From Takakia lepidozioides (Eukaryota > Plantae > Bryophyta), in NCBI GenBank assembly GCA_030704615.1, contig CM060732.1:33046001-33110000 (forward strand): DNA of 64,000 nucleotides. Direction: 5' to 3'. The notes below the pieces were generated by a model, which did not search any database, was not told where the DNA came from, and saw only the letters and a list, made by a program, of their open reading frames with translations. Shown piece after piece: positions 1-64,000 of the stretch. The position numbers and the translations under genes are program-made. Position 1 is the first letter of the stretch; the number at the start of each line of letters is the position of its first letter.

Positions 1-3000
1 GGAGCAACATTTTGCAACAGGCCCAACAATTTCGTGCTGCTAAATACATCCTCTTCACTCTGAAAATGGCTGTAACAGGGAGGGAGCACCAACTCGTATC
101 TGAATGAATCAACTTTCAATGAAGTGTGCTGTTGGTGATACATATTATTGTGGATACATACACGCACTACAACAACAACTGAGAACTGCACAATATGCAT
201 ACAGAAGAGAAAGAGGGAGGCTTTATTATTCAAACACCCAATTTTTTCAATCTTAAGAATCTCTGGAGTTATGCATAACCGCAGATAATGTCTTTTGCAA
301 AATTGAGGATTGAGATGTAACCATGAGGCTGACACACAACTATACTGCTGATTTCACCTTTGAACTGGACCACAGGAAAGCACCTATATGTCACTTCCTG
401 GCACACACATCACAGCATGACTTTTCTCCGTACAGTCGGGCACAAAGAGAGGTTTCATTCGTTGGCAGATGATTATGATACTCATTAAAAATGACATACT
501 GTTAAGATGTACTTGACCTTATGTCAAATCTCAACAAATAGTGTCAATGCCTATGGCTGTAATGAGTAAAGAAGGCCTATAGGATTCACTAGTTTAACTT
601 TGGCAGCTGAATAAAAGTTGCCCTCTGCCAGAGTCTGGAGCCCATCAGTCACAAACAGATGGGACACTAGCTGGATTGAAATGATTGACAGTACAAGATA
701 CAACCTTTTGTAAGTATTGACTTTGATGACCCCTCCTCATAGGAATCACCACATTTGCCTAGCAGGCCTGGAAAAGGTCCAACATCTGGCTGGCCTTATG
801 CCATAGATCACATCAGCAATGCGGATTAATGGCTTGGTGGCCTTTCCTCACACGACGCCACATTCTGGCCTACCTCAGAACACATAAAGCTCTATTTCCA
901 CTTCCGTTCCACCACCATGGCATAAACTGAAGTGAGGTAGACAGCATAACGATCAACCAAAACCCGGAAAACTCGACCTGTAGAAAGCTGCCTGCTATCT
1001 GTCAACGAAGCATTCCCCCAAGATCCTGAAGATCCTGGGAAGGGTGCCGGTGCTCTTGTTGGTGAACATCAATAAAAACCCGGGTACAATTCTCAAGAGA
1101 CCTCCATTTGAAACCTAGTAATACTTGTTCCAAGGTGAAAGTCGAATTCTTGCCTTGCCCACTTGGAACTGCCAATAGATGTTGCCTTCCATCGTCTCTC
1201 GAGCAGCTCCCATGTGCAACCTTTGAACCACCAACTCCTTTGCCAGCCTTGGCACCCTCTACAAACCATGCTACAGTTGTCAAAGTGATTGCCCAATAAA
1301 AGAAAACAAACACGCAGCGCTAATGCTTGATGGAGGCCTCAAACATCGAGTATGATAATGATTCTTCAAACTACGGTAGTGACTTCAAACTTCAAACCTC
1401 GACTTCGAACTCTAAATTCTTTGTGCAGTACCTCTAAAAATGGTTACAGCTTGCATGGCAATTGGCTGTACAAAGACACTATTGACACCTAACAATGAGT
1501 TACCGACCACGTATCCCATACTCTGTGACACACGTGTCCTGCTGTTATCAGGCAAGACACAGTTTCACTCACTAGTATCGCCAAGCACCTATGCCATCCG
1601 CTCAAAGAGGTTTGCGATCGCTCACAGATTTGAAAACAGGCATGCACCCTGGGAGAGACTGGCAGACATCCCTCCAACACTTCACAACCAGGGCAATTTC
1701 GCAATCGGCTTCTCATGACCCACCAGCCACATCGAATGTTGGAGGAAATCTGCATCAAATGCACACCGCTATCCTCTCCCGATTGTTCGTCCAGCGCGCA
1801 ACAGGGTTTGCAGACTCCATAGGTACTCAGATACTCTGTACATATATCTCTACGTGCAGCAGCAGACGCTACATATACGGCAGTGTTGAGTAGCTACAAA
1901 GGGGGAATTATGCACTTTCCATTCCCCACAGCTTCTTCGCTTTCTATCACTGCTGCCTGCTACACTGTTCCTTGGACATCCAGAACTTACTTGCAGGAAA
2001 GGGTTCATTTTTCCTTCTGGCCGACCCGATTTGTGAGTTGTTATCAACAACGTTCGGTGCCGAATCCAGCGACCGAGTTGACAGGGAAAGTGGTGTTTAC
2101 TGTTTACACCCTCTCCCTGCACTTTTTGAGCCTACGGTCCCAGTCTGTCGTCACCCAGGTGAATCTGGGTTCAAATGCCGCTGCCTTCTCGGGGGTGTGG
2201 TATAATCTTTTCCCCTCCTTCCTTGGGTTGGGTTGGGAGAAATCTATGGTTTGCTTCCAAGTGGTGGATGGTGGTCGTGCTTCGATGAGTCACAGTCATG
2301 GGTCAGTTTGATTAGGTCTCTCTGACGTTGGACTAAGTCAGCACACCTCCTCTACCTCTGCTTAGGTATTCGAGAACGCAGATATGAGACTCATGGATCA
2401 CGTTCTAGTTGTGCGTACCGCGGAAGTTTCCCCTTTTCTGTTGTCTGATGCGCTTAGGGCCTGTAATTATCCGCAATCCAGCCCGACCATACGGTATCCT
2501 CGTCTCAGATCATAGTGGTTGAGAGACAAATCGGGTCCGTGCTTGCTTGTAGGATGACCGGCATTCTTAACAGATTCTTCTGAATTTCGAACGAGGTTCT
2601 TTGGATGCTTTCCACATCGCATCCTTAAAACCGGCTATTTCCTGACGGTTGAAGTGAAAGTTCAACAATTTTCTGGAGAAGTAGGCTTCTACATCAAGCA
2701 TCTCAATCCTCTTAGCATTAGAGAGCAGTGTAGACAGCAGGAAGAAGGCAGTTTTGTAGAGAGTAGGCGTGCAGCTGAAGTGGGAGCTCAGATGGAAGAA
2801 GCATGGAAGCAGATGGCAGAGATTGTTGATTGTTGATGGACGAATGTGATTTCTGGATCTTCTAGGAGACCTGAGGTTTCCTTATGCACTGCCAGTCCTG
2901 TTTTGTTATGTTTTTTTGTTGGGTATATGCACTGCTCCCCTTTGGCTCACCACACTAATGACCAACTTTCATCACAGATGTTAACCCCCTGTTTTTTCCT

Positions 3001-4387
3001 CAATTGTTCGAGAATTGTTTCTTACTAGAAAAGGGGATTAGTTCATACTCCACAGATCTGCAGCCTTGCTGAACCCAGATATTTGTTGAGGATACTGACT
3101 CGATTCTCATATGAGGTATGAAACTGTCTATTTAGCCAGTCAGCTTGGCCATGCAGAATAGCTGCTCCAGTAGCTATTGCCACATATAGAGTCAAGTTGC
3201 AGGTTCCTGAAAATTAGTTGCTGACTTGCATGCCCATTTGGCTGGCATGATCATATATGGAATCCAACATTGGTATGGTCAAATTAAGCTGTTCATATTG
3301 TGCTGAGGACTCGATTTTGACTGTTTTGGACCTGCCAAAGTAGTATTGCAGACAAGCACATTATTGAGTAGTCCTCAGAGGCTTACATTTTTCAACTCGA
3401 ATGTTAGGGGGATCAGTGAGATTTTAGGGGAATTTCATCTAGTGCTGTATTGACAGATCAGGCGGATCCGATTCACTCCATTTATTACTGGCCATGTGGT
3501 GTGTGAGATGTGAGCATGTTGCAAGCTTCTTTCTTTTATCGTTGGCAGGAGCAGACTCTTAATTGTGGACTTGCAATGCATCACGTAGAACATTGTGCAA
3601 TCCCCAATATGCTGCTTTGCATGTGCAGTGTTGTTTTACTAATTCTCAAATGCATTATGTATTTTGATTCTCCTTGTTTAAATCCTTCTGCTGCATTTTA
3701 ATGTGTCGTTTAACGTGAATGCAAGGGGGAGGGGTTTGTGGTGGGGAAGAGGGGGGATGATGGTTGTGATTAGCATATGGACTGCTGTTCCAGATCAGTG
3801 GTTGCTTACCTATGCACATGACTTCCTCATAGACCTTCTAAACTTTGTTTTCGCACATTTTTGCTGCAGAATATGCATGGTGGGCATCCACAGGCAACTT
3901 TAGCTCGGTTTCTCAAAGCACAAGAAGAGAATATTCCCAAGGCTAGCAAAACGGTGAAGGTCTCCCTATGCATTGCTTTATCAAGCTTCAGTACAAATTT
4001 AAAGGCCTTGGTAGTCCATGCTTGATATCAGTGCATTTCTTGGTTGCTCTTATTATGTTAGATGTTCTGATGGCGTTGTTCAAATTCAATGATATTTAGA
4101 AATTCTTTGATTGGAACAGAGATTCAAAATGAGATTTGTAGTGTCCTCCAGGCAATTATCTGTTTATTGCCACGAGTTCCAAATGTCAAAGTTTTGTGAG
4201 GAATTTCTCACAAGTTTCTCATCTCCTATCATGTCGCTTAACTAAAGTTGTTAGTAGGGCTTTGCTGACTGTAAAGTTTAACACGATGACAAACAGATGC
4301 AAAGCTGCATTGTATAGTTTTGTTGCATAGGAAACGTGTTGAGTTACTCGTTTCATTTTTTCAGTCTTCCTTGGGTCTCTTCCTATC

Positions 4388-5971
4388 TCAGATCTCATAC
4401 AAGTGTAGTGGCAAGCGAGGCGTAGCGAAGGCAAGCAACGGTTTGAGCTTGGGTGTAGTCAGGCCTTCCCTCTCTTCCATGTCGATGTCTGTAGCACCCT
4501 TCTCAAGCACAGGGGTCCAGTCAAAGCTGTGCAGCAGGCTTGCCAGGGCCAACATGACCATTGTGGTTCCTAGGGATGCACCTGGGCAGCCCCGCCGCCC
4601 AGCACTAAAAGGGATTATTCGCATATCTGCATCTTTGATCTCGACACGCATCTCTGTATCAACAGTGTGATTCTGGATGCCTTCTTCCAACCATCTTTCA
4701 GGTTTGAACACCTCCGCCTCGTCCTTCCATATTTCAGGGTTGCGCCCAAGGCCCCACCCGCTGATGAGGACCTGCGTTCCTTTGGGGATGGCGTAACCTC
4801 CGAGCTCGGTGTCCTCCATAGCCAGGTGCGGTATGACAAATGCCCCAGGGGGGTGCATCCGGAAGGTCTCCTTCACGACGCACTCCAAGTACTTCAGCTT
4901 CCCCAAATCTGACTCCAGGACCATCCGCTCAAGTCCTACCACATGGTCAATTTCATCTTGTACTTTGTGAAGCAGGTTGGGGTGCCTGATCATCTCCGCC
5001 ATAGCCCACTCATTTGTGACGGCAGAGGTGTCGGTTGCTGCTGCTATCATGTCCTGCACCAAGGCCTTCACGGTTGTGTCGCTCAGGTGTTCCTCCCCAG
5101 ACTCGCCTGGCAGGGATAATAAGACGTCTACAAAATCAGTTGAAGAGTCAAGGTCATCCTTCTTCTTTCTGTGTTCTTCAACAATGGAAGTGTGGAATGC
5201 GTCCATGCTTTTCTCCACTTGTATCATCTGCTTCTCATGTCCCCCAAAATCACACCACCTGAGAAAGGGCAGGTAGTCGCCGAGGGGGAAAACACCTAGC
5301 AGCCGAAACACTTCCTGTGTTACTTTTTTGAAATCCTTAGCTTCGCCTGGTCCTGCGTTTCCGGTACCAAAGTATCGCTTTCCCAGTAGCATGCGTGTCA
5401 TGATGTTCATAGACAGTGCTGCCAGCGCCTCCTTGAGATCGGAAGGCTGGTCCCGAGAGGCATCAGTAAAAATAGACTGCACCAAGCAGTGGGCCTCCTC
5501 TATGCGCTCCTTTTTGAAGCCCTCCAGACGTTTTGGAGTCAAGAGCTCCGTCAAACAGATGCGGCGCCCATTTTTCCAGTGATCTCCATAGGGTGCCATT
5601 GCAACATCACCACCACCATAGGCCAAGTGATCCATAGCGATTGTCTTTGGCCTGGATGCAAAGACATGGTCCTTTGTCTTGAGAACTTCCTTACACAGTG
5701 TTGGAGTGTCTATTACAACTGTACCGACTGAGCCCAGGCGCAGAAATATGATGGGTCCGTATTTCCTTTGTAGAGCATAGACGTTACGATGGGGGAGGCG
5801 TCCCAGACTTAGTAGATTGCCAATGATAGGCAGCCTGAGGGGCCCTGGAGGTAGTAGCTTGCCTTTATAGTACCTTCCGAAGAAATGCTCTAGCAGAGTT
5901 GCCAGTAGAAATGCCGGCACAATCACATAGAAGAAGGCTGCCATTACCTTGTCAAGCTGCTCTACTCCCAT
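4388..5971 (-). CDS. CYP703: Cytochrome P450, CYP703 family (fatty-acid in-chain hydroxylase, sporopollenin pathway); single exon, 527 aa
   Basis: N-terminal TM anchor, LPPGP hinge, FASRPKTIAMDHLAYGGGDVAMAP, I-helix MIAAATDTSAVTNEWAMAE, ETFRMHP, PERW and heme motif FSAGRRGCPG. The first two segments closely resemble CYP703A as I recall it. Confidence 0.88.
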   Translation of the reverse strand: MGVEQLDKVMAAFFYVIVPAFLLATLLEHFFGRYYKGKLLPPGPLRLPIIGNLLSLGRLPHRNVYALQRKYGPIIFLRLGSVGTVVIDTPTLCKEVLKTKDHVFASRPKTIAMDHLAYGGGDVAMAPYGDHWKNGRRICLTELLTPKRLEGFKKERIEEAHCLVQSIFTDASRDQPSDLKEALAALSMNIMTRMLLGKRYFGTGNAGPGEAKDFKKVTQEVFRLLGVFPLGDYLPFLRWCDFGGHEKQMIQVEKSMDAFHTSIVEEHRKKKDDLDSSTDFVDVLLSLPGESGEEHLSDTTVKALVQDMIAAATDTSAVTNEWAMAEMIRHPNLLHKVQDEIDHVVGLERMVLESDLGKLKYLECVVKETFRMHPPGAFVIPHLAMEDTELGGYAIPKGTQVLISGWGLGRNPEIWKDEAEVFKPERWLEEGIQNHTVDTEMRVEIKDADMRIIPFSAGRRGCPGASLGTTMVMLALASLLHSFDWTPVLEKGATDIDMEEREGLTTPKLKPLLAFATPRLPLHLYEI

Positions 5972-8900
5972 GTCTATCTCTTCTTTCTGTCCTTTTAATA
6001 CAGTTCAAAGAGCCTGTGCAGGAAATGAGCTGTCTCTAAGAAGGTGAATTTTTGGAAGTGAGGAGTGATGAGAGAGCTCAAGGGCAAGAGAACAGAACTA
6101 AGAAAGCAGGGTGCAAACCAAAAGGAGGAGGTACTAGTTGTGCAAACTGAAAGAAAAAGGTTTTGCTTTCAAGCTAAAAAGAAAACTTCCAGGGCTTTAA
6201 GCTTAACAGCCATACTTTTGGTGCTCAGGGCCAATCTCAGCCATACTTTTGGTGCTAAAATCAGCCATGTGTCTGGTGCTTATGCTGACCACTGGTGGGT
6301 GTTGGGTCTTTCCCCATCACATAGGTGTAACCTATTTTGACGAACAAGAGTGGCTTTTTCATTTGGTTATTCCTTGCAGAGCACCTTTACAGGCAGCCCT
6401 GGTCAGTTAGCCTGCTACGGATCTCCACAACTTAAGCTAGCATGTAAGCCTTTCCATGTACAACTGCTCTGTTTAATGTTGTGGTCACCTTTGCAGTGGA
6501 AAGGTTTGCCAGCTTTTCAGTGTTCTGTCCTGGTTATAATTTCATGTGCACTGGATCACATGCTAGCAATGTGCGTAGCCCTGTACTGTGAGATGCAGGG
6601 AATGAATGGGCAAATCCAACATTCAAAGACAAAACTGCGAAAACTGTCCACCCTGAAATTGGCCAGAGGATGGTCATCCACAGACATGATCAGAGGCAAA
6701 AGTGGAGAGAAAAGTTGTTTGAATGGTGTGACTGGTCACCTGGTGGTTGTTGCCCGATGCATGCAGAATTGGCAGGTTGGTAAAACATAACACAGCTCAA
6801 TATTAATCCATTGAACCCAGCTAAGGCTTCAACTATCAGTTCCATCCCATACGACAGCAGAAGAATCTGAATAAGATTTATTATGGAATTTGCAGGTGTA
6901 CTGCAATTGGAACCCTGTTAGAATCTTCAAAAGCTAAAGCAAGTTCCCCCTCCATTGCATCGCCTTCCTCCCTACCACGATTTTCCTGCCAGTCTTTCGG
7001 ACCCTTGCCCCCGACCTGCACAACTTCACACTCAGTACCAAAGAGAAGGAAGGAAAACAAACAAAATCTAGGGATTGGGATTATGCGTTACACTGCTGTG
7101 GACTTATTCCCCGTTTGCTTCTCCTTCGTCCACCAGGGGTTTGTGGAGGGAGCACATACTCTCTTCTCTTTGGACTCGGTAAGTGGTTTGGAAGGTGATA
7201 GCAGGTACTAGCAATATGCTGTGTGTACATTGGTTCACAGGACCAAGGAGGAACGGAGACTCTGAGGAGGCGCTCAGATTCAAGGAGAAACACACATACG
7301 GAGGTGGTCGTATTGCGGGATCTAGCCATGGCTGGACTGGTGTCATCAACCTAGTATTTGCACTCTATTTCTCTTTCGCTTCTGTCTCGTCTTTGAAATT
7401 GCAAGCCTCGCATCGGATCAAAGTAGAGTTTTCTAGGGCACAACAGACGTGTGAAGAGAAATGGGGAGTGAGAGGGGAGCAGAGATTAGGCCCTAGTGTT
7501 ATACTCGGAGTAGCCGGCTGTACTTGTGAGCCGTGACTGAGGCAAAAGAGAAGATAAAGAGATTCAATACTTTGTAACCCTTGTGACGCTGGGGTAAGGA
7601 CATGCATTTAGAAACAAGAGAGAGAAACCCAACAGGGAAGTCTGAGAAGAAGAGACAGATCTACTGATGAGACCGAAATTGCACAAAAAGATGAAGAGCG
7701 AGCTTGCACCTCGCTGAACCGCGATCGCAATTGCTCCGCTGCGAGGCTTGCACATCCGAGACGAGACAAATTCTACGGAGGGTTTCAGAGTTTATCGCTG
7801 CACTTCCTTATTGTACACTGTATCCGACAAGAACTAAACGTAATCCCTACACTAGATCTGTGCTGGCTGATTCGATACCCTCACTTTGTGGCAAAATGGT
7901 GAGGACTTGAGGAGCTGCCAGGGTACGGCAAGCAGCGTGCATGGCAGGGACCAGGCTCGTCTGCTCCACTTGTTCTGGAGGCATCTCGGGCTGCTACCAC
8001 ATGCCTCGCCGAGGCAACCCTGCTTGCAAGCCTGGGAACGAACAATCTTCAAACTCCAGTGGATGGCGGGACGATCGAGGCAATACGGTGATGTCTCTTA
8101 TGTACAGTAAAAGCTGACAACACAATGCGTTTATCTCTCTCTCTCTCTCTCTCTGCACACTTATATGGAATTGATTGTTGATAAATGTGATGGCATTGCC
8201 CTTCAACCCACGCTGGCCTGGCCCCACAGGCTAAGATTTCTCTTTTCCTATCTCTCTCTCCATTCACATAGACTCTTTTTTAGTCTCTTCTCCAATCCAG
8301 CACTGAAACTAGTGTCTCCTAGGTGTGTGTGGGGCTTTTGGTCTGTTGAATATGTGTTGGCATTGTTAGACTTGCAATGCAGGGAAGGATCTATTGACTT
8401 TTGCCGTGGAGGCAATAATAGCTGAGGGAAAGCAGGAATGTAGTGTGGTTGCAGATGCATTCCGGAGGCCCACATGTTAGTACCTGCGAGGAACTCTGGA
8501 TTGATAACCAGAAGAAACCTCCATGGGTAGACGTTCAAATGGAGAAGCTGGAAGCAGCTACAAATATGTCTGCTGCAAGCCCTGGAACAGTGGGGTCATC
8601 AGGGCTCATCCTGTATGGCAGCCCCTCCTCTTTTACAGATCCAGCCCTTGGGGACTTCTCATGTTTCTATTGTAGTTACAGCAGGTGTTCTGCTAAGTAC
8701 TCCTGATATAATTTCATGAAGGGAGAAAGTGAGATCACTTATGTCAAGGAAGAATGAGACCGACATGGAGCAGTTGTTGGGGAGGTACGGGAGGGGGTCC
8801 CGCAACCCAGAGCTTTACAGGGATAAGTTAGATGGGGTTCTTGGGAGTCCATCCATAAAAGGATGGTCTGGTAATGCAACTGGTGTCTGAGTTGGTACAT

Positions 8901-9001
8901 TTTGTCACAGCATGCTGTGATGTAGAAGGTTAATCAGCCTGTATTCTGCTATCTAGGCAAGAGCCTGTCCTCATGACGAGATATATTTTCGGCGAGTATA
9001 G

Positions 9002-11290
9002 TTGGTTGGAATGCACTCTGTGAGTTCAAGGTCTGTATTTGTTACTGAGATTTTTAAGTCATGCAGGGTGGGAGGCTTGAATCAGGCACAGTTGTTTGAA
9101 TCAGACACCCTGACCATGACCACTGCATTTGAAAGAGGACGAGGAGAGAGGGTCAACAAGGACTCTTCTTACACTTGTGGGGATGTGAGGACACTATGTA
9201 AGGCAGGACAGCTGAAAGAGGCACTGCAGATTTTGAACGAAGGAGGTATTTTTCCAGACTCCAATACTTATGCCTGTCTCTTGCAGGAGTGCATCAAGAT
9301 CAAAGGCCTAGCAATTGGAAAGCAAGTGCATGCCCACATTGTTGACCGGGGATGGAAGCCAAACGTCTTTCTACACAACACCCTTATGAACATGTATGCC
9401 AAGTGTGGAAGCCTGGTGGAGGCACGCCTAGTCTTTGACAAAATGCCTGAACGAGATGTGTTTACATATACTACAATGATTGGAGCATATGCCAGGCATG
9501 CGTGTGGTGTGGAGGCTTTTGATATTTATAAGCAAATGACATGGGAAGGGAAGACACCTGACAATGTCACATTCACCTGTGTCCTCAAGGCCTGTGCTAC
9601 CCAGGGAGCCCTGGAGAAGGGCAAAAGTGTCCATGCTGACATCATCAAAGCTGGAATTACGCCAGATATAATTCTGGAGACTGCCCTTGTGGACATGTAT
9701 GCCAAATGTGGGAGCATGAAGGATGCACATCAAGTGTTTGACAAAATGGCTCGGCGAGATGTGGTCTCATGGAGTGCGATGATTGCTAGTTACGCTCAGC
9801 ATGGGCGTGGCAGAGAGGCTTTGGAGACCTATGAGCAAATGATAGAGGATGGTGTGATTCCCAACCAGGTCACATTGGTTTCTGTTCTCAATGCATGTGC
9901 CAGCCTTGTGGCTCTGGACAAAGGCAAAGAGGTCCATGCTGACATCATCAAAGCCAGAATTGAGCCACATATCATGTTGGAGAATGCCCTTATTGACATG
10001 TATGCTAAATGTGGGAGTGGAAAGGATGCATGTCAAGTGTTCGACAATATGGCTCACCGAAATGTGGTCTCATGGAGTGCAATGATTGCTGGATATGCTC
10101 AGCATGGGTGTGGCAGGGAGGCTTTGGAGACCTATGAGCAAATGAAATTGGAAGGGATTAAACCCAACCAGGTCACGTTTGTTTGTGTTTTCAATGCATG
10201 TGCGAGCCTGGCAGCTCTGGAGAAGGGCAAAGAGGTCCATGTTGACATCATCAAAGCCGGAATTGAGCCTAATATCTTTCTAGAGAGTACCCTCGTGGAC
10301 ATGTACTCTAAATGTGGGAGCATGAAGGATGCCCGTCAAGTGTTTGACAACATGGCCAAGCAAGATGTGGTCTCATGGAGTGCGATGATAGCAGGATATG
10401 CTCAGCATGGGTGTGGTAGGGAGGCCCTGCAACTGTTTGAGCAAATGCAACAGAAAAATTTGAAGCCAGACGGTATTACCTTTACATGTCTCCTCTCTGC
10501 TTGTAGCCATGTGGGTCTTCTGGATGAGGGATGTCACTACTTTGCTTCTATGAATCGAGATCATGGCCTGACTCCTGCGGTAGAGCATTTTGGTTGCATG
10601 GTGGACCTTCTTGGCCGTGCAGGGCAATTGAATGAGGCAGAGGACTTCATTAACAACATGCCAATTGAACCAGATGCGTCGACATGGGGAGCTTTGCTTG
10701 GTGCCTGCAGAATTCATGGGAATGTGGAGGTGGCAGAACATGCGGCAAAATGGCTTCTCAAGTGGGATGCCCAACATGCTGCCACTTATGTTCTGCTATC
10801 GAACATCTATGCAGCGGCTGGCAGGTGGGAAGATACTGCAAAGGTGAGGAAAATGATGAAGGACAGAGGGGTTACAAAGGAGCCAGGTCGCTGCTGCATT
10901 GAGGTCGACAACCAGATGCATACATTCCTTGTGGGCGATAAATTGCATCCACGAATTGAAGAAGTAAGTGCTGAACTAAACAGATTGTCTGGGGAGATGA
11001 AGGAGGCCGGGTACATGCCTGACACGCGTTTTGTCTTGCATGATGTGGAGGAGGTGCACAAAGAATTTTCTCTGTGTCACCACAGTGAGAAACTGGCCAT
11101 TGCTTTTGGGCTCATCAGCACTCCACCTGGAACGCCTCTTCAGCTGATCAAGAACCTTCGGGTGTGTGGTGACTGCCACACGGCCACCAAATTCATCACA
11201 AAGATTGTTGGGCGAGCAATTGTTGTACGAGATGCCAACCGCTTTCACCACTTCCAAGATGGTGTTTGTTCGTGTGGAGATTACTGGTGA
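9002..11290 (+). CDS. PLS-class PPR protein with E1/E2 and complete DYW deaminase domain (organellar C-to-U editing factor); true start may be ATG 9116 or an upstream exon
   Basis: Regular L-S-P triplets, then P2-L2-S2, E1/E2, PG box (KEPGRCCIEV), HSEKLA, CGDCH and terminal DYW. Confidence 0.95.
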   Translation: MVGMHSVSSRSVFVTEIFKSCRVGGLNQAQLFESDTLTMTTAFERGRGERVNKDSSYTCGDVRTLCKAGQLKEALQILNEGGIFPDSNTYACLLQECIKIKGLAIGKQVHAHIVDRGWKPNVFLHNTLMNMYAKCGSLVEARLVFDKMPERDVFTYTTMIGAYARHACGVEAFDIYKQMTWEGKTPDNVTFTCVLKACATQGALEKGKSVHADIIKAGITPDIILETALVDMYAKCGSMKDAHQVFDKMARRDVVSWSAMIASYAQHGRGREALETYEQMIEDGVIPNQVTLVSVLNACASLVALDKGKEVHADIIKARIEPHIMLENALIDMYAKCGSGKDACQVFDNMAHRNVVSWSAMIAGYAQHGCGREALETYEQMKLEGIKPNQVTFVCVFNACASLAALEKGKEVHVDIIKAGIEPNIFLESTLVDMYSKCGSMKDARQVFDNMAKQDVVSWSAMIAGYAQHGCGREALQLFEQMQQKNLKPDGITFTCLLSACSHVGLLDEGCHYFASMNRDHGLTPAVEHFGCMVDLLGRAGQLNEAEDFINNMPIEPDASTWGALLGACRIHGNVEVAEHAAKWLLKWDAQHAATYVLLSNIYAAAGRWEDTAKVRKMMKDRGVTKEPGRCCIEVDNQMHTFLVGDKLHPRIEEVSAELNRLSGEMKEAGYMPDTRFVLHDVEEVHKEFSLCHHSEKLAIAFGLISTPPGTPLQLIKNLRVCGDCHTATKFITKIVGRAIVVRDANRFHHFQDGVCSCGDYW

Positions 11291-12829
11291 AGCAAGAGAC
11301 ATTCATTAAAGAGACTGCAATCCTGAGGACCATGAGACAAATCAGAAGACAATTCAAGTCTTCAAAGTGGAAGAGTTCCATTTCTTTACATTTCACTAAT
11401 CCGATGTTCCACATTGTCTAACAACTTCGGCAAAATGTCAATCACGGAAGCTAAAGTACGCTGATCATCAAATTGTTGTTCAGTAGTACTACCTTCATTA
11501 ATTTTGTGGTGGTTGACATGCCTTGGCAGGCAGGCAGGCAGGCAGAAGCTTGTGTATAGTAGTTTTGCAAGTTGAGCAGGATCATGCATCAATCTAGGTT
11601 TACTCAATGAAGCTGATGGGGAGATTCTAAAGTAAAGCTTATTTAGTGAGTAGAACACGATATGTGCGAATTCGGGGGAAAAGTTACACAACGGTAAGTA
11701 TGGTGGTTCGTGACCAGTGGAAAGTTGATTGGGGATGATGCAACTCAACCAGAATGGATTAAACTTGTTGGCATTCAGAAAGAAGCGTCATGCATTGGAG
11801 AAGATAGCACTGGTTGAAGATTTGCATGTGTGAACTCTAAGCAAGTGATGTTTAGAATACCCCTTTGATATTTGTCTCGCAAGAATATGGTTTGTTGTTC
11901 CAACAGTGAACCCTATTAGAAGCTTCAACAATCATTCTCACTGCATGAACTTGCCCCATTCTGCAACGCTTTGAACTTTTGCTTCTCACCTCCACTTCCA
12001 GTGTACCTGCTCCCCTAGTTAGTCATCTCTAGCAACTGTTTTCTTGTGTGGAGGGACACCAGTTGATACAGACAAACTGTGAATGCAGAGCATGCTGGCA
12101 CTGTTCTACTCTTCCATTTCTGCTGCACAGGCATATTACATGCGTAGAATACAATCTCCTGCTGAAGCAGGTGCTTTGATTGGTGCCACAGCCATTGTTT
12201 AGCAAGGGCAGCAATTCCCGTGCTTCCTGCCCTCAACCGAGGCAATGCTACATTGGTGTGGGTTGCGACTTGAGTTACAGTTCTTAGAGGTGACACTGTC
12301 CACAGAGATAGTGTTACAAACTGATAGAGATGGGGAGGAAAACAATAGAGATTTGATTTCCCAGAGGCTCACAGGCTACGAAGAGGAAGAATGGCGGACG
12401 GTTTGTAGCTCTCACCGCTGGTTGTCATGTAAGCATTACTGATCATCGACTGCAGCAGCAGGGGATCAAACAAAATTGGGAACTTAAGTGAAGAATTTGG
12501 GCCACTCTGCAGACTTTTCCGTCACACCTAGTTCAGGCTCAAAAACAATAAACGAAGGGAGACAGAAACACTGATGGGAAAGAAACCAAGATAAGAGACA
12601 GGGACCCTGAAACCCTAAACCCAGACTTTAGCAAGGCAACGGGGTTTATTGATCTGAGACAGGGTGCATCTTCATGTGTAGGTGAGTCTCCTTTACTGTG
12701 ATGGTACGCTGAAAGCATAGAATGCACGAGAAAGTGTAACCTGGGGTGTATTTTTATTGCCCATGTTCGAATTACAGTGATTTGAACTGGACGCCAAGAA
12801 GTGGATTCTAGAAATCGGGGAGGAAACAA

Positions 12830-15497
12830 ATGGGGGCATCCGACTGGCAAGATCTGGTGTGGCTGGCAGCAATTGCAACATGTTTGAAGGTGTTACTCGT
12901 ACCCACATACCACAGTACAGACTTTGAGGTTCACCGGCACTGGCTTGCGATAACCCACTCTCTCCCTCTCCAGAATTGGTACAGTGACGAATCCAGTGAG
13001 TGGACTCTGGATTACCCCCCTTTCTTCGCTTTCTTCGAGCGATTCCTCTCTCTATTTGCAGGCGTTGTGGACCCTCAGCTTGTCGAGCTAATCGAAGGAC
13101 AAAACTACGCCAGTGATCGTGCTGTCTTATTTCAGCGGGCCACAGTTATGGCAGCTGATGTGGTCCTCTACTGGGGTCTCTTGGAGATCTGTCGAAATCT
13201 GTCAACAGAAAAGCGTAGGCTGGTTTATGTGGCTGTGATATTCTCACCGGGCCTCTTCATCGTTGATCACATGCATTTCCAATACAACGGATTTTTATTT
13301 GGGATGTTACTGCTGTCTCTCGCAGCGCTGAAAGATGGCCGTGATTTGATTGGGGGTGTCTGGTTCGCAATTCTGGTTTGCTTCAAGCATCTCTTTGCAG
13401 TTGCAGGGCCTGTGTACTTTGTGTATCTGCTAAGGCATCACTGCAGGGGCCCAATGAAGATTTCACGGTTTCTCAGACTGGCAGGGGCTGTTCTTGGTAT
13501 TGTGGCAATTGCATTTGGGCCATTTGCCTATTATGGTCAGGTGATTATCCGCTTTTTGCTTGCACTGTCACAATCAGTTCTTGATTCACCTTCAGAAGCT
13601 TTAAACAATATATAAGGTGTGTATGGTAGTGCAGTGGAGTAAGAGTCAATTGGCTCAGGGATCTGAAGAGCTCAGTATGCCTGGTTCAGAGATTGTACCG
13701 AGCCTCAAGCACACTGCTGAATAGCCAACATTAGAAGGTGCAGTGTGGTCTATGGCGCCATCTCCATACAGCTGCTTCCTACCTACATTCATTGGGCCAA
13801 TGTCTAGATTGCAAAGCAATAAAGGCTTGCTCACTTACTCTTTGGACTTACAGAGTAGCAAGCTCACTAGTGTGATCTGATTTGGTGTAGGTTGTGTTGT
13901 CCATGTGTCTGCCGTTCATGGGTCACGGCAGATTGGCCAAGTGATGAAGCGGCTCTTCCCTTTCGGAAGGGGTCTCTGCCATGCTTACTGGGCCCCTAAC
14001 CTCTGGGCTCTGTACAATGCTGCGGATAAAGTGATCGCATTTTTGCTCCGGATGGTAGGATTCCACATGCAACCCTCCAAGGCAGGCATGACAAGAGGTC
14101 TCGTAGGCGATTTCACTCCATATGCAGTGCTCCCACAGGTGAGTGCCTTGCTGTGAATTCTCTTCACTCACAGTTCTTCTACCATTCTGTTGCATGCATG
14201 GTGCTCAATATACCAATCAAGAATCATCGAGGCCCAACTGGTCTATAGCACATGGGCTTTTTACACTGCATGTTGTGAGCTGCATGCTCTAATTTGGTCT
14301 AACTAAGCTGTTTAGCCTTGGGTGCAGTGCATCTGCTTTCAGTCCTCATGGGCGCTCAAGTTGAGATGATGGAAGCTGACATGATGTAAGCGGCTTGTGT
14401 CACTGTGCTCCAGATCACACCATCAGTATCAGCAGGTCTGGTCCTATTCTCAATGCTGCCATGTCTTGTGCAAATCTGGAGATGGCCAAGGCAGTCAAGC
14501 ATCATTCGATGTGTAGCATACGCATATGCTTGCGGGTTCATGTATGGATGGCATGTCCATGAGAAGGCATCCCTTCACATTGTCATCCCTTTGAGCCTTG
14601 TTGCAGTCGAGAGTCTGGAAGATGCCAGCAATTTTTTCTTGTTGTCGACAGGTGCAGTTTGTTCTCTACTTTTTTGAAAAGAGGCAGAGTTTATGTTTCT
14701 TCTTGTCTGGCATACTAATTTCCCAGGCTTACTTTGAAAATTAGAGTGACCTCCTCCTGCGACAGAGATCCACAAGGAATAGAACGTCTCTCTGGATGAT
14801 TTCAGGGTGCTGATTACAGGAGTCAAAGAGAATTTATCAAGAGCATCCTAGAGACCAGTTATTATATCAGTCTGTCTGCATACTTCTCGGACTCGACCTG
14901 GCTCCTCTCTTGGCTCCGGGGGCAGGGGTCCAACTCTTTTTACAGTTCCTTGTCATGCTGAGCTTCAATACTGGAAACTAGTTTGTTCACCAGATCAACG
15001 TATATATCATGCCCAACTAACACTATTCTCTGATCTGTACTGCAGTTTCATACTACTCGCTCTTCCCCCTCCTTTTTGAAACGAAAGAGTACCCCATCAA
15101 AGTTGTCCTTCTTCTTCTACATACTTTGCTGTTGTGGGTCAGCTTCTCAGCAAGTTTCTGCATCTCTGGCCGACAGGCCACAAAGGAGGCCACAAAGGAG
15201 CCTGACGAAAAAAGGAGAGCTGATCACAGTCCTCAGAAAAGTATAGATCCAGCTGCCAACCTTTGTCATGGGACAGAAGTGAAGAGAGACACCAAAAGAG
15301 AAGGGGAGCTGCTAGGGAGATGTAAACAAACATACCTAGTGGGTCTAATATTCATAGAAGTCTATGGTCAGTTTTTGCACCCGTTTCTGCTCAGAGGTAG
15401 ACTTCCCTTTCTTCCATTGATGCTTATTTCAGTGTACTGTGGGTTAGGGATGCTGTATTTCTGGGCAGGGCAATTGTGTCACATTATTTTTCACTAG
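12830..15497 (+). CDS. ALG8: ALG8 alpha-1,3-glucosyltransferase; exons 12830-13540, 13932-14138, 14414-14651, 15046-15497 (535 aa)
   Basis: YHSTDFEVHRHWLAIT, EWTLDYPPFFA, DHMHFQYNG, RLFPFGRGLCHAYWAPN and WHVHEKA motifs. GT-AG introns keep the frame (1608 nt). Confidence 0.93.
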
Positions 15498-16648
15498 AGC
15501 TGTTGTTTTTTGGAGACTAGTGTGTAGACCCCAGTTCAAGGATTTGGTTTCCAAATTCTCAACAGAATGAGAAGGGGCAGATGCTTTCGAGCAGACCATC
15601 GTTCCTCAACAGTTTTGGTCATTGGTCATTTGGTCATTCTACCTGATAGGAAACACTGAAATCGAATATTCATCTGTGTCAATGAGACCATCGGTGGAAA
15701 ACCCCTTGGTTCATCAGTATATCTGTCTCCTCCTCGGACTTGCCTGTTGGATTTCTGTCTTGTTTTAACTATATGTCCCTACTCCAGAAAATTCTATCGT
15801 CACTGAAGTGACGTAGTATTCAATCTTTCTCTGTATAATAGTTCTTACCTCTGGCTCTGGTTTTCTGTTTCCCCTCATGTTTTTTTTCCATTTTGTCCCC
15901 TAAGCTCTATGAGCTTTCCGTGGACGTTATAAAGCACCATTTCATTTCATTTCATTTCTGTATCCTCAACCACGCCTCATACGTACACACGTTCCTCCGA
16001 CTATAAGACTAGGCCCTAATCTGTGTGTGTCTCTGCTCTCCTTTCACTCTCTGTTTCTTTCTTAGTTCATAGCCCACATATGTGAATACTGGGTGTCACT
16101 CATTATATAGAGCCGCCACAATGTGTGTGCCCCTGCGTTCACAAAACTGCATTAGACTAAGAACGTTTCTCTTCCCTTCTCATTTTTCCGTTTCTTATAA
16201 AGCACCATTTCATTTCATTTCATTTCTTCTCTTTACCCATTTGAAGCAAATTGATTTTCCCCACCCTCGCCATCTCTCTACCGTGGCTCCGCAAACCTTT
16301 TGAGAAGCATTTGCTCCTAGGAAAGATGCATGCCCACATTCCTGCACGTATCAGGAAATCCGAAGTCGGAAATAGCAAAAGCAAACACATACCAAAAGTC
16401 GAGAAAAGATAATAATAGAAAAACGAGAACAGAAAAAGTTGCGGGAAAACTGTATGAATTGCTGTTTCTGCGGCTGTGGCGGAGAGCTTTGCTTGCCATT
16501 GAAACGGAGGAGAGAGCTGTGTAGATTGATCAGGCGAGGGAGCCCAGTTGACAAGAAGAGGTGCAGAGTGTTTTGCTACGGAGGAGGAGGACAAGAAGTA
16601 TAGCTAGTTCTAATCTGCGTATAGACGATCACACAAAGGGAAAGGGTC

Positions 16649-17488
16649 ATGGGTCGGTGTAAGCTGCCCATGCAACTGATAGAGAGGTCTGATTGTAAGA
16701 AAGCTACCTACCTGAAGAGATCGAAAGGATTAGTCAAGAAAGCGAGGGAGTTGTCGACTCTTTGCAATGTTGATTTGGCGGTCATCATGTTCACCCCTGA
16801 AGGAGACCTGACTAAGTTTTGCAATACATCTATGGAAGATGTGATTGCTCGATATGCGAAGATTCCCCAGGAGGAACGTGACAAATACCATGATGAGATG
16901 CTTCAACATGAGGTGCCAAGCGAGCATCAAGACTACACATACGTGGCCAATTACGTGGACCAGCGTGCGGAATGGCAAGAGGTTGTGGACCACTATGACA
17001 ATCTTGAGCAGCCAGGCTCCAACGATTTTATCCTCGTTCTCAAAGCGTGCACCAGTCTCGGGGACCTGCAAATGGGCACGAAGGTACATGTTGACATTGT
17101 GGAAGCTGGGATTGTGCCAGACATCAATTTGGTGAATGCCCTCATAGACATGTATGCTAAATTCGAGAGCGTCGATATGGCTCAGCAAGATACATTGGCT
17201 CTTGATGAGACTAGTATCGATGAGAGAAATCTTGATGACACAACTCTAAACCTCGTGCTGGAGGGCAAAATCCAGAAGCTGGAGGAAGATCTCGACCTGT
17301 CGCAACGATACTCACGGATCCTTGCAGGCGACGAGCTATGGGGATTGGAGCTTCCTGATCTGGAGGGGTTAGAGGCACAATTGGAAGCATCTCTTCGGAA
17401 GGTGCGAGTTCATAAGCGCGACAATAAGAATCCGTATGATACACCGAATTATATGGATTGTACACACGCGGTGCTCATGCAACATTAG
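16649..17488 (+). CDS. Intronless MADS-box gene (MIKC*-like MADS + internal PLS-PPR segment + K-box-like C-terminus), 279 aa; copy 1
   Basis: MADS: MGRCKL...TYLKRSKGLVKKARELSTLCNVDLAVIMFTPEG. PPR L/S: FILVLKACTSLGDLQMGTKVHVDIVEAGIVPDINLVNALIDMYAK. K-box-like: ILAGDELWGLELPDLEGLEAQLEASLRKVR. Confidence 0.88.
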   Translation: MGRCKLPMQLIERSDCKKATYLKRSKGLVKKARELSTLCNVDLAVIMFTPEGDLTKFCNTSMEDVIARYAKIPQEERDKYHDEMLQHEVPSEHQDYTYVANYVDQRAEWQEVVDHYDNLEQPGSNDFILVLKACTSLGDLQMGTKVHVDIVEAGIVPDINLVNALIDMYAKFESVDMAQQDTLALDETSIDERNLDDTTLNLVLEGKIQKLEEDLDLSQRYSRILAGDELWGLELPDLEGLEAQLEASLRKVRVHKRDNKNPYDTPNYMDCTHAVLMQH

Positions 17489-19064
17489 TTTGCTAGCTAG
17501 TTTGCTCCTTATGGAACTGTACATACTCGATCAGCAGTTCTATGCATCATGGGGGACAAGTTACTGTAGAGTATAAATTATATGTCAAACAATATTCAAA
17601 AGTCCCATTAAAGTTGAAACCTTCTTCTCAGTCTGGGTGAGGATTGATCAGCGATAACCTCTTACATGCACTTGTCTTCAGAAATCTCCGTACTTGTTTT
17701 GTTTGTGAAGGTGAGATGTAACTTAGCAAAAAGTGTGATTTTTCATTCTGTTGTTTGAAGTGTGGTGTCCGTGTGACCGTTTGAGACTTTATTGTGCTAT
17801 GGAGACAATGACCATGCAATTAGAGACGAAAGGCAGTCTTCCAATCGAACTCAATCCACCATAAAAACCATGGGCTCTAGTGTGCAACAAGTTTGTAAAA
17901 ATTGCTCGGTTTGCATCGCACATGGGGATTACGACCAGGCTTATACATGGGACTCGCTATCGTGAAGTTCAGTGTCCTTTTTTGGTCGAGGATTTGAGAA
18001 GATAAGGTGCCTTCTGTACAGCTATATTGAGATTAAGGAGACGGTTCTCTTTTCTTGCATCAGGAAGCTGTAGTTCAATGCTGATTTTTGCTCACCTGTG
18101 GGCGAGGGGTCTGCTATGGGTTGTCAGATAATTCCTTGCAATCTATGAAATCTCGAGGCTAAGCCCCACGTACAAATTACATTATGGGCTATGTGTGTCC
18201 TTGGGGTATTGCTCTTGTAGTTCCCTTCAGTGTGGCAATCTGCATTTGCAGATCCGGTCCCAGGCAAATCGAAAGCAAAAGACCTTTCTGTGTGTTGCCT
18301 ATGCGTGCTTCAAATCCCTTCATTTCTGACAGTGTGATGTCCATGTCCTTCTGGAGTCTCATCTCTTGTTCCTGAGTTTGAAGCGTGCGGCCAACCCACA
18401 GTTTTTGGGGCAGTCTCTCTAAAAGTGTAGCACTGCGGAGGAAAAGCGAGAAGACACAGAGCGCGGAGCAGACTGTGACGGATACTCCAGCGCTTTCCCC
18501 ACCACACCCCAGTTCCATACCCGGTGATAAATCCTGTATCTCAACATATGGCTCTTTTTTATCTTCGTGGCAGAGCCGCGGGAAAGCTTAGAGACACCAG
18601 ATAACTCACAGCGGGATATACAAGGGAATTTCAAGGGATAACAAGTAAAAGGGAAGTGGTGTTAAGCTCAAGCTAGGAGCCCCACGGGTCAACTTTCGAG
18701 TTCTCAACTTACCCACCAACTAAATTTCTGACTCTCTATGCTGATGAGCCTGCAAGTGAGAAAGGGCCGGAAGACAGCCATCATAAGACCTTACTAAGGT
18801 GGAGAAGAAATACACATTGATTGTCCACCCAACACAGCAGGCTCTTGATCTGAATTGGGATCCAAGCGTCCCTGTGCATGAGCCAGCAGTAACAGATGCT
18901 CTTCACTGTGTCAACAATGCTACTTGTTCTGACCCTGAAAGTCTCAATACAATCACTTGCGAAGGAACAGACGTCAGATCCCTCTAGAAGAACATGACAC
19001 CAAAGCTTCAACACCAAAAAATTCGCAGAATTATTAGCAGCAGCCTGGAAATAAGGTAATAAAG

Positions 19065-22000
19065 TCACCGGGCCTTCCCTCCAAATATTTCATCGTCAGT
19101 CCACACACGATCAAGGCGCTCATAGTCTGCTTTGGGATCAAAGCCTGCATCTCGCATACGGTCAACTGACTTCCTCATGTCCTCGTCGGCCCCACCCTTC
19201 TCATAAGCATCCACTATTATCTGGTATGTTTCAGCTGTAGGAGTCACATTTGCATCCCGCAACTCTTGAAATGTCTGCTCCATCGTATCAAACTGCCTCC
19301 CTTTTCCATATTCCGAAATCAACTTGTTGTAGATGTTTACCTGGAAAATCCAGCCACTCCCCTTCACCACTTCCATAGCCTTCTTTAGCCGATCATAGGC
19401 ACCGCTCTTAGCGTACGCAGTTATAATGGACTCCAGAGTTCTTGGGGTTGCAAACATCCGCTTGTTCTGAAACATACGCTGAATGGAGGTGTCCATTGCA
19501 TCGAGTTGACCGGCATCAGCGTAACTCTCTATCACCATACTGTGGACACGGGAACCGTATTGGACCCCTATCACACATTCAGAAAGCCAAAAATCTTGTT
19601 ATGATTGGTCAGAAGATAGCAGCAGACCTAGCCATGGACAGTGTCAAAGAGGGTTAAAAAGGGGAGCTAAGCAAGAATCACGCAGAAGAGGAATTGTGTG
19701 TCCTAACATGTACTGAATAAGGCTCTGCTTGCAATGGCCAGTGCCCGGGGTAGAACAAGGGCAGAGGGGAGAGTAGATGCAGGGAGCCTGCAAAATGAAC
19801 AGGGGCACCATGAGTAGCCGGAACCCATTCATTTTCAGGGATTATTGGCAACCAGTTGGTGTACTTGGGATTGCCTGCAATTAGTGGGAGACATGCCCCT
19901 GGTAACTTCACAAATCATGACCACTACAGTCTTAACCAGAACTTTTAAAACCTCTGGGATACCCAGCATCGCATTAAACAAAGAATGAGACTGACCTGGT
20001 GTATCATCCATTATCTTAAGAGTCTCTTCCATCCGGTCAAATTTCAGTGTCCGACTATACACCTCCACTAAGATCTCCCCAACCATTGCATTTATCGGGA
20101 TCCCTGCCCTTTGCATGCTTGTGAATGCTGCTTGCATCTTGTCAACATCATTCACTCGCGCGTACCCAATGATCTGAGCGTTGTAGGTGATGACATCAGG
20201 CGTGCATTCGCCAGCTTCTAACTCATTGAATGTCTCTTCCATTTGGACCAGCTGTCCAGCACGCATGTAGCCCCATATGAGGGCATTGTATGTGTGCCTG
20301 TCAGGACTAAACCCTGCCTCCTTACAAGCCTCAAATATCTTTTTCATTTCTTGAGTCACACCCAATCGACTGTACATGGAAATTAGAGTGTTATAGGTTA
20401 CCAAGGTGGGCTGGCAATCCTGTGTGGCCTTCATATCCTCAAACAGAGAAAGGGCCCGTTGGGCGTCATCGTTACGGCCGTATGCATGGATAAGGGCATT
20501 ATAGGTTACAGCAGTTTTCTTAACACCCTTCTTCTCCATCTCATGGAACAGATCTGTGGCCACCTGGAGCTGGCTCACCCTGCCTGCAAAAGATATCATT
20601 TTTGCATACTCCTTGGGGTTTGCCTCACACCCCAATTTGTTCCTCTTCCAGTTGAACACCTGTCACATGAATCAGTCTGTTAGCACTGGACAACTCCAGT
20701 GTCTATAACTTCATCATCTCCTGACATTGGATTTTGCATAAAATAAGAATGAAAGGTGATAAACATGGGCATATGTTTTTACCAGTTTCCTTGTATTGAG
20801 TTTCAGCCATGATTTTGGCTACTACATGAGGAAGAGCTAAACAATATTTCAATAGGATTTTTCTTCATAGAGGCAAAAAAAGCTTATGAAGCCAAATACC
20901 GACATCTCATTTTAGCTTTGTCTCTAGCTCATCTCTAGGCATAAAAAACCATAGCTTAGGGGCCTCCTGAACCCAGAACATCCACTATAGTATCCAATCA
21001 TCCATTTAACTGCAGAGTAGACTCCAGAGTTGAATTTGAAAGGTAACCAGTGAAAACTCCATAACTACACATACAGACAGCAATGAAAAGTAGTGTGATT
21101 ATAATCAATTAAACTGCCATCAGGATTTCACATCCCCCTACCTCCATGGCAAGCTGAGGCCTGGGACCTTTCTGCAGGGCGTCTAAAAGTAGCAGCCATG
21201 GCCAGTTAAGCAAATGTTCAGACCGCTGCTCGAGTATCTGTTCAACGTCATGAGTCGTCTCTGCACCTTCCAACACATTCACCAGAGCGGCAACCACTGT
21301 ATTAGACCTTGATCGTGCATACCTGTCGCCTCCTTTTCTTCTAAATGGAATTATTGGGCTCTCTTGCGCCAACTGCAACTCTCCCTCTCCTGCACACAGC
21401 AAACCATTCTGAGAGCATGAAACGTCTGTGTCCATAATACACAGCATCCGAAATATGTTTCCAAAAAGGTGTTTACACTAATCCCACAACTTTGAGTTCG
21501 CCATTAGGAATTGGGCTTATTTAGCGTACATTACGTGTACACTAGATCAACTTGCTGATAAAGACAATATCTCGATCTTTGAAAGATTCACAACAGATTA
21601 CCAGATGTGTCTAGAATTGGATGATCTGTAAATCCTAGCACAAGGAACTCCCTTGAGCTAACTTTGCTCTAAAGATGACCGTTAAGCAACAGGATTAAAA
21701 TGACCAAAACATAAATTGAAGCCACTTCCCGTTCCAGCTGAATAAGTAAATTCTATAGAAATACCCGATTCGGCACAGAGATTGGGGGAGCTATGGGGCA
21801 CCAATGATCTACTCTAGAACCGGGAATAATGATGCCCCCATACAGTTCTATCTGGAAATCACCTAAGAAATCCTACAACAATCTTCAAGAATGATCCTAC
21901 TTTTGATTGTACTGCTTCCAGGGTTAATGGATTCGGACGTTCAAATATGGTGTTAAGGTGCAGCAATTTGCAAGTTTCAGCCCTTGAAGATGTCAGCAAC

Positions 22001-22707
22001 TGCTCCATACAGTAAGCCTAGATGCACATAATTGCAAAATGCTTCCCTGCTCTATGGGGAGAACGTACAGGATGCATGAATTCATGTCCAATCGGTCTAA
22101 ATTGTTGCATTAAACCTCTAAACACATGAAATCGATCATATCACCCCCCACACTTTGCAAAAGAAATAATTGAAATAAAATAACTTGGTGCAAAAACCCT
22201 AAACCCACATTGCCACATAGACAGTTTTGTGATTTTTAATTGAGAATGCAAACAAAATAGGTGACAAGGGTAGCCCAGGCTGTGCCTGCAAGCAATGCAA
22301 GGTCCAGAACAGAAAATCCGAATGCTTGTGATCCCCATAGCATCGCTACTGTAGATCAATGTAAGCAAAAGAACAACCAAGGAAGTACCTTGAAGATCCC
22401 GTGTACTCGTAATGCTAGAATCTACTGAAGTCGACATGTAAGCGGAGCTCCCTCGACGGCAATCCTGGCACATGTGATGGCTGGGCATACATGCAGTCCT
22501 AACCCTCCTATAGCCTCCTCCATATCTGCCCTCCTCTTGGCACCCAAAGAAAATCCGCTGCAAGAATGAAACGGTATGAAATTCCTGGGTATCACCTACG
22601 GGTCTAGTCGCCACACATAACGCATCCTCAGATGTGCTCGGACCCACATTGACAGAAAACCCCCCCAATCTGCGCAGCAACGGCCACAGATAATTCTCCC
22701 CTCGCAT
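19065..22707 (-). CDS. P-class PPR protein, probably organelle-targeted; exons 22707-22389, 21389-21142, 20659-19996, 19567-19065 (577 aa)
   Basis: Tandem 35-aa P motifs (VTYNALIHAYG, VTYNTLISMYS, HTYNALIWGYM). GT-AG junctions give a continuous frame (1734 nt). The first exon is less certain. Confidence 0.85.
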
Positions 22708-22890
22708 AATGTCTTCCCCTGCCCCTCTGCCCCTCCCTTACTACTCGAATCCAACACCACCGAGCTCGTGACTGCACCCCTTTGCCCTGCCTGCAAACAG
22801 CAAACCCTTTCTCCCTCTCTCTCTCTTCTCTGGTTCTTCCTGCTTTCTCCTATCCCTTGGGTTCTCTGGACTCTGGACCTCCCGCGTACG

Positions 22891-22931
<41 letters not shown>

Positions 22932-24513
22932 ATCTAGAATGGCTTTTCCACTTTCTGCACAATGCATACAGCTGATTCAACAGTGCGTTCGGTTTGTATG
23001 ATACCCATAATATCTACGCAGGTACGTGTTTCGATTCAACTTCACATCTATAGAACTCGTTGTAATAGTATATTCCTAACATTTGCAACGAATTTGACAT
23101 TTGTCTCCTTCTCTCTTTGTATCTATATTTTGTTTGTGGTGGCACCTTTCAAATAACGAGCAAACCTGAATCAAGCTAATCAGCATATTTCAAGCTCATC
23201 CTACTTACAATAGAATTTGGAAGACTAAGCAAGGTGGTCAACACATGTATTGACTGTCAACATTTTCTATTTGCGTGTGATGAGAGCTTCAATCTTGGAG
23301 GGCTAATGATCATGTTGTGTGGAACAATAAGACCAGCTGAGTTCTAGAACCCTCAGAAAGTCCAGTCTATAGTGAGTAGAATTGTGTGTGGCCAGTTTGA
23401 AGTTGTGACAGCATTCATTGGAAAGTCTCACTTGCTTGCAAGGCACCAGGGTGAATGTATTGCATGAACAAATTGGGAGAAAATTTATCGCCCTCTTCTT
23501 CAGACTTCAACTCACAGGACTGGTAAACTGTGATTGTCCAACATTTTCACAACCGTGGCAGCAGAGTGAACTAACAAGAAGTCATGGTACCTACCCTGCT
23601 TCATGACTACAACCTGTGAGACAGTGTACCACAGTGTACCCCGTCAAGCCAGAGGCACTCCCTTTGAGGGAGCAACTGAAGATTTGTAATATTGTTGCAG
23701 AGAGCTTAGACAGCTGGCTACAGTCTCACTGTTGCGGATGCAACGAGGTGCTCCTGTAGGATGATTTCAAAGGAGTGCTCCTGAGTGGAGAAATGGGCAT
23801 GCATTCCCACCTCAGTGATTACCAGGGAAGACTCTGGACACACACACACTTAGGCACACAGTTTCGAAAAACAGCACAGCAAATGTTGAAAAATTCCTCT
23901 CATATCCTTGCACATCTGCAACTACAAGAATGAGGAAGCCATTGGGTGAATTCATGCAGCATACTCATTCGGCAGAGTTGGCTGTCATATCACCAGGTTG
24001 AGGCTCAATTGCAGTTAACATGTTAACTCAAATTATCAAACACATAAGCCTACCAAAATCCTCCTCCAGTTTCCATGCCACCATAATTGTCATGAAGGAA
24101 AATGTTGCTTGGTCTGAGGGGTCCACAAAGAAAGATTGTCATACCCCATGAAGACTAAAAGAGACCTTAATATTGCACTATGCTCATACAATGCAGGTAC
24201 TAGATCAGCCAACATGTAATTTGTATATGGTGCACAACCTCAGTAAAGTATATCATATACAATTGTGACGAAAAGGACATCCATAGACTTTCACTGAGAT
24301 TTGGAGATGATAGACAAGGGTCTGTAGGATGACAACCATACAATCGTCTTGGAATCTATAACACGCAAAAATCACAGGGGAGGCACTTCTCTAATCATGT
24401 CCCCAACAAAGATAGTATTCAACCTCCGAACTCTGCATATAGCTTGTTGCAATTTCCCATGAAAAAGCCATTAGTGCCCTCAGAGTCCATAGAACCAGCC
24501 ACTTTGGGGGTAT

Positions 24514-25788
<1,275 letters not shown>

Positions 25789-25924
25789 GGCTGTGGCTGC
25801 CAAGCTTCTCGCTCACCACAAACTAAAGAGAGGCAGACTGACGGGAGGGCCGGCTTTACCCTAACCCTTAGCAGATGAATGATATCTGTCAAACTTTTCA
25901 TCCGTTAGGGCAATTCCTTAGGGT

Positions 25925-25962
25925 CTCGGGTTTAGGGTTTAGGCCTAGGGTTTAAGGCCCAA
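25925..25962 (-). promoter_or_regulatory. Telo-box cluster with adjacent site-II-like GGCCC motif upstream of RPL23
   Basis: TAGGGTTT (AAACCCTA on minus) at 25933-25940 and 25946-25953, followed by ggccca. This is typical of plant ribosomal-protein promoters. Confidence 0.7.
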
Positions 25963-26206
25963 AGATTCTTTCTGTGAGCGTTGTCTGCTCATCAATCGCG
26001 GAAGAAGATAAAAGGGAATCATAACACCATGTGCGCAACCATGCCCATCATCGCAGGAAAATCTCCAAGAACTCGAAAGACAGATGTGGAGAGCGAGTTT
26101 TTGGCAACAGCCAGTCCATGTTGGGACAATCGAGGCAAAACGGTAAATTTCTCTTATGTTAGAGCTAAACACATGCATTGAGGATTTTTCTGGAAAGCTC
26201 TCTCCT

Positions 26207-26207
<1 letters not shown>

Positions 26208-26264
<57 letters not shown>
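26208..26264. repeat. (CT)n microsatellite; similar tracts at ~8134-8154, 22895-22928 and 46551-46572
   Basis: Direct reading of the sequence. Confidence 0.95.
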
Positions 26265-26269
<5 letters not shown>

Positions 26270-27083
26270 TGTAATAGTGTGCTGAAGCCAGCGCTTGGGC
26301 GTGTGCGCTGTGTAAACTTTGGGTTGTCATTGTCAGCCATCTGCGGCGAGCGTGAGGGTATTTTCATTTTTATTGTGATGGAGGATAGGCTGAGAGTGTG
26401 GGTGCAGATCAATCCCAGAGGATCAGAGTTCAAGCACAAGAATACCAAGGAGGCAATGTGGACTCCTAGCTACAAGAAACCTGCATGGGTAGATGGTCAA
26501 TCAGAGAACCTGGACCAGCTAGGAAAAATTCTCTGGCGAGCCCTGGTGGAGGGGGGTCGTTGGGGCACTATGATAGTCCCTTCTCTTCTACAGATACAGA
26601 ATTGATGGACTTAAGGGTCTTTCCTTGGTAATTGCATGAGATGTTTTTCTGAGTGCTCTCATGATGGTTTTCATTCCCTCCATTGCTTACCCCCAGGAGC
26701 AGAGGTTCCAACAGACAAAAGTTATGTCTCTGCCTTGTAGAAATAGTGTAGGAAAATTGTGCGTTAGGTGCATAGGAGGCTATAAGCAGGTGGATTGTAC
26801 ACAGATGTTTTGTGTTGTAACTCTTCTCTTAGTCTGAAGGTGAATATGGTTGTTAGAAGTGGTTCTTGGTAGTTCGTGTAAGGGGACAATAATAGTATTG
26901 CAGCTGGCGTCCAACTTGGTATACTCCTGCAATGTGTGAAGGTTAACCAAAGCCAAGAAAAACCCTGTTGATATGTAGCAAGGAGCCTGTCCTCATGAAG
27001 AGATCTTTCTTTGGATATGTGGGAGCTTTGAGATATGTTCTGTGAGTTTGAGTGCCAAATTTTCTAACTAGGAATTCTGAGTC

Positions 27084-29519
27084 ATGCAGGAGTCCAGCGA
27101 TGAATCACGCATAGTGGTTGAACCAGGCATCCCCACTATGGTCACTCCTTTTCAAAGAGGACCAAGAGAGGCTTTGAACGAGAACCCTCCAGGCACTCAT
27201 GGCGATGTTGGGAAACTATGTAAGGCAGGACAATGGAAAGAGGCACTGCACATTTTGAATCAGGGATGCATCTTGGCAGACCACGATACATATGTTTGTC
27301 TCTTGAAGGAGTGTATCAAGATAAAAAGCCTAGCAGATGGAAAGCAGGTGCATGCCCACATCATCAAAACTGGATTCAAGTCGAACACCCTTCTACTAAG
27401 GACCCTTGTTGACATGTATGCTAAGTGCGGAAGGTTGGTGGATGCACGTTTAGTGTTTGACAACATGCCTGAACGAGATGTGATTACTTGGACGATAATG
27501 GTAGGTGGATATGCAAAGCAGGGATGTGGAAGAGAGGCCTTACAAATCTTTGAGCAAATGATAAGGGAAGGGGTGACACCGAACAAGGTCACATTCATTT
27601 GTGCTCTGAAGGCATGTGGCAGTGTAGGAGCCCTGGTAAAGGGCAAAGAGATCCATGCTAACATTATTAAAGCTGGACTTGCACCAGATACCATTCTGGA
27701 GACTGCCCTTGCTGCCATGTATGCCAACTGTGGGAGCATGAAGGATGCCCAAAGAGTGTTCGACACTATGTCTCAACGAAATGTTGTCTCATGGAATGTG
27801 ATGATTGGAGGATATACTCGGAATCAGTGTGGTACGGAGGCTTTCAAGATTTATGAAAAAATGATACAGGAAGGGGTGATAGCCGATAAGGTCACATTCA
27901 TTTGTGTTCTGAATGCATGTGCCAGCCTTGAAGCCCTGGAAAAGGGTAAAGAGGTCCATTCTAATATCATCAAAGCTAGAGTTGCTCCAGATATCATACT
28001 GGAGAATACCATCATTGCCATGTATGCCAAATGTGGGAGCATCAATGATGCACGCCAAGTGTTCACCAATATGGTTAAGCGAGATGTGGTGTCGTGGAAT
28101 GCAATGATAGCAGGACATGCTCAGCATGGGTTCAGTAGAGAGGCTTTAAATATGTATGAACAGATGAGACAGGAAGGGGTCATGCCTGACAAGGTCACAT
28201 TCATTTGCATTATCAATGTATGTGCCAGACTGGCAGCCCTGGAGAAGGGTAAAGAGGTCCATGCTGTCATCCTCAAAGTTGGAATTGCACCAGATATCAT
28301 TCTGGAGACTGCACTTGTCGACATGTATGCCAAATGCAGGAACATGAAGGATGCGCATCAAGTCTTTGACTCTATGGCAGAATGGAATGTGGTCTCATGG
28401 AATGCAATGATAGCAGGATATGCTCAGCATGGTTGTATTGGGGAGGCCCTCCAACTATTTGAACAAATGCAACAGGAAGGCTTCAAACCAAATGTCGTCT
28501 CATGGAGCGCGATGATCACAGGATATGCTCGGCATGGGTTTGGTACGGAGGCTGTTGAGATGTATGAACAAATGATAAAGGGTGGCGTGGAGCCTGACAA
28601 GGTCACGTTCATTTGCATTCTCAGTGCATGTGCCAGCCTGGCAGCCCTGGAAAAGGGGAAAGAGGTCCATATGGACATCATGAAAGCTGGAATTGCATCC
28701 TATATAAATTTGGAGAACAGCCTTGTTGACATGTATGCAAAATGTGGGAGCGTAGAAGAAGCACGTCAAGTGTTCAACAATATGGCTCACCGAAATGTGG
28801 TCTCATGGAATGTGATGATTGCAGGATATGGCCAGCAAGGGTGTGGTTGGGAGGCCCTCCAACTATTTGAACAAATGCAACAGGAAGGCTTGAAGCCGAA
28901 CTGTATCACCTTTATATGTCTTCTCTCTACATGTAGCCATTTGGGCCTAGTGTCAGAAGGCCGACACTACTTTGATTCCATGATGCAAGATCATGGCCTC
29001 ACTCCAACTGTGGAGCATTTTGGCTGTATGGTAGACCTTCTTGGCCGTGCAGGACGGTTGGATGAGGCAGAGGACTTCATTAGCAATATGCCAATTAAAC
29101 CAGGTCCTTCAGTGTGGGGGGCATTGCTTGGTGCATGCAGAGCTCATGGTGAGGTTGCGATAGGAGAACGTGCAGCAAAATGCCTTCTCCTGTGGGATCC
29201 ACTGCATGCTCCAACGTATGTGCTGCTATCAAACATCTATGCTGCAGCCGGAAGATGGGATGATACAGCAAAGGTGAGAAAATTGATGCAGGACAGAGCT
29301 GTCATAAAGGATCCAGGTCGCATAAGGAAGCCGAGCGGCACCGACATTCAGCTACAAAAGAGGTACTCATCAAGTAGTCACAAGATATGTGTACCAAATT
29401 TCTATGAGATAGAATTGTGTGCAGTCATTTCTTCTCTATCACTTCTCCGATCGTTGTTCTCTTACAAGCTGCCAACCTTCAGCACCCAAAGTGATGCAAG
29501 ATTAGTCATTTTACTTTAA
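27084..29519 (+). CDS. PLS-class PPR paralog truncated at the PG box (no DYW) with a foreign ~65-aa C-terminus; E-class-like gene or pseudogene
   Basis: PLS array plus E1/E2 ends at KDPGR (29321). The rest of the ORF reads into sequence matching the reverse complement of the FG-GAP gene. Confidence 0.85.
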   Translation: MQESSDESRIVVEPGIPTMVTPFQRGPREALNENPPGTHGDVGKLCKAGQWKEALHILNQGCILADHDTYVCLLKECIKIKSLADGKQVHAHIIKTGFKSNTLLLRTLVDMYAKCGRLVDARLVFDNMPERDVITWTIMVGGYAKQGCGREALQIFEQMIREGVTPNKVTFICALKACGSVGALVKGKEIHANIIKAGLAPDTILETALAAMYANCGSMKDAQRVFDTMSQRNVVSWNVMIGGYTRNQCGTEAFKIYEKMIQEGVIADKVTFICVLNACASLEALEKGKEVHSNIIKARVAPDIILENTIIAMYAKCGSINDARQVFTNMVKRDVVSWNAMIAGHAQHGFSREALNMYEQMRQEGVMPDKVTFICIINVCARLAALEKGKEVHAVILKVGIAPDIILETALVDMYAKCRNMKDAHQVFDSMAEWNVVSWNAMIAGYAQHGCIGEALQLFEQMQQEGFKPNVVSWSAMITGYARHGFGTEAVEMYEQMIKGGVEPDKVTFICILSACASLAALEKGKEVHMDIMKAGIASYINLENSLVDMYAKCGSVEEARQVFNNMAHRNVVSWNVMIAGYGQQGCGWEALQLFEQMQQEGLKPNCITFICLLSTCSHLGLVSEGRHYFDSMMQDHGLTPTVEHFGCMVDLLGRAGRLDEAEDFISNMPIKPGPSVWGALLGACRAHGEVAIGERAAKCLLLWDPLHAPTYVLLSNIYAAAGRWDDTAKVRKLMQDRAVIKDPGRIRKPSGTDIQLQKRYSSSSHKICVPNFYEIELCAVISSLSLLRSLFSYKLPTFSTQSDARLVILL

Positions 29520-30845
29520 TCAGTTTTGATGATGGCTCCACAGATCCCCTAGGAGAACATGTCTGCTCTTTGACTGCTCAAGACTTTAAGTTCAGACAAG
29601 GGAAGTTCACATTGATGGTAATGCAAGTTCTTCTAATCGCCTGAAAGATGTTTTGGTTATAGGATTTTCACCGAGCCCGGTGAATTGCTTCACTGACGTC
29701 TCAACACAATTTCAAGCTGAACGCCAATTCCCTCAACTCTCGTCACACAGGTGAGGTATGCCCCTGCCGACAGTGAGTGATTGCTCTGGTACCTGTCTGC
29801 ATATCAATCGGGAGGGTCATTGTCCGAGTCTCCCATCTCCATTGTGGTTGTGAGGAACTACAGTTCACACATTGCTCTCGTATATCGGTAGATATTGAAT
29901 ATGCTGGATTGGCTCTGAGATGTTCCCTGTCATGTTGGGTGCATTGTATGTCTTGTTTTGTTTGTCTCTGGGCTCCCGTTAACCCTTCTTTCTCCCTTGA
30001 AACTGGGCATTCCAGTTTGTCCCCACCAGGCTACTGCAAGCATGGTATATGAGGATATGTCTTTCTGCTTCCCTCCATTGCTCTTACATGCATGGCATGG
30101 TCTAGAACCTGGTCTGTGCCTGCTGTATTATTTGAATTTTGTGATGTTTTGTGAAACAATGGCTCTTGCAGGATAGAAGGGAGGAGACAAGGTTCGAGAT
30201 GGCACATTTTCGCAAGCATCGCCGGAAAAAGTGTCAAGAGGCAGCCTGGAAAGAAGTCTGTTCTCTCATCCCAGACGCCTGAAGACATCCTCCCGGCAAA
30301 GACGTCTTGGGCAACAAAGTTGAAATATAGTCGGCAAGGCGGCAGAGATTGCAGTGAGCGGAAAACCCAGTAAGGTAAGTCATCAGCTCACAGGGTTGCA
30401 ATTAGTGTTAGAAATCACTAAATACTCTAGGATCTGCTGAACTTTAGTTGCAGACTGTATGGCTGCCTCTATTACCTCCCTTCTCTCCTTTGGATATTCA
30501 TCTGACGAAGGACAGGCTGCTTATGGTTTGTATAGAGAGGCAGCTCATAAAGACTGCAGGGGCTGTATTGTGCTGTGCTTATGCAGTGTGTGGCACATTC
30601 ACTGGACTGACAGTTGATGAAAATTCTAGCTAAGAGATCTCAAAAGAAAGCGCTTTGTTGTTTGTGCCTCAATTTGGTTCTGCTTAGCTAAGGAGCATGC
30701 ATGATGGAAGCGGCCGCATGAATTCAACCCAATCACAAGGGACACTGGGTAAATGGTCATTTAGAAACGAGGACGCAGAAAGTCGGCCCTTGGGTGTGGC
30801 AAAGGATTGCCTGTCGATAGCAGGATGGGATCAGGTCACTGAACA
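29324..30845 (+). pseudogene. Inverted partial duplicate of the FG-GAP gene (source ~50242 to 47364) with two large internal deletions
   Basis: aaggaagccgagcggcaccgacattcagctacaaaagaggtac matches the reverse complement at 50242-50200. Similarity continues over introns and exons; the DRRE...HFRKHRRK exon copy is frameshifted. Confidence 0.9.
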
Positions 30846-33253
30846 TTTGAAACATGAGGTGGGAAGGTGTTAATGTCATCATTTGTAAGAAAAATGTAAA
30901 TAAACAAGTTGTCTGTGGGCCTATTCATGCAAAGTTACTGGAACTAGCCTGTAAGTCGCACAAACTTATTGGCCATCTTCATGCTCTTGGGTTGAGAGTC
31001 ATTTGTCCCTGCAGGATGACACTGAAAGCCGGTTGTTCACAAGTGAGTTTGCTTCAAGTAATTTGAGAACATGTCGCATGTTGAGAAGTGTTTGAGCTGG
31101 TGATTTCTTTGAAGTGCACTGTATATTTTGTCATAGTTTTCTTATGGCATACATCTATATTCTTGGTTGGCGCTCCTAAAATATGATTATTACAATATTG
31201 TCATCATTCACATTCATGTTCTTAGGCAATTGGCATCGCATGCTGGTTTTGTGGAAACGTCATTTGCGTCAATAGCTTCCCGGAAGCAAATACGTATGCG
31301 GTCTTCTATGCTTTCAATGTTGTCATTGTACACATGTAGATTTTTTTGATATGAGCCGGTTACGGTGTCTAATGTTAACTTTGTGTTGAGATCCTCCGAT
31401 TCCGGGACTTTGGAGCTTTCTCGCATCTAATATCCTACAGGTTGGCAACAAATATAATTTTTAAGCTTACACGGTTATGAATAATGGAGTTTATGTTTGG
31501 ATGGCATCTGACGGTTCAGTATCCGATTACCAAACAAGCCCATTGTGAGGAAATAAAATTATCCGAATTCACAAATATAATATATTAAAATACTCTTAGA
31601 ACTAAATGAAAAGAGGAGTTGGATAAAAGGGTTCGACCTTCACTTTTGGACCACTAGTTCTGGATCAAATCAAACACACAAAAAATACAAATGAACTGGT
31701 TCTCAACTGAAGGTGGTTATTTGATGAGCTGATCGTCATATTCGGCGGTTCCTAACAGAGGCGGAATATACTAAAAAAATTAACCTCCCGCAGATCCATG
31801 TATATATATCCAGCCGGTTGGACCCACTTAGGGTTACTTTCCTTGTAAATCCGTTCCCGTTACATGACGTCATCCAAAAATGGGTTTGACCACGGGTCAC
31901 ATCCACTCACACCCCTTTCCATGCACCACCATGGAACGCGACCCGTCCAGTGATTTCCACTGGCACTTTTGCACGTGTGTGACCAAAAAAGTATGGCGTG
32001 GAAATGTGTCGAGGAAGATGACCTATTTAGCAAGTCATGGGAGGAAAAATACTGGCTAGTGTAGGTCAACCATGGAGAACGGGACCGTACGCCCAGCGCC
32101 TCACCAAAAGTGAGGGCTCCGTTGCACAGAACCCGGCCAGGCCCTGCACGGGTCTCAACATCCATGGAAGTGCATAGAATAGGGAGCCGTGTTTTTCCAG
32201 GCTTGCTTGACAAGTCACAAAGCACAACAAAAGCCATGGAAACAAGAGATGAAATCACAATTCACGGAAAAGCAGAATGCCAGGAGAATTGAAGCCACCA
32301 CCATCGCAGCCCGCCTTAGGCCCAAGCCAAAACTTGCTGCAAAACCACAGTGACCTCAAGGTAAAGCACCGAATTGCTGTACGCGCAGAGCCGCCTCTAC
32401 CCGGCAGTCTCCACCATCTTCCGAGCTGGGATGAGATTCGCCCATCCTCTAAAATCTCGCTAATTAATATGGGGTGTGTAAACTCGGAAAAGTTTTGTTT
32501 GCTACACAAGAGGAAAGACACACGCGTATAGGATTCCAACGCACAGCACCTGCACGTTAAGCATGCAAACATCCACACATACAGAGCTCTGTTGTCACCC
32601 TTCGTACACCAGGTTGTACATACGAGCCAAAGGCCCTAACCTGAGGTCAAGAAGAAACATATACTCAAAACCCCCAAGGTTGGGTGAGCCTCCCACGTGC
32701 CGGTCTGCCACGGGACTGCCCGGATTACAATAGATTTTGCCCTTAGAGTAATGAAGGGCCCAGATGCAGCCACCTTGTGTCTAGGTTAACTCAAATGAGC
32801 TGGTATGGGTCAGGCTGTATAACGGCCTCCCGCCGCTTATAGTAAAGGCGCAGGATGAATGTCTGTCAAAAAAATAATGAATGAGGGTAAAGTGGGGCCA
32901 AGAGAACATGTGTCGTGCACCTAAGCATCGTGCCACAACATACATCGCTGTCCATCACACATTCTAAGCACACAATCCTAGAAAGCTATGCCACAATCGC
33001 GCCCCTAGCTGGTGATTAGGTCTCTCTAACACCGGATAGCTGACAAGTATCCATCTCAATGAGATCATCGCTTGATCTTCAATCGCACATGTTCCAAGTT
33101 TCTAAAGTATATGGATCAAGAGGTCAGGTGCAAAGAGAGCCCCATCGTTAGTCGTCTGCCTGCAATCCATGATCTTCAATTAAGTATCCATGGCATTGAG
33201 CTCCCATCAGCTAGACCTTGGATCACTTGTCAACTCCATCATTGTCATGCCCA

Positions 33254-33410
33254 TTAACTATGTGCAAGGCATCATGGACACAACCATTCTCCACTAGGAA
33301 CCTTCTCAAGTGGCGGTGTCAAGCATCCCATGTGCCACCCCCTTGAGCATTTGTCACACACCAACATGGTCGCGGCACCACCAGCATGCCCACATAGCAT
33401 GCAACGCAAT
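33254..33410 (-). other. PHD finger at the C-terminus of the Gypsy integrase
   Basis: CMLCGHAGGAATMLVCDKCSRGWHMGCLTPPLEKVPSGEWLCP*C fits C4-H-C3 spacing, with the last Cys after a premature TGA. Confidence 0.9.
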
Positions 33411-36400
33411 CCTGCAGGTACCACTGTAAGGTTGGGATCTATCTTCCCATCCACATGGGGAAGGTGACATGGCGCACAATTGCGCACATGGTCCTTCCAT
33501 ATCATGCCATCCCGTCCCTCCAGAATCAACACTCCTGAAGGCCACACCTCCCTGACCCTTAGAATCACACGCCTTGCTGTGACATCCAAGGTCGTTGGTG
33601 TTGTCTGCTGCAGATAGGCATAGTCCCCAGGGTTGAATCTCCAAACACCCGGTCGATATCCTCCTCCACGTATAGTGGCATACCTCAATGTGTCTCGGTG
33701 TTGGGCAATAGCAAGGTTCTCAAAAGCCATAGGCGTGACTCTCTTGAACAACTCTGCCCGCTGATTACACGTTTGTGTCCACACATCCGGATCATCAAGG
33801 TCGAGTACTACTGCAGCCTCCCTGCGAATAGATGCAGGCAAATCTGGCTCTCGGCCGAAGAGAAGAAAGTAAGGTGAGAACGAGGCAAGTGATGTTTGCT
33901 TGCTAAACCTGTAGCCCATGGCCAACCAAGGTAGCTGAAGGTCCCAACCCCCTAAGTGTCCCTTCTGCGATCCATACTTGCGCAAGCCTTTCTTGACTGT
34001 CTATACAACTCTCTCCGCCAAGCCATCAGCACCGGGATGATCCCGAGAAGTAGTGCGGTGATTTATCAAGGTTTGTTCGCACAAAGCCTGAAACCCCCCC
34101 AAGAACTCTCTCTCCCCTGATCCGTGAGTACCTCAGCTGGAGCACCAAATTGGCTAAGCACTCGATCTAAGAATGCATACGCAGCCCTATCACTTGCCTT
34201 GTTAGGCAATGCCACCAGTTCAATCCACTTGTTATGGCAAATCGTTAGTGACAATGGGCCTACGAAGTCAAGGCTCCAATGATAGCCCAAATCCATAATG
34301 GATAAAGGATGCAATTGTGGAGTAGGGGCATTGAAAGAAGCCCGCACTCTATCATACACCATGCATCTTGCCACTAACTGTTGCACATCCGTGTGTATGC
34401 CCCACCACCAGTACTGCCCTTGCAACAAACTATGAGTGCGCCGCACCCCAAAATGTCCCAACTCCTCATGGGCATGGCGTACCAATCACGTTCGTTGTGT
34501 TGGATGAGACACAGTCCTCATTTGTCCATCCTCCCATATACGGAGTAGGTGAGTCCCCTCCCACTTGAACCTCTTGGCTCATTGTAGGATCTGATCTCTC
34601 TCCTTCGCAGTCACACTAGTTGTTGTCTCTCCGGCACGAAGATAGGCCAACACTGTTGCATCTTCATGCACATCCTTAGCACCACCAAGCTCCTCACTGA
34701 TCTCTGGATCGTCATGCACATTATCGCCATGACCAATCCCATGGGATAGACCAGCTTGAGCTCCCATTGCTAGAATGCACAAAAAGACAGATGCGTGCCA
34801 TCTTGGCACCATCTCCTCGTCTGTCTCACCATGCCAACGAGCTCCTGTATCATCAAGCTCACTTGTGCATGGATTACGACTCAATCCATTCGCATCTTGG
34901 TTGACTATACCGGCTTGATGCACCACTTGAAAGTCGTACTCTTGAAGCATAAGTGCCCACTGTGCAAGCTTCCCTGTAAGCTTGTCTGACTCCATCAACC
35001 ACTTCAATGGTTGGTGATCCGTGACAAGGGTAAAGAGATTGTCATAGAGGTAGCATCTGATATGTATCATTGCCCATACTGCAGCTAAACATTTTCTTTC
35101 ATATGAGCTATACTTTGCATCAGCATAATTGTTTGAGCGGCTAGCATGTTTGTACAAACTCTCTTCACTCATCATCCACCTGTGTGAGCACTGCTCCAAT
35201 CCCCAGCATACTCCAATCCGTATGTAGCTGGAAAGGCCGCCCCCAAATAGGCCGCCTAAGAATAGGTGCAGAAGTCAATCGAACCTTGAGTTCCTCAAAG
35301 GCTTCCTCCTGCTCCTCCTCCCATTACAACTCCTGACCCACCTTGGTCAACTTGGTAAGAGCCTTTGCAATGCTGCTAAATCCCTTGACAAACCGACGAT
35401 AGTAGTTTATCAACCCCATGAAAGCACGAACTCTGCTTACATCTATGGGGTGTGGAATGCGTGCAATGGCCTCCACCTTTGTATGTTGAACACCCAATCC
35501 TCCATGGTACATCATGTGGCCCAGATACTCAATCTGATTGTGGAAGAACTTGCACTTTCTAAGGTGCAGTTTCAATCCATGCGCCCTCAAGCGTTCAAAC
35601 ACCACCTGAAGGTGTCTCTCATGCTCCTCAACCGTGGCACTAAAGATGATGATGTCATCAATGTAGCACTAGGCGAAGTCTAGCTATGCAAGAATCTTAT
35701 CCATGACCCTCTGAAACTCTGCAGGATCATTCTTCAACCCAAATGGTAGGAAGCGTCATTGGTACAAACAATCTTTCCCATGCTGGTCAATCCCCCAGAA
35801 TGTCGTCTTTTGCTTGTCAACCTCTTTGATTGGCAACTGGTGATAGCCCGATCGTAAGTCCAATGTTTAAACACCTTCGCATGCCCAATGGCATCAAAGA
35901 TTTCTTCTGGAATTAGCATGACATATCTATCAGACTTAGTCTGACGGTTCGGACGATAGTTCCCACACATCCTTTTTTCTGTCCAACTGCCATAGATATC
36001 CTTCTGAGCTGACATCACCGTTGCCGAGGCATACTCCCCGCCTGACAACTCCACCAATCCAGCTTCGAACAACTCCATAGTCCGTGACTGGATCAATGAC
36101 CTCTCCATGTCACTTGGCGTGTCACTTGCCAAATCAATACGAATCTCCTGGCCCTTCAAACTCCTTAAATCCTTCAAATTGAAGACAAAGCAATTTCTAT
36201 AAGCCCTTAGAAATCGCCGGATCCTCCGTCTCTCTCCTCTGGTGACTGTAGGTCCAACATCTGGTTCCCAATTGTCCTCAGTGACTGCAACCTTAGGTAC
36301 ACCAGGCTTGGAGGTAGGAGACGCATCCTTTGATTGCTAGATAGCAACCTCTTGGGCCTTGTCCGCCCACCCTGACTGTGGCGTAGCCTCCACTTGCTCC

Positions 36401-36699
36401 ACCATAGTCACCTTGAGAACATCCCCCGCAAAAGAAATATCATCAACCTCTTCAAGAGCCTTGGCCATCTTGGCCTCCAACTGATCCTTCGTGTCTGGCT
36501 CTCCCAACTCATCATATTGCTCCTTGAGAGATCCAATGACTCTCTCTTTCCGCATCTCATCCCACATCTGCCATGGGTGTTTGCACTCCATGATCATGTG
36601 CTCGCCCCCACTCACTGCCTCCGCCGTCCCGGTTGGCAGAGAGGGTGCAATATCCAATGGAAGTGCAGAAATAACCACCAATGCTTGTAATCTCCGTTG

Positions 36700-37260
36700 C
36701 TCAGCCATACACAAGCTAATGACCCATGTCAAGCAATTGAGATCCATTGCCTGACCCAACACCTGGCGTTGTGATGCCTTTGACAGAGCTGGCACAGCTG
36801 TAGTGCTCGTTGTAAACCCCATTGCCCGTTCTCGCTCATCCGCACTAGGCTCCACCAATTGTTGTAGCGCATTGTCCCAAATCAACCTTGGACCATTGTC
36901 TCGAAAAGCATGAGATGAGGGAAAACTCATAAGTGTAGGCAAGGCCGCATATGGTTGCCCCACTCAATTGACCACCGCCAAAGGTGGAGGGTCATCTTGT
37001 CGCACTCTCTGTGGTTGCCTCCCTTGGTCCAAAATGCCCTCAACCGTAAGGTTGGGTAGCCGTTGAATGGAATCATAGGCTCTCTTGAGCAACTCTGGTG
37101 GTGTAAGATTGGTCCACCACAACCTAGGCCTATGTGCCCGTGAACCTAGTACAGTTGCATCCAATAATACAGCTGGTCCAATCCAAGAGCACACCTGATG
37201 CACACTAGCCATAACCCTGGTCCGATATCCCCCATGAGAGGAACATTCGTCTAGCAAACA
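36700..37260 (-). pseudogene. C-terminal part of a DNMT3-like C5 cytosine methyltransferase inside the Gypsy element
   Basis: Motif VI LLENVP (recovered by removing one base near 37249), motif VIII PAVLLDATVLGSRAHRPRLWWTNL, motifs IX-X DERERAMGF...SQRQVLGQAMDLNCL. Confidence 0.75.
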
Positions 37261-38479
37261 AATCCCTGAGTCAGATGATTGCCAGATAATGGGCACTATG
37301 TCCAAAGGAGCTAACTGAGGAGGTCCAAGTGATGTCACTGAACTCCCCTCACTCATCAATGGAAAGGCCTCATGTCATGCTTGGTGCACACACTCGTCTG
37401 CTAGTCGCTGCAAATTCCCAACCGTACCCCACAGTGGAATATGCACATGCACATGAGGAAGCAACTCAACCTTGTATGCCAGTTGATTGTCATCATCAGA
37501 TGGTGGCCTATCATCTGCATGGCTATTGCCCTCCAAGAGCTCACCACCCCAAGCCACCACCCCTGAGAATGCAGCCAATATGGACATCAAGTTCATGTTT
37601 GGTATACTAATAGAGGTATAATCTGAGCATACACTACTAGGGTTTGTAATGAAGAGCTAGAATGTAAGTCCTTGACTTCTATGCTTCTACTCAAGCAAAA
37701 ATATGGTCTAGGTGGTCATAAGAGGCATCTTCTTGCTCTCTTCCACCCCAATGTGCAACCAAAAGTGGTCCAACTCAACTTGCAAGTCATTGTCCACTAA
37801 ATCAATCCCCCTTCTAGTCCTTGGGATTTGATTGCAAACTACCATATCTCTATTGCCGAGCAATCATGCATTTGTCTCTTCATCACTTGACAATTACTCC
37901 AAATCAACACAAATTATCTCAATGTGTAGGAGCAATGCTTGTCACTTATAATAATGCTCCCAAGCAATCCACCTTGGATCCCACTCTCACGCCATATGCC
38001 TCCATTGGGGTCTTGCACCAATCCATCATCCATGTACTCCCCTTGGCCATTTGAATGCATATTCCATGACCTCTTGCACTACAACAGATTCCGGCTTTAA
38101 TGTCTGTCACATTTGCCTAGTCGTAGCATATATGTCTACAAAATGCAAGGGGGCAGTCCTGGTTGCCATTTGTAGCCAGCATAAGTCGTATATGCCACCT
38201 TGTACCTCCGCCACGTCAGGATCTGCGGTCAAACACGTTTGACCATATAGGGGAAGATGGTAGATATGACGAGGAGTCATGGCCAAAACTACAACACGAT
38301 GACATGGGCATGGGAATGTATGACTGCCAGTATTCACAACTGCACGTGGAAGTTGCCGATTGCCCAAGGAATGTCTACGTGGACGATGCAAACATAAATG
38401 GATGAAACATATACAGGATGTGATTGCAAATGACGACGTGTCAACATATCATTGCTCGCAGGCACTAAGTCACACCCTG

Positions 38480-38960
38480 TGAATGAATGAATGGATGAAT
38501 GAATGATTAGGATGAATGTGCTCGAATTTAGGGTTGTTAGGTCGCGTTAAGTATGAAGACAATAAGTAGTAAAAATGTTTAACTACTATTTCACTGACCC
38601 AGCAGATTAACAGTAAAACTAATCGACTGCTGGTTAAGGTTAGTGAAACAAAACAACTGTATTATCTCAACGAATGATATACAAATGTCTTGCTGGCAAC
38701 TATTGGATGAACGTATCAAACATAACTTTTGTGCACTGGATGAACGTATGAACGAATGATACAACAAACGTCTTGCTGGCAACTATTGGATGAACGGATG
38801 AACGAATGATAGTGCAAACGTTGAACAGCAATTGGATGAACTGACAGTGAAACTCATTTAAAGATTTATTTTGGATGAATGGATGAAATTAAGATGGCCA
38901 AAAAATGGAAAAACAAATGAATGGATGGATGTATTGATGGAAAACCCAAAATCCATCCAT
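38480..38960. repeat. TGAA/GGATGAA-rich low-complexity and short tandem repeats
   Basis: gaatgaatgaatggatgaatgaatg, and repeated gtcttgctggcaactattggatgaacg (~38687 and ~38770). Confidence 0.7.
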
Positions 38961-39375
38961 CTATCGAGGATCTAATTTGCATTAGAAAAATTCTATAGAT
39001 TTTTGGTCAGGTCCAAAAAACTAAATGGTCTAAGTGAGTAGATTTCCCCTTTCTGCAGCTATCCCCCCAAAAACTGCATCAAACGGAGCTCATTTGACAA
39101 AGATATGACCAACCAGGCTCTTTAATCATAACACCCTTTTAAAAAAATAAACAAATACAAGGGAAAATCTATTTTCAATAACTTGTCTTGGTTCCCTATT
39201 CCCTAGTTCCCTAAGAATTCCCTAGACTCATGCCTGGCTCATATCTAAAAAATAACGATCTTAGATTCTTAACTCAATCGCTCCACAGTGGAATTACCAT
39301 GATAAAGGTAATGTCTTCTCATCCATCCAGTCATGAGTAGAGGGGACTTAGCGTTTTTTTGTCTCCCCTGCCATC

Positions 39376-39537
39376 TGTTTGTTTTCTTTGTGTCGAGTTT
39401 GATCGTGAGAGACGACAATCAGGACAGAATTGTGTTTGCTTTCTTTTAGTGTCGAGTCTGATCATGAGAGACGTCAAACAGGGCAGAGCTATGTTTGTTT
39501 TGTTTTAGGGTCGAGTCTGATCATGAGAGACGACGAG
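39376..39537. repeat. Tandem repeat, ~59-bp period, about 3 copies
   Basis: gtcgagt(t/c)tgatc(g/a)tgagagacg at 39392, 39451 and 39510. Confidence 0.85.
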
Positions 39538-40299
39538 TGGAGCTAATGGGATAGGGGGCAGACATGGACTCAAACCCTAGAATTGGGGCATGAAGAAATC
39601 TGTCATGTGCGAAATCATTTCCAGCTCGGCATGATGCGAGGCCTCTCGTATGAGCCAAGCGAGAGGACAGGGCCTTGCGTATGGAGTGGGTGTGCAGGAG
39701 CGTATGCCTTGTGCAAATGTGTGAATTTTGCTTTGTTTGCCCCTGTTTTCTCTCACTGAAGTCGGAAGCAGGTTTTGCTCGTCTTGGTTTCAGTAAAGGA
39801 GTTGGGTTGCTGATTTGTGTGACATTGAACTTGTTACATCTGCCTTTTTGTTGGCTCTCTGCAAGAAAAATCCTATGGTCTCTTCTTTTGAACCCACTGG
39901 TGCCTTCAAGGATGCCATTCAAATTAGGTGATTACACGAAACACTTCGCGGTTTCTTTTATTTATGTTTGTATGCGCAATCGGATCCAGGCTCGGAATTG
40001 TCTTTTGCGCAATTTAGTAGAAATGGATGTACTCAGCGCAAAGATGCAAGAAAGCGCACGGGTCGTTAGGCAAGGCCGATAATTGGTATATCTGGTGTGT
40101 AGGTCAACGCTGGAGCATGGAACAGCGCTGGCAGCAGTTCTTTAAAGATACTTTACAATGGTGGAATAGTAGCCTTGACAAGGTGAGCTTTCTTCGTGTA
40201 GGATGAGAAAGGGAGCTTGAGGAAACTCTGGTATGGTCGTATGGTGTGGACTAGATCGTACTGTTGTTGAGTGAAGTCAGTGAAGTCAGAATCTCGTTG

Positions 40300-40592
40300 T
40301 GCTATAGGAAAACTGCTTTTACTGTCTGTATCGAGGTTGTCCTTGTTTATGAGTTTCTAGTGATGTCGTTTGAGCACACCAACACGTCGGCCACCTGCAC
40401 ATTGATGAACAACCTCTTTCAGGAATGGTTGGACGACTTCGTCCATAGTTTACATTGATGACGTCTTGGTCTATTGGAAGACAAAAAAAGACCACCTAGA
40501 GCACCTTAAAAGGATGTTCCAAAAGTTGTGGGAATGAAGCTCTACACCAAAGCTTCAAAGTGAGAATTTGGGGTCACAACTAAAGTGGAATA
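40300..40592 (+). mobile_element. Ty3/Gypsy RT relic, first half
   Basis: KTAF...YEFLVMSF...MNNLFQEWLDDFV..YIDDVLVY...KVEY, with frameshifts and stops. Confidence 0.8.
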
Positions 40593-40889
40593 TATATACA
40601 CCAAAAGTCGTGAAAAGAAAAAAGAAAAATCCAAAAATAGCAAAAAGCAAATACCAAAGTTGAGGATAGAAAAAAAAGATAAAAATAGAAAGTGGAAAAA
40701 AAAAAATTGTGCTAAGACTTTTCAGACACTTATAAATGGCTTATCATACTTGGCACTAAAAACGGAGGAAAATCCTCTATAAATTGAGAGGAGACCAACT
40801 GACATGAAGAGGTCCATAGTATTTTGATGCGGAGGAGGACAAGAAGTAGAGCTAGCTGTCGTCCACATATAAGACATAAGGAAAGGGTC

Positions 40890-41591
40890 ATGGGTCGACG
40901 TAAGTTGCCCATACAACTGATAGAGAGACTAGATTGTAGGAAAGCGACCTACCTCAAGAGATCGAAAGGATTAGTCAAGAAAGCGATGGAGTTGTCAACT
41001 CTTTGTAATATTGATGTGGCGATCATCATGTTCACTCCTGAAGGAAATCTGACTAAGTTTTGCAATATCTCTATGGAAGAGGTGATCGCTCGATATACGG
41101 AGATTCCCAAGGACAAACGTGACAAAGATTATGAGGAGATGGTTAAACATCGATTGTCAAGCAAGCTTCAAGAGTTCCCATACAAAGCCAATTACGTGGA
41201 TCAACATGCGGAATTGCAAGAGGTTGTGGACCACTATGAGAATCTTCAACAGCCATGCTTCAATGATTTTATCCTTGTTCTTAAAGCGTGCACTAGTCTC
41301 GGGGACCTACAAACGGGCAAGAAGGTACATGCTGACATTGTGGAAGCTGGAATTCTGCCAGACATCAATTTGGTGAAGGCCCTCATCGACATGTATGCCA
41401 TATTCGAGAGCGTCAGTATGGCTCAACAATATACAATGACTCTTGCTGAGACGAGTAATATAAACAAGAGAAATCTTGATGAGACAAGTCTAAACCTCGT
41501 ACTAGAAGACAAGAACGAGAAGTTGGAGCAAGATCTCGACCTCTCACAGGGTGATTGCAAGCTAAAGTGGGCCAAAAAAGACATATCATGA
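40890..41591 (+). CDS. Intronless MADS-PPR gene, copy 2 (233 aa from MGRRKL); K-box-like region truncated
   Basis: Colinear with copy 1 from the 5' leader to DLDLSQ (~41548), then unrelated sequence and a stop. Confidence 0.8.
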   Translation: MGRRKLPIQLIERLDCRKATYLKRSKGLVKKAMELSTLCNIDVAIIMFTPEGNLTKFCNISMEEVIARYTEIPKDKRDKDYEEMVKHRLSSKLQEFPYKANYVDQHAELQEVVDHYENLQQPCFNDFILVLKACTSLGDLQTGKKVHADIVEAGILPDINLVKALIDMYAIFESVSMAQQYTMTLAETSNINKRNLDETSLNLVLEDKNEKLEQDLDLSQGDCKLKWAKKDIS

Positions 41592-42599
41592 ATATACAAG
41601 GAGTACATAAACGAGGATGTGGCGAATCCTCCACCATCGGATTTGCTTCAACTGACAATCTTGACCATCTATTATTGACTATTAAAACCAAAAAATTTAA
41701 ATTGTGATAGTTTCAATTCACAAATGTTTTTTTTCAAATTTGATCCTACCCTATCATGGGTCTATGGTGAATCAATGTGTCTAATAAAGAAAGTATGGTT
41801 ATTTCAAAAATATTATTTGTAAAAGACTTTACGAAAATAGCTATATTTTAGGCTCAAAATAGTACATATTTTTAAAAAAAACTGAATCATATTTTTGGAT
41901 GATTATTTTCATTCCAGATTCCTCATTCTTCATAGCAAAATAGGGAGAATCCATTTTCTTAACTTGTTTTCAATCCTATATTAAAAAAGTCCATAACGTC
42001 TTTTTTTATGGACTGACAATTTTCTATGGATTTTTTATGGACACTCACAAGCATTACAATGGGCACGCATCACTACTCACTCCTCCCCCAACATCCCCTG
42101 ACAATCCTCAATCCTTACTTCAATTCCCGACAGGAGTCATGCTTCTAACTTCCATAGAGCCAAACCAACTCAAATATCATTATACTCCTCCATTCCCCAT
42201 GTATATGCACAAGTCGGAACCCACTCGAACTCTACATCTTTACGTACAACACTCCACTACACATCGCAATCTTGTTTTTTTTTTCACCCCTGTGTACGTC
42301 AACTACTCACATGACATAGCTACCATCTATTCCCCGCCAACCCACACCGACCCATTAATTGCTATTATATCCAAATATCTCCCTAGGGTCAAATCCATCA
42401 AAACCAAGATAGGTCAGGCATTTTTGTGCCCATCCTTCACCCCCTCCCCTCCCCTCCCTTCATATCCTACCACAATTCCTCAATAATGCACTTTTTAGAT
42501 TTCCCCAGCTAACTCTCATTACACTGATGGTTCTCAAAAGGGGTCTAAAGTAGGTTATATTGGAGTATTCCATGCTGCTACAAATCAAGGCACAACAGC

Positions 42600-42755
42600 A
42601 GCCCAATAATCTTGGCGAAATTCCTCACAAACTTTTGGTAGTAGGAGGCGAGTCCCAGAAAGGATCGCACTCCCATCGGAAGTTCCTAATCCAAGATCGC
42701 CCTCACCTTTCTATCATCCATCTTTATCACATCCTCCATAATCACATGCCCAAGT
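42600..42755 (-). mobile_element. Ty3/Gypsy RT relic, second half (opposite strand to first half)
   Basis: LGHVIMEDVIKMDDRKVRAILD*...VRSF/LGLASYYQKFVRNFAKI continues directly from KVEY at 40592. Confidence 0.75.
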
Positions 42756-44672
42756 ATATATATATATATATATATAAAGAGGGCCCTGGATTTTTTATTG
42801 AGAACAAGGAAAAAAAAAAAAAAAAAAAAAGCACTGTCCCTTGTTTTAAAATAAACTAATAATAATAAGGAGGGGAGGGAAACCCTCACAAAAGGAAAAA
42901 TAATACCCTGATGGACCATAAAGACACAACAAGAACATGAGGGATGAACCGAGAGAGAGACCATCCCGTGGGATGAGAACCATCCAGTTGGATGAAAACA
43001 CTATTTCCGACTTTTAGTCGTAATATCGATATGGAAGAGGGGAAAGAAACGTATGCACTATATGGTAGTGTAGAGCTAAAAAACCATGTGTGTTTGACGC
43101 CATCAAATATATTCGAGAGAGCCTTCATCTATCATCTTCACCAATAGTTTGGGAAACAATTAATAGGTACATTCTCGGGCGCGATGCTAAAATTCGACAA
43201 GGTGAAGCAGGGTCCACGATATTTTGAATGAATAGTCATGTACAGAAGAGCCACTGGAATCTGGATCTTAATATCACATATGTTGATCGTTTTAGCGAAG
43301 CAGTTATTAATCAAGAACCAAGAACCGTACATTCCTATGTACATGTGAACCCTGATGTTTTTATCGCTTGACCTATGCTGCTGAGTTTTATATGGAAAAT
43401 TTGTATCTATCGCGGTTACTCTCATCGCTTTATATGATGTCGTCTTTGCGGTTCAGAATTTTGGAAGATAGTGAAGTGAATACATTGCAGTTCTAAATTT
43501 TGGCAGTATCACAATTGATACATGGGAATTAGGGATGGATGCATCTTTCCTACGAGCAAAATGCTATGAGAGAGATGGCGCGGGTGGGGTAAATAAATTT
43601 TCCTCAAATGGGTAAAGGGAAGAGAATCGTTCTTAGTTAGTATAATGCAGTTTTGTGAACGCAGGGGCACACATGTTGTGGTCGCTCTATCACAGCACCA
43701 CCAAGGTAGCAAATACCACTGTGCCAGTGCTTGTGTGGCTGCAGGGCTGGTAAGTCTGTCTATTGCCTTCTCTCTTGATTGTGGAATAAGCTGCGTGAAA
43801 GAAAGTGATTGCAAACTCGCACATTGCTGTGGTATGTGCAGTGTTGAAATTGCTAGTTACAGCATGGTCTTTCTCTTTCTCTCTCTTTCTGAGCCTGCAA
43901 CCACAAGTGCTGCTCTGAAATCCTCCAAGATTCCTCCAACTACTCGTTCAATTGGCTAGTTCGGGCTTGTTATGGGGAGAATTCAGATTTGCTCACCATT
44001 GGGACACCTTGCTAAGAGAGGAAATCAACAGCAAAGTGCCAGTCTACGAAGGTGGAGGAATAATGACCACATCTCTCAGATGTCTCTTTTGCAATTATAA
44101 CTATAATATGGAGTGCACAGTGGATCGAGAGCACAAATTAGGGACAGAATTTGTGTCAAAAAAAGGTTTAAAACACTGTCTCTTGCAGCAGCAAGCATAT
44201 ATTAAGACGTCTCATTACCCTTTCAGGGGCTTTTCGTTGAAGGTGGAAACCTTCTAATATGGGGGCTGTAACGAGGGCAACAAGGTACACTTGTGTGCCT
44301 CTATGCAAAACCAGGGGCACATACAAACAATTCACAGACATATGGTTCCAAGATGTTCCACTATTAAATTTCTCAATTTGCAGTGCCACCAATGGGATAG
44401 ACAAAACAAATCCAGTTTTGAGCCTGCAGTGATTCTAGTGTTACCTAGGCATTTTTATTATCTAGAGGAAGTCGACCAAAAAGCCCTTCACGAAGTATCC
44501 CTACATGCTCTTTGTTGTATGGATTACAATCTCAGGTGTTTCACTCTCCGTGGACTCACGCGTCACTAAGCAATGTTACTGAACTCCTGATGAATACTAG
44601 ATTACTCAAAGTGATCAGTGATCAGACCAGTCACAGACAGAAGACTGCAAATGGTACCTGAGTATTTGACTC

Positions 44673-46549
44673 TCAACTCAAATCAGTACTTCGTCTGTCA
44701 GGTGGCCTGGGCTTCCCTTTTGGTGTACCAAGGTGCTGGGTGACAAAAATCACAGCCATCACTACTATCAGGACTCCCACCAAAGTGCTGAACAGAATAG
44801 CTCCAGGTTGCCGTGTTTGTACAAACCCATAAATCCCATTCGATGTAGTAAGAATCAGGTCATTCAATCCATCGCCAGAGAAGTCAGCATAAAGTATTGG
44901 AGCCACTGGGGCTGCTGGAAGCATAATGGTGGCCAGACGACTACCTGCTGGAGAGAGGACCACTGCTTCCATCTCTCCTGCAACAAGGATTGCCTCTGGC
45001 TGGCCATCTTTTCTCAAGGGCAAGGCCTCTAGAGTGGGGACAACCTTTTCATCAATGATGCCAGCCGGTGCTGGTGGATTAGACCATGTGGCACCACTGA
45101 TAACCTGCCACCTGCGACGGGCTCCTTGCCCTTTAGAGGAACCTAGGACCGAGAATGAGGTCACCTGCATAGTCCACCAAAACAACAGTACATCCTTTGT
45201 TAAAGTAGGCAGAAGCCTGGCAAAACAAGGCCACATTGTCTGCTACAGAGCACCAGAAAGCACCAACAATTGAGTTACAGGGCAGTTGATATTTATGTAG
45301 AATGGTCTAGATATCTTGCTGAAATATACAATTTTATTTCCCACCCCTGTGATTGAGTGAGTCACTTAGAGAAAGAAAGAATGAAACTTTAAAATGTCCA
45401 TCGCAGATCCTAAGGGCCCAGAGAGAAGTGTAAACAACAAGGAAACTACAGCAAAAGACACCAAACGTCAGCTGGAGACAAACTGCCTCATTCAGGCAAG
45501 CTGCCCAGCATGCAAAGCTGAAGGCCGAGGGGCTCCTGGAGAAGTAGGACTTTCCAGATTTCCTCTAGAAAGCCCTTCACACAAGCATTAATCTGCTGTG
45601 TGGGAGCAGCTCAGCAATTAGACCCCAACACGGCTGTAGGCTCAGCCTCGAGATTTCAAAAGTTTGTGAACAGAGGTGCAGGGACTATGGTCTTGATGGT
45701 ACTGAAAGGGTCACTCTCTGATGAGAATACCCCGGACATTGTATCAGAAAATGGATCTTGTCTGCAGGCCTCCTGCACATTGGACATTGACAATCTCCCT
45801 CCTCTCTGCATCTGTTTATTGTTCACAGGTAGATTCCCCGCCCTGACTTTGAGTTTCATTCTAGTGCCAAGGGTAGGCAGGCCCTTCAGATATCCTTAAG
45901 GTTTTCACCCATATCACAAACTGGAAACAAGTTCAGGGAAGTTTCATGCCTAACTTTGCTTTGTTCGGACATTTTCTGTGCTTCTGACATAGACTGATGA
46001 ACACGGAGAGAGAGAGAGAGAGAAGACAACTCTGCTTGCCATTTGCTTCTGGCTACAGATCCCATGCACCCTTGCAGAGAGCAAGCCGAGAGATGGGTAG
46101 AGTACAACAAAAAGGCAGCAAACTGGGAACATCTACCTCCCCGCGGCTGGTGAGGAAGACGACATCCCCATGGCTGCCCTTGCGATGGCGATGTCCATCA
46201 GGACGTGGGAGCAAAACTGGGGTTGCAACCTCCAGGGGTGAAGCTGTCTCCATCGTGCGACCAAAAGCACGGGATGGAAACTCACCCTGTGGAAACATAT
46301 TGAAAGGAGAGTACCGACATATTGATCCATTGAATAATTGCTCTCTCACTGGGACCCCAGAGGTAGCAATCGCCCAGCATGGTTTCAATGGTTCTGGCAT
46401 TCCCCTGGGGATCAACCGTTCGGCCCCATGCCCACCAACAGCCTGCACAGGATTAATCGTCTTAAACCAAGCTTATATGCCATAATAACAAGGGAAGCAT
46501 CACATCATGGATGGAAAATCTGTGATTACACACGCTTGAGACATCTATA

Positions 46550-46590
<41 letters not shown>

Positions 46591-49500
46591 TCAATCATCA
46601 AGCAGCTCCAGGTAAAGCAAACCCCTCTTCACCAATTGAACTGCTTATACAAGAAAAGAATGAAGAAAATAACTCCCGAGTCAAGCCCACCTGAACATGG
46701 TCCAAGACTCCATCTCCGTTGACATCGGCATGCACCCCTCCTGCTGTGAGGAAGAGCTGTTACATGTAGAATACCCAAACACTGTCAATGTCTCAATCTG
46801 AGAAGGCACTCGTGCTCTACAACAGAAGGGCTGATTCAGGTTTAACACAACTTCCTTCTGCTGCTGGAAAAGAACAGTCCTGGAACATCTGTGAAGGTGT
46901 TGATGAAGAAGCAATGTACCGGGCTCTATAGACAGGTTGCTATGAGACTGCCAAATCCCACCACCAGGAGTCGGAAGATATGAACATGTATAGCTAGGTT
47001 GTAGAGTTCAGAACAGAGGGCAAGATGATCAGCAGAGATAAGCAGGAATCCTGTTCTTCAAACGAGGACCAGATAAACTTTTGATTTTACTACCTTGCAG
47101 ACTGTACGCCCAGTTGCCAAGTGGACCGCTTCAATCCCCTCCTTGAGATGCGCAATGATCACATTGGGTATCCACCAGGAATACGTGTGGTTTGTTATAA
47201 CAGGTACATACGTAGAGGCCTGGCTGCACAGTAAAAGTCAATGTAAGATGCCCTGGACCATACGTAAGAAGAAGACTGACTCCAGGGTGTTTGTCTGTTA
47301 GACTGCTCTCACGGGATGCTGGATTCCCTCATCTAATTACGAGAACCTGAGGCAACTTCAATGTGTTCAGTGACCTGATCCCATCCTGCTATCGACAGGC
47401 AATCCTTTGCCACATCCAAGGGCTGATTTTCTGCGTCCTCAGTGTCCCTTGTGATTGAGTTGAATCCATGCGGTGGCTTCCAGCATGCAAGCTCCTTAGC
47501 TAAGCAGAACCGAATTGAGGCACAAACAACAAAACGCTTTCTTTTAAGATCTAGAACTTTCATCGAATGTCAATCCCTTGAATGTGTCACACAATGCATA
47601 AGCACAGCACAATAAAGCCCCTGCAGTCTTTATGAGCTGCCTCTCTATACAAACTATAAGCAGCCTGTCCTTCATCAGATGAATAATCCAAAGGAGAGAA
47701 GTGAGGTAATAGAGGCAGCCATACAGCCTGCAACTTAAGTTTGGCAGAGATCAACTCCAGGACTCTTTCCCACCAGCTCCTAGAGTATTTAGTAAAGTTC
47801 CACCCATATTTCTAACACTAATTGCAACCCTTTGAACTCATGACTTACCTTTCTGAGTTTTCCGCTCACTGCAATCTCTGCAGCCTTGCCGACTATATTT
47901 GCCACTTTGTTGCCCAAGACGTCTTTGCCTGGAGGATGTTTATCTTCAGGCTTATGGGATGGGAGAACAGACTTCTTTCCAGGTTGCTTCTTGACAGTTT
48001 TCCGGCGATGCTTGCGAAAATGTGCCATCTCGAACCTTGTATCCTCCCTTCTATCCTGCAAGAGCCATTGTTTCACATAACATCACAAAATTCAAATCGT
48101 ACAGCAGGCACAGACCAGGTTCTAGACCATGCCATGATGCTTGCATGTAAGAGCAATGGAGGGAAGCAGAAAGAGATATCCTCATATACCATGCTTGCAG
48201 TAGCCTGGTGGGAACAAACCGGAATACCCAGTTTGAAGGGAGAAAGAAGGATTAAGGGGAGCCCAGAGAGAGACAGAGAGATGCATTTAGACCGACGGCA
48301 TCATAATGCTTGCAGAGGGTTACATCACAAACAAAACAAGAATGTATACTGCTAAAACTGTGCAAATAACAAATGGTATAAGAGAGAAGGTGGAGTCTCA
48401 TACCCAACGATGCGGCATTACGCCAAGCACTGATTCACGATACTCCCGGCATTCCACCTGCCCCACAAGCCCTCCTCCCTATTACTCATTCCTCCATGTT
48501 CTGTTGCAAGATAACCTCAAACCTCCTTTACCCCCCCTGCCTACAGGTGCTAGCAACAAAGAGAGAGGGGTGTCTTCTATAATTACAACCTGGGGTCAAG
48601 TGGTGGAGAAGGAGCTGGAGTGAAAGCATTTACTGAAAGTGAAGGATACCTCTACTGAGGCAGAGGGACAAGAAATACTGATCAGGTGTTGACCAACAGG
48701 GCATTATGGCAGTAGTAGAACCAACCCCTTTAGATACAGAAAAGTGAAAAGGACCTTACACTTGTTGGAAAACCACTGGCGTGTGGTCGGGCTAGGGATT
48801 GAACCTAGGACCTCCCCCATTCCGGTGGGGTGCTCTACCACTGAGCTACCCGTCCCCTTTCTGTTCTCAGAGTGCCGTGCAAGGGCTATAGCCTTGACAC
48901 CTCCAACACTCCCCCTCAAGGCATAGCCTTTATAGCTGATGCCCACCCATTCTGACCACCGCCCCAACCTTGGCTCTGATACCATGTTGGAAAACCACTG
49001 GCGTGTGGTCGGGCTAGGGATTGAACCTAGGACCTCCCCCATTCCGGTGAGGTGCTCTACCACTGAGCTACCCGTCCCGTTCTGTTCTCAAAGTGCCGTG
49101 CAAGGGCTATAACCTTGACACTCCAACAACACTAACAACGCACCCAACATGACAGGGAACATCTCCACTCCAATCCAGCATATTCAATATCTACCGATAT
49201 GGCAGAGCAATGTGTGAGCTGTAGTTCCTCACAACCACAACGGAGATGGGAGACTCGGACAATGACCCTCCCAATTGATATGCAGACAGGTACCAGAGCA
49301 ATCACTCACTGTCGGGAGGGGCATACCTCGCCTGTGTGACGGGAGTTGAGGGAATCGGCGTCCAGCTTGTAATTGTGTTGAGGCGTCAGTGACGCAATTA
49401 GCGGGGCTCGGTGAAAATCCTATAACCAAAACATCTTTCAGGCGATTAGAAGAACTTGCATCACCATCAATGTGAACTTCTCCTCTGAACTCAAAAGTCT

Positions 49501-52500
49501 TGAGCAGCCAAAGAGCAGACATGTTCTGCTAGGGGAACTGTGAAGCCATCATCAAAACTGAGTAAAGTAAAATGACTAATCTTGAATCACTTTGGGTGCT
49601 GAAGGTTGGCAGCTTGTTTATGATGCACCATGTTGAGGGTCTCGCAATGCACCCAAGTAGCAAATCTCTATGTGGAATAGCTCATCAAATTGGAGGAAAC
49701 GTGCAGGAGGATGATAGGAGAGCAGAATGGGCCAAAACTACCATTGCTGAGGGCTGCTTCTGCTATGGCCTACAGTTGACCTACATATCTATGTGTGTAT
49801 GTGCCTGCATGAGAGAGAGAGAGAGAGGGAGAAACTTTCCAACTGCAAAAAAAACTGCTAAAAATAGCATCCACACCTCACTTTTATGGCTCCATCGGCG
49901 GGCGCCAGTGAGACCTGCATAAGCATAGTAGGAAAAATGACGCTCCTTCCCCCCACCCATCTTTGCGCTCACATCCTCTCCTTCCTGCCAAAAGAAGCAC
50001 CCATAAATGCCATCATTTTCAAATCTCGTAGCCTCATGGTTTGAAAGTTGGCCTACTCAAGAGGAAAAGTTAAGTCTCTTGCGTCAAAATTGAGATGTTG
50101 TAAGAGAATGATGATCGAAGGAAGTGACAGAGAGGACATGACTGCACACCATTCTCTCTCATAGAAATTTGGTACACATATCTTGTGACTAATTGATGAG
50201 TACCTCTTTTGTAGCTGAATGTCGGTGCCGCTCGGCTTCCTTCTCTGCCAATAATTCTTCTTCAAAAGGATCCAAATGTAGCTATACACCACGCACATAA
50301 AGAATACACGCGTCACATGACCAAAAAACATAAAGGTCCTTGCAAACAGTTTTAGGAATCTACACAATGCACTTGCCCAAGCCCAAAGGCTGCTCACATG
50401 AATGATAGAAATCTTGATTGGAAAGATCAGGACAATGTCGGTAAGCTTAAGCATGTCAATATCCAACCAGAAATTTGACCCCCGACTTACAAGATCAAAC
50501 TCAAGTGTGAGAGCACATAAACCATGGCTCTGAGGTTGAGCAAATTCATACCTGAGGCTGGACCTCCATGCTGCCCCCAACGATGATCAAGCCCGTGTCA
50601 CCGTGCTTGAGTGTGTAGTTACTTATAGAAATAGCCACCTCTTTGTGGTGCGACCCATGTGGGAAGTCTTCCTAAATCCACCGCAGAAAACTTAGAGCCA
50701 ATTAGATCAACACATCAAATGCCTTTAGCCCATGCAAACATACTTGGAGTGAATTGTATACTTCGAAGTTCATCTTTTGTTCAACACGAAGAGCTGAGCT
50801 GTCTATTGCAACTCCACACTGAGAAATCCACATCAGGCTGTAGTTAAAAGGCTCTCTAGCATGAGAATTGACAGACTGTACAGAATCAGGCTACATACAT
50901 GGGTCTCTTGATGTGTGTCCAACTCTGGAAGGCACCCAGACGTAACAGATGGAACAAAGGTTTGCGTCTGTGGCAAAGTCTGAGCAATCTGACCATCGCA
51001 AACATGCAGTCTTAAAGTCAACATAGCAAAGTCTAGGCACAGGAACAACAAACCTGGACATCATCCTCCCATAGCTTCACTAAGTTGTGATCGAAGCACA
51101 TGACAGCCCAGCCTGCAGTAACAACCACAACCACTTGCTTCTTTCTCTCACCAGATCCATAATGTCGCTTCACTTCCCCTGTGGCTATGGCTACTGGTCT
51201 CCTTCCTGTCCCCACTCGCACCCTTTCCGGCAAGAGAGACACCTCTGCAAGCACACGTGCTTCGGTGAAGCCTTCATTCCCGCTTTTCAGATGAGGCTCC
51301 AGCACCTGTGAGTCTGAAAGAGTAAGTTGGTCCACCTCAAGGCCGGTGTGACCAGCTATTGGAGGTGGTTACTCTCAAAAACCTTGACATCATAGTGACA
51401 GGGACTTTCTGTAATATTCTCACTGAACAACATACTACGCAACATATTTTGACAAAAGGCTGCAAAACTTGGTACCCTCAAATGACCACTGCACATAGAA
51501 AGCACTTGCAGACAAAAAGAACCGTGACCTGAATCTTGTCATGAGTAGCAACAAGGATTTCGCTGCGGCCATCTCCATTTAGGTCAGCCACAACCGGAGG
51601 TGGCAGATGCTCAGCCTCATGCCGGATGGGGTTGGAGTCATCCGCAAGATGCATCCATGCCTCTCTGAATGAAAAGCTCCCCTCATTCTGCTCCTCCACC
51701 ATCCCTCCACATAGTCCATTAGCTTTCTAGTAATGAAATGGTGGATTTTATCTCAAGCTTTATCTCAAGCTTTCCGTTCTACATTTAGGGCTGTCAACAG
51801 TCACTCAGAGGGTTCCCCCTGGCAAGTGCTGACTATTTATAGGCACAGTGGCTGGGTTGAGAGAACTGATAGGAGCCTTTGCATCCATTTCAAGAGTTGA
51901 GAGTCCACTGAGATTGGGCAAAGGATTGCAGGTAGCCCTCACATCTCAAACTTGAAAGTTTTCACCACATAGCCCAAGTGGTGAGGACACGCTGTGACAG
52001 TCATGCGAGTCAAAACCCTGGCATGAAGAAGTTTTGAGGTTACACCTTGTGTCCACCAGCAAGGATCAGACACATACTGGGTTGAGGGAAGTTTTGGGCA
52101 ATTGCAGAGAAGGGGAACAGTGCACTTCCTCAAAATCAAGAGCACTAATGGGCCTTGTGGTACTTTTCAAGTGCTGGCTCTGACCAGTGTTATCTTCTTC
52201 TAAGGCCAAAGACCCTAACTTGGAGGACCCACTCTAATGTACTCCAGGGGACATAGTACATACCGTCCGTCACCCTCCTCCAAAAAAATTCCACACGTTC
52301 ACGCTGGATTTGTGTAACTCAAACAAGAAAAAAAGTTACCAAAATGCTGACATTCAGCCGTAGGTCAAGTATCACGGGATCAGAGAGAAATGCGGCAACC
52401 CTACCCAGAGGCTCGGACCCATGAGATAATCAATGCAGTTACTGGATGTAACGAATCTTTGACCTTTGATGTGCACAAGCAGCTAATACTAAGTTGTTCC

Positions 52501-52844
52501 TCAATGTCAGATGTAAAACCCTACAGTTTTGATGCCATTGCAATGAAGTGTACTTGCGCTCAACTGTGGAGCTCTACCCCTGCCTCATCACACAGCCGAA
52601 GGTCAGCGTTATTGGGGATAGAGAAGAAAGTGAGGGGATCTCGTGACGAGGGGCGAGGGGGGCGGGTTACGAATGAGTGCCGTCGTAGAATCACTATTTC
52701 CCCTGCCCATGAGGTTCATAATCATGACAGACCTAAGCACGAAACGCAAAATGGAGAGAGAGAGAGGGCACAACGGGGCACCTGAAGAGAGAAAAAGATC
52801 GCGAAGGCCGACAGCAATAAAATACCCAAGTCTCGTTTCCTCAT
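44673..52844 (-). CDS. Multi-exon FG-GAP repeat membrane protein (At3g51050/NERD1-like)
   Basis: Exon 1 52844-52782 MRKRDLGILLLSAFAIFFSLQ; exon 2 51687-51529 LPPPVVADLNGDGRSEILVAT. Later exons RHFSYYAYAG, PQHNYKLDA, VECREYRESVLGVMPHRW, DRREDT, ADFSGDGLNDLIL, then a C-terminal TM helix. Confidence 0.9.
45545..45760. repeat. Dispersed intronic repeat, also at ~59435-59617 in an ARP2 intron
   Basis: Shared ccttcacacaag..aatctgctgt, cagcctcgagattt.aaaagtt.gtgaacagaggtgcaggga and ggacattgtatcag.aaatgga. Confidence 0.8.
48763..49128 (-). mobile_element. Complete TRIM (366 bp) with tRNA-derived LTRs, in an FG-GAP intron
   Basis: LTRs 48763-48908 and 48985-49128 (TGTTGG...CCAACA). 5-bp TSD ACACT at 48758-48762 and 49129-49133. 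PBS TGGTATCAGAGCC (48984-48972, tRNA-iMet type). PPT GAGGGGGAG abuts the 3' LTR. Confidence 0.95.
48784..48855 (-). tRNA. tRNA-like cassette in the 3' LTR (second copy 49006-49077); probably not a functional tRNA
   Basis: GGACGGG TA GCTC AGTGGTA GAGC A CCCCA CCGGAAT GGGGG AGGTC CTAGG TTCAATC CCTAG CCCGACC A: a 72-nt cloverleaf with box A and box B, but C33 instead of U33 and stem mismatches. Confidence 0.7.
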
Positions 52845-53329
52845 GACGATCGCGATAAGCCACCTGCCTGCCACTCATCTACGCCCCGGCATTCATGAAA
52901 TTGCAGCACGATGGTCATAATCCACCTGCCGATTCTTGAAACAAAACTGCTGGCGACGGATTTCAATCACAGCGCAGCGTTTATAGAACCACACTCGTCT
53001 CTCACAACCGCATACACCATCTCGACCTCCACCTCTCCCTACTCTCTCTCACTCTCTCTCTCTCTGACCGAATGGAGCAGCACCGAGACCCCACACGTGT
53101 GAGGCACCGGCCCGTGCACGGGCGCCCTATTGAAACCCGGTCCTTCCATCCGGCCGGCCATTGCCGTCCCCACAGTATGTTTTATTTTTATTTTTATGTA
53201 TTTTATTAGCTTATTTAAAGGGGAGAAAATACACCCGGCCTGTAGTTACTTATCAGGCCCCGGTGAGAGAGAAAATAAAGTTTCAAATGAATCCAAAATC
53301 ATTTGGCAAGGGAATGATTGGTTCACCCA

Positions 53330-53720
53330 AAGCCAATTTCAGGGGCTGAAATTGCCATTTATGGGGCTCGAATTGCCAATTTCAGGGGCTGGACTTGCAA
53401 TTTGAGGGGCTGAAGCTGCCATTCCAGGGGCTGCACTAGCAATTGCCATTGCACAGGCTACAGATACAATTTGAGGGGCTCGAATTGCCAATTTCAGGGG
53501 CTGGACTTGCAATTTGAGGGGCTGAAGGGCTGCACTAGCAATTGCAATTGCACAGGCCACAGATGCAATTTGAGGGGCGGGAATTGCCATTTCAGGGGCT
53601 AGAAGTGCAATTTGAGGGGTTGAAATTGACAATTTCAAGGGCTCAAATTACAATTTGAGGGGCGGCTGGGGTTGGTCGTTTTAGGGACTAGCATTACCAA
53701 TTTTAAGGGCTTGAATTGCA
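53330..53720. repeat. Degenerate ~21-bp minisatellite
   Basis: Recurrent attt(c/g)aggggct...ttgc(c)a units. Confidence 0.85.
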
Positions 53721-54683
53721 TTTTGAATTGTAATTCAAGGGTTACAATGGGCCATGAACAGCTAAGAGGCACAAGGAAAGAAACTTAAATAGGACAGGGA
53801 CATGCCATTGTGACTGGAGGGGGCCATTTGTAAAGTAAGCTCACCATGAGGCGCCAAGCACACGGCTTATGGGACACCGCTCATGTGAAGGGGGAGGATA
53901 TTATTTCACCCCAACAAGGTAGCGGGATTTGAACCCAGAATAACCTGGGTGGCAATCACTGCACTATCCTTATTATTCGGAAAATAATAGGAATTAGGTG
54001 AGAACTTCATCTGACGGTACTTTCGCCGGGTTCCGGCTTCCTCCTCCGGCTGGACCTGTCAAATCCTCCCAGGTGGAATGGGATGTCGGACAGATCACGC
54101 ACGCCATCGCTCTTACCTCAGTTTCACTATTAAATACTTAAGAATCCAAGGGGGTTTCATGTTTTGGTGGGTAGCGCATTGGTAAGGTAATTCGAAGGTA
54201 AGATTTCAGGTTTGATTCTTGATGGGAGGCTATTAAGTGTAACCCGGGTACGGGTATCCTTTCGTGTAACCCTCTCTAAACCCGGTCTCTCGTGTATCTC
54301 TTCTTAGTCCATTTTACATACTTAGCCAATTTTGGACATAGGTAATCAAATTTCGAGACCAAGTGTGAGTTACCCCAGTGGAGTTATGCACCCCCTCGTG
54401 TAACCCTAAGTGGTGTTACACTCCCCAATTTGCACTTGAGTAGGTAAGCCCAGTAGTTGGGTGTTTGTGCCTTGCCTATGCATAACCTAGGTGATCCTGG
54501 GTTCAATCCTTCAACATGTGCCTTCAGACCGTCCATTGGGCCCTGAATGGCCTTGTGTTGGGCAATAGGCTCTGTAAATTCATTGGACGTTAAAGAAACT
54601 TTATCTTTATGTAACCCCGAGTGGAGTTTACACTCCTTCAATGGGTGGGGGAGTTTTGACATGCCGAAAACCAGAGTACCAAC

Positions 54684-55497
54684 CAGTGTTGGGCGGTTAC
54701 CCGTGGGGACCAAGTTAACCGCCGGTTCAGGTTCAGGTTACCCGGAACCAAGGCCCATTCCTACATAACATGACCCGGAACAGGAACGTGCCAATGGGGA
54801 TCGGCGCAGAACCGAACCGGCGGTTACTACTGGGTGTGAGAACCGGAGAACCCTGGCGCACGGGGATAAAAACAAAAACAGGTTCTGGTTCTTGAACCCT
54901 TGGTGGGCCTTGGCATAACACTAAAGAGCTGGCGGGCCAGGGCAAAACTTCTTTAATGCTCTCAAGCTCCCGAGATCCTGGTTCAATGCTTGAAGGCCAT
55001 GAGATCTATGTACAATGCTTCAGCGCCATGAGATCTTGGGTTCAATCTCCAGCTCCATGATATCCTGGCTAAGTTCATTAATAAAATGTTTGATGATGCC
55101 AATACCTGCCAGGTAGCTGAATAGTACTTTCAACCCATAAAATTTTACCCATTTTCTTCTACCAGTTTATTTAGAGTATTTTTGTTTATTTTTTGTGTTA
55201 GTGAAAACTAACAAAATACACTGCTATTCAATCTACCGGACTGATAAAATATTTTAAATCTAATTAAATTAAACAAACATATTTTAAAATAGAACAAGAA
55301 CCTAACCGGAACCGATGGTTTTTATCAGCAACTAACCGGTAACCGGAACCGCCCCCATGTTTAAAAGTTGGATCCGGAACCGGACCGGAACCGGCTCAAT
55401 TAAAAAAAACCGGAACCGGATCCGGAACCATCTCTTGAAATAATTGTGGAACCGGAACCGAAGGTTCCTTCACAAAAGCAAGAACCGCCCAACACTG
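54684..55497. mobile_element. Non-autonomous hAT-type DNA transposon (814 bp)
   Basis: Perfect 15-bp TIR CAGTGTTGGGCGGTT / AACCGCCCAACACTG. 8-bp TSD GTACCAAC at 54676-54683 and 55498-55505. Many subterminal AACCGG/CCGGTT motifs. Confidence 0.93.
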
Positions 55498-57481
55498 GTA
55501 CCAACCTGTCGGAGGTTGCACCGATATATTAAGTTCTTACCTCATTTATATTATATTTCTTATTATTCCTATATCTCTATAAATATTTTGTTCTCTTACA
55601 GAAAAGCTTCTCCTGACCGACATACTGTTGTCTGGTGCTTGAGGGCTACGGTTTGCATGAGGTTGTTGTGATAAACCTCCATACAATTAATGCAAAGCCT
55701 AAACTGAACTGGGTAAAGAGTTAACCCGTGCCCAAGCGACCCATCCTGGGTCGGTTGGGTTTGCTTAACCAGCCATAACTTCATGTGGTTAAGGCTGATT
55801 GGGTCTTTTTTGGGCTCACTCGATAGAAAATCGGGTCCCCCTTCATATGGCATTGGCCAATTGGTCAATGCCTGAAGGGGTATGGGTCTGAACCAATTGG
55901 AAGGGGGCACACTCAACTTTTTGAGGCCAATTTGGCCCCCCTAACCTTCCCAAGTTGCTGACATGGCAACTGCGGTCAGGTTAGGGTGACTGAAAGATAC
56001 CCCATAAAGGTTAGGGCGGCACGCTCCCCCAAACCCCTCGATTGCCCGGCAGGGGCATGGCGCCCAGCGCAGGTCTGGGCATTCCCAGGCCTGGGCCTAG
56101 CCTGAATGGACGGCGATGGCAGCTCCGGCCAACGCCATGCAGAGCGGGCTGGAGGAAGTGCAACCGCGATGGCGGCACAGCTGGGGGCTCCATAAAAACG
56201 TCACGAGGGGTGGGCCAAACCTAGGGGTGGGCCAAACCTAGGGCGGGGGGTTGAGAGGGTTGAGGGTGGCCATGAAAGCAGGGCCGGGTAAGCTAGAGGA
56301 GCTCCCAAACCCCATGCCCTTTTGGGCTATGGCTCCAAATATCCTAGGCCTGCAGGCTATAACATAGGTGTGCCATTTGAAGTCTTACCTAAAGATGTGA
56401 GGGAAATTACCGATTGGTCCCAAAAAAAATTTGGGATCTCATATAACTGTTCATGACACTTCAACCGGAGGGATTAGGAATTGAACGGCTGAATTTGTTT
56501 GTATAATTTTAGGAAGAGATATTTTGGCCTGCCCAAAGAAAATGGCATATTTTGAACCCCCCAATTTGTCACTACAAAGGAGCCCACTTGAGAACATTTC
56601 AGAAAAAACTGAAAAATTATGAGGATGTGTGTTATCAGGTATGGTAAACATTCTTGATACTCTCAAAAATAGAGAAACTAAAACTGCCCAAATACGAGCA
56701 AAAAACTGCTTTTTTTGGCACCTATTTCTTAGCTAAGAGTTTTTCTTGTACACTTTATAATCTTCTGATCTGGCGGTTGGAATTTGATGAAACTGTTTAT
56801 GGCAGGAGGTGGGGTTGGTGGGAAGTCATTCCAACGGTCAATTTTACAGGGACATAGAGATTTTCCAGATAAATTGTACTCATAAGACGTTGTTTGCCGT
56901 AGCCTTGATAAAAATGTTTTTGTGGGCCAGGGTCATGTTTTTCCACGAGAGGGTGAAAATGAGTCTGGGCACTTAAGGGTTAACCGGGGTTTATTTCTTA
57001 AGTTTTTCTTGCCTTAGCCTTGTGGCCATTTCTATTTCAGAAAGAGAAGTGGAAACAAAGTCTCATGTGTACAATCTATTTCAGAAAGAGAGACACTCTA
57101 GTTCCATATTCAAAGCCCAAATCAGGTGTTGCTTGAGTGGGAGTGAAAGCCCAAAGGGAGAGCCCCTTGTCGGACCGGCTGAGCAATTGTAGGGCAGTAA
57201 ACAATGCATCTTTCAGCCTATCCCTACACATATGGTAGAAAAGTATGAGGCTAGTGGTAGCCCTAAGAGAATCGAGTCAAGTACAAAGAAAAATGAATCT
57301 GCTGGGCCTTGGAGAGGGGGTGGAATAGATGAGAAACATTAACCCTTCACAGCCCTGAGGATGTTGCCTATGACATATATTGCCAGTGTGGCTCAGTCCA
57401 CTGGCTACCAGACTTGACCAAGCCGGTTCAACCACAGGAGAGAGAGGGAGAGAGAGAGAGAGAGACTTCATTAGGATAAGT

Positions 57482-60400
57482 CTAGGCTTGCCCGCATTTG
57501 CGAAGACAGTTGAGGCCCTCTTCCTCATATTCCTGTTTACTAATCCAAAATTCCGGCGTGTCCTGCAATGAGATTTTTCCACCATGATCATTAGAGGAAG
57601 TCATCAGAGAAGAGCTACCCTCATAAGAATTGGGCAGGCTAAGGGAAAAAGAGAGATGTACATCAACAGATTCCACACACCATTAATGTGAGCACTCATT
57701 TGCTCTCTTAGCTTCCAAGAAAAGCAGGTAGGAAATGAATTACGCCTGTTACAGCTGTAGGTATAAGCATTTATAATCCATCGGATGTTTTTGGCTGGGG
57801 CAACCAATAACGAAGATCCAGAGCTTCCCTTGCCAGCACAACAAGCAACATGAACATTTGACAGCTATGCTGTAGAGGGCACCTACCTTCATGATGCCAG
57901 CCAGAACAGCTCCGCCTAAGTAGACCATGTGCTTACGTCTTGGTGGGTCCTCAATTCGCAGTCTCAATTTCTGATGCAGGCCAACATTTTCACATCAGGG
58001 GCGACAGAGGGAGAAAGAAAACGACTAAACTATGTTGGCTAGGACTATCCTTGCTGACATACTCAATAGTCACCCTGTTGGGTTTCTGCACTAGCGCCCA
58101 CCAGGGTATGAAGCTCGCCTGAAATTGCCACTGCTGATGGCAATCCAGCACAGTTAATTCAGAATAGATTTAAGGGTAGCACTGACATACACTACAAGGT
58201 CTCATTGGCTGCCAGTCCTCCCTCTTGAAGGAGACGTACCTGTCGGTGCATTACAGCTTACACTAGTGAGAAAGTGAAGGAGGGTGAGAAAGTTTGTCAC
58301 TAAGTAGTTTATTGAAAAGCTCCTGCGATAAAATAGCTGGCTGCTTGAACAGTAGGATTCTGATAACCAACGACCAGCAAGAGAAGAATTCATGTAATCC
58401 TGAAAGGAACAAGGGATATGCTTGGTCACTATTAGTTGGACAGTGCTTACCTTAAGCCCCTCTTTGTTTCCTTTTAGAACAACCCGCAGATACTGCTCCC
58501 GGATCTCTTTCTCTAATCTGCTTACCCACCCAGCAAAGAAAGGGGTAGACTCATTAGTGGACACATCTTGATTATGACGAAGTAACTCTCGAGTTAAAAG
58601 CACATTAGGGTTCAATGCAACTCACCTTCTCTAGCCAGCACCAGTCATGAGACACGCAGTATTCTTATAACTAAACTTTTCATAGATTTTCTTTCTCCCC
58701 TAGAGAAGCGTGGATGGCATCACGTAGATGCTACGATAAACTGCTTGAGAGAAGCTTTTTAGGCCAATTTCATTTCCAAGCCCCACCACAGGACCATGAT
58801 TTTTTCCATGACCCATTCTGCTCTCCTCCTGTCCATTTTCTCCCTCCCGGTCTTTTCCAGCTCAGTTCAAACTGGGTGCAGTACCTATGGTCACAACAAT
58901 ATGAAAAGCAAAGCCCAGAGAGGACATCATCACCATCTCTGTGCTCTGTCTGTTGTGGGCTGAAGGTGCAAACACAACACTAGGAGAAGGGGAGGATACC
59001 TGCTGGGAAGGCCAGGATACATGGTACTTCCACCACTCAGTACAATGTGTTGATAAAGCTGTCATAAAAGGACACAGCTTTAGAGACGACGACTGGTTGG
59101 GAACAGACATATTGGCATGTAATCATGACAAATAATGCTGCAATAACTTTAAAGACTTGTGAACATAGTATGAAGAGCATACGCACCATCATACGATTAT
59201 CAATGTCCATTTCTTGAATGCACCGAAATACCGCATCAGCTAGCCCATCACCCTCCATGTCTATTAGCTCCTGCCATCGAGGGTTCATGGGTTGAGAGAG
59301 AGAGAGAATGTACTCTTGAGACATTGTGGCCCATACACCCTGCGCCCAGTTTGGGCGGAACAAGAGGGAACAGACACTACCTTGTGAGGGTCTCACTCCA
59401 GCAGTGGGGCTTACCTTGGTATAAACAATTGTTCAGGCTTTCCAGCTCTAGAAATTCCTTCACACAAGTATCAATCTGCTGTATGTGAGCTGCCCAGCAA
59501 TTAAACACCAACAGGGGCTTTAGGCTCCAGCCTCGAGATTTTAAAAGTTGGTGAACAGAGGTGCAGGGAGGGTTGCTCTCTTATGAGGATACCCTGGACA
59601 TTGTATCAGTAAATGGAATTCAGAGAAAGTGAGAAAGAAAGGGAAAGACGAACTTTCCAATGTCCCCCAGGGGGCCCCCCCCAAGGCATATCAAGAAACC
59701 CACATCAAAAGACACCAAATGTCACCTCGACAAGGCACCACATCCAAAGAAGCTGCTAGAAATATTGGGTCCTCAAAACGGTGTGTGAGAGAAAAAGAAA
59801 GAAACTTAATAACGTCCACAGGACGCTCCAAGAGCTTGTGGGACAAAGGAAAATAGAAACAAGATATAAAGAGAGAGAGAGAGAGAGAGAGAGATGTCCC
59901 CAGGTCCTGCAAAGGTCATAATCCCTCATTGCCACATTTGTGATCCAGTAGTTTCATACCCTTTCCTTTGCACAAAGATTGAAAGAGAGTGAGGGAAACT
60001 TCACACTGTCCTGGGGCCGCAAGAGCCAAAGGAACAAGTAGAACAACCACTAAAAGCTACATACACACATAGCCTGAAGACACTACCACAAGCAGGGAAG
60101 AGATGAGGTAAATAAATCTGCGGGTAGCCCTGAGGGCACATGGGATGAAGTAGAGAAACAAGGGACAGATGATAACTAAGACATGAGACACAAATAAGAA
60201 CAAAATGTTGATGGAAATGCTTACAGGAGTAAAAAGAGCTTCAGGAGCTTGGAAGCGCTCAGCACCCACCTTGATTACTCTTCCGTCAGGCAGCTGCTTT
60301 GCATTATTGAGGACATATATATATGTGAGTCTGGCATTTTGCTCTGATAAAGAGGGCTGGCCAACCTTCCCTTAAAGCATATGTTCTATACACTCATGTC

Positions 60401-63400
60401 AAACAGATTTCCAGCATGAATGGAGTGTTCAACACATCTTTTGTTTGCAAGACTAGAAATAGGTCTAGTGTTGTTCATTAACACAATCAGCTCAAAAGTG
60501 ACTCTTGAACTCTTTTGCGCATGTCAAAGAGCACTCCAAGCCTACATAACATTTTGGACCCTGGAAACTCTTCATCCATTCCTTCATTCTTAGTACTCGA
60601 CTATCAGATTCATGACATGGATCTGACAAAGCTCACTTCACAAGTCCTTGGGTTCGGTCAAGTAACCGTGTACTGCTTGACCAAAATTGTCGTTTCAAGT
60701 CCCAGTTGATATTCTCGTTTGTAATCAATGCTGCATCCACCAACAACAACTCATTTCACATACTCCACAATTTTTCCCTCTGGAAGTTCCTCCTCTTTGC
60801 CTCTTCAGAGAGATGAATACTAGTTGCAAAACACAGCATCAATTGAAAAAGACTGTTCCCTGAGACTTTTGGAGTGGCGAATACAGGGAGACTGACACAG
60901 GAGTGTCAACAAGAAGCAGAAGCAAAAAACAAACTCCAATAGGCATAGTGGTAGGAAGCTTACCTTACATAGCAGAGCTTCTCCTTCATCTCACTGACAG
61001 TTTCAAAATCTGCTGTTCTATTGAATGCATACCTGCCCCCGACAAATTACCAAAGAGAGTCACATTATTAACCAGCTTTTACTGAACATGTCTTGCAAGC
61101 ACAAAATATCTACTCAAGATAGCCAACTGAAACACTGTGAATAGGCACTGAAGCAGAACAGACTCTACTCATTCGCAGTACTGGTACGACGAGGCCAGAA
61201 GAAGCTTGAAAGCAGTATTCTGCTCCTTCTATCTCTCTCCCTCCCAGGGGTCCCAATGGGTTTCTTCCTCTCTACTTTGTCCTATGGGGCTCCTGTTTGT
61301 CCCTTCTTTCTTTCTTTTGTCATCTCATAACCTTCACCTGGCCTGTCCATGATCAAGGTGGCCAGAATATACTAAAAACATTACTGCCAATCCCAAATGT
61401 CATGATATGCTGCCAGAAAAATCGAACCTACAACTTGAAGGTTCCACTGCTTGCAAAAACTCACCCTCGTCTTAAAAGGAGGTCAATAAGGTAAGAAGTG
61501 ATATGACGCCCTGCTATGTTGAGGCGCTTTGTTAGGTGTGGAAATGCATACCCATCCACCACAGGCACCTGTACCAGCACAAAAATTTCTGTAGATTCAC
61601 AAAATTGTGATCTCTACAGGGACACAGATAAGATAAAGCGGAAGTTATGTCCGTCAGAATCCAAGAACACAGCAATAAAGCAAACGAGCGTACCACATGG
61701 GTAACACCATCCCCAGAGTCAACCACCAGGCCTGTCAAAAGCCCTGCCAACCAAAAATCTTTGTGAGCAGATTGAGGTTGCAACAATGGCGTCAACACCA
61801 CAATCTTTGCTGCTATTGAGGACTTTTACGAGCACGTCACTTTCTTGTTCTGCATGATGCTAAGTTGCTATGCTCATATTTGCCACAATAAGATTCCTCT
61901 AACCACGATAAGATTCCATATAAGATTCCTCTAACCACCCACCATGGAGTTCTATCACTCTGATCAGATGCTTACATATCTACCATTAGCCACCTGCCTT
62001 TGATTTCGTATACTCTGAATCTCCAAGGTCCAAAATATGTTTCAAACCTCTAACTTCAGTTTCAAAAGCATTGCCTGGCTGGTTAACTTTCATTCAGAAA
62101 CCTATCAAAGTTTGAGATCTGACAAACTGTCAAAAAACTCATGGATTAACAGTTGCAGACTGGTCATCAAACTCACAGATTCTGCAAGCATACCTTGGGC
62201 ATATAATGTCAAGACTGCCTGAATCTGGACAAACACCCCTCCAAAGTTGTATTTCTCAAACATTGTTTCAACCTGCCAACCAACAACATAACACTGTGAC
62301 AACCCGAAACCCTGGTTCTGCCCGTGTACACAACACGCACCATACTAATGTGTGCCTTCAGCACAATATCACAAGTGGCAAGCTGATAGCCATGTTCAAT
62401 AGCATGTAGAATAGTATGGAATGGCAGTGGTAAGCTCAGTACCATTTTTTCACGGTTTTTTGTGGGGTTCAGAGGCGGATCAGTAAGGAGAATCTTGCAC
62501 TCTGGTGGGTCAACCTGCAAATGTCACCACCAACAAACAGCCATTTTGTTCATGAGCAGGGAGTACAAAAGTTGCCCTGGCCATTCCCCACTGTCTGTCT
62601 TCTGCTCCATCTACACTGGATGCAGGTTCTAGGATCACACAGCTACATGAATGAGGATCTATGACTATGGACAAAAGTAGCTCTGTCATTCTTCCCTTCC
62701 TCTTCTCTCCTTCTCTCCATCTCAAATCTACCAGATGCCATATTGTTTGAGTACACTAAGAAAACTTGATACTTTAAGGATGTCGTAGAAGGTGTGGTCC
62801 CAGATGTGTCCCATATCCTCCCAGTTCTGGACAATCCCATTGCTTATGGGATACGTCACTTCCAGCTGCTGCCGCTGCTCCGAACATGCCTTCCCAACCA
62901 CTATGTCCTGCCCACAGAACCACATGCCCTTGTTAAGAACTTCAGGTCACCTAGGGGCCTCTGATGAAGGCAAGCCATAGAACCACAGAACCAGAAAATA
63001 CTCAAAGAAAGCCTTGCACGAAGGTGGAAGAGACAGTACGAGGGATTGGAGATTTTTTCTTCTATCTAAACTCAAACCATGTAACCCGATTGTTGCTCGC
63101 CCTCTGTGGTGCACATTCTCGGCTAGTATCAAACCTGATTAACTGAACCCCACGCCCAGTTTAAGAGATTTACAATCCACAACGACTGTTTTCTTTTCAG
63201 GAATGCTGTTGAATGCAGAAAAGCTCCATGCGCATACATTTGTCTCCATTCAAATGTCTATAGCTGGATTGTAGTGGGTTGTATGTGACAATCCCAGGCT
63301 GTGTATCCCGTTCTGGGATTAATAACTCTCCTGGATGCAGTTGTGGTTTCATCAGCCAGGGTACATGCTATGACAGGATATGGTCAAAAAAGTAGAATCT

Positions 63401-63522
63401 CCCTGTTTTACCTTGATTTCTTGATTGCAAAGATCTTCCTCATACCGCAGCATGGGCCGCCCCACCATGCATGGGAAAACAGCTGCTGGGAAATTGTCCC
63501 CTGCAAATCCACATTTGACAAA
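57482..63522 (-). CDS. ARP2: Actin-related protein 2, multi-exon; first exon not found and presumably beyond the window end
   Basis: Exons [136 protein letters not shown]; stop at 57482. Confidence 0.95.
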
Positions 63523-64000
63523 CTGCAACAACCCCCCACCCACCAAAACCAGTCCCACACTCTTCATGACAAAATGCAAGAGATAGTCCGGTTGTTAAAT
63601 CTAACATTTAAATTAATTCCTTAACATTCATGAAACTTTGCAAACTCGAAATCCTCAAAACTCAAAATGCCACTTGATACACCGCCTACAACCTCTGTTC
63701 CAACTGCTCTAAAAAAAAACCAAATAGCCCTATTTTTCCAGTTAACAAGTTATGATGTCATTTGTAAAATTTGAATCCTCCCTAATCTCATCTTGACCAA
63801 CAAAAAAGCCATGGAATTTCAGGAAAGAATAAATCAATCTGGAAAGAGCAGGTCAAGGGCAGAGGAGGAAAAGGGGGATAAAGAGAGAGCTTATGGTGAC
63901 GTTGCTCCCTCAACTAACTTGAAGGAAGAAAAATACGGGAAAGGGTGTAGAGGCCTGCTCATGGGGGTGTGTGAGAGCCGCCAAAATGAATTAGTCTTCT

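Follow-up and report, generated by a model that had tools for sequence, protein, structure and literature searches.

Within a window of 64,000 nucleotides from Takakia lepidozioides (contig CM060732.1, positions 33,046,001 to 33,110,000), sequence comparison confirms a MADS-box gene in which an in-frame fragment of a PLS-class PPR gene separates the DNA-binding part from the coiled coil. The gene, hereafter copy A, is a single uninterrupted and intronless open reading frame (ORF) at 16649-17488 on the forward strand, encoding 279 aa plus the stop codon, and a paralog, copy B, lies 24 kb away on the same strand. The two copies probably represent a real, lineage-specific chimeric protein-coding gene family with a putative function. 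The presence of a MADS domain, a P-L-S PPR fragment, and a K-box in one frame of a 279-aa ORF, as proposed in a first-pass annotation, was borne out by the ORF list, Pfam, and PDB sequence searches, in which the SRF-TF and K-box profiles exceed their cut-offs and solved PLS chains match the PPR piece with E values as low as 2e-29.

The MADS domain of copy A occupies aa 1-60 (16649-16828) and matches the SRF-TF profile (PF00319) at aa 11-57 with an E value of 2.9e-16 (59 bits, cut-off 26), and it was also recognized by MEF2 and SEP3 in a phmmer comparison with solved chains (E 1e-10 to 8e-9). The domain is unusually divergent at usually conserved positions, such as the RQVT stretch, but the main basic residues are kept: R3, K5, K23, R24, K30, and K31 are invariant in the alignment with its relatives. 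It is followed by an I region of the MIKC* type at aa 61-95 (16829-16933), which can be aligned to exon 2 of MIKC* proteins from mosses and liverworts and to the moss-type extension, and by the PPR-derived piece at aa 96-180 (16934-17188). An acidic linker and the start of the first K helix, recognized by alignment with MIKC* K-region exons and by a predicted helix at aa 197-226, span aa 181-205 (17189-17263). The K-box at aa 206-257 (17264-17419), which is predicted to form two long amphipathic helices, gives an E value of 1.5e-9 with PF01486 (38.3 bits, cut-off 30), the match covering only profile positions 13-64 of 93, and the SEP3 K-domain 4ox0 matches this part with an E value of 3.4e-4 in the PDB sequence search. 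Only 22 residues and the stop codon remain after the K-box (17420-17488), in the place of the long C-terminal regions of canonical MIKC* relatives of 305-416 aa, and no further C-terminal exons are detectable elsewhere in the window. Judged by its sequence, copy A is thus of the MIKC (type II) kind in having a MADS domain and a K-box, and departs from that kind in lacking a C-terminal domain.

The PPR homology of the insert is unambiguous at the sequence level. In BLASTP, aa 96-180 are 42-46% identical to two neighbouring PLS ORFs (E 1e-15), and in phmmer searches against solved chains the insert matches the synthetic PPR-DYW protein 9kfx (E 2e-29), the designer PLS9-PPR 5iww (E 2e-27), and PLS3-PPR (E 3e-8). 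When aligned to seven P-L-S units of the window, the insert begins in a P motif, of which just the second helix is present, continues through an entire L motif, and breaks off about two thirds of the way into an S motif; 4 aa are deleted where P and L meet. This layout agrees with the decayed P, L, and partial S order read by the first-pass annotation. Residues ~99-180 match these units column for column at 42-50% identity, and aa 122-180 (17012-17188) form the certain core. The piece therefore amounts to ~2.5 motifs, with no E or DYW match, in a protein whose N-terminus is a MADS domain. The Pfam profiles PPR (PF01535) and PPR_3 (PF13812) reach just 12-16 bits on copy A, below the cut-off of 25, and do not match copy B at all, so that a plain InterPro-style scan would not call a PPR protein. 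The lack of a PPR profile match had been named beforehand as a ground for rejecting the chimera; it holds in the letter for Pfam, but not in substance in view of the homology to PLS chains and neighbouring genes.

The expected likeness to neighbouring PLS genes at the DNA level was also recovered by blastn, with 74% identity to 9884-10010 over 127 nt and 70% identity to 10217-10321 over 105 nt. The first of these stretches makes the neighbouring DYW gene (9002-11290) the best DNA match in the window, to which the comparison of donors was confined. This gene is at most a candidate donor, as it is no closer to the insert than the two PLS paralogs are to each other.

Among 1.84 billion representative proteins, the nearest relatives of the MADS domain and I region are MIKC* proteins of Funaria, Sphagnum, Physcomitrium (AGL66-like), and Riccia, with 53-56% identity, compared to ~45% for a MIKCc-type protein. 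The best matches in a single continuous stretch all carry MIKC* or AGL66-like names and come from mosses and one liverwort; a sweet-potato AGL61-like protein scores higher (95 bits, 39% identity), but in two stretches. This agrees with the MIKC*-like linker noted in the first pass, the grouping being one of match identity rather than of a formal tree. The K part scores differently, in that Chara CgMADS1, a charophyte protein (46 bits), and other short MADS-K proteins rank above the MIKC* relatives (30 bits).

The MIKC* genes of relatives are rich in introns, as had been assumed, with 8 exons in 4.1 kb in Sphagnum and at least 10 exons in 3.35 kb in Riccia, and the intronless state of copy A is therefore derived. 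Since the same regions are encoded without interruption, a processed (retro)copy or a wholesale loss of introns is the natural origin. Retroposition is inferred from this gene structure; a poly(A) remnant or target-site duplication is not visible in the flanks, where it may have decayed at a dS of ~0.3. The insert lies after the I region, at the position where MIKC* genes carry the first K-domain exons. The ENLEYL...KALRKL stretch encoded by these exons is not recognizable in copy A in the alignment, and the PPR piece stands in its place. In MIKC* proteins, the N-terminally extended K-domain has been ascribed to a duplicated pair of short exons (PMC10152394). The earlier proposal of a MIKC retrocopy that captured a PPR fragment within its I region is thus upheld for the intronless, in-frame structure and corrected for the site of insertion, and its retroposition step stays an interpretation.

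Copy B shares with copy A the 5′ flank, MADS domain, I region, PPR piece, and start of the K region at 40760-41591, as found by blastn, tblastn, and alignment. Its ORF runs from an ATG at 40890 to a stop codon at 41591 and encodes 233 aa, with the PPR piece at 41175-41429. The two copies are 85% identical over 659 nt in blastn and 74.5% identical over aa 1-219 in tblastn. Copy B retains the SRF-TF match (E 2e-17) without a K-box match in Pfam, its homology to copy A ends at 41548, and the remainder of its K-box was not found in the window. An ancestral intron at this break (CAG|GTGATT) was considered and rejected, because the break falls three codons before the mapped exon 6/7 boundary, weak homology continues past it, and the window holds no downstream K exon. 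Upstream, the homology extends over 147 bp only: the flank of copy A at 16502-16648, a putative 5′ UTR or proximal promoter, is 77% identical to 40760-40889 (K = 0.28), from which it differs by indels of 7, 3, and 7 nt.

The PLS-PPR genes adjacent to the two copies were also duplicated. A PLS-DYW gene with PPR, E, E+, and DYW matches in Pfam (9002-11290) lies upstream of copy A, and a paralogous PLS-E gene (27084-29519), identified by Pfam and by 76-79% DNA identity to 8947-10891, lies upstream of copy B, all on the forward strand. The conserved order and orientation of these co-duplicated genes point to a segmental tandem duplication. As the MADS/PPR junctions are identical in copies A and B, the fusion is, by this sequence comparison, older than the local tandem duplication of the block running from the PLS-PPR gene to the MADS-PPR-K gene.

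A combination of substitution and indel patterns between the two copies shows that the PPR piece, as read from its codons, has been translated and under moderate purifying selection since the duplication. The overall dN/dS is 0.35 by NG86 and 0.49 by YN00 and maximum likelihood, with values of 0.32-0.53 in the PPR piece and 0.23-0.35 in the MADS domain; the I region evolves fastest, with 18 of 35 aa identical and a dN/dS above 1 on small counts. Because the NG86 neutral expectation for these sequences is a median omega of 0.72 and not 1, Fisher tests on NG86 counts overstate significance, and the neutral simulation was relied on instead, which gave P = 0.0027 overall and P = 0.019 for the PPR piece. 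Neutral dN/dS, which the first-pass annotation had regarded as fatal to its proposal, was therefore not observed, even within the insert. Moreover, third codon positions carry more of the differences than expected (P = 0.007), and the chance of zero stop codons after 97 neutral substitutions is 0.045. The only coding indel in 657 nt is in frame and lies outside the PPR piece, whereas the 5′ flank has three in 147 nt. With 69 of 85 aa identical, the PPR piece equals the MADS domain (50 of 60) in its degree of conservation. Derived changes are split evenly, 13 in copy A and 11 in copy B.

These values can also be considered in terms of a pair of chimeric processed pseudogenes, in which an accidental fusion, perhaps constrained for a while or simply lucky, has left neither copy functional today. 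Chimeric retrocopies in plants mostly lack a function, and for a transcription factor an omega near 0.5 indicates relaxed constraint, compatible with past constraint followed by decay. The divergent MADS domain, the missing C-terminal domain, and the loss of most of the K-box from copy B fit this explanation, and none of the RNA runs listed contains the stretch. Contigs of two small same-species runs, whose status as RNA is a guess, were compared with 3,001 letters around copy A and leave its ORF uncovered except at 17011-17212, where the depth is 1-4; copy B is 87% identical there, so even this faint depth could come from the paralog. A perfect contig at 18729-18900 indicates that the organism is present in run X2, and the coverage of the ORF by these contigs speaks neither for expression nor against it. 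However, strict neutrality since the duplication is rejected for the whole gene (P = 0.003) and for the PPR piece (P = 0.02), the indel and stop-codon counts depart from it in the same direction, similar numbers of derived changes accumulated in both lineages, and copy A is fully intact. A pseudogene pair is accordingly possible, if doubtful.

A stronger form of the chimeric gene reading, in which the copies are an expressed, functional, lineage-specific MADS subfamily whose domesticated PLS-PPR module has replaced the K helix 1 extension and gives a protein partner, or RNA, a new surface to contact, is more tentative still and seems unlikely at present.

Much less probable is a mosaic assembled from host gene fragments by a transposon of the Pack-MULE, Helitron, or LTR type and spread through the genome as its passenger, with an ORF that is open incidentally. 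The intronless mosaic from two gene families in at least two copies within the window would suit such a capture, as would high-copy repeat fragments located ~0.4-0.7 kb upstream of copy A and, inverted, ~2 kb downstream of copy B. On the other hand, neither terminal inverted repeats nor long terminal direct repeats occur within ~3 kb of either copy, the homology between the copies is restricted to the gene and its 147-bp flank, and the adjacent PLS-PPR genes were duplicated with them in the same order and orientation. Protein-level constraint is likewise not expected of passenger fragments.

That the PPR piece is an unrecognized or alternatively spliced intron, leaving an ordinary short MIKC protein, is very unlikely. 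GT and AG dinucleotides for an in-frame removal are present, but the best candidate donors agree with the consensus at only 4-5 of 8 positions and no pyrimidine tract accompanies them; a donor-like GAG|GTG at 16913 is not kept in copy B. Constraint on the codons of the piece (dN/dS 0.32-0.53, P = 0.019), the lack of indels in it between copies, and a GC content of 0.50, which exceeds the 0.42-0.43 of the flanks, also speak against removal by splicing. The excision of 16934-17188, which had been put forward as an outcome that would undo the proposal, thus finds no plausible in-frame intron in the sequence. Finally, an assembly or sequencing chimera of a MADS gene and a PPR gene is refuted by copy B, since both junctions are common to two copies 24 kb apart and 15% diverged, and the window contains zero Ns.

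For the chimeric gene family, the following history could be proposed. A MIKC*-type MADS-box gene would have lost all of its introns, most simply via retroposition of a spliced mRNA, and gained an in-frame fragment of ~85 aa, P-L-S in composition, from a PLS-class PPR gene. The fragment would have been placed after the I region, at the site where K helix 1 is extended N-terminally in MIKC* proteins only, in a fused gene that lacks the long C-terminal domain. This gene would then have been duplicated together with the adjacent PLS-PPR gene, after which most of the K-box would have disappeared from copy B, with copy A left complete. The encoded protein is predicted to bind CArG-type DNA as a dimer through the MADS domain and I region and to pair again through the two K helices, with the PPR piece looping out between the two interfaces as a compact five-helix module. 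Because ~2.5 motifs probably cannot read RNA sequence as a PPR array does, the piece would most likely serve as a rigid spacer or as a new TPR-like surface for protein contacts. Without an activation domain, the protein may modulate or compete with canonical MIKC* dimers rather than activate genes.

The predicted structures are in line with this arrangement. Five helices are modelled in the PPR piece with a pLDDT of 90-95, a confident fold that shows likeness only, because the alignment used by AlphaFold and the training of the model contain PPR repeats. The K helices, at aa 197-226 and 235-259, have a pLDDT of 86-93. The homodimer model scores 0.55, compared to 0.01 for the best control; of proteins solved as one-chain pairs, 21 of 30 reach the mark applied to such models, compared to 0 of 23 single-chain structures. 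Among eukaryotic proteins, 17 of 29 pairs reach it, but only 1 of the 7 pairs that lack an older solved relative, and none of 30 single chains does. The homodimer score may stem from solved MADS and K-domain dimers that the model has memorized. At least 48% of contacts are common to the runs, the partner pLDDT is at least 56, and confident contacts are confined to aa 17-80 (MADS/I) and, symmetrically, aa 196-260 (K). The PPR piece lies outside both predicted interfaces, which fits the earlier suggestion of an altered dimerization or a spacer. In Foldseek, the whole model gives only weak partial matches in the PDB, to MEF2 and SEP3 MADS domains and to designer PLS-PPR (E 1e-3 to 2e-2), which is unsurprising for three modules modelled together at a pTM of 0.39; the PDB comparison by sequence was the informative one.

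Searches for the same architecture returned its parts. A word search of the whole ORF against 5.8 billion proteins found PPR proteins only (best E 8e-9), none of them with a MADS-PPR-K architecture, and the same search with aa 1-95 gave no matches because the MADS domain of copy A has too few 5-mers in common with other proteins. In the ESM Atlas, likewise, PPR clusters alone were matched, at 0.77, short of the relevant level. A MADS-PPR-K relative outside the Takakia genome was not found in the protein collections searched, from which the proteins of the window itself, including its PPR proteins and a P450 that it also encodes, are absent along with the rest of the host proteome, so that the absence of the chimera there does not bear on its annotation. 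As no MADS-PPR fusion is described in the literature searched either, the first-pass impression of an undescribed combination stands for both sources.

Compared to bryophyte MIKC* factors, copy A has a MADS domain and I-region motif closest to theirs, later K-region exons recognizable in order, and a predicted dimer via MADS/I and the K helices; in contrast, it has no introns, no recognizable first K-domain exons, and no long C-terminal domain, and its MADS domain is changed at conserved positions. MIKC* genes are typically gametophytic, and MIKC* proteins prefer CArG-type sites of the MEF2-like N10 kind. With PLS-E and PLS-DYW editing factors it has in common the P-L-S columns and the predicted helical-hairpin fold (pLDDT 90-95). 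However, real arrays have some 10-20 motifs rather than ~2.5, and the insert has a P motif without its first helix and an S motif without its end, is followed by neither an E nor a DYW domain, and is not preceded by a targeting peptide at the N-terminus. On this analogy, sequence-specific RNA binding by the piece is not to be expected.

Plant chimeric retrogenes are similar in combining an intronless copy of an intron-rich family with sequence of an unrelated gene under some constraint. Such retrogenes more often take up a flanking exon at one of their ends, whereas the foreign sequence here is located internally, in frame, with a parent domain on either side. Truncated or C-domain-less MADS proteins also occur naturally; they compete within MADS dimers and in most cases arise as splice isoforms of canonical genes. 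Copy A resembles them in the absence of a C-terminal domain, and copy B also in the absence of most of the K-box with MADS and I retained, although both copies are separate intronless genes with a foreign helical module.

MADS-box and PPR proteins are among the largest and best-studied plant families, and they act in different compartments and on different nucleic acids. If the copies form a functional subfamily, they would be the first nuclear DNA-binding factors to have co-opted a module derived from PPR proteins. If they are expressed, a PPR tri-motif would survive as an independently folding module that selection keeps in an unrelated protein, and a natural MADS variant would exist in which the dimerization-determining start of the K-domain is swapped for a foreign helical bundle. 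The gene family would then be a natural experiment on how a MADS protein recruits a foreign helical domain, as it once did the K-domain, whose original recruitment has been attributed to 'a yet unknown mechanism' (PMC10152394). If they are not expressed, the two copies would provide a clean, datable case of the formation of an in-frame chimeric retrocopy followed by segmental duplication.

We rate MADS-PPR-K as a real, lineage-specific chimeric gene family. The 279-aa ORF claimed by the first-pass annotation is present, uninterrupted, at exactly 16649-17488 (+). This intronless ORF, termed copy A, encodes a MADS domain at aa 11-57 (Pfam SRF-TF E 2.9e-16, 59 bits, cut-off 26) and a K-box at aa 206-257 (Pfam E 1.5e-9, 38 bits, cut-off 30), between which lies an insert derived from PLS-class PPR sequence, the PPR piece, at aa 96-180 (16934-17188). 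With a cut-off of 25 bits, the Pfam PPR profiles score only 12-16 on the whole ORF and on the PPR piece alone, and therefore a routine domain scan would not report PPR in copy A. Despite these sub-threshold profiles, the PPR homology of aa 96-180 is, on sequence comparison, beyond doubt. The PPR piece shows 42-46% identity (E ~1e-15) to several P-L-S units of both PLS-class ORFs of the window, a PLS-E-E+-DYW ORF at 9002-11290 (+) and a PLS-E ORF at 27084-29519 (+). The resemblance to the neighbouring genes extends to the DNA level, as was proposed, with 74% identity over 127 nt to 9884-10010 and 70% to 10217-10321. In a search of all solved chains, copy A is matched best by the synthetic PPR-DYW 9kfx (E 2e-29) and by 5iww, a designer PLS9-PPR (E 2e-27). 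Below these rank matches of aa 1-79 to the MADS domains of MEF2 and SEP3 (E ~1e-10) and of aa 202-255 to the K-domain of SEP3 (E 3.4e-4); the whole ORF searched against 5.8 billion proteins returns PPR proteins only. Alignment with seven P-L-S units of the window bears out the suggested decayed P, L and most of S, since the PPR piece comprises the second helix of P, a complete L and about two thirds of S, with 4 aa deleted where P meets L. Copy A contains PPR-derived sequence but is in no functional respect a PPR protein. Fusions of MADS and PPR were found neither in the literature searched nor among the 150 nearest MADS representatives nor in the Atlas, the Takakia proteome lying outside the protein collection.

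The remaining parts point to the MIKC* class of MADS factors. When 1.84 billion representatives were scanned exhaustively with HMMER for matches to aa 1-95, 5,174 MADS hits were obtained, none above 56% identity. Over the MADS and I regions, the best continuous matches come from the MIKC* proteins of Funaria, Sphagnum, Physcomitrium (AGL66-like) and Riccia; one higher-scoring match, a sweet-potato AGL61-like protein with 39% identity, aligns in two separate stretches. PPR-like content is absent from the 150 best MADS proteins of the 5,174 (blastp E above 3). The related genes are intron-rich, with 8 exons over 4.1 kb in Sphagnum and at least 10 over 3.35 kb in Riccia, and the same regions are uninterrupted in copy A, so that its intronless state is derived. 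Mapping of the Riccia exons assigns aa 1-60 to MIKC* exon 1 (MADS), aa 61-79 with a moss-type extension to ~aa 95 to exon 2, and the sequence from ~aa 200 to the later K exons, with their order kept. The PPR piece sits where the canonical genes have their short first K-domain exons (ENLEYL...KALRKL), which are unrecognisable here; in MIKC* genes these exons form a class-defining duplicated pair that extends the first K helix, through which the proteins dimerise (PMC10152394). The K tail of copy A (17219-17422) matches the charophyte Chara CgMADS1 (46 bits) and other short MADS-K proteins (down to 34 bits), compared to 30 bits for MIKC* relatives, which are the moss proteins closest to copy A in the MADS domain. 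This fits the loss of the MIKC*-specific K extension. The basic MADS residues R3, K5, K23, R24, K30 and K31 are kept, and several normally conserved MADS positions are altered in copy A and its paralog alike. Only 22 residues follow the K-box, the C-terminal domain being absent, and no hidden C-terminal or parental exons occur elsewhere in the window. Our verdict is that MADS-PPR-K descends from a MIKC* MADS factor and would operate in the same manner; copy A lacks three features of that class, namely the K-start extension, the C-domain and the multi-exon structure.

The paralog, copy B (40890-41591, +), has the same architecture, with 85% DNA identity over 659 nt, 74.5% protein identity over aa 1-219 and identical junctions on both sides of the PPR piece. 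The fusion is common to both copies and therefore predates their duplication. The two copies are homologous from 147 bp before the ATG (16502 = 40760) as far as 17304 (= 41548), beyond which copy B has 14 further codons and then a stop; the remainder of its K-box is detectable nowhere in the window. The copies diverge at a splice-donor-like CAG|GTGATT in copy B (41540-41560 vs 17300-17345), 3 codons before the ancestral exon 6/7 boundary as mapped from Riccia and Sphagnum. Past this break, a 21-nt gap is followed by weak similarity to copy A, and a downstream K exon was not found in the window. The upstream PLS genes are also paralogs (8947-10891 vs 26969-29321, 76-79% identity) in shared order and orientation, the MADS pair is 82-85% identical (16502-17304 vs 40760-41548), and the intergenic DNA between the PLS-PPR and MADS-PPR-K genes is no longer alignable between the blocks. 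The simplest history is tandem duplication of a [PLS-PPR ... MADS-PPR-K] block, with insertions added later.

Comparison of the two copies provides evidence, at the level of substitution patterns, of protein-level constraint on the foreign PPR module. The NG86 dN/dS is 0.35 overall, 0.23 in the MADS domain, 0.32 in the PPR piece, 0.22 in the K start and, on small counts, 1.4 in the I region; under LWL85, YN00 and ML the overall values are 0.44-0.49 and those of the PPR piece 0.37-0.53. Because transition bias distorts NG86, neutral substitutions were simulated in the observed number and at the observed ts/tv ratio, under the condition that stop codons were absent; the median dN/dS of this null is 0.72, against which the overall value has P = 0.0027 and that of the PPR piece P = 0.019. 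Differences are enriched at third codon positions (P = 0.007), and the probability of staying free of stop codons is 0.045. The coding sequences differ by a single indel of 3 nt, and the 147-nt 5′ flanks by three (7, 3 and 7 nt; K = 0.28). The PPR piece (69/85 identical amino acids) and the MADS domain (50/60) are equally conserved, and the outgroup-polarised derived changes number 13 in copy A and 11 in copy B, so that decay is no faster in one copy than in the other over the part they share.

We favour, with moderate confidence, the reading that MADS-PPR-K codes for a functional protein, or did so until recently. A chimeric retro-pseudogene pair that is now dead is distinctly less probable but deserves weight, as an omega of ~0.5 is also compatible with earlier constraint followed by decay. 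None of the RNA runs listed contains the stretch, and in contigs of two small same-species runs the copy A ORF is uncovered except for faint depth at 17011-17212, where copy B is 87% identical and could be the source. A mosaic captured by a transposon is improbable, given that no LTRs or TIRs flank copy A or copy B within ~3 kb. Splicing out of the PPR piece seems more improbable still: it shows codon-level constraint, its GC content is 0.50 compared to 0.42-0.43 in the flanks, the in-frame GT...AG pairs have poor signals, and the most donor-like site of copy A is not kept in copy B. An assembly artefact is ruled out for practical purposes by copy B with its identical junctions.

The functional reading can be placed in a structural context by an AlphaFold2 model of copy A built on alignment A3 (mean pLDDT 72.5). 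The PPR piece is its most confident part (pLDDT 90-95), with helices at 105-116, 124-137, 140-153, 159-171 and 175-189, and two long K helices are predicted at 197-226 and 235-259. The homodimer prediction passed with a score of 0.55, compared to 0.01 for the best control, a mark reached in calibration by 21/30 same-chain pairs and 0/23 single chains and, among eukaryotes, by 17/29 pairs and 0/30 single chains, but by only 1/7 pairs without an older solved relative. Contact agreement between runs is at least 48%, partner pLDDT is at least 56, and confident contacts occur at aa 17-80 and 196-260 only. MADS and K-domain dimers are already solved, so the pass may reflect structures memorised by the model; as a model result, it shows that the likeness is preserved and is not proof of binding by the copy A protein. 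The model suggests a MADS/I dimer on DNA with a K coiled-coil pair, in which a five-helix PPR module would be looped out on each chain. About 2.5 motifs are probably too few for PPR-style RNA reading, and the module probably serves as a rigid spacer or offers a new surface for TPR-like contacts. As it has no activation domain, the copy A protein would more likely modulate canonical MIKC* complexes than activate genes, and this would apply even more to copy B, which has MADS-I-PPR only.

The window is unusually rich in PPR genes. At 19065-20659 (-), two adjoining ORFs of 169 and 274 aa match P-type PPR strongly and probably belong to a single PPR gene split by a stop, frameshift or intron. An ORF of 261 aa at 12830-13615 (+) covers the first half of the ALG6/ALG8 glucosyltransferase profile (positions 1-235 of 482) and represents either a fragment or a gene's first large exon. 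An intronless cytochrome P450 of 527 aa at 4388-5971 (-) is a CYP703A2 orthologue (sporopollenin lauric-acid hydroxylase), with 51-57% identity to every plant among its best hits, seed plants and fern alike, a closer relative being absent from the collection. A 33-nt perfect direct repeat (15927-15959 and 16195-16227, 268 bp apart) lies within an element of high copy number, 0.4-0.7 kb upstream of copy A, on which contigs of both same-species runs stack to a summed depth of up to ~8,800. An inverted copy is found at 43569-43690, ~2 kb downstream of copy B, and the element probably represents a SINE- or MITE-like short dispersed repeat. Furthermore, short tandem arrays at 39370-39534 and 38681-38906 (a 59-nt unit x3 and 50-85-nt units) are located 1.4-2.2 kb upstream of copy B.
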